Shown in pieces: positions 1-64,000 of a stretch of DNA of 64,000 nucleotides. Origin of the DNA: Heterodontus francisci (lineage: Eukaryota); NCBI RefSeq assembly GCF_036365525.1, contig NC_090383.1, forward strand, positions 13,397,126 to 13,461,125. The letters run 5' to 3'. The notes under the pieces were generated by a model. That model was given only the letters and a program-made list of their open reading frames with translations. It was not told where the DNA came from and did not search any database. Position numbers and translations under genes: made by a program. Each line of letters starts with the position of its first letter. The stretch's first letter is position 1.

Positions 1-648
1 GCACAGGCTAAAATGTTTCTCTCCACTTCCCCCAGCATCGATTTATTTTTCCTGCAGACTTCATTAGCCATAATTCATTCATACTATCTCATAAGCATTT
101 GTCTTTAATATATCTGCAGTTTCATGACATAAACAAATATCCATGATCAGCCCTTGTCTCAAAACAGTGTATTGAATTAGGACTCCTATAAACAGAAATG
201 TGTTAACGAGAGCAGGCAACATGACACTTAGCATTCAGTGCAGGAGACAATCTTGTATCAACTTTAATAAGGCCAGGAGACATTAACTGAACAATAAAAA
301 AAAACAATACTGTAGATTTGTAACAGAAGCAATGAAATATTTCATTGTGATAATTAATTATGCCTTTGAATAAAAGTTTTTCACTTTTTTCCCTGTCTGC
401 TTTTGCTGTTAAAATGAATAAAGCTTTGCCATACGCACAACTATTGCAGGTCTCCTGTCGAATAGTGAGGTGTTGCAAATATTTCAGTGCGTCATACACA
501 ATTGCTGGACCACTTGTTCTTGCTCTCCCACTCAAAATCTTAATTTGTTTTATCAACGAGTGATTGCACTGGTAATAACTCCAAATCTTGAGTCAATGGA
601 AGATGATTTTCTAAACCTATCCAGAAAAAAATTAGAATCTACCCAAGG

Positions 649-816
649 TTGTTTCCTCTGGCTGAGGAATCTAGAAAACGGGAACACAGCTTCAGGATAA
701 GAGGTCAATTATTTAGGATTGAGAGGAGGAGGAATTTCTTCATGCAGAGGGTTGTGAATCTTTGGAATTCGCTACCTCACAGGCTTGTGGATACTCCATC
801 ATTGAGTATATTCAAG
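649..816 (+). mobile_element. CR1-type LINE 3' fragment
   Basis: ORF 649 reads MFPLAEESRKREHSFRIRG...RRNFFMQRVVNLWNSLP, the typical CR1 ORF2 C-terminus; it is cut at 817 by an LTR-like sequence. Confidence 0.85.
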
Positions 817-1737
817 TGTTACGACCAAAGCGGAAGGAGTGCACTGTTTACTCTAGCCCCACTTCTCCACAGGTCACAACATATATTTAAATTTTCTCAC
901 TTACCGATACAATCAATCATATACTTTATTTTTCCCAGAATAAAACAGACCAACCAGCTTTCTTTAATAAACAACAAAATTACCAGTTTATTATAAACCA
1001 AGTCTTAGCCAATAATGAAGTAAAGCATACGCACACAAATTGAAATATTAAAGCCCCTTATTTATCCTAGCCCCTCACACACACACATATACACACAAAC
1101 ACACACATGTACATACACATCGGTTAACCGGGAAAATAAAAGGGATTTTTTTGTTTACAGCTTTTACAAAGAAAACAGAAGGGGGAAAAAACACTTAGGC
1201 TGAAAAGAAGGTATGGAAAGATGTCCTTTATTTTGATTAAGCATCCCAAATGCATAAAGGTGGCTGTCACTAGGATCTTCCTAGAATAGTTCTTACCAGG
1301 TGATGTTGAAGATCAGTTTGGGTAGGCTTTCCAAGAGATGCAGCTACAGAAACTCCAAATATGTCTTACAGCAGCAACAAGGCTTCAGTTCCCACACACT
1401 CAATATGCAAAAGTTTCTTCAAACATGCAGGGTTTCTTCAAATAAAGGAGGAAATAAGAAACTGCCACACTGTATACAGGGTTTGTTTTTCAAGAGAGAG
1501 AGAACTGAGCTGCGCTTCTTCTGGCAGGCAAAAATCATCTGACTGTTGCAACAGTTCAAACTGAAACTAAAACCTTCCAGAAGTCAAGTTTCCTGACATC
1601 TATAAATATTAGCTTGTCACTTCTTTGTAAACATCTCCCCAACTCAAAATAACCCCTGCTTGGTGACCATCCACAACCAGGTGCCTTCCAATCTACTCCA
1701 AGTAATTTGTTTCCATGTGATGGAAAAAAAAGTCACA
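817..1737 (-). mobile_element. Probable solo LTR (same family as 29437-30525)
   Basis: Starts TGTTACGACC...GGAGTGCACTGTTTA and is reverse-complement similar to 29770-30525; contains a (CA)n tract; right boundary and TSD uncertain. Confidence 0.6.
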
Positions 1738-2057
1738 ATGCTTCTTCAACGTTGATATTGAACAGCTTGAATAGCCAGGTTTTCAAATAGCTTGAAAACT
1801 GCAAATAGAAGGAGAAAAAACAGAATGTATAGGTTGATATTGCAGTTGTGTTAGTTATTTTTGTTTTATTTTTAGCTTATGGCTGTTTCTTTTAGTCCTA
1901 TCAATATAAATAGGTACTGTCTGCAGTTCAGCTTTATGCTTAACTCAACACATTGCTATAGTGTTTGTCATTTACAGACTTGTGTGGAACCTAAACATCA
2001 TCACAGACCAGTTGGGCCAACTGCCTTGTTTCTGGTTCTGTAGGTAATTTCATTTTA

Positions 2058-2920
2058 TTCATTCATTCATTCATTCATTCATTCATTCATGAGATGTGGG
2101 TGTCGCTGGCAAGGCCAGCATTTATTGCCCATCCCAAGTTGCCCTCGAGAAGGTGGTGGTGAGTCACCTTCTTGAACCGCTGCAGTCTGTGTGGTGAAGG
2201 TAATTGCACAGTGCTGTTTGGTACTGAGCATCGTAATTTTGACCCAGCGCTAATGAAGAACAGTGAAATGTCTCCAAGTTAGGATGGTTTGTGATTTGGA
2301 GGGAATCCTGGGGTGGTGGTATTCCCATGCGCCTGATGCCCTTGTTTGTCCTTCTAGGTGGTAAAGTTTGCAGGTTTGGGAAGTGCTGTCAAAGAAGCCT
2401 TGGTGAGTTGCTGCAGTGCACCTTGTAGATAGTACATATTGCATGTATGCCGGGTGGTGGAGAGAGTGAATGTTTAAGATGGCAACTGGGATGCCAATAA
2501 AGCAGACTGCTTTGCCCAGGATGATGTTGAGCTTCCTGAGTGTTGTTGGAGCTGCACTCATCAGGGCAATTGGAGAGTATTCCATCAAAATCCTGTCTTG
2601 TGCTTTGTAAATGGTGGACAGGCTCTGGGGAGTCCGGCGGTGAGCTACTCGCCGCAGAATACCCAGTCTTTGACCTGCTCTTGTAGCCACAGTATTTATA
2701 TATATGGCTGGTCTGGTAAAGTTCTGGTCAATGGTAATCCCCAGGATGTTGACGGTGGGGAATTTGTTGAAGATAATGTTATGAGGAGGTGGCTAGACTC
2801 ACTCTTTTTGGAGATGGTTATTGCTTGACATTTGTATGGCACGAATGTAACTTGCCACTTATCACACAAGCCTGAATGTTCCCCGGGTCTTATTGCATGC
2901 AAGCACGGATCGATTCATTA
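2058..2920 (-). mobile_element. 3' fragment of the tRNA-headed LINE family with (ATGA)n tail
   Basis: (ATTC)n at 2058-2090; ORF 2250..2690 ATRAGQRLGILRRV...MEYSP is homologous to 45817..46662. Confidence 0.9.
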
Positions 2921-3441
2921 TGCTTTATGTAACTCTATGTGACAATGTATTGTGGATGTGTTACTGTTCCTTCTGTCACCATATTATTATTTATTAGTGG
3001 TCACCAAGAGCAATATCTCAAATTTAGCTTCAATGGTACATTTTCAGTGTTCCTAAATATTTGTTTAGAAAATGAAACCCAAGCTATTTTTGTAGCCAAT
3101 GCAACATGACACATAATGGGCGTTTTCTTGCCATCAATAAATGGGATGACAATCGAGCATGAAACTAGTGAATGAGCTGAACTCCAACTCCTAGGTCATA
3201 GTCAACCTTTATGGATTTTAGGGCTATAGGCCTGTGCCACAATGTCTATCACTTTTCTCTTTGATTTTTTTTCCTTCCCGCTGTGAGCAATTGCAATCTG
3301 AGAATGAGAATCCGGCAAATTGGAATGCAGTTTGATGTCAGGATAGATCGACATTCTTGAAAGGAGCTCACACAGCGTACAGGAACTAGAATAGCACACT
3401 TTCTATTTGATGCACATGGAGTACCAAACTCCATTCACATA

Positions 3442-3985
3442 CAACACTAACATCTTGCACTTAGATAGCATGTTAAATGTAGTAAAACCTCCCAAGGTGC
3501 TTCACAGCAGCTTTATCAAAAAAAATTTGACACCAGACTAGGACAGGAGATCAAAAGCTTGGTCAAAGATGTAGGTTTTAAGAAGCATCTTAATAAGGGA
3601 GCGAGAAGTTTACACGTTCAGGGAAAGCATTCCAGAACTTAGTGACTAGACAGATGATGGCAGGGCCACCAATGATGGAGCAATTAAAATCAGGGATGCT
3701 CAAGAGGCCAGAATTGGAGGAGTGTAGATATTTCGAAGGGTTGTAGGACTGGAGGAGGTTACGGTGATAGGGAGGGGCTAGGTCATGGGGGGATATGAAA
3801 ACGAGGATGAGAATTTTAAAAGTGAGGTGTTGCCAGAACAGGGGCCAATGTAGTTCAGTGAGCATAGGGGTGATGGGTGAATGGGACTTATTCTGAGTTA
3901 GGATACGAGCAGCAGAGTTTTGGATGAGCTGAAGTTTACGGAGGGTGCAAGATGGGAGGCCAAGAGAGCATTGGAATAGTGGGAG
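3442..3985 (-). mobile_element. L2-type LINE 3' fragment
   Basis: ORF 3590..3865 LTELHWP..FKILIL..LAPPY..LHSS..WNAFP resembles the L2 ORF2 C-terminus; similar to 8900-9508. Confidence 0.8.
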
Positions 3986-4450
3986 AAAAGAACATGGGGC
4001 AGGATTGTTTTTAGCACATCCTTCTCAATTTTCTTAAACAGTCTGCAACATAACCATGTTTCATAACCATGACCATATTCTACCTGCTGCCCCTTGGCAA
4101 CATCAACAACAAATGTTGGCATATATATTTGTCATTGACACAAATCATCACTTTCCATAGTGACAAATATTGAATATTTTGTCTATTTTCCCCCTATTCA
4201 TTTATTGCATTGCTTAGCTGAAAATAAGAATATCTTAAAAGTGGAATTCGAAATGAAAGTTGGGCATTTCATTGAAAAAGTAGTGTAAATAAAAATTCCA
4301 TCAGAACATACCTGAACAGGCTGTATTCTGTTGATCCATCACACATCTATCACTGATTATTAAATAAGCATTTGTTTCATTCCAAGTTCTGCAAGGAAGC
4401 TTTCAAAGGATTTCAACTGCCTGGCTCATGGACTGGCTCCAGAATAGAAT

Positions 4451-5160
4451 GGGCTGTACTTTACATTTCAGCGGCGGACACAAACAATGGCGGTCAGTCC
4501 ACGCAGACTGCACGCTGCGGAGCCGTCGTGTTTAATATCGTGGACGCTCATTTAAATGGCCGGGATGGGCTGCCTTCCCGCCAATGACGTGGAGGGGGTG
4601 GGCAGTCGTCCCTGGTAATGGCGTCAGCTGCCTTTGCGCAGGAGCTGACGCCATTTTTAAAGGGCTTTGAGCCCTATCGCTACATTTAAATATTTAAAGG
4701 AGAATGGATTTTTAAAAATTAAATTAATTGATCTTGTCCCTCTCTCACCGCCACCCCCACCACCAACCATAGATTTAATTCCTTGCCTCTTCCCCCTCAA
4801 AATACTTACCTTGTGCACCTGACCTTGCACCCACCCCCCCCAAAGTTCATAAACTTTACCCCTTCTCACCATCCCCTACACCAATGAAATGACTCTGAAT
4901 CTGCTTCCCCCCACCCCCACACTGAAAACTTACCTGCTCCCGCCCCCATCAGTGTTCCATCTTGGATCCCTGGACAGGGATCTGAAGGCATGGGGGTGCC
5001 AACCGCCGGCACCAATATTGTTCTGGGATGGACGGCGGGAGCACGACGGTAATCAATTCATTTATTTATATTAATTAACATACTTAAATTGGGCTCCCGC
5101 CGCCGAAAGGCTTGGGGGCCGCCACGAGGCGTCGCTACCACCAATATGGGGCCGGGGCCT
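4451..5160. mobile_element. PIF/Harbinger-type MITE, right end degraded
   Basis: GGGCTGTACTTTA terminus; body similar to 27147-27849, 37266-38097 and 60923-61700. Confidence 0.7.
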
Positions 5161-5254
5161 GATTGACTGGGGAATTACCCAATCATCTCCATCCTGGCTG
5201 TAATAGTAGTGCCAGTACCCTCTGGGGAGGGTACAATGAAGTGTTAAATAGGGG

Positions 5255-5472
5255 CAAAAACAAGAAATGCTGGATTCACTCAGCAGGTCTGGCAGCATCT
5301 GTGTAAACGAAAATCCCGTCGGAGAGAAGAGCAGAACATCTTCAAGGTAGGCATTCCTGGAAGAGAAGTGGCAGTGAATTAAACACTAAAATAAAAGCAA
5401 AATACTGCGGATGCTGGAAATCTGAAACAAAAACAAGAAATGCTGGATTCACTCAGCAGGTCTGGCAGCATC
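5255..5472 (-). mobile_element. Short Penelope-type repeat in partial tandem arrangement
   Basis: AAAACAAGAAATGCTGGATTCACTCAGCAGGTCTGGCAGCATCTG occurs twice; flanking direct repeat TGTTAAATAGGGG at 5242-5254 and 5473-5485. Confidence 0.75.
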
Positions 5473-6929
5473 TGTTAAATAGGGGAGCCCTCCTTGCACC
5501 CACCCTTTGCACCAAACAGTTGAGGTTGCCTCCCCTTGCTTTTGGCCTACCTCTCCCATACAATCTGTCGAAAGGCTACCATGTATTTCAAATACATTTC
5601 CGGCCTTTAAAATGACTAAAGCATTTTTGGCAAGTATAATGCTTTTAAACTTTCCTAATGGTTATTCATGCGTACATTTTTGACAAATATTAGATGAGAT
5701 CATAATTTGAGATGTTGCCATTCTTAAAAGTTAAATGTCTCACCTTAAACATTCACTGTGCAGGATTAAATACCACAGTAATTATTTTGTTACTATTATC
5801 CGCTTCAATGTCACTATGAACTCATGTTAACAAATGTTTGAGTTGAATCAACAAAATTGAAAGGGCTGATGAAACGATATTTCAGAAATTATTATGAAAA
5901 GGGTCATTGTAACTGAGTCATTCAGCATCAAAAGTCCCAGTACTTTCAGGGTCATGAACAGGGTTTGTTACGATCAATTGTTCAATTTTGTTCTAGCAAG
6001 CCTCCATGCAATGCTTTTTGGATTTTAGCTTTGAAAAATGAAATTGCGTGATGCAGTCATTCTGATGAAGTTGTACAATGAATGCACCTGGCCAAGCAAA
6101 TAGCAGAAGATTCTCAAATTAATTACTTTTATTAGAATAAAATGGGTTGAATTATATCATTCTTTAAATGACAATATATTACACATTGTTAAGGAAACAC
6201 TGCACTTGAAATCAGCTTTGTGCCGACTGCTTTAAAAATATTAGGCTGCTTTCTGTGTCTGCAATGCTGCATAAACTAGTGCAGATAGGATATCATGGAC
6301 TGGAAAATAGGGCAGAACGCCCACTTGCTTGGTCTTTTTTGGCTTGCATGCATTTCTGGGTTGCATTTGGGTGGGCAACAGCAACCCCAATCAGAAATCG
6401 TCAAGAGTGTCATTATTGAGACATTTTTCAGTATGAACACTAAAAGTACCAGTGTTCTTCATTTCACCCATGGAAATTAAGCATCCGCAGTTCCTCACTG
6501 GTGCCTTTAAATGTCACGAGGTTTAATGAGAGAACCAGCAACGTACAGGTGTGATTTCAGATTACTAGTTGTCACTTCTTTTGTACTATACTGTGGATAA
6601 CTCTGAGGGCAAAGGGATTTCTGCTGGAGTTTTGAAGTTCTCCATTCTTTCTAATCCCATACTCTTGGATTGCTTTACAGAGAGCTGGCATGGACTCAAT
6701 GGTTCAAATGGCCTCCTTCTGTGTGATTATGATGCGATGACTCTTGGGTCGATGTTTGACCAATAGAAATCCTACTTCTTGTGTGCAACTTGGAGGAAGA
6801 AGAGATGGAGGAGGGATACATGGATGTCGAGACGCCAGTTTACTCTACAAAAGGAGGGCTTCTACTTACTTTAACCCTGCTAGCCACATCCATCAGCCAC
6901 AATTGAGTTATTTTGGACTTAACTTTAGG

Positions 6930-7810
6930 TATTAGCCATTTTGTAGCATTCTTACCTCTGCATTGGAAGATTGGGGGTTCAAGCCCCAATCTGGAGACTT
7001 GAGCATATAATACAGGCCGAGGTTGTGAAGGGAGTACTAAACTCCCAGAGGTGCTGCCTTTCAGGTTAGACCTTAAACTGAGGCCCTGTCTCCCCTGTCA
7101 GGTGGCAGTAAAAGATCCTATGATACTATTTTGAAGCCGAGCAGGGGAGTACTCCCTGGGGTCCTGACCAATATTCATCTCTCCACCAACATCACTAAAA
7201 ACAGATTATCTGGTCATGGGAACTTGTGGGAGCTTTTCTTTATTTGTTCATGGGATATGGACATCACTGGCTTGGCCAGCATTTATTGCCCATTCCTAAT
7301 TGCCCTTGAGAAGGTGCTGGTGAGCTGCCTTCTTGAATCGCTACAGCCCTTGGGGTCTATGTCCTTTTCTTCGACTTTGTAACGGTTTGATACATCTGAA
7401 TGGCTTTACAGGCCATTTCAGGGGGCATTTAAGAGTCAACCACATTTCTGTGAGTCTAGAGTCAGAGGTAAGGACAGCCAATTTCCTTCCCTAAATGGCA
7501 TTAGTGAACCAGATGGGATTTTACAACAATCGACAATGGTTTCATGGTCACCATTAGACTAGCTTCTTAATTCCAGATTTGTTAATTGAATTCAAATATC
7601 ACCATCTACCGTGATAGGATTTGAACCCATGTCCCCAGAGTATTAGCCTGAGCCTCTGATTTACTAGTCCAGTGACATCCCCATTATGCAACCGCATCCC
7701 TGTGTGCAAATTGGCTGCCACGTTTCCTATGCTTCAGAAATTACTTTTTGGCTGTAAAGTGCTTAGGGATGTTCTGAGAAAGGTGCTAAATAAATGTAAG
7801 TCTTCCTTTA
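6930..7810 (+). mobile_element. Deu-domain SINE (SacSINE1-like), interrupted at 7233-7700
   Basis: Deu-domain-like GAGGTGCTGCCTTTCAGG...AAAAGATCCTATGATACTATTTTGAAG...CAGATTATCTGGTCA; resumes at 7701 TGTGTGCAAATTGGCTGCC with an L2-type tail. Confidence 0.8.
7233..7700 (-). mobile_element. tRNA-headed SINE, internal-deletion derivative of the LINE at 38345-41590
   Basis: 5' part matches 41230-41590; 3' part matches the LINE tail 38350-38460. Confidence 0.85.
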
Positions 7811-8188
7811 ATCAAGGAACACAATGTGAAGGCTAAGATTCACTGGGGAGGTGGTGCCACATTATTCAGCCACACTCTGGGATGGGCACCATGCTGCCAG
7901 TCAGAGCGATGCTTACATTAGCTTTGCACTCTCTCGCTTGTGGATCTTTCCAGGCTAGCGGTTGGGACATCAGAAAACTCCAGTTCCCATATGTATACAG
8001 TCGGTGACTGATGTACTGTTTACAAGAGAAAGCAACTCTATTAGTTTTTGCAGTACCAAGAGGGATTTTTTTCCCAAGAGGCTGGATTCCCCAAAGCACA
8101 ACATATAGTTGGGAAGAAAGGAAAAGAGGGAGGAAGGAAGAAGAAAAAAGACAGCATAGTCCTGTATGCACATCTACTCAGAATAATG

Positions 8189-8331
8189 TAAAAGCAAAAT
8201 ATTGCGGATGCTGGAAATCTGAAACAAAAACAAGAAATGCTGGAATCACTCAGCAGGTCTGGCAGCATCTGTGGAAAGAGAAGTAGAGTTAACGTTTCGG
8301 GTCAGTGACCCTTCTTCGGAACTCTTCGGAA
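8189..8331 (-). mobile_element. Short Penelope-type repeat with hammerhead-like motif
   Basis: Same family as 5255, 10548, 52641 and 59875; direct repeat TCAGAATAATG at 8178-8188 and 8338-8348. Confidence 0.8.
8285..8325 (-). ncRNA. Minimal type-I hammerhead ribozyme-like motif (U4C variant)
   Basis: Minus strand reads AGAGTT-CCGAAGA-AGGGTCactGACCC-GAAA-CG-TT-AACTCT: helix I, CUGANGA-like core, helix II, GAAA and palindromic ACGT helix III. Confidence 0.6.
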
Positions 8332-8419
8332 CATTATTCAGAATAATGCATGTGAATGCACATTTCTCTAGTAGCAAGTAATGAAGATTTTATTTTAAGG
8401 CAATCTGCTGTACCCTCAT

Positions 8420-8740
8420 TATTTACCCCAACACAAAAGTGGGTGGTTAGATCCTAGGATACCAGGGACACTCACTTCAGCTATAGACCATTATCTCTCT
8501 GTGGCAGCCACAGATTGCAGCAGAGTGCAGGGATAGCCATCATCAAGCACAACCGGCATGGAGAAGCAAGGATTTTCTGAAGAATGATTTACAGTGCAAG
8601 GCCAGCAAAAGCATCACATATTACTGTGTTTTGCAGCATGCTTCATTTTTCTTTACTTTCCAATGACAATTAAAGATCGAACACCTGGGGGAGGAGGGCC
8701 CACTGCCTGCTCGAGGACATCGAGAATGATGCTAATGACC
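8420..8740 (+). pseudogene. Possible highly decayed Harbinger transposase C-terminal fragment
   Basis: Only weak remnants of GW..., GFLK and ITVFCSM motifs resembling the HARBI1-type C-terminus. Confidence 0.3.
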
Positions 8741-8899
8741 CCACTTTTCTCTGCCCCAAGATAAATTCACCAGGGTCCAATAGGGAAAATCTCATTGTAT
8801 TTATCCTACTGTACTATTCCGGGAAGAGTTCACCTCACATCTTCACCATGGCCCTTGTAAAATGTGCTTTCACTTGCATTTATATCAATAATCGTAGCA

Positions 8900-9508
8900 A
8901 TAACAGCGACTGCAACTTGCATATATGTTTCACTTTTCAAAGTAGTAAAACGTCCCAAGCTGCTTCACAGGAGCATTATCAAACAAAATTTGTCACCGAG
9001 CCACATAAGGAGATATTACAACTTGTGTCTAAAAGCTTGGTCAAAGAGGTAGCTTTTAAGGAACATCTTAAAGGAGGAAAGAGAGGTTGAGAGGCGTAGA
9101 GGTTTAGAGAAGGAATTTCAGGGCTTACAGCCAAGGCAGCTGAAGGTATATCCATCAATGGCGATTAAAATCGGGGCTGTGCAAGAGGCCAGAATTGGAG
9201 ATTCAGATATTTTGGAGGGTTGCAGGGCTGGAAGCAGTTACAGAGATAGAGAGGGGGGAGGCCATGGAGGGATGTGAAAACAAGGATGAGAGTTTTAAAA
9301 TTGAGACGTTTTGGGACCGGGAGTCACTGTAGGTTAGTGAGCACAGAGGTGATGGATGAAAGGGGATTCATGTGAGTTGGGAGATGGGCAGCAGAGTTTT
9401 AGATGAGTTTAAGTTTATGAAGGATGGCAGCTGGCCAGGAGTGCACTGGAATAGGTAAAGATATGGATGAGGGTTTCAGCAGCAGATGGGATGAGACAGA
9501 GGCAGGGT
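8900..9508 (-). mobile_element. L2-type LINE 3' fragment
   Basis: Clear similarity to 3442-3985, including AAAAGCTTGGTCAAAGA. Confidence 0.8.
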
Positions 9509-10031
9509 CAGTTTTGCAGAACTTCCTGTAAAAGCCTGTCCCTGCTGTTGAGCACCATCTCCACAAATATTTGCAACCACACACCCAAAGACAGTCGTAA
9601 GCTAAGTCAAGCCGTTATGAATGGCTGTCTCTTTGTCATCTGCAGAGCTGGTCAAGGAGGGGGAACTAAGACCTGTATTATAGTTGTCTGAGCATTCATG
9701 AGATTTTAAGCCTGGCATTCAAACGTCTGCTCTGGTTGGGGGTGTCGGTGAACTCTGCTGCAAATGTCTCTGCTGCGACATGCTGTATGATCGGCCGTAG
9801 AGATTCCATCCTATGCATCCACACACCACATACGTGAATTGGGGACTGCTCTGGTGTAGCTGCCTTGTGCTGAAAACTACCAGGCTCATTTTTTAATGAC
9901 TGCAAAGGAAGCATGGCCCCTGAGGTCTGGACCCCTACCTTCAGCTGCTGAGAATAGATTTGAGCTGACCCTTTGGCCAGATGGTTCCTCTTCTTCCTGT
10001 ACCACCTCCATGCTTTATGCATCAGCTAGTA

Positions 10032-10931
10032 CAGCGGTTCTCAGCTGGGGTCCATGGTCCCCTAGGGCTGTGGAACTCTGGATCAAAACATGTCTGACAG
10101 GAACGCCCTAGAAGTGTCTACCAGTGAACTGAAAGTCAACCCCTGAGACAAGGTGACTGATGCCCCCACAGATGGCAGCCTTGATTCCTATGCGTTAACA
10201 GGTCAGCCTTGAATCGTTTCATGGACCAGAACTCAGCTTCTCTGGGTATCATTAGATACCCCTTCACCCTGGTTAGCCTATATAATACACCCAAGATGGT
10301 TGGTCGCTGGCCAGTCGATTTATCAGTTGGTACGCGGTCGTCCGCTTTACCACTGTTACTGTGCCTGGCAAAGGCACAGCCACACGAGTTGGGTACTGCC
10401 CTCCTTAGTGCAGCAAGCCCTTTTGACTTCAGTGGAATTGCCATTTCATCCTCTTCCCTTGCTCTGTCAGGACCTGTCCAGTCATCTCAGAAAGGTTTAT
10501 TAAACAGCTAACTAATATATACAGTACAGAGCTATCTATTTACAGGAAAATAAAAGCAAAATACTACAGATGCTGGAAATCTGAAATAAAAACAGAAGTG
10601 CTGGAAATACTCAGCTGGTCTGGCAGCATCTGTGGAGAGAGAAACAGAGTTAACGTGTCAGGTCTGCGACCTTTCATCAGAGCAGACATCTGGTCACAGA
10701 CCTGACACGTTAACTCTGCTTCTCTCTCCACAGATGCTGCCAGACCTGCTGAGTATTTCCAACACTTTCTGTTTTTATTATCTATTTACAGGACTTGCCT
10801 CTTGGTTACACAGTGAGATTGGCATGTAGTCATATGATTACATCCTGGTACTCAGCTCATTAGCATACTAAGATCTTAAAGGTACATTACTCTTAAAGGC
10901 AATCACACAACAAAAAGGTTGAGAACCTCTG
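10032..10931. mobile_element. hAT-Charlie-like non-autonomous element with nested inserts
   Basis: Termini CAGCGGTTCTCAGC and GGTTGAGAACCTCTG are imperfect inverted repeats of the CAG.GGTTCTCAA type; TSD ambiguous (agctagta/accaagta). Confidence 0.5.
10548..10778. mobile_element. Penelope-type repeat inserted as an inverted pair (hairpin)
   Basis: Arms ~10585-10665 and ~10697-10778 are reverse complements; 15-bp direct repeat TATCTATTTACAGGA at 10533-10547 and 10779-10793. Confidence 0.85.
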
Positions 10932-10937
10932 ACCAAG

Positions 10938-11184
10938 TAAAGGTCTGCAAAGGAAACCTGACCGAGCCTGAATGCCAGACCTGGAAGAGCGACCCGACCC
11001 GACCCGACCCAAACCCGACACATGTCATCAGGTCCCATCAGGGTCGGGTCGGGTAGCAGGCCTTTACATCAGTACATGGGTAAACCCCGACAGGACCGAC
11101 GGCATGTGTCGGGTTCGGATCGGGTCGGGTCACACTTCCGGGTCCGGCATTTGGGCTCGGTCAGGTTTCCTTTGCAGACCTTTA
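10938..11184. mobile_element. Two oppositely oriented hAT-like MITE copies forming a palindrome
   Basis: TAAAGGTCTGCAAAGGAAACCTGACCGAGCC and its exact reverse complement at 11154-11184; subterminal (GACCC)n repeats. Confidence 0.75.
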
Positions 11185-11275
11185 CCTCACATATAAGGCT
11201 ATCCAACAGGGCATTGCAGTCCTTTATGACCAAGTACACTCTTCTCAAATCCATTGCTATCTGCATCCACTGGAG

Positions 11276-11525
11276 TGATGATAACCATAGTATAAGGGTT
11301 TGAAAGGGTTAATGTTTGGGTCAATGTTAATAATACCTCCCACTATGATGATGTAAGAGATCACATGAGAGAGAGACTTGATGGAGAAGCAGCATGGCAT
11401 CAGAGGAGTTAGACATGTTTATGTAAAGCTGTATATAGTTCTCTAATATGTAATAAACTAGTTATTGTTAAACCTTACCGAAGACTCAGTAATCTGTCCT
11501 AGCTAGACTAACCAAACAAACAACA
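11276..11525 (+). mobile_element. Possible short solo LTR
   Basis: TG...CA boundaries, TATATA and AATAAA near the 3' end; no TSD seen. Confidence 0.35.
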
Positions 11526-13028
11526 ATACCTGTGCAGCTGCTTTGCAGGGGTCAACTGATGGATGCAGTATGTTGTAAGTAAATGGTTCCTCCACCTTCC
11601 TGGTGTCTGTCTCAACTTACTATGGCATATCTATAGAAACAGCAGATGAACCAGTATTACAATGTGTTCAAAACAATGCCTAAGACACAATATCCAGCTA
11701 AATGAGTGGCAGGAAAGCATTCATTGGTGCCAATGGGTGAGTGTCTGAATGGGAAGCAAATGATGGATAACTTTGGTACTAAGCCTGACCTGGATTCAGG
11801 CCGACTACATCCCAGCTCCTGCTTCCTTCACAGTCTCTCTTTCTTGCATCTGTAATGGCAACTCCACAGTGCAGTAAGGGAATATGGGGACCTCCTCGCT
11901 TGTGAGCTCCTTGTTATTTGCAGCTTTCTCCTGCCAGATCAGTGGAATGCATTAATTATTTTGTGAAAGTATTATGAAGTACAGGTGCTTCCAACATCGT
12001 GCTGATACTGTACATGGAAAGAGTTGTCCGGAGGTACAGAAGTGGAAGATGTAAGTAAAGAAGGGGTTGTTTGGAAAGGGAGGTGCAGGGAAGGTACCCG
12101 GGGTTATATAAACAACATAGAAACCACACAAGGATCATTAAGCCTGTGTGTAGGAGGAAATCCTTCATTCTAGTCATATTTTATCAATGATATTACAGTG
12201 ATGTCCCAATCTTGACACCGCATTCAGGACCACAACACTACTAACATTGGTGCTACCTGCCACCTCTTTCCAAGCAGCCTGACCCATTTGGAAAGGCGTC
12301 TTCCTTTGTTTGCCTCATCTGCTGACACAAAAGCCTTGAATTTAGCCCCCACACTGCGACTCCTGAACCTTGGTGGGCAGGATAGGATCCGATACTTATT
12401 GGATTGAACAACTCAGCACGACTCCCGGCCACAGGAGTACTCCCCTCAGATCTCATACAGAGGCCTTTGGCCTCCCCAGACTTGATCTCCCCAGCACCTG
12501 ATTGTGGTCCCCAGCTGTGGCCCCTTGTCACTAAATTTACACTTCTGTCCGACAACCAGACTGTCAATCTCGCAGGCTGTTGGGTGGGAGTGTGCATAGG
12601 ATTAATTAGAAATGAGACCCGACTGTTAAAGAGGAAAGCAAAATCGGGTGGAATGTAAAATGGGCACTGACGTGCCATTGTCCATTTGTGCCGTTGCCCA
12701 GGATGAATTTGTTCCACCCCGCCCATTTGGAGGCAAAATTGGCCAGGGCCCAAAAATGGACATGGGGATCACAATGCTGGATTATCCTGCATCTGTTGCT
12801 TCCAGTGCAACACAAATTTGGTGCTGCCTGCTAATTGAAATGATTGCAGTATGCAGCCAGCCCACGTGCACTGTTGAGTGGCTGCATGCCGCAGCAGGGG
12901 GAGCAAAACCGTGAGAAGGTAGCATGAGTTAAAGCTAGCTTGCATCTCTTAAAGGGCAGGTGCATTGTGGCTGGAGCGGGTGCTGGAAGTTATTCTAAAA
13001 GTGATTTTAAAGTGCGGAACACTTAATA

Positions 13029-14660
13029 ATGGCACAACAGGGCACAGAGTGGGATCCAAGATTTTCCGACACTGCACTTGAGGCCTTGGTGCAGGAGGTG
13101 GAGAGGAGGACAGAGATGATACATCACAGGAGGCCAGGAGGCCCTCCAGACAAGCTTTGCACAGGAAGTGGGAAGCCATGACGGTCAAAGCCAGGATCAG
13201 GATGCAGTGCTGCAAAAAGTTCAATGACCTCACACGAGTGGTCAAGGTCAGTGAATGTATCTTCAATTGCCTCATTCCGCCAACTGCACCATTGGCCTCA
13301 CGTTCTGCTCAATGCACCACACCACCGTCATGCCCTGAGCAACTATCTTTATCAATCACGACTCATACCTAACATTCATAACTTCACCTCATCCTCAAAC
13401 ACTTAGCATTGCTGAAAGCCTCACATCCACATTTCACAGTTTGCACACATGGCCAGCTATTCAACCATGACAGGCACATCACCCAAATACATTGCACCAC
13501 GCCCACAGACACACTTCTCCCTCACTTGCAGGACAAGGCGGCGCATAATCAGAGGCAACAGGAGCTAACCGGCAGGGGTACAGGTACCAGCTGCATTATC
13601 CTCGCCCCAATGGAGGAGACAGTGATTGCCATTATTGGAATGGTCATTGATGAGGTTAAGACCAGTGGCAAGGCTGAAACCATCAAAGATGACAGTATGC
13701 TCATACTTAATCTCCATCTCACATCCCACTTCCCTTTCATCCCACAATCTCTACTGATTTACAAGCTGCAGATGGTGTAAGCATACACCTCTTGCTTTCC
13801 CACCCTCCCCTCACCACAACCCTACCCTTGTCCCTTTCTCATTTCAGCTACCTAATAACTGCGACCAGGCCAGGCAGTGGTGGAAGAGCAAGAAGTGGAA
13901 GTGCAGGAAGACAATGATGAAGAAGAAACACCGTCACTCACTCTGAAACTCACAGCCACCAGGTTAGATGTTGACACTGCATACTTCAGTGAATAGCTTA
14001 GAGGCAAGTGGTGAGATACTGGGCATGAGTAGTCTGCAGGCAGGGCAGGGGACAAGGATAGTGTAGGTCCCAGTTTTCTGGAGGATGTGGTTGCCCACGA
14101 GTGCTGCTCCAGAGGACTCAGGTGAGCACTTTGATGGGGCTGGCTACAGAAGAAGTCTGATGGTGATATACAATGAAATGCTTGGTGTATTGGCGGGCCT
14201 GGCAGAAAGCCTGCATGCAATGTCAACGACCATGGAGGAGTCAGGCACCAATTCGGCACAGGGTTTTATACAGAAATTGGAGCCCATCCTTTCCAGTGTG
14301 GAAGTGTTGGCCAACTCCTTTCGCACACTATGGACCCAACCACGATACAACGTCTGACGTCCAATGTTTCAGCTTCCATTGCAGCACAAGCAAAAGCCAC
14401 CCAACAACTGAGTGCTGTTGCCATTATGGCTGTGGATACAAGTGCTTAAAGGGGCTTTGCAGGTTGTCACAACAGCCCAGCAATTAGTCTCCAACCGATT
14501 ACTAGGATTGCTGAGGCACCGTCCCGTGGAGCAGCAGTGACTCTGTGGAGCACGAACCTACTGCCCTCTCTTTGGATGATAGCTTTCATCCTCCCACCAC
14601 TGCCATTCCACCATTGCTCTTGCTGTTGCCTGCCAGCCAGGCCGAGAATTTGTGTTGGCT
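13029..14660 (+). pseudogene. Harbinger Myb/SANT-like DNA-binding gene, intron-containing and decayed
   Basis: ATG at 13029 gives MAQQGTEWDPRFSDTALEALVQEVERR; after a frameshift KWEAM..RMQCCKKFNDLTRVVK; donor after 13246, acceptors at 13531 and 13847. Confidence 0.7.
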
Positions 14661-14759
14661 TTTGTTTTTGCATTGTAGCCAAACAGACGCTGTGATGGTC
14701 AGTAACAAAGGGAAGGTGAGGTGTGGGAGTGGTGGTGAATGGAGAATTGGGATACTGTC

Positions 14760-15850
14760 TACTGGTATCGCAGTCAGATGTATCGTTCATGGACAACCTG
14801 GCCAGGAAAGAGCTGGCCTCCTTCCTTCCTCTTCCTCCTCCTTTTCCTCCTCGTCCTGCTCCTCAGCCACAGGCCATATAGCTGATAGCAAGGGCTGTGT
14901 CCTCACGATGACAGTGTTGTACAGCATGTAGCAAACCACTACAAATCTGGATATGCACTCTGTCGAGTACTGAAGGGCGTCTCCAGAGCAGTGAAGGCAG
15001 CAGAAGTTGGTTCAGCAGGCCAATGGTCTGGTCTATCACATTTCTGTGTCAGCATGACTTTCATTGTATGCATGCTGCCCAGATGTGCAAGGGTTGTCGT
15101 CCCTTGATGTCCAGTAGTCCATCCTATGGTTTTTCTCTGGGTGGCTCAAATGCAGATGGCACAGCGGACTGCAGCGGAATGAATCTTCATGACTGCTGCC
15201 AGCTTACTAGGCATTGACCTGCATAACACTCTGCATATGGCCGCACAGCCTCTATTCTTTACCTGCTGCAGGCCTTCACATATGCATTTATCAGCATTTT
15301 CAAACAGACAAGCAACTAGTGGCGGATATTAATCATACCTGGTGCTTGCCCATTCTGTGCAAATGTGCTGAATTCAGAAATACAAATGGGTTGAGCCAAG
15401 TTCATTGAGGAAGTGGAACCTTCTCAGTTGCAGTACATCTCAGAGATGACACGCAGTGCCCACAAAGCAATGCGCAGGCAATCAATGGCACCCTGCACAA
15501 TGGGGAAGCCTGCAATCCTTGTGAAACCATGTGCTCACTCCGCCTGCTTCTCTCTGGCAAGAGAGAATAAAATGTATTCAGCCCTCTTGGAATACAGAGC
15601 TTCAATGCCCTCCTTTATGTAACCGTGAACAGCATAGTAGGAGATGTTAAAATACTGCCTGTACCAACTTGGAAGGAGTTCATTGCCACAGTCACCTTCA
15701 CAGCCACTGGTAATGCTATCCTTGACCTGCTCTGAGGTTGTTGCTGTGGCTGGAACTGGTGGCAGATTTCAGTGAGGACATCCTTACGGAAGCACAGATG
15801 ACTGACACACTATTCCTTGCTGAGGTTCAGGTTGGAGAATTGCTCCCTGA
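14760..15850 (-). pseudogene. Harbinger (HARBI1-like) DDE transposase remnant
   Basis: Minus-strand translation gives GFPIVQGAIDCLRIA near 15460-15505 and GSSHEDSF near 15180-15200; acidic tail at 14815-14860. Confidence 0.75.
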
Positions 15851-15857
15851 ACACTCT

Positions 15858-16452
15858 GGGCGGTGGTATAGTGGTAATGTCACTGAACTAGGAATCCAGA
15901 GGCCCAAGCTAATCTCCAGAGGGCATGGGTTCAAATACATTATAAATTGCCCCTAGTATAGGTAGGTGGTAGGGAAATATATAGGGACAGGTGGGGATGT
16001 GATAGGAATATGGGATTAGTGTCAGATTAGTATAAATGGGTGGTTGATGGTCGGCACAGACTCGGTGGGCCGAAGGGCCTGTTTCAGTGCTGTATCTCTA
16101 AACTAAACTAAACTAAACCACCATGGCAGCTGGTGGAATTTGAAATTAATTCATAAATTCAACTAGTTAATAAAAATCTAGAATTGAAAGCTAGTCTCAG
16201 TAATGGCGCCATGAAACTATCATCAATTGCCATAAAAACCCATCTGGTTTACTAATGTCCTTTAGGGAAGGAAATCTGCTCTCCTTACCTGGTCTGGCCT
16301 ACATGTGACGACAGACCCACTGCAATGTGGTTGACTCTTAACTGCCCCCTGAAATAGCCTAGCAAGCCATTCAGTTGTTAAGGGCAATTAGAGATGGGCA
16401 ACAAATGCTGGTCTTGCCAATGACGCCCACATCCCATGAAAGAATAAAATAA
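15858..16452 (+). mobile_element. tRNA-headed SINE (derivative of the 38345-41590 LINE), interrupted by an HE1 fragment
   Basis: A box TGGTATAGTGG and B box GGTTCAAAT; body matches the reverse complement of 41268-41590 and joins directly to the LINE 3' tail AAGGGCAATTAG..CCCACATCCCATGAA. Confidence 0.85.
15938..16117 (+). mobile_element. 5'-truncated HE1 (V-SINE) copy
   Basis: Nearly identical to the reverse complement of 60021-60203; (CTAAA)n tail. Confidence 0.9.
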
Positions 16453-17994
16453 GGCCCCTCTTTCTGCCCCCCACCTCCCCCCCCCACCCTTGTCCTACTC
16501 TGTGTTGCTTGTGCTCATTCTCCCTGTCATGCTATAGTCCAAGGGGAATGCATGACTGCACTCATGACTTGGAGCAAGTGGTTGCGCAGAATCTTTGAAG
16601 TCAGGACAAAGTCCTTCAGCAAGTACCTACACCACTCCTTGTAGACTTTAGCAACTTTGAAGAACTCAAGATACCACCAAACATAGCTACAATCAGAGCC
16701 AGTAGCAATCAATCAGCAACTAACCTGTAAGTAGTTCATGAATCCTTTAATAATACTGGTTATGGGGGAAAGGGGACCTTCTTGCTGCTGAACACTTGTT
16801 CAGCAGTGTGTGTTCAAGAGACGATGCTAGCTGGGGTGTTAAGCATTAAAATGGCATCACAGGCCAGGCATCAAATCATTGTTACATGCTGACTGACATC
16901 ACAATCTGCCTACTTTGCATACAGGGCGCCTGGCATGGCTCACAACAGAAGTGTGGGTGTGTGTGGATGCCATTTCGGAGCCAGAATGGCACTCGTAGCA
17001 CTGGAAAAATGGGTGTAAGGAACCACATTTTACAACCTCTATTTTTAGCTGCTGCAGGCCTTCACGCATGCATTTTTCAGCATTTTCAAATAGACAAGCA
17101 ACTAGTGGCAGATACTAATCATATCTGGTGCTTGCCCATTCTGTGCAAATGTGCTGATTTCAGAAATAAAAATGGGTTGAGCATAGGTCATAATGTTTGC
17201 ACTCATCTGATTTATGTCAAGGCACCGGGTCAAAACTAAGCTTAGCTCCATCAATCTCAGTTCTCACTTGTTCTATGTACCACACAGGTTTAATAGTCTC
17301 ACTGGTTATTAACTGATAAATCACCTTCCAAACTATAGGACCTAACCTGAGTGACTGTTCCACAGATTTTTCCCAATTGTTACTGTAATGAACAGGTAGG
17401 ACAATGGAGCCAAGTTCATTGCTATAAAATTACTTCTGCAATCAACACATTCACTGTTTGGCTCAAACCCAGTGCTGTGAGGGAAACATTTGATCAATTT
17501 CTATACACTATGTATAATTATTTATCCCCCACTTATTCTGAGGCGACCACGAAGGAGATTCGCACAAATCCACTAAGTGGCTTTGATTCTGAATCAAATT
17601 ATGAAGTTGGCTTCGACCTTGTATTTTACTGACTTACAGCTCTCACATCTACTGACAACTTCTCTTGCTGCCAAAATTGCTTCAAACTTTTCTGCCTTTC
17701 CCACAGTAATATGCCAAATTTTAAAGATTAACGTTCAATAAATTTGGCTCGTCAAATTCTCCAAAGAAACCAATCCGTCAGCAGGGTTTATAAAATGTGG
17801 GAGAACTATTTTGATAATATGTCTGATTTTCATAAGGATGCATATTGGGAAATATTACTGTAGAACAACAGAGATGCACTTGGGACTCCTGGCATGCATT
17901 GTGATTGAATAAAAGACTGTTGTTGATGTATCTATTCCTCTTATGCTGAAGCAGGGTGACAAGTAGTGCATTAATATATCAGTGCCTCATTTAG

Positions 17995-18297
17995 TATAAG
18001 AACATAACAAATAAGAACAGGAGCAGACCGTTCAGCCCCTCGAGCCTGCTCCGCCATTCAATACGATCACGACTGATGTTCTGCCTCAACTCCATTTTCC
18101 TGCCCACTCCCCGTATCTCTTGAATCCCTGAGAGACCAAAACTCTGTCTATCCCAGCTTTAAATATATTCAACGATGGAGTATCCACAACCCTCTAGGGT
18201 AGGGAATTCCAAAAATTCGCAACCCTCTGAGTGAAGAAATTTCTCCTCATCTCCGTCCTAAATGATTGACCCCTTATCCTGAATCTGTGTCCCCCAT
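17995..18297 (-). mobile_element. CR1-type LINE 3' end
   Basis: GHRFRIRGQSFRTEMRRNFFTQRVANFWNSLP plus the CR1 3' UTR. Confidence 0.85.
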
Positions 18298-18446
18298 GTA
18301 TGTAGATGGATGATAGATCACATAAAAACAATAAAACCATTTCATACATTAACGGCCAACAACTCTCAATACTGTTTAAAAGAAGCATTTGCTCTCAACA
18401 ATGCCTCTTCAGTAGTAATGAGTGCCAGGCAATAGTTTCTGTCTTG

Positions 18447-18845
18447 GGAACATAGGAATATTAGGAGCAGGGTTGGCACATTCAACCTCTTGAGCCTACT
18501 CTGCTAGTCAATTAGATCATGGCTGATCCCCACCTCAACTCCATTGATCCACCTTAGCTCAATATTTCTATACCCTCACCATCAAAAATCAATCTATCTC
18601 AGTTTTGAAAGCTTGAATTGTCCCAGCATCCACAGCCTTTTGGGCGGGGGAAGGGTAGGGTGGCGGATTCCAGATTTCTACTACCCTATGTGTGTGAAAA
18701 AATGATCTTGATTTCACCCTGAACGGCCAAACTCTAATATTAACATTGTCTCCCGTCTATCCTAGATCTAGCCTAGCAATTCCATTTAACATTTTAAACA
18801 CCTTGATCGGATAACCCTCACCAATCTTCTACACTCAAGGGAATT
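18447..18845 (-). mobile_element. Older CR1-type 3' fragment
   Basis: Degenerate similarity to 17995-18297 and 28429-28800. Confidence 0.6.
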
Positions 18846-21281
18846 GATTGTGTCAGCAGTACATCTGCTGACCTGAAGATCTAGGTCTTGATACTACTGG
18901 ATTCTCCTCATTTTAACTGGTTTCCCCAGTAACCTGTATTGTGATTGGGAGCTATTGTATTTTAGCTCCCACTGCTCGTTAACTGAAGGAAGTGTCTTCA
19001 GCTTTCAAACATGTTTTTGAATTGTGTTTTTTACATCCTGGAGTCCATATAATGAGTCACCAGTTTTCCCACAAAAGGACATTATTTACAGCAAGTAAAA
19101 AAATACTGGAAACACTTAAGACAATACTATGAAATGGCGATTAAGTTGGTATGGTTCATTCAAGGCAAGTTCCACTGAGGTAACATGTCACTTCGGAGAA
19201 CTGGTGGGTGCTACTGGTTCTCCACGGAAGCAACAACAACAACTTGCATTTATGTAGCACCTTTAACATAATAAAATGTCCCAAAGCGCAGACATGTACA
19301 GTGAATTCCATGAAAACATGTAATTCAACAGAGAGGTTTTCCAATATTCAGTTCCTGGAATACCTTTGAATCTATACACAGGCCAGAAAGGGGGTGGGTT
19401 TCTGTGGAGGTTCTCCTGCTTGTATGCTATAAAATCAGCATAAGAGCCGGGGGAAATGCCAGAAGACGGTATAATCACCATTTGTGCCATTTTTCCAGGT
19501 TTCCATGGTCCTTCCACTGAGATTATGGTGGACAAGTGGGAGGTGTCCACTGGGAATTCAGTCCCTGGATCTATTATAACTGCAAATACTGCACTTGTCA
19601 TCTAATCAATTGAGAACATTCAATCTCTGCCATTGTCCTAATGATTTAAATTGCTTGTTTGTTCTGCTTCTGTTGCATTATAACTTGTACAAATATAACT
19701 TCAATGAGATTTCTATTTATGTACTATTAAGTGATGTTTCTCTTAGCAACCAGACATCATAGTAACCAGGTATCGATGTTTCCTTATTTAACATTACTTG
19801 AAAACTTAGCCTTTTGTGTACCATGGTCCCATAATTCTTTGGGTTGCAATCCTTGGTGGTTATGTCAGGATCACACTAATCAGTGCCCTCCAGAATTGAC
19901 TCACCTACAGTTTGAAGGGCCAGCAGGAGGGCACTGCATGTACATGGGTCAGGTGGTTGCAAGTGCCACTTTGAATGCATCTCTGATGCTACTCTGCCCA
20001 TGCCAGCTGTAGTGAGGAGAGGCTGACCAGGCCCCCTCACTGACCCTGCTAGTGGTCCTATTGGCTCCTGAAAGGAGTAGTGTGGGGGAGAGGGGAACGG
20101 TGGTGGAACAATTTGCCACAGATTTCTTGCCTGGAGAATGACCCTTGGCATAAGGTAAGTGTTGGGGCAGTTCCCAACCACGTGGCAATTTGGTTGGAGT
20201 GGGTGTGGGATGGGGAAATGAATGGGCAGGGGAGGATGGCCCAAGGGCTCCTTCCAGGACCCAGAGGAGGAGTACTGCTCTTCTTGGCCAACAAGGAAGC
20301 CTCCCAAACATTTTATAAACAAAACTTATCTTGTCCTCTCTGGCTATTCTACTGCTTCCCACCACATGTGTCTGGTAGGTTTGCCATCGGGCAGGCCTCC
20401 CCCACTGAATCATCATTAAAATAGCGTTGCAGGGTTGATGATATCATCAGGCCAAGACATTTATATCACAATTCACAGAGTGACTATTGACACCTCTGTG
20501 CCAGCCAATGAATTGGAGGCAGGGCAGGATTTACAGAAGGACTCACAGCAAACAGTCTATTTTACATCAAGCAAAGTCTATTTAGCCAGCAAAGAATCTG
20601 TTTAAGTAGCATATTACTGCAAATAGCCTGCAGAGTCTATTTAAAAAGCATATAATAGAGCTAAAGCAAACAGAATTCGTCATTAAAACTGCAACAACGA
20701 TTCCCGATAAAAGCAGGGTGATTTTTCCAGCAAAATGCCGTGAACGGAGGATAGTTACACACAATGATGTGCATAAAATCAATCCCATTCACTTACAACA
20801 TTGTGTTCTCCATTTCGTCTGGAAATAGTGGTATCCCTATACACAGCCTACAATTCGGCCCAGTCTTGCCTGCAACCGTTTTCTTTCTCTGCATACATTT
20901 TGTTGCAAAAAAAAAGCTTAGGACACACTTTTTAGTGAGGTTTGCAGATAGCTTCCATTGAGAAGCATAAGCGTCGAAAGGTTTGCTCTCAACCAGCACC
21001 GTCATCAAGAGCTACATGACTGCTGCAGTGGAATCTAGTTCTGTGTGCAAAGTAGGCACAAGGGTGATTGTTGGGGTCCTCCACCAATTTCTAACATATG
21101 GATGTCCTCACGTGTTTCCAGGTGAAGGCTTCCCATAACCATCATCATTGCAGAGTCCTCCCAATTCCAAGGAGTTATTGTGCAAGGATCTGTGGAAGGA
21201 GCAGAGGAAAGAGAATTTGGAGTTGTGCTTTCATTGGTGCCTGTACAGACTCTCTTGTCTGGTACTATGGTGGCACACAGT

Positions 21282-22033
21282 GGGCTGAATTTTATCAGCC
21301 CTCTAGGGATGTGCAGGGAGGTGGGGGTGGGGGGGCCATAAAATAATGAGGGAGGGTAGGAGGGTGGAGTACCTACCTACCTGTTGCCTTCTAACACCAT
21401 TCAATTTTGTCAGGGATGGGGAAGACCGAGGACTATCTTCACGCCCAGAGGCCAATTGATGCCCTTAAATGGCCAATTAATGGCTACTTAAGGGCCTCTT
21501 TCTGCCAATGCTGGTATTTTTCCAGCGGCTGGTGGGAGTCCTGCCACACGAGGTGGTCATCCAGAAACACCAGGCGGCCTCCCTGTGGGCTGGTGAGCAG
21601 GGGCTCTCCTGATGGTGCAGTCTGTGGCCCACGGAGGGCCCATGGCAGCAAAGGCTGCCCTGTGCCAACCCCACCGCACTCCTTGCCAGGGCTTGCCTGG
21701 CAAGCCTGCCCCACTTATCTGCTCTCCGAGGCTGCAGGCTGCTCCTGGTCCTGGGCCTTATGCAGTCCCAGCACTGGTCACCACTCCCAGTGGTGCTGCT
21801 GGCATTGGTGAGCTGCCTCTGATAGGCTGGTAGCTCATGGAGGCAGGATCCCCATCTTTAAAGGGACGAGGATCCCGATGCTGGGCAGTTACCTGATGAC
21901 AATACCGAGGCCAGGCAGTTAACTGCCCGAGTGCTGTAAAATGCAGCTAGATGTTCCTCAGAATGGCCGAGGTGGGGTTCCCTTTGCCTTTCTGGCCCAG
22001 AGTTGGGACCACCACCTCCTGCATAAAATCCAG
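21282..22033. mobile_element. PIF/Harbinger-type MITE
   Basis: Termini GGGCTGAATTTTAT and ATAAAATCCAG; internal AATTAATGGC/CCCTTAA motifs shared with 33090-33872. Confidence 0.7.
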
Positions 22034-24110
22034 TGTATTTCAGGTTACTTTTGTTGGTATGCACTCCAACCTGAAATATTCTGACTCGTCTTTCTTTTCT
22101 CTTTTTCTAGGGTCTTGTCAATGCGAGGCAGTATCATTTTCTGTAATGAACACCTTGGGGTTCTGGAGACACATGGCTCCAACATACAGGAGTCTAGCCT
22201 TACTGGATTTGACAAGTGTGGTGTGGTGGGGGGGTGGGGGGGGTTGGTGGTGCGGGGTGCAGGGGTGTTGAGGGGGGAGGCGGCGGGGGGTTGCAGTCAG
22301 CTTGATTGGCTTCATGCCCATTAATAATACGTTATGGTCTGTTCTCATGCAAATAACCCTGTAGGAATGTCCAGTACCTGGGCTACAGCAGGAGATAGGG
22401 TAGATGAGACTGCTTCCTTTTAGATGACCACACATCTGTCTAAACTAGCCTAAGAAATAAGGAAGTGTCAGTTAGTGTGCCGGCACCGGTCACCACTACT
22501 TTCTTGGACATGGCTACAATTACAGCAAGGTCTCTTCACTTCCTCTGCAGTACAACACCACCTCCATCTCTTAGCGTTCACAATGTACACCACCGGCCTC
22601 CCACTCCATTTGATCCTCTCACTGAAGGAGCATTTAGACATAATAGGTTAGGCAGCAGAAGAAGCACTTGTTACAGACGCACCAATGAGGACTATAGTAT
22701 TAAGCAGACTGTTATGTAATTCTTTCCTGCATTAGAGCAGTGTACACTTCATAAGCACTTAATTTATTGTAAAACACTTTGGGAGAACCTGAGGTCATGA
22801 AAGGCACAATTTAAATTCTTTCTTTTTTCTTTCATTATATCACCAAATAAATTTGGAGCATTTTATTTTCCAGTAACGTGGACAGTTTTTGTTCGAGAGG
22901 GCTATGCTAAGGAAACAAATGATGATAGGAAAGTGCAAGATAGCAGCTAAATGACAGCAAATGAAAATGGACAGCACGCTGTTTCTGAGAACACTGAGTG
23001 ATTTCACATTTGACTGCAATACTTGCTCAGGATCCAGATCTGGGAATTATTGGAAGCAGTTCTCAGTGAGCGCCTTCTGAAATCAATCTCTCTCATTGCA
23101 ACTTTACTGCCCCCATTTTCTTCTCCTTTTGCTCTTCGGCCCCATTTTCTATTGCTGGACTGAGGTGGGTGGTAGGGGTGCTCCATTTCACCCTGCTTAG
23201 TCCTCTTTGTATTGACAAGTTATGCAACATTTGATAGGCTGGGATTATTTTGGGCACCTCCACTGGACTAGAGAGAAAGACCTCAGCTGAGTGATCCAGA
23301 TTCCTTGCTTTGCAATCCCAATAATGTCTTCACAGTAATCCTGGCTGAGGTCCAGGATTACAATACGGTTTCTATGCAATGGAATACGTGTTAAATGGAA
23401 AGCTATATCTATGTGATCAGAGATGTGAAAGCTTTTAATTCTGACATTGTTACAGTGGAAAGTGACAAGGGCAGCAAGTAAATCAAATGCTTCTGGTACT
23501 TTTCAGTGCTTAATCTGTCATAGTGTGTGTCAAATGAGACTTTGAAGGGGCCAAGAGCTTTCTTCTGACATCCTGTCCATTTGTGAACATCATGGTAATG
23601 GCATAATAAAGTGGCAATGCAAATATCGGACCCTCAAAATTGATCAACTCTGACCCAAGGGGGAAGCAGCTCTGGCTTTCCCATCATGTAACAGCAAGTG
23701 CGGTGTGAATTGGCCACTCGAGGTAAGTTTGTTTGCTTCCCTTTGTGGGGACAGGAGGGGCATGACCCCAAATCCCCTATATCCGTATTGTGAGATCCCC
23801 TCACATTCCCCCTCCCCCCGCACCTCCCATCAGAGCAGCAGTTCCTTGGCCATCCCGAATTTCAGCATTCACCTCCCATCCACTTCCCCCATGTTCCAGA
23901 CCAGAATTCAGCCGGTATTATGTTAGTGAGCTTCGGTGGTTAAAATCGTCATGGTTTTACACTGCTGCAGGTGGCTTGAACCTTAACTCAAACCAGCTAC
24001 AAAGCTCCTGACAGTTAAAATCCCACCCCTCCCAAGTATCCATTTTCAATTCTATCTGAACTTTGTACTGAATCTTGTGGTCTGATTATTTTTCAATAGT
24101 AACAGGAGAT

Positions 24111-26005
24111 TTTTTTTAATTCATTCATGGGATGTGGACATCGCTGGCTAAGCCAGCATTTATTGCCCATCCCTAATTGCCCTTGAGAAGGTGGTGGTGA
24201 GCTGCCTTCTTGAACCGCTGCAGTCCGTATGGGGTAGGTACACCCATAGTGCGGTTGGGGAATTCCAGGATTATGACCCAGCGACAGAGAAGGAACGGCG
24301 ATATAGTTCCAAGTCAGGATGGTGTGTGACTTAGAGGGGAACTTGCAGGTGGTGGTGTTCCCGTGCATTTGCTGCCACTGCCCTTCTAGGTGGTAGAGGT
24401 CGCGGGTTTGGAAGGTGCTGTATAAGGAGCCTTGGTACATTGCTGCAGCGCATCTTGTAGATAGTACACACAGCTGCCACTGTGCATCGGTGGTGGAGGG
24501 AGTGAATGTTTGTGGATGGGGTGCCAATCAAGTGGGTGGTTTTGTCCTGGAAGGTATCAAGTTTCTTGAGTGTTGTTGGACCTGCACCCATCCAGGCAAA
24601 TGGAGAGTATTCCATCACACTCCTGACTTGTGCCTTGTAGATGGTGGACAGGCTTTGGGGAGTCAGGGGGTGAGTTACTCGTTGCAGCATTCTGTGAAGA
24701 AATGTTGCAGGATTCCTAGCCTCTGACCTGCTCTTGTAGCTATGGTATTTGTATGGCTACTCCATTTCAGTCTCTGGATGTTGATGAAAGTGGGGGATTC
24801 AGCGATCATAATGCCACTGAATATCAAGGGGAGGTGGTTAGATCCTCTTTTGTTCGAGATGGTCATTGCCTGGCACTTGTGTGGCGCAACTGTTACTTGC
24901 CACTTATCAACCCAAGCCTGGATATTGTCCAGGTCTTGCTACATTTCTTCATAGTCTCCTTCAGTATCTAAGGAGTCGTGAATGGGGCACATTCCCACTT
25001 CTGATCTTATGATTGAAGGAAGGTCATTAATGAAGCAGCTGAAGATGGTTGGGCCTAGGACTCTACCCTGAGGAACTCCTGCAGTGATGTCCTGGAGCTG
25101 AGACGATTGACCTCCAACAACCACAACCATCTTCCTTTGTGCTCGGTATGACTCCAACCAGCAGAGAGTACATCTTACAGATGGTACACAGTGCTGCCAC
25201 TGTGTGTAGGTGGTGGAGGGAGTGAATGTTGAAGGTGGTGGTTGGGGTGCCAATCAAGCGGGCTGTTTTGTCCTGGATGGTGTCAAGCTTTTTGCGTGTT
25301 GTTGGAGCTGCACCCATCCAAGCAAGTGGAGAGTATTCCATCACACTCCTAACTTGTGCCTTGTAGATGGTGGAGAGGCATTGGGGAGTCAGGAGGTGAG
25401 TTACTCATCGCAGAATTCCCATCCTCTGACCTGCTCTTGTAGCCACAGTATTTATCTGGCTGGTCCAGTTAAGTTTCTGGTCAATGGTAACCCCCAGGAT
25501 ATTAATAGTGGGGGATTCAGTGATGGTAATGCCATTGAACATCAAGGGAAGATCGTTGATTCTCTCTTGTTTGGGATGGTCATTGCCTGACACTTGTGTG
25601 GCACGAATGTTACTTGCCACTTATCAGCCCAAGCCGGGATGTTGCCCAGGTCTTGCTGCATCTGGACATGGGCTGCTTCAGTATCTGAGGAGTCGCGAAT
25701 GATGCTGAACTTTGTGCAAACATCCCCACTTCTGACCTTATGATGGAGGGAAGATCATTGATGAAGCAGATGAAGATGGTTGGACCTAGGACACTACCTT
25801 GAGAAACTCCTGCAGTGATGTCCTGGAACTATGATTGACCTCCAACAGCCACAACCATCTTCCTTTGCGCTCAGTATGACTCCAACCAGTGGAGAGTTTT
25901 CCCCCTGATTCCCATTGACTTCAGTTTTGCTAGGGCTCCTTGATGCCGTACTCGGTAAATGTTGCCTTGATGTCAAGGGCAGTCACTCTCACCTCACCTC
26001 ACCTC
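24111..26005 (-). mobile_element. Two overlapping or tandem fragments of the tRNA-headed LINE family (RT and 3' end)
   Basis: ORFs with AGVPQG..LGPTIFSCFINDLP and MEYSP; sequence jumps back at ~25168 to repeat the region starting ~24450. Confidence 0.9.
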
Positions 26006-26399
26006 ACCATTATTATATTTAAAAAATTGTGTTATTTTTATGTCAAAATGTTTGCATTGTAGCACAACACATGACTCTCCTGCTTCACTGGTCTTAAGAA
26101 GGAGGATAAAAGAGGGTCCTAATAACACAGCAGGAATCTAGATATTTAGCTGACCTTCCTTAATGTATATGACTGGGGTAAATGGTGACTTATGTCTATG
26201 GGGTTTGTAGAATGAAATGTCCCTGTAATAGAAATTGGAATGTTGGCATCTGTGCATGAATTGTAATAAATCAAAAGATTTAAAAACCAAAGTAACATGA
26301 AATATAAATCACATTTCAATGAGGGTCCAAGAAATGATACATTGCTGTGGTTACTCTATAAAGGAGCTATGCTACCTTGCAAGATGAAAATTTCCAATA

Positions 26400-26960
26400 G
26401 TAATAGTCATTGCTCTCCAACATGACAGGCAGTATGAATGTGAGTTTCCCCTGTGCTCTTGAAGAGATCAAAACTTTTTCCATGTTGCTTTCCTTAAAGT
26501 GCTGGGCATTATTGATGGTATGCATGTGGCTGTATGGACCCCTATGCACAGACCAATAGCCTTCATAAACAGAAAGGGGTCTATTTAATGTATTTACATT
26601 TGCAAAATTCGATATATGAATGCTCACTTTCTGGATGGCAGTCATGCTGCCATCAGTTTGCATCAATCTATTTGTAGGGGGTAAGGAAAACATAGTCTCT
26701 GATATTCTGAAGCCCAAGGATATCCACCAGTCTTAGCTCAAGGCAGCCACAGTAACAGCTGAATGCAAGATGTGAAATTTATGTGGCCACCCAGTTGAAC
26801 ATGTCATTGGAATGTTGCAACAAAGGCTTAGATGTTTGGACAAATCAGATGAGTGTTGATGTGTGGCCTCATCAATCTCTCAAGGATCATAGTGGTCTGT
26901 TGCATATTACACAATCTGGCCATGCAAAGAAGCTTTATCACAAAATAAGTAAAGACGAAA
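26400..26960 (+). pseudogene. Decayed Harbinger transposase fragment
   Basis: Manual translation gives GIIDGMHVAV..AFINRKG, KGYP and QRLRCLDKS motifs. Confidence 0.6.
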
Positions 26961-27039
26961 GCTGCCCAGCTGCAAACACGAGTCAAGAGAAAGTTAAGAT
27001 CAAGCCTGAGGATATTCTTGTTGAGCTCCATTTGAAAAG

Positions 27040-27925
27040 CAATGACAACAACTTGCATTTATACAGTGCATTTAACATGTTATGACATCTCAAGATGCTT
27101 CACAAGAGAGGTTAGCATATAAAATTTAACACCAAGCCACATAAACGGCTGGATTGGCGGCCCGACACCCCGCGATCATGTGGAGGAGGTGGGCTGTCCA
27201 TCCAAGGCAATGCTGTCAGCTGCCTGGTGCAGGCACTGGCACCATTTTTATAGGGTAGCCAGCCCTGCCGCCATATTTGAATTTTAAAGAAAGATTTCTC
27301 CCAAAAGCAAATAAATACATTTCTTATGCCCCTTTCCCACCCCCACCCAATAACAATTACAGTAACTATTTGTCCTTCCCCCCACAAAACAATTATCTTT
27401 TACATCCGACCTTCCCCCTCCAAAACTGCACAAAGTTTAAGGTTCAACCCTTCCCACCATCCCCTACACCCATGACATTTATTTGACCCCATTCCCCCAC
27501 CCTCCCGCACTGACAAACTTACCTTCTTCCCCCCTCCCCACCAGTGTGGCGCTATGTCTCCCCGAACGGGGATTTGAAGGTGGGGGAGTGTCGGCCGCTG
27601 CATCGGAGATCGCTGCGGGCCATCAAGATCTAAGGTAAGTGAATTTAAATGCAGTAATTTTATTGATTTGAATATGTTAATTATGGTTGCATCACCCAGT
27701 GCCAGAGGGGACACCACAGAGCCTCGCCGCCACTAGGAGGATAGGGTTGGGCTCTGCCGGTGCCGATGTCCACGGTGGGCCCATCTGGAGCCATCTAAAG
27801 GCCGCCCCCGCCACAGAGCATAATGTGAGGGCTTCTTAAAATCCAGCCCAAAGAGATATTAGGGCAGATGACCAAAGGCTTGATCAAAGATGTAGGTATT
27901 AAGGGGTGTCTTAAAGGAGGAAAGC
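27040..27925 (-). mobile_element. L2-type 3' tail split by a MITE
   Basis: CAACTTGCATTTATACAG...GCCACATA then resumes at 27850 AAAGAGATATTAGGGCAGATGACCAAAGGCTTG. Confidence 0.7.
27147..27849. mobile_element. PIF/Harbinger-type MITE
   Basis: Termini GGCTGGATT and AAAATCCAGCCC; closely similar to 60923-61700. Confidence 0.8.
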
Positions 27926-28428
27926 GTGGTTGTCCAATTATTGTGAGTTTTTCTAAAATTAATTGGTGGGGATGGAAGTGATTTATTTAATCAGAGCTCT
28001 GTTCAGCTGTTCCAAAAATTTAGAATTCTTATCAATTGCTCCACAGAGAGAGAGAGCGGAAACATTCATCCTTAGTAAATAACTTATAAAAGAACAGTGG
28101 CTACATTTCAAAAATAATTCATTGGCTGTGAAATCCTTTGGGCTATCCCCAGGATGTGGAAGGCAGTTTGGAAATGTCAGTTCTCTAGTTTTTTTTGTAA
28201 CAAACCCAGATTACAACAGTGAAAGTTGCTGCTCCAAGTTACTGCACCACACATTCCCATACACAACTCTACAACGAGCTGATTAAGAACAAGTAGCACA
28301 TAAAAGCAACAGGCAATGTTATAAAGGGGGATTTTTATTTATCTGCATTATTTCCACTAACACATCTTGTGCAAATATCTCCAATTATTTCTAGACCTAT
28401 TATATATATTGTACAGCTACATCATGAT

Positions 28429-29084
28429 ATAGAAACATAGAAAATAGGAGCAGGAGTAGGCCATTCGGCCCTTCGAGCCTGCTCCACCATTCATTATGAT
28501 CATGGCTGATCATCCAACTCAGTAACCTGATCCCGCTTTCCCCCCCCATATCCTTTGATCCCTTTCGACTCAAGAGCTATATCTAACTCCTTCTTGAAAA
28601 CATACAATGTTTTGGCCTCAACTGCTTTCTGTGGTAGCGAATTCCACAGGCTCACCACTCTCTGGGTGAAGACATTTCTCCTCATATCAGTCCTGAAAGG
28701 TTTACCCCGTATCCTTAGACTATGACCCCTGATTCTGGACTCCCCCACCATCGGGAACATCCTTCCTGCATCTACCCTGTCAACTGTTAGAATTTTATAG
28801 GTTTCTATGAGATCCCCCCTCACTCTTCTGAACTCCAGCGAATATAATCCTAACCAACTCAATCTCTCCTCATACATCAGTCCTGCCATCTCAGGAATCA
28901 ATCTGGTAAACCTTCGCTGCACTCCCTCTATAGCAAGAACATCCTTCCTCAGATAAGGAGACCAAAACTGCACACAATATTCCAGCCAGACATCCCTGCT
29001 CCTGTACTCGAATCCTCTCGCTATGAAGGCCAACATACCATTTGCCTTTTCTACCGCCTGTTGCACCTGCATGTTTACCTTCAG
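28429..29084 (-). mobile_element. CR1 (HER1-like) LINE 3' fragment
   Basis: ORF 28500..29072 LEYCVQFWSPYLRKD..LEFRRVRGDLIETYKI..WNSLP; 3' UTR with short tandem tail. Confidence 0.92.
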
Positions 29085-29436
29085 TATTGCGTCAGGAATG
29101 CAGCAATATTGTATGGGATTAGTCTGAAAGCCTGGCTAAAGAGGACTGATGAGAAGCTGCGGTTAAGAAAGCTGCCATAGTCAAGATTGATTACCTCAAT
29201 TTTACAAATCCTAGCATAGGCAATGGAGAATCTGTAGAAATGTATCTGATTTTTTTATCGCAACTCGAGCCATGCGAAGTATATTTGAGGTGATGCTTTA
29301 CTTAACAGAAAAGTGGAATTTCCTTTAGCCTGATCCTCAAGATTCACCACGTTGAATATCGTTGTGGTTTAGTATCTGACGTCAATCATTGTTTTTTGAA
29401 GTGCATTCAATGGATATTGAATTGGACACCTGCTGA

Positions 29437-30525
29437 TGTTACAAAAAATTTTTAAACTCTTATTTCACTGAAAGGCCTAGTCAATTATAGCAACGTACAT
29501 TGTTACGAAAGTGCCTCTGCGTTTTGTTAAATATATTTTTTGAGGATTCATTTTTGAATGATTGAAGAAATGTCAAACTTTGGGGTTTTCCAAGGGGGTC
29601 ATGTAAAGGCCACTTGATTTTGGAAAACAATCCCTGGAAATGTTTTTTAAAAGGGACACAGAGGTCTTGTGAGGAAAACAAGCCTTTTCAGCAAACCACC
29701 TGATTTCCAGCAACAATAACAAGCCTTTCTGGGAAACCACCTTACTTCCAGCTCGATAAACAATAGAGAACTTTGGACACCTGGAGAAGTTATTTACGAA
29801 GAAGTGACAGGTCAAGATTGTTGGAGGTCAAAAGGTTGACTTCCTGTTGTCAATTTTGCTTTTGAACTGTTTTGAGTTAGGGTTGAACTGTATAAAAGAA
29901 GGAGAGAACTTCCAAGGAAGAAGAGAAGACCAAACCCAGCTCAGCTTTCCAGTATCTCTCTAAAAGACCCTGAGAAGTGCACTGTGTCAACTCCTCTTGT
30001 CTCCTGTCTTTGAAAAAAAGACTGCTATATTAATTCTCAACACTGTCTAAAAAGAACTGTTCTAAAAGATCCCAGTGACCCGTCTACGTGTACTTGGAGG
30101 CCAGACTGTATGCCAGTTTTGGAACATAACATACCTCATCTGCTGTTTCTTCAAGAATGAGCAAGTATTTAGTCCAAGTTTTTTGTCTGTAATAGAGCTC
30201 TAAAAACAAAAATCCCTCTATTTTTTCTGGTTTACCAGAGTATATGTATATGTGGGAGTGTGAGGGGCTAAGGTAAAAAGGGAAATTTAATACTTCAACC
30301 TGTGTGTTTGTGCTTTACTTCATTACTGGTTAAGACTTGTTTTATAATAAACTGATAATTTTGTTGTTTATTAAAGAAGCCTGGTTGGTGTGTTTTATTC
30401 TGGGATAAAAGTAGAGTCTATGATTGACCATATCGGTAAGTGGAAAACAATTTAAATATATGTTGGGACCCGTGGAGAAAGGGAACTAGAATAAACAGTG
30501 CACTCCTCCCACCTCAGTCGTAATG
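29437..30525 (+). mobile_element. Probable solo LTR (~1.1 kb)
   Basis: Begins TGTTAC, has TATAAAA near 29891 and AATAAA near 30347, ends GTCGTAA; second copy at 817-1737. Confidence 0.6.
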
Positions 30526-31244
30526 ACATTAATAAGATGAGAGGGTCCATGTTTTTAATATCAGTATTTTTCTTTCATTTCCACAGAATACAGCACAGTT
30601 AGATACATTCAGAAAATATCCATCAAAACCTTGACTCGATTTAGAAGATTTGGAATCAAATGGTTTGCCTTTATAGGTAAAAGAAAAAACACTGCCTGTT
30701 TTCATGTGTTCATTTTGTATTTGTCAAATCCATTGTGTGCATGCACAATGACATTCCTTGGATGTCTTTGTGTTTATTCTTGAAATGAAGGAAATAATAG
30801 ATCTGGAATCTCTTACACTTTCCTTCTACTCTTATGTATTAGAATTTTTTACTGCTATTTCTCTGCCTGATAGTTTTACTTTTCTTCTGATGGTCTAGCA
30901 GTTGTGTTCGGTGATCTACAGTCTAAATCATTATTTGCCTACGATTTCACTTATTTTATGCCTTTCTTTCACAGACCATGAATGGCTTTTTTCCGTGTCT
31001 GAGTTGGATGAATTTTACGAGGTCCTGTTTTGGGGTGTGTGCTCTGTGCCAATTCGGTTAAAGGGCCTTCGTAGGTGTCCTGGATGGTTGCTTAAAACAG
31101 GTCCTAGGCCCCTAGGTCAGTGAAGGGCTTACTGCCTGTTTGAGGCCCACTTGCAGAAATTGGTTTGAATTGAGCGGATCAAGAGCAGGTTTATTCTGCT
31201 GCAAATTCTTGAGGAGTTGCAGTGGCCGACGCAACAAGCACGAA

Positions 31245-31319
31245 GGGACCTCAACCTGAAATCTCTCTCCACAGGTGCTGCCAGACTTTGCTGAGTATTT
31301 CCAGCATTTTCTGTTTTCA
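31245..31319 (+). mobile_element. Degenerate Penelope-type repeat fragment
   Basis: CTCTCTCCACAGGTGCTGCCAGACTTTGCTGAGTATTTCCAGCATTTTCTG. Confidence 0.65.
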
Positions 31320-33089
31320 TGCCACTCAAAGGTGGGTTTGTTTTAAGAACAAAATTGAAGAAAGAATTCCTGCGGAGCTGGGCGAAGTGAGCATGCTCAC
31401 TCAACTCCACCATCCTTGTGATCTTCCCCGCTCCCCGCCCTCATCCCGCCATCCCGTTACCACTACGCACCCACTGCTGGGATTTCCCTTTGGATCACTG
31501 CCCGTGGACATGCCATAGGTGCCAGTAGCTCATGCAAAAAAAAGTTAATGAGGCCCCAGGACCAATCTTGGGCGGGCCAGAGGCCTCCCAGCTGGGGCGC
31601 GCAATGTCAGTGCACTGTTGGTTAGGGGCCCGAACATGGGCCATCACCAATTTCCACTCCCAAAGCAAATATTGCACTGAGACAAATATGACAAGACCTT
31701 AGAGAACATTGTGAGGATGTGGATCAAGGAACCGAACAAAGAATCTGGTGACTTAACAAAAAACAAACAGAGACAAAACTGAACAGGAGGGTATATACAC
31801 AGACAGCAAACAACATATAGTGTAAACAACATAGTTGCAGCCTCAAAATAGTAAAGTGCCGAGGATGAATTTTAATTTAAAATTGAAGATTTATTGGTGC
31901 AGGGAAAATTGTCAGGTGACCGAAAGAGCAGCTGATGATCCAAAGTCTTTTATGAAATAGGAAGGCAAATAGCCAGGGTACAGAGGGACTGGATTGAACC
32001 TTAAATACATTCTTCAATATTTCATTACTTTTTTTGTCAATTATCTGACTATAACCTTCTGTCAAAGTAGAACTAATCAAGCTTTATAAATCACCTGGGA
32101 ATCTCTCATTATTTTATCAGTGAAAATTGCATTTTGTTAAAATGTCACGGGATGTGCCTTGTCGAAAATATAATCTAACTATAGAAGCTAGATTTAAATG
32201 GATAATTTTCTGATGTTGTGTCGCTGTTGCTGATTGGCTGCACCTAATGGAATTGTAGGAATCTGGTGCGAATGGTTTATCAACTGTTAATGGTCACAGA
32301 TTTGTGCACGGTAACACTTGACTTTCTAATGGGCTGAATTTAGTGTAGCCGTTTGAAGTGGGAATTGAGGCATGGGGTGGGGGTGTGCCAGAGAATAGCA
32401 TCGGACGAGTCCACCCGGACATCTGACGTTGTGATGTCGGTTTCTGACTTAGTCAGTGACAAGAAAGCTCCAAGGCAGCGTCAGCACCACAACGCAACGC
32501 GAGTGTCATTTAAGTTGTAGAACAGTTAATTTTAATGCATTTGCATATAATTGTAAGTGATTCAATGGGGGGCTTGGACATTGGGTGACCCTCACATGTC
32601 TTTGGAACCCCAGCCATTGAAAGCTGGCAGCACCAAAGCGAGGCCTCAGTGCCGGGACAGGTAGGCAGCCATGACCAGCACTACATGGGGAAGAGGGGGG
32701 AGAGGAGGCCATTGTGAACCTGTAGTGCTGTACACGCTGCATGGGTTGGCTTGGTCTCAGGTGGAAGTACTGGGTGAGGAGGGTCTCGGATGACAATACT
32801 GGGTGAACAGGGTTTCAGGTGTTGTGCAAGGGGTTGCTGGGTGTCGGGTGGTCTGCAAGGGGGTGGCTTAGTTTTGGGTGGCAGTATCGGGTGTCCAAAC
32901 CATTGGGAGAGAGGGTCAGGTTCTCATACTGCTGGGTGAGAGGGTCGTCTATTCGCCAGAGTGGGCACTGAGAGCCATTAGTGAGTCTGCAGGAGAAGTA
33001 GCAAAGGGAAAGCTGCCAAGGCAGGTTCATCTCTGCAAGGACAGTGCTCTGGAGGCCTACTGATCACCTGGCATGGGTCTCATACACCC

Positions 33090-33872
33090 GGGCTGGAATT
33101 TTACATTGAGACGTTGGCTCCACCCACTGGCTAAAATGTCTGGGGAGAGCCCATCTCCGCCGGGCCTGGAGGCCACGCAGCAATTTTATGTGGCCGAGGC
33201 CCTTATTTGGCCTCAGTCGGGACTTCTGCTCCTCTGAGGCAGTAAGTCCCACGTCCCAGAGCTGCTAGCCAATCAGAGAGCCAGCCACTCCTCAGTCTAG
33301 GCAGGCTGCCGGAAGTGGTGGCCACTGGTGGGATTGCACCCAGCAACAAGAGGACGATGGATGTTCCACTTCTGGGAGGTAAGTAGGGTTTGGGCCTTGC
33401 AAAGGACAATCAGCAGGGCCCTGGCGAGGGGGAGTGGGTCAGAGTCTAGGGTGGGAGGGGGGGGGGGGTAGTTTTGGCAGGGCAGCCTGTGTGCTGGGGG
33501 TGCCCTCCATGGAGAACAGGGTGCCTGATCAAGAGGGCCACCTCCCCCACAGCCTGCTAGGAGGCTGCCTGGTATTACTGGGTGGCCTCCTCATGTGCTG
33601 AAGTACTTGTCTGCTGCTGGTATCTTACCAGCAGCAGTGGGAGGAGGCCCTTAAGTGGCAATTAATTGGCCACTTAAGGGCCTCAATTGGCCTGGGGCGG
33701 GCCCTTTTCCCCCTACCCTGCCGCTGTTAAAACAACAGTGGGGGCGGGTAGGCAATGGCAACCCTCATCTCCCACTCGATTTTACAACCCCCCTTCCCCG
33801 CCTCCTAGCCCACTCCCAGGGTGTGGGGGGGTGGGGGGGGGTGGGTGTGAGGCGGGGCTTAAAATTCCGGCC
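33090..33872. mobile_element. PIF/Harbinger-type MITE nested in a larger Harbinger remnant beginning ~32331
   Basis: Termini GGGCTGGAATTTTA and TAAAATTCCGGCC; another left end GGGCTGAATTTA lies at 32331. Confidence 0.7.
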
Positions 33873-33974
33873 TTTTTGGACTCCCGATGGAGGGAGTGCC
33901 AGGAGGCAGCTGCGCCTGTCAGTGAAGCCCAGTGACAAGAGTAACAACAGCCAGCCAGGCCAAGAAAGGCCCTT

Positions 33975-34382
33975 GTGCACCAGAGAGTGCGCCGGATTCG
34001 AATCAGCTACCTCCAAATGTCTGAGCTGCATTGTCAGCGAAATCTATGGCTTTCCGGGCAGGCCATCACCAACATATGTCCTATGCTGCGGGACGTTACA
34101 ACTATGGGATTTGGTGGGCATTCTATGTCCATATCATCTAAAATCACCATGGCGTTAAATCTTTATGCGTCTGGATCATTTCAAAGATCCACTTGGGACG
34201 TTTGTGAGGTCTCCCAGGCCGCTGCATCAAGGAGGTGATCAATGCCCTATTCAAGTGAGCAGGCAACTATGTGCATTACCAGACAGACCCTGAGAGTCAG
34301 GCCGAGAGGGTTATTGGATTTGGGGCCATCGCTGGATCTCCCCAGGAGCAAAGGGTGATAGACTGCATGCATGTGGCCATCA
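33975..34382 (+). pseudogene. Harbinger transposase N-terminal fragment
   Basis: KITMALNLYASGSFQRSTWDVCEVSQAAASR followed by GFGAIAGSP..VIDCMHVAI. Confidence 0.8.
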
Positions 34383-35520
34383 GGTGTACAGTATCGGTCT
34401 CTTAGTTAAGGAAGGATGTACATTTGTTGGAAGCAGTTCAGAAAAGCTTTACGAGATTAATACCTGGAATGGGTGGGTCATCTTATGAGGAAAGGTTGGA
34501 TAGTTTAGGCTTGTATCCGCTGGAATTTAGAAGAGTAAGAGGTGACTTGATTGAAACATATAAGATCCTGAGGGGTCTTGACAGTGGTAGAATCGGACAT
34601 AGTCAGCATGGATTTATGAAAGGGAAATCATGCTTGACAAATCTACTAGAACTCTTCGAGGATGTAATTAGTAGAGTTGATGAGGGGGAGTCAGTGGATG
34701 TGGTTTATTTGGACTTTCAGAAGGCTTTCGACAAAGTCCCACATAAGAGATTAGCATGTAACATTACAGCGCATGGGATTGGGGATAGTGTATTGCGATG
34801 GATAGAAAACTATGGTTGGCGGACAGGAAACAAAGAGTAGGGATAAATGGGTCAGTTTCCGAATGGCAGGCAGTGACTAGTGGGTAAACCTTTCAGGATG
34901 GAGATGAGGAGAAATTTCTTCACCCAGAGCGTAGTGAGCCTGTGGAATTCGCTACCACAGAAAGCAGTTGAGGCCAAAACATTGTATGTTTTCAAGAAGG
35001 AGTTAGATATAGCTCTTGGGTTTAAAGGGATTAAAGGATATGGGGCGAAAGCGGGAACAGGCTACTGAGTTGGATGATCAGCCATGATCATAATGAATGG
35101 CGGAGCAGGCTCGAAGGGCAGAATGGCCTACTCCTGCTCCTATTTTCTATGTATGTTTCTATGACAGAGTGGATGTGGAAAGGATGTTTCCTGTTGTGGG
35201 AGAATCTAGAACTACGAGTCACTGTTTAAAAATAAGAGTTCACCCATTTAAGACAGAGATGAGAAGAAATTGTTTTCTCTCAGAGGGTTGTGAGTCTTTG
35301 GAACTCTCTTCCTCAAAAGGCGGTGGAAGCAGAGTCTTTAAATATTTTTAAGGCCGAGGTAGATAAATTCTTGATAAGCAAGGGGGTGAAAGGTTATCAG
35401 GGGTAGGTGGGAAGTGGAGTTCATGTTACAATCAGATCAGTCATGATCTTATTGAATGGTGGAGCAGGCTCGAGGGGCCAAGTGGTCTACTCCTGCTCCT
35501 AATTCGTATGTTCATATGTA
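34383..35520 (+). mobile_element. CR1 3' fragment containing a nested, internally deleted second CR1 (34583-35161)
   Basis: ORF 34424 fuses C-terminal LEFRRVRGDLIETYKI to RT-proximal QHGFMKGKSCLTNL..LDFQKAFDKVPH; TGACAG flanks the insert. Confidence 0.85.
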
Positions 35521-36781
35521 CAGCCGATTTGCTTTCAGAAAATCTTTTAAATTTATCTGGACTCAAAAGCTTATGGTCCTGTTGCAATATGCAAAGTCCA
35601 GAAATCTGGTTTCACAAAGCCACCTGGGCCTCCCATTGTTCCCAGGTGTTAAAAGCTGCCTGGTACGTTTGCATTTTCAGAATCACTGACCCCATGTTTC
35701 ATAACCCAAGTCTGGGAGGACAAAACCCATTGTTCTTCAGGTGTTACCCCTGCAGTCCCTTTATTTTCAAAAGAAGTCTTTGATTTGTATTGTCCTTTAG
35801 CAGAGTGGATATAAGGTCACCTGACCTTCTGGACTCCATGTTAAATTTTTAAGGCCATAATTTTTAAAACATAATCATGTTACAAAGTCCAGCGTTCATA
35901 ACAGCAGGCAGCACTGGATCTTAAACCCTTGCACCGGAGGCCTGGCACATTGAGCGATGGGCCAAGGAGGCAAGAGACAATGGCATATTTACTCACTTCC
36001 AGCCACCATGATGGCTTCTCAGAGTAAAGTCAATCAAGACTCACCTCAATGCTTGCAGTCTGTTGCCTCCTTTCTATTTGCCTTCCATGCCTAGCTCCCA
36101 GCTTGACCACGCACGATGGCCCATGGGAGATGCTAATAAAATGAGGACTGTGCCTACATTGGCATCCACTAAGGGAGAAGGGTGAAGTCAACAGCTCGCA
36201 ACAAAGGCATGAAAGAATCATCATTTTCCACAATGAAAGCTAATTTCAAAAACAAAAGAACTTTATATGAGAAAACAAATGTCAAATGTAAAACACCTGT
36301 GAAACCCCACATGTCTCTAGGTGATTTTATTTTATACATTTACGAATACTTCTTTGAGGTGTAACCCCTGTGCTAGCAGCTGGGCTGGAGGCAGGCTGCT
36401 GATCAGGCAGCCCCATTTCCTGGGATAACTTCAGTGGCTGTCCTCTGGCTGCCTGAGGCCTCGAGGGCTCTGGCTGCCTGAGGGTTTCCAGCACTGGTGC
36501 AGGACTCCCCTCAGGTGTCATGCCTACTGGAGCTGGGCTCACTAGCAGAGGGGCTGAGGAACTGCTGTCCACACTCAAAGTGCCCTGAGGGGAGCCCCAA
36601 CTTTGGAGGTCAGCTTCTCCTCCTCCCTCTGAATGCTCAATTGAACTCCCTCCTGACCAAAGAAGGACTAGGAGCTGGAGAAGAGTCCAGGAGCCTCTTC
36701 CTTCTGTCGCCTTGCCACTGCTGTGTAGAGCTCATGGCCAAGGCGATGTGTGCAGGTCGGAGTGTATTTGTGGGACCAAAT

Positions 36782-38344
36782 GAGATTGCAGAACTCTACG
36801 ATACAGAGGGATCTGGGTGTCCTGGTACATGAATCACTAAAAGTTAGGATGCAGGTACAGCAAGTGATTAAGAAGGCAAATGGAATGTTGGTGTTTGTTG
36901 CAGGGGGAATCGAGTATAAAAGCAAGCAAGTTTTGCTACAGTTGAACAGGGCATTGGTGAGACCGCTTCTGGAGTGCTGCATACAGTTTTTGTCCCCTTA
37001 CGAAAGGATATAATTGCATTCAATTCAGTTGAATTGCAACTGCAAACAGTTCAGAGAAGGCTCACTCGATGGATACCTGGAATGAAGGGGTTATTTTATG
37101 AGGAAAGGTTGGACAGGTTGGGCTGTATCCATTGGAGTTCAGAAGAATGAGAGGTAATCTTACTGAAACATATAAGATCCTGAGGGAATTTAATAGGGTG
37201 GATGCTGAGAGGATGTTTCCCCTTATGAGAGAAACGAGAACTGGGGACACAGTGTAAAAATAAGGGGCTGCATTTTAAGACTCCGCCACCCCAAATAGGT
37301 GGGTGCGTAAAAAAATGCAGCCCGCACGAATGGGGGCCACACTGCGGAGCTGCTGCGATTCCAAACGGCTCATTACCATATCTGGGGCAGCCACCACCCC
37401 CCGATCACCTATAGGGGGCGGGTGAGCCGTCACCGGCAACAGCGTCCTTCGCTAATGTGCAGGCGCCATTTTTAAATGGCTTACAGCCCTCAATGAGCAC
37501 AGAAATTTAAAGGGCCAGTTACTGTAAAATTTTGTAAAAATGATTAAAATAACCTTTCTATGCACTCTCCCACCACAACCCCCCACACCCCTGCCCCACC
37601 GACAATGGCATATCGCAAAAATCCTCTTCTCCCCCCCCCCACCCCCAGAATACCCCCCCCCCCCATAGTTCAGAACCTATGTCCTTTACCCCTTCCCATC
37701 ACCATCCCCCCGACCAATCCGCAGCATTGTAACCCCGCTCCACCACCCTGCACCCCCCACCCCCTGCACAGAGTAAATCACTTCCTCCCCCTTCCCCACA
37801 GGTCTCGCGTCTCGTTTCCCTGAACGGGGATTCGAAGGCGCAGCATTGCCGGCCGCCAGAATAAAGATTACAACGCATTGGCAGAATCGCTATGGACTGC
37901 ATGGTAAGTAGGCATTAACATATTTTAATGCTGGTCCCATCGCTGAGCAGGGGGCGTGGCCGCCAGAAGGCCTCGCTGCAGCCGAGATCGGTATGGGGCC
38001 TGCCGCCGTCAGGGTCAGTGGCGAGCCTCCTCCTTTCCAATCTGCATTGCCCCCCTGCCATTGTTCTGGGCTGCGGACAGGCTTTAAAATCCAGTCCAAG
38101 GGGTCTCTCATTTAAGATGGAGATGGGGAGAAATGTTTTCTGTTGAGTGTCGTTAGTCTGTGGAATTCTCTTCCCAAGAGAGCAGTGAAGGCAGGGTCAT
38201 TGAATATTTTTAAGGCTGAGTTACATAGATTCTTGATTGACAAGGGACTCAAAGGGTATGGGGATAGATAGGAAAGTAGAGTTGAGGCCACATTCAGATC
38301 AGCCATGATCTTATCAAATGGTGGAGCAGGCCTGAGGGTCCGAA
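36782..38344 (+). mobile_element. CR1 3' fragment interrupted by a MITE and by the tRNA-headed LINE; last piece at 41593-41623
   Basis: QRDLGVLVHESLK..LVRPLLECCIQF; 3' UTR GAGCAGGCCTGAGGGTCCGAAT continues as AATGGCCTACTCCTGCT at 41594. Confidence 0.85.
37266..38097. mobile_element. PIF/Harbinger-type MITE
   Basis: Termini GGGCTGCATTTTAA and TTAAAATCCAGTCC; 3-bp TSD AAG inside the CR1. Confidence 0.85.
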
Positions 38345-41300
38345 TTTTTTATCTATTCATTCATGGGATGTGGGCGTCGCTGGCCAGGCCAGCATTTATT
38401 GCCCATCCCTAATTGCACTTGAGAAGGTGGTGGTGAGCTGCTTTCTTGAACCGCAGCAGTCCATGTGGGGTAGGTACACCCACAGTGCTGTTAGGAAAGG
38501 AGTTCCAGGATTTTGTCCGAGCAACAGTGAAGGAACGGCGATATAGTTCCAAGTCAGGATGGTGTGTGATTTGGAGGGGAACATGCAGGCGGTGGTGTTC
38601 CCATGTATTTGCTGCCCTTGTCCTTCTAGTTGGTAGAGGTCGCGGGTTTGGAAGGAGCCTTGGTGCAGTGCTGCAGTGCATCTTGCAGATGGTACACACT
38701 GTTGCCACTGTGCGTTGGTGGTGGAGGGAGTGAATGTTTGTGGATGGGGTGCCAATTAAGCGGGCTGCTTTGTCCTAGATGGTGTCGAGCTTCTTGAGTG
38801 TTGTTGGAGCTGCACCCATCCAGGCAAGTGGAGAGTATTCCATCACACTCCTGACTTGTGCCTTGTAGATGGTGGACAGGCTTTAGGGAGTCAGGGGGTG
38901 AGTTACTCACCGCAGGATTCCTAGCCTCTGACCTGCTCTTGTAGCCACGGTATTTATATGGCTACTGCAGTTCAGTTTCTGGTCAATGGTAGCCCCTAGG
39001 ATGTTGATAGTGGGGCATTCAGCGATGGTAATGCCATTGAATGTCAAGGGGAGATGGTTAGATTCTCTCTTGTTGGAGATGGTCATTGCCTGGCACTTGT
39101 GTGGTGCAAATGTTACTTGCCACTTATCAGCCCAAGCCTGGATATTGTCCAGGTCTTGCTGCATTTCGACACGGACTGCTTCAGTATCTGAGGAGTCACG
39201 AATGGTGCTGAACATTGTACAATCATCAGCGAACATCCCCACTTCTGACCTTATGATTGAAGGAAGGTCATTGATGAAGCAGCTGAAGATGGTTGGGCCG
39301 AGGACATTACCCTGAGGAACTCCTGCAGTGATGTCCTGGAGCTCAGATGATTGACCTCCAACAACCACAACCATCTTCCTTTGTGCTAGGTATGACTCCA
39401 GCCAGTGGAGGGTTTTCCCCCTGATTCCCATTGACCTCAGCTTTGTAGGGCTCCTTGATGCCATACTCGGTCAAATGCTGCCTTGATGTCAAGGGCAGTC
39501 ACTCTCACCTCAACTCTGGAGTTCAGCTCTTTTGTCCATGTTTGAACCAAGGCTGTAATGAGGTCAGGAGCTGAGTGGCCCTGGCGGAACCCAAACTGAG
39601 CGTCACTGAGCAGGTTGTTGCTAAGCAAGTGCCGCGTGATGGCACTGTTGATGACACCTTCCATTACTTTACTGATAATTGAGAGTAGGCTGATGGGGCG
39701 TTAATTGGCCGGGTTGGACTTGTCCTGCTTTTTGTGTACAGGACATACCTGGGCAATTTTCCACATTGCAGGGTAGATGCCAGTGTTGTAGCTGTACTGG
39801 AACAGCTTGGCTAGGGGCGCGGCAAGTTCTGGAGCACAGGTCTTCAGTACTATTGCCGGAATATTGTCAGGGCCCACAGCCTTTGCTGTATCCAGTGCCT
39901 TCAGTCGTTTCTTGATGTCACGCGGAGTGAATCAAATTGGCTGAAGTCTGGCATCTGTGATGCTGGGGATTTCAGGAGGAGGCAGAGATGGATCATCAAC
40001 TCGGCACTTCTGGCTGAAGATTGTTGCAAATGCTTCAGCCCTATCTTTTGCACTGATGTACTGGGCTCCCCCATCATTGAGGATGGGGATATTTGTGGAG
40101 CCACCTCCTCCAGTTAGTTGTTTAATTGTCCACCACCATTCATGGCTGGATGTGGCAGGACTGCAGAGCTTAGATCTGATCCATTGGTTATGGGATCGCT
40201 TAGCTCTGTCTACCGGATGCTGCTTACGCAGTTTGGCACACAAGTAGTCCTGGGTTGTAGCTTCACCAGGTTGACACCTCATTTTGAGGTATGCCTGGTG
40301 CTGCTCCTGGCATGCCCTCCTGCACTCTTCATTAAACCAGGGTTGGTCTCCTGGTTTGATGGTAATGGTAGAGTGGGGGATATGCCGGGCCATGAGGTTA
40401 CAGATTGTGGATGAGTACAATTCTGCTGCTGCTGATGGGCCACAGCGTCTCATGGATGCCAAGTTTTGCGTTGCTAGATCTGTTTGAAATCTATCCCATT
40501 TAGCACGGTGATAGTGCCACACAACACAATGGAGGGTATCCCCAATGTGAAGGCGGGACTTCGTCTCCACAAGTACTGTGCGGTGGTCACTCCTACCAAT
40601 ACTGTCATGGACATAAGCCTCTGCAGCAGGCATATTGGTGACGACAAGGTCAAGTAGACCCAGTCTAGCAGCTATGTCCTTTAGGACTCGGCCAGCTCGG
40701 TCAGTAGTGGTGCTACCAAGCCACTCATGGTGATGGACATTGAAGCCCCCCACCCAGAGTACATTTTGTGCCCTTGCCACCCTCAGTGCTTCCTCCAAGT
40801 GGTGTTCAACATGGTGGAGTACTGAGTCATCAGCTGAGGGAGGGCGGTAGGTGGTACTCAGTAAGAGGTTACCTTGCCCATGTTTGACCTGATGTCATGT
40901 GACTTCATGGGGTCCAGAGTGAGGTTGAGGACTCCCAGGGCAACTCCCTCCCTACTGTATACCACTGTGCCACCACCTCTGGTGGGTCTGTCCTGCCGGT
41001 GGGACAGGACATACCCGGGGATGGTGACGGCAGTGTCTGGGACATTGTCTGTAAGGTATGATTCCATGAGTATGACTATGTCAGGCTGTTGCTTGAGTAG
41101 TCTGTGGGACAGCTTTCCCAACTTTGGCACAAGCCCCCAGATGTTAGTAAGGAGGACTTTGCAGGGCCGACAGGGCTGGGTTTGCCATTGTCGTTTCCGG
41201 TGCCTAGGTCGATGCCGGGTGGTCCGTCCAGTTTCATTCCTTTTTATTGACTTCGTAGCAGTTAGGTACAACTGAGTGGCTTGCTAGGCCATTTCAGAGG

Positions 41301-41590
41301 GCATGTAAGAGTCAACCACATTGCTGTGGATCTAGAGTCACATGTCGGCCAGACCAGGTAAGGACAGCAGATTTCCTTCCCTAAAGGACATTAGTGAACC
41401 AGATGGGTTTTTACAACAATCGACAATGGTTTCATGGCCATCATTAGACTAGCTTTTAATTCCAGATTTATTAATTAAGTTCAAATTCCATCTTCTGCTG
41501 TGGTGGGATTCGAACCCATGTCCCCAGAGAAATACCTTGGGTCTCTGGTTTACTAGTCCAGTGATAATACCACTACACCACTGCCTACCC
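38345..41590 (-). mobile_element. Near full-length single-ORF CR1-group LINE (APE endonuclease + RT) with tRNA-like 5' head
   Basis: APE motifs LTNIWGL, PDIVILMES, RQDR..GGG, SDH; RT motifs QFGFR, LDIKAAFDRVWH, GVPQG..LGP, FADD; (ATGA)n tail; several frameshifts and stops. Confidence 0.92.
41500..41590 (-). promoter_or_regulatory. tRNA-derived Pol III internal promoter (Ser/Leu-like, long variable arm)
   Basis: A box TGGTGTAGTGG (41570-41580), B box GGTTCGAATCC (41506-41516), anticodon-arm-like CTGGA-CTAGTAA-ACCAG. Confidence 0.75.
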
Positions 41591-41623
41591 TTAAATGGCC
41601 TACTCCTGCTTCTCATTCGTATG

Positions 41624-42305
41624 AAAGTGGCAGTGGCAGGATGTCAGTCGGATCTTCGTGGAGGCAGCCAATTAAGAAGATGCCTCTGGGAACCCAGACC
41701 CATTAAGGGTGTGTCGGGTGGAGCAGGGAAGCAGGAGGCCGAATCAGAGGACCCGCTGCAATGTCAGGCCAGCAGCCTCACTGGCAGAGAAGGGCGCTGC
41801 TAAGGCAGGCAGGTGAGCACAAGGGCACCACAAAATGGAGGCGCCCTCGGTTGCCTGCAGAGGTGTCAACAAATACCATAGACAGTAGGGCCATCGGTGG
41901 GGGGACAGGTCACCTCTCCGCAGGAATAGTGACAGATGAGGTTGTGACCTTAGATCCCCTGGCCCCATCATTGGGGTACGGAGCCTCCAGCTCTGATGGC
42001 CACTCAGTGTGCGGCTGGGAGGTCGCCCAATGAGCTGGCAGCCTCTGAACTCGGCAGGGCTGTGGGAGGGGCGGCTCCATAAGCTGGGAAAATACCTGCG
42101 TCATCGCAAAATGGCCCCTAAGTGGGGCCTCAATTGCTGTAATTGGCTGCCTCTCTCCTTGGAGCAGGCAGCTGACCCCTGGTCCCTGGGAGGCGGGGAA
42201 TGCATCAGGGAGCCGTTCCGATGTCGCTCACCCCACTACTTTCTTGCCATCCCACCCACCCCTAACCTCCAACTACGTCTCCATGGGACCAGGAAAATTC
42301 AGCCC
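41624..42305. mobile_element. Harbinger-type MITE remnant (right end)
   Basis: Ends GAAAATTCAGCCC; GC-rich body with CCCCTAAGTGG..CAATT motif shared with other MITEs. Confidence 0.55.
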
Positions 42306-43985
42306 TCACAAGCCTTTGAGTGAAGAAATTTCTCCTTTTTCAGTCCTAAATGACCAACCCCTTGTTTTGAGACAGTGAGCCCCTAGTTCTAGACTCTCCA
42401 GCCAGGCGAAATATTCTCTCAGCATCTGCCCTGTCAAGACTGCGAGGAATTTTATATGTTTCAATGAGATCACCTCTCATTATTCTAAACTCTAGAGATT
42501 GTAGGCCCAGTCTACTCAATCCATCCTCATTGGACAAACATCTTATCCCAGGAATCAACCTAGTGAGCCTTTGTTGCACTTCCTCTAAGACAAGTATATC
42601 TTTCCTTAAGTAAGGAGAACAAAACTGTATGCAGTACTCCAGGTGTGGTCTCATGACGGCCCTATTTAATTGCAGTACGTTTTCTTTACTCTCATACTCC
42701 AATCCTTTTTTAACCTGCATGTTAACTTTCTGTAATTTATATAAAAGGACACCAAGGTCCTTCTGAATCCCAACATTTCCCAGTCTCTCACCTTTTAAAA
42801 AATATTCTGTGTTTTTATTTTTCCTGCATAAGTGGATAACTTCACATTTCTCCACATTATATCCCATCTACCACGTTCTTGCCCACTGATTTAACCTGTT
42901 TACATCCCTCTGCAGCACCTGTGTGTCTTTCTCAAAGCTTACTTTCTCAGTTAACTCACAGTTGGTCCCCTCATCCAGCTGACCCAAGCAATGAAAATGA
43001 TCCATTTATTCCTATTCTCTGTTTTCTGTCCATTAACCAATCCTCACTCTATGCTAATATATTACCCCCAAACCCATGAGCCCTAATTTTGTGTAATCAC
43101 CTTTTGTATGGCACCTTATCGAATACTTTCTGAAAATCCAAATACATTACATCCACAGGTTACCCCTTATCTACTCTCCCAGTTACAACCTCAAAAGCTC
43201 TAACAGATTTTTCAGACATGATTTCCTGTTGAATCTGCTGCATCATATTATTACTTTCTAAATGCCCTGTTACCTAATAACAGATTCTAGGATTTTACCT
43301 ACTACTGATGTCAGGTCCTGGTTACTTTCTCCATACGTTCTTGAATAGCAGGGTTATATTTGCTACCTTTCAATCCATGGAAACCATTCTAAAATCTAGA
43401 GAATTCAGGAAGATCAAAACCAATGCATCCACTATGTCTGTAGCCACCTCGTTTAAAGCCATCAGGTCTAGGGGATTTGTTGGTTTTTAGTCCCATTCAT
43501 TTCTCTAGTACTATTGCTTTGCTAATAATAATTTCTTTAAGTTCCTTATTCTCACGAGATTCTTGATTCCCTACTATTTCTGGAATGTTTTGTGTCTTCT
43601 ACCATGAAGACAGATATAAAGTATTTATTTAATGTCTCTGCCACTTCCTTATTCTCCAGTGTAATTTCTCCTATCTCTGCCTGTATGGAATGTATGTTTA
43701 TTTTCACTAATCTCTTCCTTTTTACATGCCTATAGAAGCTTTTACAATCTGTTTTTATGTCTCTTGCTAGTTTACTCTCAGATCCAATTTTCTCATTCTT
43801 TAACAATTTCTTGGTCATTCTTTGCTGAATTTCAAAATCCTCCCAATCATCAGGCTTATTACTCTTTTTGACATTATAAGCCCCCCTTCTTTAATTTAAT
43901 AATTTAATACTACCTTAAACTTCTCTTGTTAGCCACAGTTGGACCACTTTTCCAGTGGGGTTTTTATTTCTCAAGGAAATGTAAA
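42306..43985 (-). mobile_element. CR1 LINE ORF2 fragment, decayed
   Basis: ORF 42346..42867 NVEKCEVIH..QKDLGV..RPHLEYCIQFCSPYLRKD; ORF 43552..43818 LARDIKTDCKSFYRHVK. Confidence 0.88.
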
Positions 43986-44359
43986 TTCATCGTGAAGAAG
44001 ATTTATTTTACAATGCAATCTGTGATCAGAGTTGTTTCAAATTTTAACTGATTTCATAATGCTTCTTGTAACACAGAAAATAAGAAAGTATGCTAGTTAA
44101 ATATACCTTTCTGACCAGTAATCTTTCTAAAACTGGTCAGCCATTCGCTTAAGCAAGGACTTTTCTCTCTCTAATTTAAAAAAACATTATCCTGATATGG
44201 ATTTATCCAAAAAAAATTATTGGGAAAAGATTTAAAAATCTCAACACGTGGCTGTGTGTGCGTGCAAGCATGTATGTGCGTGGAGTGAGACAGGAAGCAA
44301 ACTATGTATTTATAATGCAGCTGTTACTGTGTATTAAATACTCTGTAAGCTTCACAATC

Positions 44360-46722
44360 CTCTGCGGCAGGTGGTGAAGGAACCAACAAGAGGAAAAAGC
44401 ATACTTGACCTCGTCCTCACCAATCTGCCTGCCACAGATGCAACTGTCCATGACAGTATTGGTGGGAGTGACCACCGCACAGTTCTAGTGGAGACGAAGT
44501 TCCGCCTTCACATTGAGGATACGCTCCATCGTGTTGTGTGGCTCGACCACCCTGCTAAATGGGATAGATTTTGAACGGATCTAGCAATGCAAAACTGGGC
44601 ATCCATGAGGCGCTGTGGGCCATCAGCAGCAGCAGAATTGTACTCAACCACAAACTGTAACCTCAAGGCCCGGCATATCCCCCACTCTACCATTACCATC
44701 AAGCTAGGAGACCAACCCTGGTTCAATGAAGAGTGCAGGAGGGTATGCCAGGGGCAGCACCAGGCATACCTCAAAATGAGTTGTCAAGCTGGTGAAGTTA
44801 CAACCCAGGACTACTTGCATGCCAAACTGCGTAAGCAGCATCCGATAGACAGAGCTAAGCGATCCCACAACCAACGGATCAGATCTAGGCTCTGCAGTCC
44901 TGCCACATCCAGCCGTGAATGGTGGTGGACAATTAAATAACTAACTGGAGGAGGTGGCTCCACAAATATCCCCATCCTCAATGATGGGGGGGGAGCCCAG
45001 CACATCAGTGCAAAAGATAAGGCTGAAGCATTTGCAACAATCTTCAGCCAGAAGTGCCGAGTTGATGATCCATCTCTGCCTCCTCCTGAAGTTCCCAGCA
45101 TCACAGATGCCAGACTTCAGCCAATTCGATTCACTCCGCATATCAAGAAATGACTGAAGGCACTGGATACAGCAAAGGCTGTGGGCCCTGACAATATTCC
45201 AGCAATAGTACTGAAGACCTGTGCTCCAGAACTTGCCGCGCCCCTAGCCAAGCTGTTCCAGTACAGCTACAACACTGGCATCTACCCGACAATGTGGAAA
45301 ATTGCCCAGGTATGTCCTGTATACAAAAAGCAGGACAAGTCCAACCCGGCCAATTAATGCCCCATCTGCCTACTCTCAATTATCAGTAAAGTGATGGAAG
45401 GTGTCATCAACAGTGCCATCAAGCAGCATTTGCTGAGCAATAACCTGCTCAGTGATGCTCAGTTTGGGTTCCACCAGGGCCACTCAGCTCCTGACCTCAT
45501 TATAGCCTTGGTTCAAACATGGATAAACGAGTTGAACTCAAGAGGTGAGGGGAGAGTGACTGCCCTTGACATCAAGGCAGCATTTGACCGAGTTTGGCAT
45601 CGAGGAGCCCTAGCAAAACTGAAATCAATGGGAATCAGGGGGAAAACTCTCTTCTGTTTGGAGTCATACCTAATGCAAAGGAAGATGGCTGTGGTTGTTG
45701 GAGGTCAATCATCTGAGCTCCAGGACATCACTGCAGGGGTTCCTTAGGGTAGTGTCCAAGGCCCAACCATCTTCAGCTGCTTCATCAATGACCTTCCTTC
45801 AATCATTAGGTCAGAAGTGGGGATATTACCTGATGATTGCACAATGTTCAGCACCATTCACGACTCCTCAGATACTGAAGCAGTCTGTGTAGAAGTGCAG
45901 GAAGACCTGAACAATATCCAGTCTTGGGCTGATAAGTGGCAAGTAACATCTGCGCCACACAAGTGCCAGACAATGACCATCTCCAACAAGAGAGAATCTA
46001 ACCATCTCCCCTTGACATTCAATGGCATTACCATCACTGAATCCCCCACTATCAACATCCTCCGGGCTACCATTGACCAGAAACTGAACTGGAGTAGCCA
46101 TATAAATACCGTGGCTACAAGAACAGGTCAGAGGCTGCGAATCCTACAGCGAGTAACTCATCTCCTGACTCTCCAAAGTCTTTCCACCATCTACATGGCA
46201 CAAGTCAGGAGTGTGATGGAATACTCTCCACTTGCCTGGATGGGTGCAGCTTCAACAACACTCAAGAAGCTCGATACCATCCAGGACAAAGCAGTCCGCT
46301 TGATTGTCACCCCATCCACAAACATTCACTCCCTCCATCACCGACATAAAGTGGCAGCAGTGTGTACCATCTACAAGATGCTCTGCAGAAACGCATCAAG
46401 GCTCCTTAGACAGCACCTTCCAAACCCACGACCTCTACTAACTAGAAGGACAAGGGTAGCAAATGTATGGCAACACAACCACCTGCAAGTTCCCCTCCAA
46501 GTCACACACCATCCTGACTTGGAACTATATCGCCGTTCCTTCACTGTTGCTGGGACACAATCCTGGAATTCCCTTCCTAACAACACTGTGGATGTACCTA
46601 CCTCACATGGACTGCAGCGGTTCAAGAAGGCAGCTCACCACCACATTCTCAAGTGCAATTAGGGATGGGCAATAAATGCTGGCGTAGCCAGCGATGCCCC
46701 ATCCCATGAATGAATAAAAAAA
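44360..46722 (+). mobile_element. 5'-truncated copy of the tRNA-headed LINE family
   Basis: Close reverse-complement match to 38350-40655; ORFs 44371, 44587, 45391 and 45817; ATGAATGAATAAAA tail. Confidence 0.92.
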
Positions 46723-47099
46723 ACCAAAATGTATTAACTTGAGGGACACACACAGAGGGTTGAATTTTATCGGCCCCTCGACGCCGTGGGTCGCAGTGCG
46801 GGGGCGGGAAAATTCTGCGAGGAGTGGGCCGCCTCGACTCGCGACGTTGAGATGGGTCCGCCGCATATTACCAGTGGTGGCAGGACCTCAGTGCGCCCCC
46901 CACTCCCTGCCACACGGCTAGGCAATCAATATTTCGTAATGATTACTTACCTTTGCTGATTATGCAGCCCGCCGACTCTCCACCGACACTGCCTGATTTT
47001 TCATTGAATGGCCAGGCATCATGTGCCGTCCCATTCACAATCTGAAAAGCCGGCGGGTCCTCACTCTGCATTATAGACGGGGGGGGGGGGGGGTTACTC

Positions 47100-47275
47100 A
47101 GGGGTCTAAGTGTGAATTCTTAAAGGGTGGAGGGAGTGGGGGATATGCAGGGGTCTAACTCTGCATTCTGGAAAGGACGAGGGAGGGGGATACACTGGGG
47201 TCTAACTCTGCATTCTTAAAGGGTGGAGGGAGGGGGGGATATGCAGGGGTCTAACTCCGCATTCTGAAAGGGAGG
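47100..47275. repeat. G-rich minisatellite, ~48-bp unit, ~4 copies
   Basis: GGGGTCTAACTCTGCATTCT recurs at ~47101, 47150, 47197 and 47246. Confidence 0.8.
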
Positions 47276-47839
47276 GGGTCTGGGATTACTGGAGGGAAAG
47301 CTGTACTGGCATGAAGGGAGGTACCATGTACCATCCTCTGTTAACAGTGTACATTCTGTGTTTGTGAGGGGGCAATGGCACACTAGGCACCCTGTGTTTG
47401 GGGAGGGTGCCAGAAAGGGCAGGAGCATTGAGGTTTTATGGATGGTGGGGGCAATCGATTCAGCTGGTAGGATCTTGATGTGGTCATGCTGTGCCACTCT
47501 GAGTGTTGGCCAAGATGGGCAATGCCATGGCACGCCACATAGTTGATCCAGGAAAGCAGCTGATGTACCCATCAACATCAATCCCTGCCCTGTTGGGAAC
47601 CTTCGAATGCATGGAGGGTTCAACTTTATTTATCACATGGAAATAGGTATGGCTCATCCCACATTGTGTGATCCTCTGCACGTGAGGATCCGTATGCGCC
47701 AGAGGCAATACCAACAGGCAGGTGTGATCCAGGTAGAGTCCCCTAGTCGTGAGCAGCAGCCCCCAAGGGGAGTCCGTCATTACGGTTTCCGTGCATCTAC
47801 AGGCCCCACATGACATGCCATCGGATGTCAGAGCACCAG

Positions 47840-48640
47840 TGCCAGAGGAGGTTGCGCAGAGAGGGTGGTGACACGTCCCTATGCCCTGCTCAAGGATGAC
47901 CTGCAGCCCATGGGCTCCGGTGGACATCCCATGCCTTTGTTCCACATAGTGGAAGCGGTTCTCAAGCCTGACGCCTCTGCAGCCTTTTAGGGGCCCACCA
48001 GAGATCTTAGTGGGGTCACACAATCAGCAGTGCACCACTGCATCAGGGAGGTCACCAATGCCCTGCACTGGAGGGTCAGTGAGTATGTCCGCTTCAGGAT
48101 GGACTCTCACAGCCAGGCCCAGAGGGCGGTTGGTCTGGCACCATTGCCGGAGAACCATAGGTTGTAATGTTCATAGACTACACTCACGTGGCCATCAAGC
48201 CTCTCGCCAGGTTACCACCTACAGACGTCAGCATTAAAGGAGTCCTCTCAATCTAGGTGAAGCTGGTATGTGAACACTGTAGATGCTTGCAGCGAATGTG
48301 TGACCGCTTCTCAGGCAGCTGCCATGACACCTGGGTCTTGCGCCAGTCCCGGCTGCCACCGCTGTTCACTGAACTGGCTCAGATGGAGGGGTGGCTTCTT
48401 GGAGATAAGGGCTATCATTTGCAGACATGGCTTCCGACACCAGTGAGAGACTCCACCACTGCTGCAGAGGAGAGATTCAACTCCAGCCACTGAGCTACAT
48501 GAGCCACCATTGAGCAGGAGATCAGCATGTTGAAAGAGCACCTCCAATGCCTGTATGGATAGGGTGATGCCCTGTACTACAGGCCAAAAAGGCCAGCTCC
48601 TTTCTTTGCTGCTCTGCACAACTACGCACCCAATAGGGGC
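47840..48640 (+). pseudogene. Harbinger (HARBI1-like) DDE transposase remnant
   Basis: GSCHDTWVLRQSRL...GWLLGDKGYHLQTWLPTP...EERFNSSH then ATIEQEISMLK. Confidence 0.85.
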
Positions 48641-49350
48641 CAGGCCTGACATGATGAGGAAAGACATCAACAGGATCCCTCCTTGGACTGTGAGGACACT
48701 GAAGATCGACAACATGAAAGACGCATGGGAGGGCAGATGGCACCCAGGCTCTGCACGCAGGACTAGCAGTGAGGTAGGGATGTACGGAAGTGGCTTATCA
48801 GACAAAGGCTCTCTGCTCCATAGGAACCGACACGAACCCTGCAAGCCACACATCACCCTCGCTCACCTGCTGTGCACCAGTCCACATCTGCAGCATCCCT
48901 GTGTAAACCTTTAGAGGCAGCAGCTGACTGAGCCAATGTCCATGTCACTGCATCCCTGGAGACGGAAATGAGTAATGGTGGCATGGCAATGATGTTATTG
49001 CATACGTTGGCTCTCCCGAAGGGCCAACAGTGCAAAGAGATGTGACATTGGCACTACATGCTGGCACACATCATTCACACAGAGAGAAGGACACACATGT
49101 TGGTGAGGAACATTTAGTGAAAGACGTATTTACATTGCTGTGACACCCATGCAATCCCATTTGTGTCAGTGTATTCTCTGTAAACCTCTGAAATACCTTT
49201 TATGGTGTATTTAAGTCTCACGTCGTGGAATGTGCAAAATAAAGATGATTCACCCAGGTGCGTCACGCCTACAAGAAGGAATGTTACACTTGAGTGGGAG
49301 AAGAGGATCACGACTTCACAGGACACTGGGACACAGCGGGGTAAGTATGT

Positions 49351-49520
49351 GGCAGCAAAGCGGAAAGTGCTGGGGTCACTCAGCAGGTCAGGCAGCATCT
49401 GTGGAGAGAGAAACAGAGTTAACTTTCAAGTCTGAGAACTTGGACAAGTTAACTCTGCTTCTCTCTCCACTGATGCTGCCTGACCTGCTGGATTTCTGCA
49501 GCACCTTCTGCTTTGCTGCC
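49351..49520. mobile_element. Penelope-type repeat as an inverted pair (hairpin)
   Basis: GGCAGCAAAGC...CAGAGTTAAC, a short loop, then GTTAACTCTG...GCTTTGCTGCC. Confidence 0.8.
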
Positions 49521-51003
49521 CGATTGACAGCAGTCGCACTCTTCAGCAGTCAGGTAAGTATTTCTTTGACAGCTGTCAGGAAGCAGATGCCGGGGTGCTT
49601 AAAATAGGCCGCGATTAATATCGCGGGGGCTCGGTGGCAGCCAGCGAATGCGGGCGCACACCGAGTTCAAAGGACAGATGGCGGCGCCCCAATAAAATTC
49701 AGCCCAGAGGGTGGGATTTCAATTCCTGTGCCCGATTTAAAGGGCAGCATCAGCCATTGCTGAGGCTGTCGTCCATCCACAAAATAGAGGCAATGGACAG
49801 GCAGGGCTCCTGTGCTACAAATGGGCAGTAGGTCCAGAAAATGCTCCAGAAGTTCTAACAGTAACAAAAGATTCCATTTATATAACACCTTTCATGTAGA
49901 GACACCTCCTAAACAGAGGCATCAGGAGACTTAAACACTAATCCAAAAGGAGAGATAAGGAAGAGTGGCCATAAAAAGGATCTGTACTTTAAATGTTAGC
50001 CTGTCCTTTCTTTTCTCATATGCTGTTAGACTTGCCAGCATTTTTCATGAGGGTTTTCCACTTTTATTTTGGGCTGTATTGGGTCCTCTCTCTCCAGTGT
50101 ACCTTGGCAATTTGATGCTGCTGTGAACTCTGCATCATTTCTGCTGCCAGCTCTGTGAGGACCATCTGACAGTCTTCTATCCTCATTGCTGTCTTTTTCT
50201 TCTGTCCTAGCATAGTTGATCACTCCCAGCTCTGTCACCACAAGCTGCTAACAAGCTCGTTAATGGCCTTAAATGGTCATTCCACAAGTTTGGGCGGGTT
50301 GCCTCTTCCACCTCCGTTCGTCATGTTGTAAAGTCTGAGTGTGCTGGTCTCGCATCAGCAAACCAGTACGCCAACCCCAGGTGTACGGGTTTCAGTAACT
50401 GCCCACCTCTGAACACGCCCTTTCCAGCAATCCAAAATCCCACTCACGGTCTCTTTCCTCATGCTAAATGAGCTACTTTTAAAAGAGGCAGAAATTAAGG
50501 CAGACTGATAGAAGTGAAGGAGAAAGACAAAAACAAAAGTAAATGACGAGAGCAAAAGGCAGAAGAGAAGGAGGATAGTGAAAGAAAGAAGTAAAGGAGG
50601 AGAGGTTTTCTTTCCAGACTGCACTATCAGCTTACTTATCCAAAGGGATGAGACAGACTGAGAGGTTTTTTTTGGAGCCCAAGGTTTTTTAAGGAGTCCA
50701 GTCTGAAAAACTTTGAGAACCACTGAATCACATAGTTTTGTTCAAATTTATTAACAAGAATGATAATTGTTTTGGGCAAGCCTTGAACAAAGGTATATGT
50801 GTGAGGGGCATGTATGTGGGCAGGGCAGGAAATGGGCAAGGCGTGTGTAGGGTGGACCTCTGGTCGTCCTAGCATCACTTTGTTGGTGGTTGTGACTATA
50901 GGGCCAAGTAGTGCACTGAGAGTTTACTTCTCGCATTGCATGGCCACGCCTTTGCTATTAGAGAGCACCTACTAGTCTTGATCCTGGGGAAGCTTTGAGT
51001 AAA

Positions 51004-52546
51004 ATGGCGATAACCAATCTTCGAGCTTCAGGCCAGGGAGTGCGCAACACCGTTTGGGTGGTCGTGAAGGACAAGGAAGGTGATGCACCGGTCGATCATA
51101 CCTTCTTCATCAAGAAAATTCTCTTCGATTGCTGCGGATTTCAAGCGATGGACGTCTTCTGCCTGCAGGATTTCCCCAGCAGTGGATACTTCGACGTGAC
51201 GTTCCGGAACGTGGCGGGATGCATCAAGTTCCTGAAGGCGTTCAAGGAGAAAGGATACTGGGCGCCACTGTCGATCCTCACAGCGGAGCCGCTCTTCACG
51301 CTTCCGTCACAACGGGACCGGGTGGTGACGATTCACCTCTACAACTCCCATGTTCCGGTGGTGGATGTACTCACCTTTCTTGCCAGGTACGTCGAGGTGG
51401 CCGGCAGCAGCACTGATGTCAAGGACCCCTTTGGGATTTGGACCAGCAAGCAGCAGGTCAAGGTGACCTTGAAGGTCGAACCCAGTGGAGCCATCATCCA
51501 CCCTCCCTCCAGCTTCGCTATCGGGGGAAATCGAGGCTTCTTGGTCTATGCTGGGCAGCCCAGAGTTTGCCGCACCTGTGGCAAATCTGGTCACGTGGTG
51601 GCCAACTGCAGCACGGTTGTTTGCAAGAACTGCAAGAAGGAAGGCCATCAGACCAAGGACTGTAAGCAGACTAAGTGTTGCAACTTGTGCGGTGCGGCAG
51701 GCCATCTCTACAAAATCTGCCCCAAACGCTGCCTCAGTTATGCTCAGGCGGCAAGGTCCAAGGAAAGGCCGGGAGAAGGTTCGATGAAGGCGTCCGGTGT
51801 TCGAAAGGAGACCAGCAAACTTCTCCGCAGTGAGGAACTTCAACCTGAGAAGGAGAAGGAAGGGGAGGCAGCTGAAACCAGCGACCCAGCACCTACCCTG
51901 CGCTCAGAAACCCCTCCTCCACAGACAGAATCAATGGAGGAGGAGGCAGCAGATGGACAAACAGGTAAGTGGCAAGTGGTCCAGAGGAAAACCACAAAGA
52001 AAAACATCCCAAAGTGGAACAGGCCACCACCCAAACCAGTGGCAAGAGGAGGCTATCTTCTGAATCAGACTGCAACAACTCCTCTTCACTGGACGTGGGA
52101 ATGCTGGAACGACAGCCCCTTCAAAAGAGGCGGCAGAACTCCAGGGAGATGGAAGATAAAGCATCCCAGCCCCCGGGCACTGGAAGCTGTGATGGGCCCA
52201 GCGTGCCCCAACCCCAAATCGCCGCACGTAACGACGTGGCCAACGCATCCCAGCTCCGGGACACCGAGAGCAAAGACGCGTCTGGTGCACCTCAGCTCCG
52301 GGAAGCCGGGAGCAGTGATGTTTTCGAGGAGGAACAGATGGAAGCAGCAGAGGATAACCCAATCTTTGCTGCCTACAAGACCCCCCCCCCCCGATGTCAC
52401 CCCAGCGGACGAACCCCTGCATGAAAAACCAGGCGGGGTTTCTGAGCCCAAATCTTGTGAAACAGCTTGCTCACATGATGGGTATGCAGGAACATCCCGA
52501 AGGACTGGGACTAGCAAGGACAAATGGTATGGGAAGCAACAACTAA
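51004..52546 (+). pseudogene. Tx1 ORF1 (RRM-like region, three CCHC zinc knuckles, low-complexity tail); frameshifted near 52010 and 52390
   Basis: CRTCGKSGHVVANC, CKNCKKEGHQTKDC, CNLCGAAGHLYKIC; FDVTF motif. Confidence 0.88.
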
Positions 52547-52556
52547 CTTTAAAAAA

Positions 52557-55500
52557 ATGGGTGTAAAGATTGCTTCCATTAATGTGCGTAGCATTAAGTC
52601 TACTACGCGATGTGTTTCAACCTTGGATTACCTCGCCGATGTTCCGATGAAGGGTCACTGACCTGAAACGTTAACTCTGCTTCTCTTTCCACAGATGCTG
52701 CCAGACCTGCTGAGTGGTTCCAGCATTTCTTGTTTTTATTTCAAAGCCGACCTACTGTTTCTGCAGGAGTGTGGAATACCACACCTCAGCACCTACAGGC
52801 AGTGGTTGCGATGGTGGTCCCACGGGCCATCGATCTGGTCGGGGGGTAATGATTGCCGTTCCTCCGGCCTGGGTATTCTGCTGCAGGGAGGTAACTTCAC
52901 CATCTCCGAAGTTAAGGAGGTGGTGGGCGGTCGCCTCCTCGTAGCAGACGTAATGTACAACAACGCTACACTCCGGTTGATCAACATGTATGCCCCGGTA
53001 CAACGCAGCGAATGGCTGACTGTCTTCCAGCAGCTCCCACTGCTGCTGGCGACGTGCAGGCCGGTCATCCTAGGCGGTGACTTCAACTGCATCATCGATG
53101 CGGCTGGACGATCCGGCAGTGACGACAGCAAACTGGACGCTACGTCCAGATTCCTAATAGAAACAGTTAAAGATGCCAAACTGCATGACGTCTTCAGCAA
53201 ACCTGCAGAGGGAGCGCAGCGCAGATACATATGGTCAAGATCGGACGGGTCTGCCGGTTCCAGGATTGACTTCCTGTTTGTGTCCCGTGCCGTCACAGTC
53301 GGATCCACTGACGTCAAGCCGGTGTTCTTCTCCGACCACTGCCTCTTACTGGCCAACTGTCACTTACAGGACGACCAGCAGGTTGGCAGAGGGACGTGGA
53401 AGCTCAATACTACATTGCTGACCCCAGAGAATGTTGAGGAACTCAAAAGGGATTACAAAGGTTGGAGGACCGTGAAACCCCTCTTTGAGTCTCCAGTTCA
53501 CTGGTGGGAAGCGATTAAGGAGAACATCAAGAGGTTCTTCATCCACAAAGGTGTTCAGAAGGCGAGAGAGAGACAGAGGGAAATGTCCCGACTCCAGAAA
53601 AGTATGCAAAATCTGCTCTGGTTGCAGTCAATGGGGGTCGAGGTCAAGGAGGACCTCCAAGAGGTGAAGAGCCAGCAGGCCTTGCTCTTTGCCACGGAGG
53701 CCTCCAAGATCATCTTCCGGTCCAGAGTCCGCTCCATCGAGCAGGATGAGACGTGCTCGCGTTACTTCTTCCAAAAGGTACACAGAGAGAGCTGTTATCA
53801 GCAGCCTGAAGGAAGAAGATGGCTCGGTAACGTCTTCGCAGTCCAACATACTAAGGATCAGCAAATCCTTTTATGCGGGGCTGTATGACGCGAAGCCCAC
53901 AGACAGCAGAGCCTCCCAGTCCTTCCTGTCATCTATCACAGAGGTCTTAGAGGACAGCAGGAGGGAGAGACTGGACAAGCCACTAACTCTGGAGGAGCTG
54001 ACAAAGGCCGTCGAGTCCTTCGAGACAAGTAAAACTCCCGGGAGCGACGGCTTACCGGTCGAGTTGTACTCGGCCCTGTGGGACTGGGTCGGCCCGGACC
54101 TGCTGGAGGTATACGAGAGTATGCTCCTGGCTGGCAGCATGTCAGAATCCATGAGGAAAGGCATCATCACCCTCATTTACAAGCAGAAGGGAGAGAGGGC
54201 AGAAATAAGAAATTGGCGGCCCATCTCACTGCTTAATGTTGACTACAAGATTCTGTCCAAAGTCATAGCCAGTCGAGTCAAATCTGCTCTGGAGTTGGTG
54301 ATTCACCCCGATCAGACCTACACTGTACTCGGCAGGAAGATCTCTGATAGTCTCTCGCCTATGTACGGGACAGGAGGGTGGACACCTGCCTCATCAGCCT
54401 GGACCAGGAGAAGGCTTTTGACAGGATATCGCACACCTACATGATGGACGTGCTTTCCAAAATGAGGTTTGGGGAGGGAATCTGCAATTGGATCCAACTG
54501 CTCTGCACAAACATCAGTAGCGCAGTCTCAATCAATGGGTGGGAATTGGAAAGTTTCCCGATCAAATCTGGAGTCAGACAGAGCTGTCCTCTCTCCCCGG
54601 TCTTGTTTGTTTGCTGTATTGAACCCTTTGCTGAGTCTATTAGGAAGGATGCGAGCATAGGAGGGGTGACAATCCCAGGCAGCGGAGGCACTCAGGTTAA
54701 AACCTCCCTGTACATGGATGACGTCGCCGTCTTCTGCTCGGATCCGCTGTCCATGCGCAGACTGATGAGCATCTGTGACCACTTCGAACTGGCCTCGGGA
54801 GCCAAAGTTAACCACGGCAAGAGCGAGGCCATGTTCTTTGGGAACTGGGCTGACCGATCCTTTGTGCCCTTCACCGTCAGGTCAGACTACCTGAAGGTGC
54901 TGGGGATATGGTGCGGAAGGGCTTGCACCAAAACCTGGGAGGAGCGAGTAACCAAGGTACAACAAAGGTTGAGCATGTGGGGGCAGCGATCTCTCTCTAT
55001 TGTGGGTAAGAACCTGGTCATCCGGTGCGAGGCGCTCACGTTGTTGCTGTACGTGGCGCAGGTCTGGCCATTTCCCGGTCTGGTCACCTGAGCCATTTTC
55101 CGCTTCATCTGGGGATCTAAAATGGACCGGGTCCGGAGGGACACGATGTTCAAACCTCTGGATAAGGGCGGGAAAAATGTACCCAATGTGGCGCTCATCC
55201 TGATGACCACCTTCGTGTGTGGCTGCATCAAGCTGTGTGTAGATCTCCAGTACGCAAACTCCAAGTGTCACTACGTGCTGAGGTTCTATCTGTCCCCGGT
55301 GTTGCAAAGGATGGGCTTGGTCACATTGCCGCGGAACACTCCATCCAGTTGGACCGTGCCGTACCACCTATCCTTTGTGGAGCAGTTTCTGCGGAAAAAC
55401 ACCTTTGACCACATGTCCATCAGGCAGTGGTCTGCACGGAATGTCCTCAAGGCCCTACGGGAAAAGGGGGATCCTGTCGGATGGTTCCCCGAGCAGACCG

Positions 55501-56018
55501 CCAAAGTCATTTGGCAGAATGCCTCATCACCAGAACTTTCAAACAAGCACCAAGATGTAGCTTGGCTGGTGGTGAGAAGGGCCCTCCCCGTCAGATCCTT
55601 CCTGCACGCCCGAAGTCTCGCCCCCTCTGCACAATGCCCTCAAGGTGGCTGTGGTGGGGAAGAGACGGTTTCCCACCTCCTCCTGGAATGTGTCTTTGCA
55701 AAGCAGGTGTGGAAAGAGATGCAGTGGTTTTTGTCGAGGTTAATGCCAAGCTGCTCTGTAACACAGGAGTCTGTGCTCTACGGGCTGTTCCCAGGGACGC
55801 ACACCGAGACAAACATCAACTGCTGCTGGAGGACTATCAATCCGGTGAAAGACGCCCTTTGGTCTGCCCGATACTTGCTAGTCTTCCAGCGCAAAGAGTT
55901 GTCCACGACCGAATGTTGCAGACTGGCACATTCCAAGGTCCAGGACTATGTGCTGAGGGACGCACTAAAGCTTGGGGCAGCCGCAGCAAAGGTTCAATGG
56001 GGAAAGATCACAGTGTAA
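52557..56018 (+). pseudogene. Tx1 ORF2 (APE endonuclease, RT, C-terminal zinc finger), disrupted
   Basis: MGVKIASINVRS, FLQE, GGDFN, SRIDF, FSDH, KTPGSDG, NWRPISLLNVDYK, LDQEKAFD, YMDD, CPQGGCGGEETVSHLLLEC; several frameshifts. Confidence 0.92.
52641..52742 (+). mobile_element. Penelope-type repeat with hammerhead-like motif inserted into Tx1 ORF2
   Basis: GTT-CCGATGA-AGGGTCactGACCT-GAAACGTT-AAC; interrupts LDYLA..KADLLFLQE. Confidence 0.8.
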
Positions 56019-57199
56019 GGTCCCCCCACCAAGCTGAACTGAGGGGCTGGATCCATGGGAAACCCCTCGAACTGTATCGGAGAAATTTTGTGTGCTGTAA
56101 ATGTAAAAATGTATATGGCATAACAATGAAATGGAAGGGTTGTGAGGCAACTCAAAATTGTATAGAAGGAAACTGATCACCTTTGCACTGTTTGTATTTT
56201 TTGACTTGATGCTGTTTTAAACTGTTTGGGAATGTAATTTTTACAGATTTTTATGAATAAAGTATATTTTGAAAATTGAAAAAAACCTACTAGTCTTTCC
56301 TACCTTGCGACTCCATCAATTCAGGGAGCTTTTTTCTCACTTGCTCCCATAAGTGATGTATTAAGACAGTATTTGCATATATTATCTGCCGTGTTTAGTG
56401 TACACTCGGACTATGGAGTTGGAGAAGCACCCCTGGCTCCAAATAAAGGTTTTCTTTTAAAAATAAACTTAGCTTTAGTTGGCGGACACTGGAAGTTGGA
56501 AGAATCCTGAGCGGGACAGGCCTGACACCTGCCCTGCTCATTGGTGACTAATTTTGCTGACTGCTACTTTAAAAGCCTTTATGGCCCTCAAAATAACATA
56601 TTTAAGAGACCTAATGCCTGAGTTAGCTGTCTACCCAGGATATCTAACAAAATATGGACACACAAATTTAGGAGATTGGGCACAGGCTTTCCGAATGGTA
56701 AATTATTTTGCTTTACACCCCTTTTACACCCCCAAAAAATGGGCAAGCCAATTTCTACCCCATTTCCACAGTAAACCTGAACATGTGACACCAGGCAAGA
56801 TGTGAAGACAGAAACAGAAAAAAAGTGAGAATTAAATAGCAGGAAATAAGAAACTAGAGAAACGATATATAATTTTACATGATACTAACTGCATCCATTC
56901 AAGTTCTGATTGTGGATTTAATAGTACCTCAAATTGCACGTGTTTCCATGACAACCCGACAGGTACCACGGCTTTCGCAATACATTTAGAGGTTAATGAA
57001 TAAAAGAAATTTCTCCATGCGCAATCATGCCAACAATTCAATAAAAAATGCAGTCAGGATAATGAGAAATTTTAGTTTTAGAAATAAAAGCAGAGAAGAA
57101 TATGTTGGAAAAAATGCAAATGCTGGGAAGCTGGAAGTAAAACAGAATATGCTGGTCAGTCAACATCTGAAAAGATAAGGCAACATGCCAGCTGCAAGT

Positions 57200-57640
57200 C
57201 TTCATATGCAAAATAGGAGGTGAGCAGCACCATACCAGATGAAACTTACAGAACATGGAGGATGAGAGGCTGGCCAGGGGAGCATTAGAATAGTCAATTC
57301 TGGATGCGTTTCAGCAGCTGATGGGGAGAGGCAGGGGTGGAGGTGGGCAATGGTACGGAAGAAGGGGGTCTTTGTTATTGAGAGGATACGGAGTCTGATG
57401 CACAGCTCAGTGTTGAATAGTTTGCTGAGGTTGCAGACTGTCTCGTTCAACCTGAGACAGTAGCTGGGGAGAGGAATGGAATCAATGTCAAGGGTTTGAA
57501 GTTTGTGGTGCTGGCTGAAGACAATGACTTCTGTCTTCCCGCTGTTTAACTGGAGGAAGCTGCGGCTAATCCAGGACAGCACAGAGGCAGTGAAGGGAAC
57601 AAAAGAGGTAGGGCTTGATGTGGTCAGTTTACTAATAGGA
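57200..57640 (-). mobile_element. L2-type ORF2 fragment
   Basis: SWISRSFLQLNSGKTEVIVF...CNL..LFNTEL. Confidence 0.75.
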
Positions 57641-57802
57641 GAATTCATCCATTTTGGCAAGGCTCCTAGGCAGCAGTAGGGCTGACCTGTTCAGTTCTAT
57701 TATGTAGGTGGTTTACCCAAAGTTCAGGGGACAACAGAAATCAACCAGGCTCCTACTGTGGTGCCATTAAATTTCCAGACTAAAGAGCATTTACTCTCTC
57801 AC

Positions 57803-59613
57803 TTTTTTTAAATTTCCAAAATATACTTTATTCATAAAAATCTGTAAAAAATACATTACCAAACAGTTTCAAACAGCACCAAGTCAAAAATTACAAACAG
57901 TGCAAAGGAGATCAGTTTCCTTCAATACAATCATGAGTTGCCTCACAACCCTTCCATTTCATTTGTCATGCCATACACATTTTTACATTTTACAGCACAC
58001 AAAAATTTCTCCGATACAGTTTGAGGGGTTTTCCATAGATCCAGCCCTTCCGTTCAGCTTCATGGGGGGACCTTACACAGTGGTCTTTCCCCATTGAGCC
58101 TTTGCTGCGGCTGCCCCAAGCTTTAGTGCGTCCCTCAGCACATAGTCCTGGACCTTGGAATGTGCCAGTCTGCAACATTCGGTCGTGGACAACTCTTTGC
58201 GCTGGAAGACTAGCAAGTTTTGGGCAGACCAAAGGGTGTCTTTCACCGAATTGATAGTCCTCCAGCAGCAGTTGATGTTTATCTCTGTGTGCGTCCCGTG
58301 GAACAGCCCATAAGGCACAGAGTCCTGTGTCACAGAGCTGTTTGGGATTAACCTCGACAAAAACCACTGCATCTCTTTCCACACCTGCTTTGCAAAGACA
58401 CATTCCAGAAGGAGGTGGGCAACCGTCTCTTCCCCACCACAGCCACCTTGAGGGCATTGTGCGAAGGGGGTGAGACTTCGGGCGTGCAGGAAGGATCTGA
58501 CGGGGAAGGCTCTTCTCACCACCAGCCAAGCTACGTCTTGGTGCTTGTTTGAAAGCTCTGGTGATGAGGCATTCCGCCAAATGACTTTGGCAGTCTGCTC
58601 GGGGAACCATCCGACAGGATCCACCGTCTCCTTTTCCCGTAGGACCTTGAGGACATTCCGTGCAGACCACTGCCTGATGGATCGGTGGTCAAAGGTGTTT
58701 TTCCGCAGAAACTGCTCCATGAAGGATAGCTGGTATGGCACGGTCCAACTGGATGGAGCGTTCCACGGCAATGTGACCAGGCCCATCCTTCGCAACACCA
58801 GGGACAGATAGAACCTCAGCACGTAGTGACGCTTGGAGTTTGCGTACTGGAGGTCTACACACAGCTTGATGCAGCCGCACACGAAGGTAGTCATCAGGAT
58901 GAAGGCAATGTTGGGTACATTTTTCCTGCCCTTATGCAGAAGTTTGAACATTGTGTCCCTCCGGACCCGATCCATTTTGGATCCCCAGATGAAGCGGAAA
59001 ATGGCTCGAGTGACTGCCACAGTGCAGGAGTGGGGTATGGGCCAGACCTGCACCACGTACAGCAACAACGTGAGCGCCTCGCACCAGATGACCAGGTTCT
59101 TACCCACAATGGAGAGAGATCGCTGCTCCCACATGCTCAGCTTATGTTGTACCCTGGCTACTCGCTCCTTCCAGGTTTTGGTGCACACCCTGGCCCTTCC
59201 GAACCATATCCCCAGCACCTTCAGGCAGTCTGACCTGACGGTGAAGGGGACAAAGGATTGGTCAGCCCAGTTCCCAAAGAACATGGCCTCGCTCTTGCCG
59301 TGGTTAACTTTGGCTCCCGAGGCCAGTTCGAACTGGTCGCAGATGCTCATCAGTCTACACAGGTTCGAGCAGAAGACGGCGACGTCATCCATGTACAGGG
59401 AGGTTTTAACCTGAGTGCCTCCACTGCCTGGGATTGTCACCCCTCTTTTGCTCGCATCCTTCCTAATAGACTCAGCAAAGGGTTCAATACAACAAACAAA
59501 CAAGACAGGGGAGAGAGGACAGCCCTGTCTGACTCCAGATTGGATCGGGAAACTTTCCGATTCCCACCCATTAATTGAGACTGCGCTATTGATGCTTGTG
59601 TAGAGCAGTTTGA
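57803..59613 (-). mobile_element. 5'-truncated Tx1-clade copy
   Basis: ORF 58073..59635 with GVRQGCPLSP, YMDD and the zinc finger; 3' UTR matches 56020-56284. Confidence 0.93.
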
Positions 59614-59874
59614 CTGTTTCATAAACAGCTGACAATGAGTCTGCATGAGAATACTAATAGGGTGCCTCTGCATTGGCTGCCAGACATTCATAGGGAAATC
59701 TTTAAGTAAACCATCCCCAGCGGCATCAGTCGTGCAAAACATCAGTGAATGCAAATCCTGGCCAGCTTAAGTAATGGGAGGCCAGAAACTGCAGTACAGA
59801 TTTTCAAGGATCTTATCATGAGTATCTGGTTGCACAGCTTTAAGTATTTAATGCATGGCTTAGATTCCTGGGAT

Positions 59875-59971
59875 AATAACAGAACATTCTGGAAATACTG
59901 AGCAGGTCAGGTGGCATCTGCGGAGAGAGTAGCAGAGTTAACGTTTCGGGTCTGTGACCTTTCACCAGAAC
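59875..59971 (-). mobile_element. Penelope-type repeat with hammerhead-like motif
   Basis: Minus strand GTT-CTGGTGA-AAGGTCacaGACCC-GAAACGTT-AAC; direct repeat AGATTCCTGGGAT at 59862-59874 and 59972-59984. Confidence 0.75.
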
Positions 59972-60020
59972 AGATTCCTGGGATCTGAGTTGCACAATAT
60001 CTGCAAAATCAAGACTTCTA

Positions 60021-60383
60021 TTTAGTTTAGTTTGTTTAGTTTAGAGATACAGCACTGAAACAGGCCCTTCGGCCCACCGAGTCTGTGCCGACCATCAACC
60101 ACCCATTTATACTAATCCTACACTAATCCCGTATTCCTATCACATCCCCACCTGTCCCTGTATATTTCCCTACCACCTACCTATACTAGGGTCAATTTAT
60201 AATGGCCAATTAACCTATCAACCTGCAAGTCTTTGGCATGTGGGAGGAAACCGGAGCACCCGGAGGAAACCCACGCAGACACAGGGAGAACTTGCAAACT
60301 CCGCACAGGCAGTACCCAGAATCGAACCCGGGTCCCTGGAGCTGTGAGGCTGCAGTGCTAACCACTGCGCCACTGTGCCGCCC
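60021..60383 (-). mobile_element. Full-length HE1 SINE (V-SINE)
   Basis: tRNA-like head TGGCGCAGTGG and GGTTCGATTC; V-domain GTCTGCGTGGGTTTCCTCCGGGTGCTCCGGTTTCCTCCCACA; CR1-type tail and (CTAAA)n. Confidence 0.92.
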
Positions 60384-60922
60384 ATCCGGTGTTTGGTCTC
60401 CAAATCCCATTATTTTCTATAAAGAAACTTTACTTTGATTATATCACACTGACTACAAAATATAAATAAATTCAGATAATTGTATTCATGAGAAACATTT
60501 TGCAAACATCTCAGCATAAATTGAAAGTGATGAAGTCATTGTCAATCGTGTTAATGCTTCACGGTTCAAAAGTTAACTAGCAATTCTTTTTAATGTGATG
60601 CAGTAATATCGTAGACAAGGACATAACAGATTGAAGAATGTACTCTACCCTTAATCCAGTGAAGGTGTTGTCACGGCAAACAATATGCAAACTTTAAGAA
60701 CAATGTAAAAATCGAACCATCAAGTACAACATCAGATTTGAAGAGTGGGTAGAGCTGGCATTCAATAAAGAATGATGTTTGACGGATCAATGACATAGGG
60801 AGAGGAAGGGGAAATGCTAGGATTAAACTCAGTCATATCCTAATCTGCAAGATTGGTGGGAGGATCCCAATCATATTTTTTAAATCATCGGAGTATTTAT
60901 GGAAGTTGACAACAGAATCATT

Positions 60923-61700
60923 GGGCTGGATTTTATGGGCCCACCGCAGATCTCATGCCAAAGAGCCTCCGTAATCTTATGCATGGCAGCACATTTAAAT
61001 TGTCGGGGCAGAGCACCCCCCCCCGCACCACCACCGCACCCCCCCCTCACCCCAATCACGTGGAGGGCAGAGGTTGTCCTTCCTAGCAATGGCGTCAGCT
61101 GCCTGTGTGCAGGCACTAGCGCCATTTTTAAAGGGCTGGCAACCCTGCCGGCTTATTTAAATATTTAAAGCAATATACACTAAAATTAAGTAAATACACT
61201 TCTTTTGCCCCTCCCCCCAAATAACAATTACATTAACTATTTGCCTTTTCCTGCCAAAACACTTACCTTTTATATCTGACCTTCCCCCCTCCCCAGACTG
61301 CACAAAGTTTAAAGTTCAGCCCTTCCCACCATTCCCTGCACCCATTACGTGTATTTGACCCCATTTCCCACCCCTCCTGCACTGATAAACTTACCTCCTC
61401 CCCCCCTCACACCAGTATCGCGCCTCATTTCCCTGGACAGGGATCTGAAGGTGCGGGAGTGCTGGGCCCTCAAGATCTAAGGTAAGTATATGTAAATTAA
61501 TTAATTTAATTAATTTGAATATGCAAATTGTGGTCCCGTCACCCAGTGGCAGGGGGGCCGCCATGGAGCCTCACCGCCGTCGGGAGGATTGAACCGGTCC
61601 CTGCCAGTGTCGAGGACTGTGGCGGGCCTCATCCAGAGCCATCTTCAGGCCCCGCCCCCGCCCCACATCACGATTTTGAGGACTTCTTAAACTCCAGCCT
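60923..61700. mobile_element. PIF/Harbinger-type MITE
   Basis: Termini GGGCTGGATTTTA and TTAAACTCCAGCCT; 3-bp TSD ATT. Confidence 0.85.
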
Positions 61701-63639
61701 ATTAAAACTCATTAAATAGTGGATATTCCTATCTGGCAATTATCATGATAAGCTAATAGTTTCTCATTTCCAGTGTAAATGATATCAAAGGATTGGCGCT
61801 GTTTTTCTCTCAGCACAATTCACTCAAATTCGGCCAAACCAGCAGAACAGGTCAAGGAATTTCCAGCACAAGTTCTGTCCAGTGCAAATCGAGCTTCCAT
61901 GATCTTTTGCACTAGTTTAAGTGCAACGAGCTAGGAGCTGGCCTTGCCCACAAAACTGGCGATGTCCCCAGATTGAATGAATCGCCATTGTGAGTTTTTG
62001 CTAATTGTGCCCATTCGTGGGCTTTTACAATTAAGCTTTTTTACGCACAAGGCCATTGTTATATATGTATATATTGTTATACTTTCCGTAAAGTGTTAGG
62101 AACTAATTAGCTAGGAGCTAGTTGTTCTGTGTACGTGTTCCAGTAGGGGGCCACATTCAAGGCTGCACTGGGGAGTCATGTTATATGCAACACAAGAACC
62201 AGTTGAACCAGGTTCCACAGTACAAAGCATGGTGTTGAAATAAACAAGACTGACTCCAGCCATTTCCAAGTTTAAAGTGTGATTCTTTCCAACATCTGGG
62301 AACCAGAAACAACATAAAGATGAAACAGCCACTAATAGATACCTTTTAAAATCTTTAAAATATTAAAAAATATTTAATTAATAAGAAACTGACTACTGTT
62401 CACTATGAAACTAGTAACTGGTTCTGTATAGCTTTTAATAGTCACTTTCAGTTATATAAAATCAGGTTACTCACAGGTGGTGATTGAAAATGCTTATTTT
62501 TTATATCAATAAAACTGCACCAGGTTACCACTCTTAATTATATTAAGGAATATTTTTGATACAAAAATAAACAATCATATTCTAAAATACTGTCTGAATG
62601 CATTGGTTCATTGAATATTTTCCATTTGGCCATATGCAAATGAGTGTGAGCGGAAACTTCAGCAAAAAATTCAATTCTGAAAACTTGCGCAATGTTGAGT
62701 GCAATCCGTGCTGGGATCACCAATTCCGATAAAGCTGAAACTGTACGCCATGATATTCTTACTGCAGTTCTTGGGTTTCCACAAGGTTCCATTTCCATAT
62801 CAGCTGGAACAGCACAAAAGATTGGGGAATCTTAAACGGAAGTGAGTTACGCCCAAAACCACTTACACTCGTATTTTCCACGACCTTATACGATGGTTCA
62901 AGGTTCAATTCACCCGGATTGGATCCCACCTACAAAACTACATCCCGAGGTCAACATTGTGAGATTCCGCCAATTGTGTTGGCTCTTCAAATTGCATTGG
63001 GTTTCTTAGGTGCACAGTGACTAGCTCGTACCATGTTTTAAAAGCTTTTTCATATCAAAAACTATTTCATTTACTAAGAAGCTACCTAGTATACACCAAT
63101 GAAACTATTAAGTGGTTTAGTTTTTTTTTTGTCATTTTTTGATTTTAAATCAGGTTACTCACAGATGGAGGACTGGACACCCTTAATAAAATGCCAATCT
63201 TTGGTGATAAACCCATTTTCAGCTGTACTAATAAAACTCCACTAAATTATTACTCTTAAGTACATCAAGGAGTACATTTTTAATTGAAAGAACTAAAAAG
63301 AAATTATTGCAATCTATTACTCTGCCTGATTGCCCTGTTTGATGATTATGCAAATTCATTTTAGCCAAGACTTAAAGTGGAACCTATCCAGTGCAGTTAC
63401 AAGTGCATTTTGGGCTCAATTTCTCAATTGCACCCAAAGCACAAGATCTACCCCTTGATATTTAATCAATTTCCTGTGCAAATATTGATCATCTTGGCAC
63501 TGAGGTGATGGGAGAAAATAATAAAATACCTTTAAAAAACATAATTTTCATAAAAATAAAATCTCATTTCGAAATTACCTACTAAAAACATAACAGAAAA
63601 ATATGGAATTAGGAGATAACAAGCTTAAATCTTCCAAAC

Positions 63640-63906
63640 ACTACCAGCTCTACCACCTAGAATACAGCAGGTGAATGGGAACACCACCTCCTGCAAGTTC
63701 CCCTCCAAGTCACACACCATCCTACTTTGGAAATATATTTCTGTATCTTTACTGCCACTGGGTCAAAATCCTCCTTCCCTAACAGCACTGTGGACAGTGG
63801 TGCAAGAAGGTGGCTCACCGCCACCTTCTCAAGGGCACTTAGGGATGGACAATAAATGCTGGCCTTGCTAGTGATGCCCACATCCCATGAACGAATTTCA
63901 AAAAAA
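63640..63906 (+). mobile_element. 3' fragment of the tRNA-headed LINE family, with deletions
   Basis: NGNTTSCKFPSKSHTIL frame and tail TAAATGCTGGCC..CCCACATCCCATGAA. Confidence 0.85.
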
Positions 63907-64000
63907 TTTTAGGTGTGAACGCGACTGGAAGTAGAGCGGTGCATCATTCACCATGGGCCAATCTGCTGAGTACTGACCACATTCTACTTTCAAAGGGTCA

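Follow-up and report, generated by a model that had tools for sequence, protein, structure and literature searches.

A head of tRNA origin and a shortage of sense-strand T runs in elasmobranch Zenon, a LINE whose source copies may be transcribed by RNA polymerase III

By the textbook division of retrotransposons, LINEs are coding elements transcribed by RNA polymerase (Pol) II, and SINEs are non-coding elements transcribed by Pol III. An insertion of 3246 nt on the minus strand (38345-41590) of a 64-kb window of the Heterodontus francisci genome, the window being the whole stretch of DNA analysed, raises the question of whether an autonomous, protein-coding LINE can be a Pol III element. The first-pass annotation of the window had described this insertion as a LINE with a tRNA head, no ORF1 and no TTTT on its sense strand, and had proposed that it is transcribed by Pol III. 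By sequence comparison, the element is elasmobranch Zenon, a 3.3-kb single-ORF (APE+RT) LINE of the family of Stuart et al. (2026).

Read along the minus strand, the window copy consists of a tRNA-like head (41496-41590), a non-coding body of about 225 nt that constitutes the 5′ UTR (41270-41495), a broken APE+RT frame (38409-41283), and a 3′ UTR (38345-38408) with an AATAAA (38395-38400) and a short A tail. The copy is full-length and decayed, lying 3.3% from the column majority of thirty copies. Within the head, a predicted Pol III internal promoter is made up of an A box (41570-41580, minus strand), whose variants among copies are mostly CpG decay, and a B box (41506-41516, minus strand). 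Both boxes had been picked out in the first reading, and ARAGORN agrees, calling a single tRNA-like gene in the 64-kb window at 41496-41584 on the minus strand. Because an Rfam search gave zero tRNA matches at E<=1 and nothing relevant, and because the head folds no better than its shuffled counterparts (z -0.5), it is a degenerate SINE-type head and not a tRNA gene. The body, in which upstream AUGs occur and whose end is the commonest junction of the SINE, had been taken for a leader of about 230 nt between head and ORF; the length stands, but the segment is not a plain leader, being a SINE body that the LINE has in common with an abundant partner SINE, as it has the 3′ UTR. The frame matches Exo_endo_phos_2 and RVT_1 in Pfam, and L1 ORF2p and R2 are its nearest solved structures; in the window copy, stops, frameshifts and the loss of about 50 nt disrupt it. 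As first described, the whole unit splits the 3′ end of an older CR1, with a 3-bp AAT duplication and 3 extra bases, and this CR1 end is uninterrupted in contigs of public runs.

Other Zenon pieces lie in the same window. A second, 5′-truncated copy (44360-46723, plus strand) has a single TTTT (44569-44572), which had been attributed to CpG decay, an attribution borne out by the five commonest variants of the site among young copies (TTTCGA-type 76+1, TTTCAA 13, TTTTGA 9, TTTCTA 2). Also on the plus strand are a copy of the partner SINE with the body joined to the tail (16155-16446), its probable head lying at 15859-15936 with another repeat in between, and an old 3′ fragment (63631-63896; 73%). 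The minus strand carries an independent internal-deletion derivative (7234-7700) with breakpoints near element nt 353 and 3123 and both ORF ends kept, a 5′-truncated, more diverged copy (24110-26000), and an old 3′ fragment 76% identical to the window copy (2081-2921).

The tRNA head belongs to the family, not just to the window copy. A query consisting of the 5′ 591 nt of the window copy (head and ORF start) was run against the 6.0-Gb genome and its best 40 matches were scored; all 40 match at 95-100% over nearly the full query length, and the 39 best matches besides the window copy all begin at the same point, give or take a few bases, and their flanks are unrelated. The search was repeated with the APE sequence only, because a query that contains the head selects for it. 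Among the 29 other loci found in this way, 21 have a contiguous head, one keeps the first 22 nt of the head and is then internally deleted, and truncation at element nt 57-362 accounts for the other seven, which by eye have nothing in common in the 30 bases upstream; only one of these 29 loci overlaps the head-selected set. The initial reading of head and ORF as one insertion is supported across the family: long copies carry the head and show no ORF1 upstream, and the copies without a contiguous head are truncated or deleted.

The head, the body, the single APE+RT frame and the A tail are mobilised together. The column majority of thirty near-full copies, which differ from it by 2.4-4.4%, is 3298 nt long, with a leader of 307 nt and one 975-codon frame at nt 308-3232; the longest natural frames among the copies have 907 codons. 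Searches aimed at much older subfamilies gave a single older subfamily besides many young copies. The 21 copies of the older subfamily lie about 8% from their own majority, and the head is present where covered. Between the young and the older subfamily, pN/pS is 0.21, compared with 0.66 for copy-private mutations; the ORF of the source lineage is under purifying selection, and the source lineage is therefore coding and autonomous. The A runs at the ends of 55 LINE copies (up to 10, mostly 7-9) represent a poly-A tail and not a microsatellite tail, and the target-site duplications of 36 full copies do not exceed those of mismatched pairs in length, except for one of 8 nt and one of 10 nt.

The head and body (nt 1-321), joined to the last ~75 nt of the LINE, also make up the partner SINE, which is present in the window and its flanks. 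Its exact junction pattern occurs at 4,747 places in the genome, against none for the reversed control, and this SINE of at least 4,747 copies is the Zenon LINE minus its middle. The 5′ end is reached at 19 of 30 junction loci examined. Compared with the young LINE ends, the short-junction class has a majority that differs at 13 of 395 positions and the GTCA class one that differs at 40 of 394; of the 12 changes diagnostic for the 5′ end of the older LINE subfamily, 10 recur in the GTCA class. The ends of SINE and LINE have therefore changed in step over time, as repeated internal deletion or exchange would lead one to expect, and further SINE-type breakpoints are seen at 7234-7700 in the window and in several joints in contigs of RNA-type runs. 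The LINE's head was likely captured, since other Zenon elements are without it.

The depletion of T runs was assessed by count and against several null models. On the sense strand of 38345-41593, runs of at least four bases number 0 for T versus 13, 13 and 8 for A, C and G, and runs of at least three number 11 versus 50, 50 and 36, so the absence of sense TTTT among common AAAA runs, originally scanned by eye, is correct. There is also no T4 in the column majority, and the single-piece full-length copies (n=36) contain none in 25 cases, one in nine and two in two. An early estimate of five to six T4 runs expected by chance was too high: the computed expectation is 4.4 for the whole element under base shuffling (P=0.010), 4.8 for the majority ORF with codons drawn by 4-fold-site composition (P=0.008), and only 2.07 for the same ORF under shuffling of its own synonymous codons (P=0.09). 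This last is the strictest null, and the P value that it gives for T4 alone is an observation against a Pol III reading.

The codon shuffle that the first-pass annotation had proposed does not give significance for T4 alone, but it reveals a depletion of TTT and of non-canonical terminators; neither this test, nor the checks for head and ORF1, nor the T4-free column majority refutes the first reading. The majority ORF has 4 T3 runs versus 12.8±2.5 expected, a number as low being found in 0 of 5000 synonymous shuffles. All four are in-frame Phe codons, and no TTT crosses a codon boundary, the chances to form one being used in 0 of 27 cases by a TTx codon after T and in 0 of 44 by an xTT codon before T; TTT is the most depleted trinucleotide of the ORF, more so than any CpG trinucleotide. 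For human Pol III, T4, T2VT3, T3VT2, TVT3, T3VT, T2AT2 and T2CT2 are active terminators, and isolated T3 and T2GT2 are nearly inactive (Orioli et al., 2011). The active motifs T4, TVT3, T3VT, T2AT2 and T2CT2 are absent from the majority ORF (0 versus 7.9 expected, P=0.0007), in which the only terminator-like remnants are T2GT2 and isolated T3. The older subfamily has no T4 and no active motif either (0 versus 8.6 expected), a result not independent of that for the young subfamily because the two are just 11% apart at synonymous sites. The depletion of T runs is real, family-wide and beyond chance; it could predate the head or have nothing to do with it.

The sole terminator-like stretch of the young subfamily is a TATTT at nt 57-61 (+57; 41530-41534 on the minus strand in the window copy), found in 55 of 78 listed young copies and absent from the older subfamily and from the visible 400 nt of the published elasmobranch Zenon rows (PMC13343379). 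TATTT stops Pol III in 42-50% of cases in mammalian assays (Vassetzky, 2021, PMC8466645), although terminator strengths come from human and rodent systems and may not hold for sharks. That a young and successful subfamily carries this motif is a further observation against a Pol III reading.

Several controls bear on the specificity of the depletion. The neighbouring Tx1 and CR1 copies had been noted as rich in sense TTTT, and the Tx1 and CR1 pieces of the window do contain 3-8 sense T4 runs each. Majorities of the same families from the same genome are undepleted, both for Tx1 (T3 22 versus 23.6 expected, T4 4 versus 5.5) and for CR1 (T3 23 versus 25.5, T4 4 versus 6.2); the latter majority replaced a smaller first CR1 control of old copies (182 codons), and L2, which gave short, old matches only, was not used. 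Among 7179 private mutations acquired after insertion, TTT was created 218 times versus 234 expected and TTTT 22 times versus 21. T runs arise freely after insertion, and the host mutation process therefore does not avoid them. All 77 related metagenome ORFs scored, from 80 loci of which 3 were without a usable ORF, have at least two T4 runs; two of them have low T3 counts (z -2.3 and -3.2), yet keep 12-13 T4 runs. L160, the sole metagenome ORF from the element's own clade among those scored, has 20 T4 runs, which speaks for a Pol III reading; what weakens the point is that the comparison at the DNA level covers this one same-clade full ORF from outside sharks. No upstream tRNA was called at any of the related metagenome loci. 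No depletion was found in the ORF for pyrimidine runs, splice-like sites, ATTTA, AATAAA or AAA/CCC/GGG, and avoidance of splice, polypyrimidine or AU-rich motifs was rejected as the cause of T-run loss. Low Phe content (1.8-2.2%) was discarded as evidence, two relatives being equally low.

At the 3′ end of the element, AATAAA is situated about 45 nt upstream of the A tail, and a T run of at least two (2-7 T) separates the element end from the tail in 20 of 55 LINE copies, with at least four T in eight. Since T elongation beside short tails also occurs after insertion (PMC8466645), this T run is compatible with a likeness to T+ SINEs and is not diagnostic, the latter being a point against a Pol III reading. 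At the 5′ end, not one of the ten AUGs ahead of the endonuclease opens the ORF, which sits poorly with ordinary cap-scanning. The first in-frame AUG of the ORF, at nt 1160, lies inside the protein and is not kept in the older subfamily; the lack of a start codon for the ORF of a presumed uncapped RNA also counts against a Pol III reading. Two short in-frame uORFs end at a stop just before the ORF, where UAG-CAA might permit leaky read-through. A conserved out-of-frame AUG at nt 354 begins a 46-codon uORF that might serve as a frameshift start, with no canonical slippery site visible by eye in the element or the supplement rows. The leader folds no better than shuffles (z +0.3), and as this is true of head and leader alike, there is no support for an IRES-like structure. 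Both the element and joints of the SINE occur in RNA-type contigs from four runs, a type of contig that does not carry strand or 5′ end; the element is plentiful there, with a 3′-rich profile like that of its copy number.

On this sequence evidence, we consider it probable that elasmobranch Zenon is a LINE with a tRNA-derived SINE head and body whose source copies are transcribed end to end (3.3 kb) by Pol III from the internal A and B boxes. A wider account, which we favour only slightly, is that an autonomous coding retrotransposon of sharks and rays switched to Pol III, with a 3.3-kb terminator-purged RNA and cap- and AUG-free translation, was kept since the shark-ray split, and gives rise to SINEs by internal deletion. 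Selection in the source lineage would have purged terminators since Pol III had to read through, and the transcript would end either at a T run immediately ahead of the A tail or in flanking sequence. As in T+ SINEs, polyadenylation of such a Pol III transcript may be possible from the AATAAA. Translation of the uncapped RNA would use a non-AUG or other cap-independent start, target-primed reverse transcription would let the encoded protein copy its own RNA, and the LINE would give rise to ready-made Pol III SINEs through internal deletions. Against this stands the view that Pol III lacks the processivity needed for long elements (PMC10886601).

Among the alternatives, a LINE still transcribed by Pol II, with a captured SINE as its 5′ UTR, could have a head that is passive or that serves Pol II as a promoter or enhancer, and could have lost its T runs through RNA stability, surveillance or a bias of its own RT. 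Such an arrangement would agree with the general use of Pol II by LINEs (PMC10886601), the canonical AATAAA ahead of the A tail, the tolerance of TATTT at +57, and the absence of a Pol III promoter from other Zenon (Wang et al., 2019, PMC6740152). We nevertheless regard it as unlikely, for the depletion is specific to sense-strand T runs and spares exactly those motifs that are inactive for Pol III, leaving splice, polypyrimidine and polyA-type motifs undepleted, the A and B boxes are recognisable across the shark and ray Zenon consensus rows of PMC13343379, and ten AUGs lie upstream. By far the least credible explanation is a one-off chimera or chance, a SINE having landed beside a truncated LINE and TTTT being absent by luck. 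Apart from the T4 count under the own-codon shuffle (P=0.09), the data refute it, given the same 5′ boundary in 39/39 head-selected and 21/29 head-free copies, a boundary shared by published consensus rows from five species (PMC13343379), and the depletion of TTT and terminator motifs (P<0.001).

The missing AUG start and the lack of a known cap-independent signal would be accommodated if labour were split, so that Pol III makes the RNA that is copied and capped Pol II read-through of copies in host genes provides the protein, acting in trans, the element being then in part a giant SINE. Read-through also predicts the abundance in RNA-type contigs and the 3′-rich profile like copy number. Even so, this appears rather less plausible than transcription by Pol II throughout: a pN/pS of 0.21 means that the lineage being copied maintained a working ORF of its own, as would follow most simply if one and the same RNA is copied and translated, and a read-through RNA meets the same missing AUG.

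If Pol III does make Zenon RNA, this RNA would be a vertebrate example of a natural, coding Pol III transcript of 3.3 kb, and one could test how far Pol III reads, by what means an uncapped RNA is translated and how a LINE manages without a Pol II promoter. It would also offer a direct route to the birth of SINEs, by deletion of the middle of a LINE that already bears a head, and a possible origin of a SINE body in a LINE 5′ UTR. Should Pol II prove to be used, sharks and rays would still share an autonomous LINE with a fixed tRNA head, on which the literature searched does not remark. The human L1 promoter was once reportedly Pol III-dependent. One review speaks in passing of 'Pol II (or pol III)' promoters for non-LTR elements at large (PMC3894237), but the literature covered, mostly titles and the starts of abstracts, with subscription papers, Repbase and Dfam aside, contained no tRNA-headed or Pol III-transcribed autonomous LINE; a text search of papers for five short element motifs gave 0 matches.

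The family is thus known, elasmobranch Zenon, and the feature is new, its 5′ end having gone unremarked. Zenon has been reported in elasmobranchs, coelacanth and hagfish, with ORF1 always missing and an A tail (Stuart et al., 2026, PMC13343379); since all Zenon elements are without ORF1, its absence here is no evidence for Pol III. As in the window, the elasmobranch elements of five species (CarCar, HypSab, RhiTyp, ScyCan and SquAca_Zenon) are described there as about 3.3 kb long with one APE+RT ORF and an A tail. In the supplement, the first 400 nt of seven elasmobranch Zenon consensus rows match head and body by eye and contain no T4, an exact body 15-mer occurs in 6 rows, and the Zenon-1 rows are 3244-3314 nt long. 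The hagfish and coelacanth rows, in contrast, have no such head by eye and several T4 runs, the coelacanth 5′ end being of low confidence. The word 'tRNA' has 0 occurrences in the text and the readable supplement of that paper, which handles elasmobranch Zenon phylogenetically and, in the parts covered, does not describe the head, the SINE partner or the T-run depletion. At the protein level, an 85% match is provided by a Heptranchias protein model, and other relatives are 33-44% identical, mostly as ORFs of 930-990 aa on contigs of 3.2-3.8 kb; viral contigs yielded 1 weak unrelated locus. A quick RT tree of 136 rows (P0027 was left out and three more rows fell under the coverage cut) places the element in a 46-row clade (SH-aLRT 97) with the lepidopteran P0053 and P0106 and the shrimp-cluster P0013, no labelled Zenon reference being among the rows, and places the genome's own CR1 apart from this clade.

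Compared with lepidopteran Zenon, a single-ORF element of 3.3-3.5 kb from which, as here, non-autonomous copies arise time and again by internal deletion (Wang et al., 2019, PMC6740152), the elasmobranch element differs in its 5′ end, a Zenon 5′ end in the supplement of the same paper having a T5 within about 100 nt, and in its derivatives, as Persaeus, a SIDE of lepidopteran Zenon, is described as without tRNA homology or a Pol III promoter. Among promoters derived from small RNAs, those of the Cassandra, Helenus and Ajax TRIMs (PMC10886601) are for Pol III, as proposed here, but these elements are non-autonomous, of LTR type and under 1.3 kb. At its 3′ end, the element resembles T+ SINEs (Vassetzky, 2021, PMC8466645) in having AATAAA, a T run of variable length and a short A tail. 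In sharks, the tRNA-derived SINE-LINE pairs HE1/HER1 and SacSINE1 share their 3′ end with a CR1-group LINE and are described, as far as the accounts covered go, as sharing the 3′ end only; they were compared by description only, and the partner SINE may equal one of them. Identity of the body with MetaSINE was rejected, bivalve Meta sequences (PMC4824008 supplement) being unlike it by eye. A tRNA head with A and B boxes, a body and a LINE-type tail are likewise found in tRNA-derived SINEs (SINE2) and bipartite LINE-derived SINEs (Kojima, 2018, PMC5786205). SINE2 elements, however, are 100-700 nt long and non-coding, whereas the present element has 3.3 kb and an ORF under purifying selection (pN/pS 0.21), and where the model of Kojima (2018) has a head added to a deleted LINE, in elasmobranch Zenon the autonomous LINE itself bears the head.

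In the majority sequence of the elasmobranch Zenon LINE (3298 nt, the numbering of which is used here), an out-of-frame AUG opens a 46-codon uORF at nt 354-494, corresponding to about 41100-41237 on the minus strand of the window, which overlaps the start of the endonuclease, and the same AUG can also be seen in the published shark and ray Zenon consensus rows. Among proteins related to the Zenon ORF, a Heptranchias model labelled aldo-keto reductase-like (P0027) contains a stretch that is 85% identical to the ORF and covers 28% of the query, reflecting either exonisation or a gene-model error.

The Zenon insertion interrupts a canonical CR1 fragment on the plus strand (about 38080-38344 and 41594-41625), and two further canonical CR1 fragments lie on the minus strand (28500-29135 and 42346-43500). 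A copy of the partner SINE, in which the Zenon head and body are joined to the Zenon tail, occupies 15859-16446 (plus strand) and is apparently itself interrupted, by an insertion of ~220 nt whose end resembles a CR1 3' tail. At six loci (L034, L038, L041, L067, L084 and L090) Zenon copies lie within or adjoin other Zenon or partner-SINE copies, a nesting that may be a mere effect of abundance.

The Tx1-like (L1-clade) LINEs, which served as a control family, are represented by a plus-strand copy with a zinc-knuckle ORF1 and an ORF2 (50962-56100) and by a second, minus-strand copy (about 58000-59700). An old minus-strand fragment, L2-like in appearance (57202-57690), has only short and weak matches elsewhere, and a short tandem-like array with a G-rich unit of roughly 45 nt was noted by eye at about 47090-47280. 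TTT is also moderately depleted in the ORFs of two unrelated metagenome LINEs (L184, z -3.2; L186, z -2.3), which despite this depletion retain many TTTT runs.
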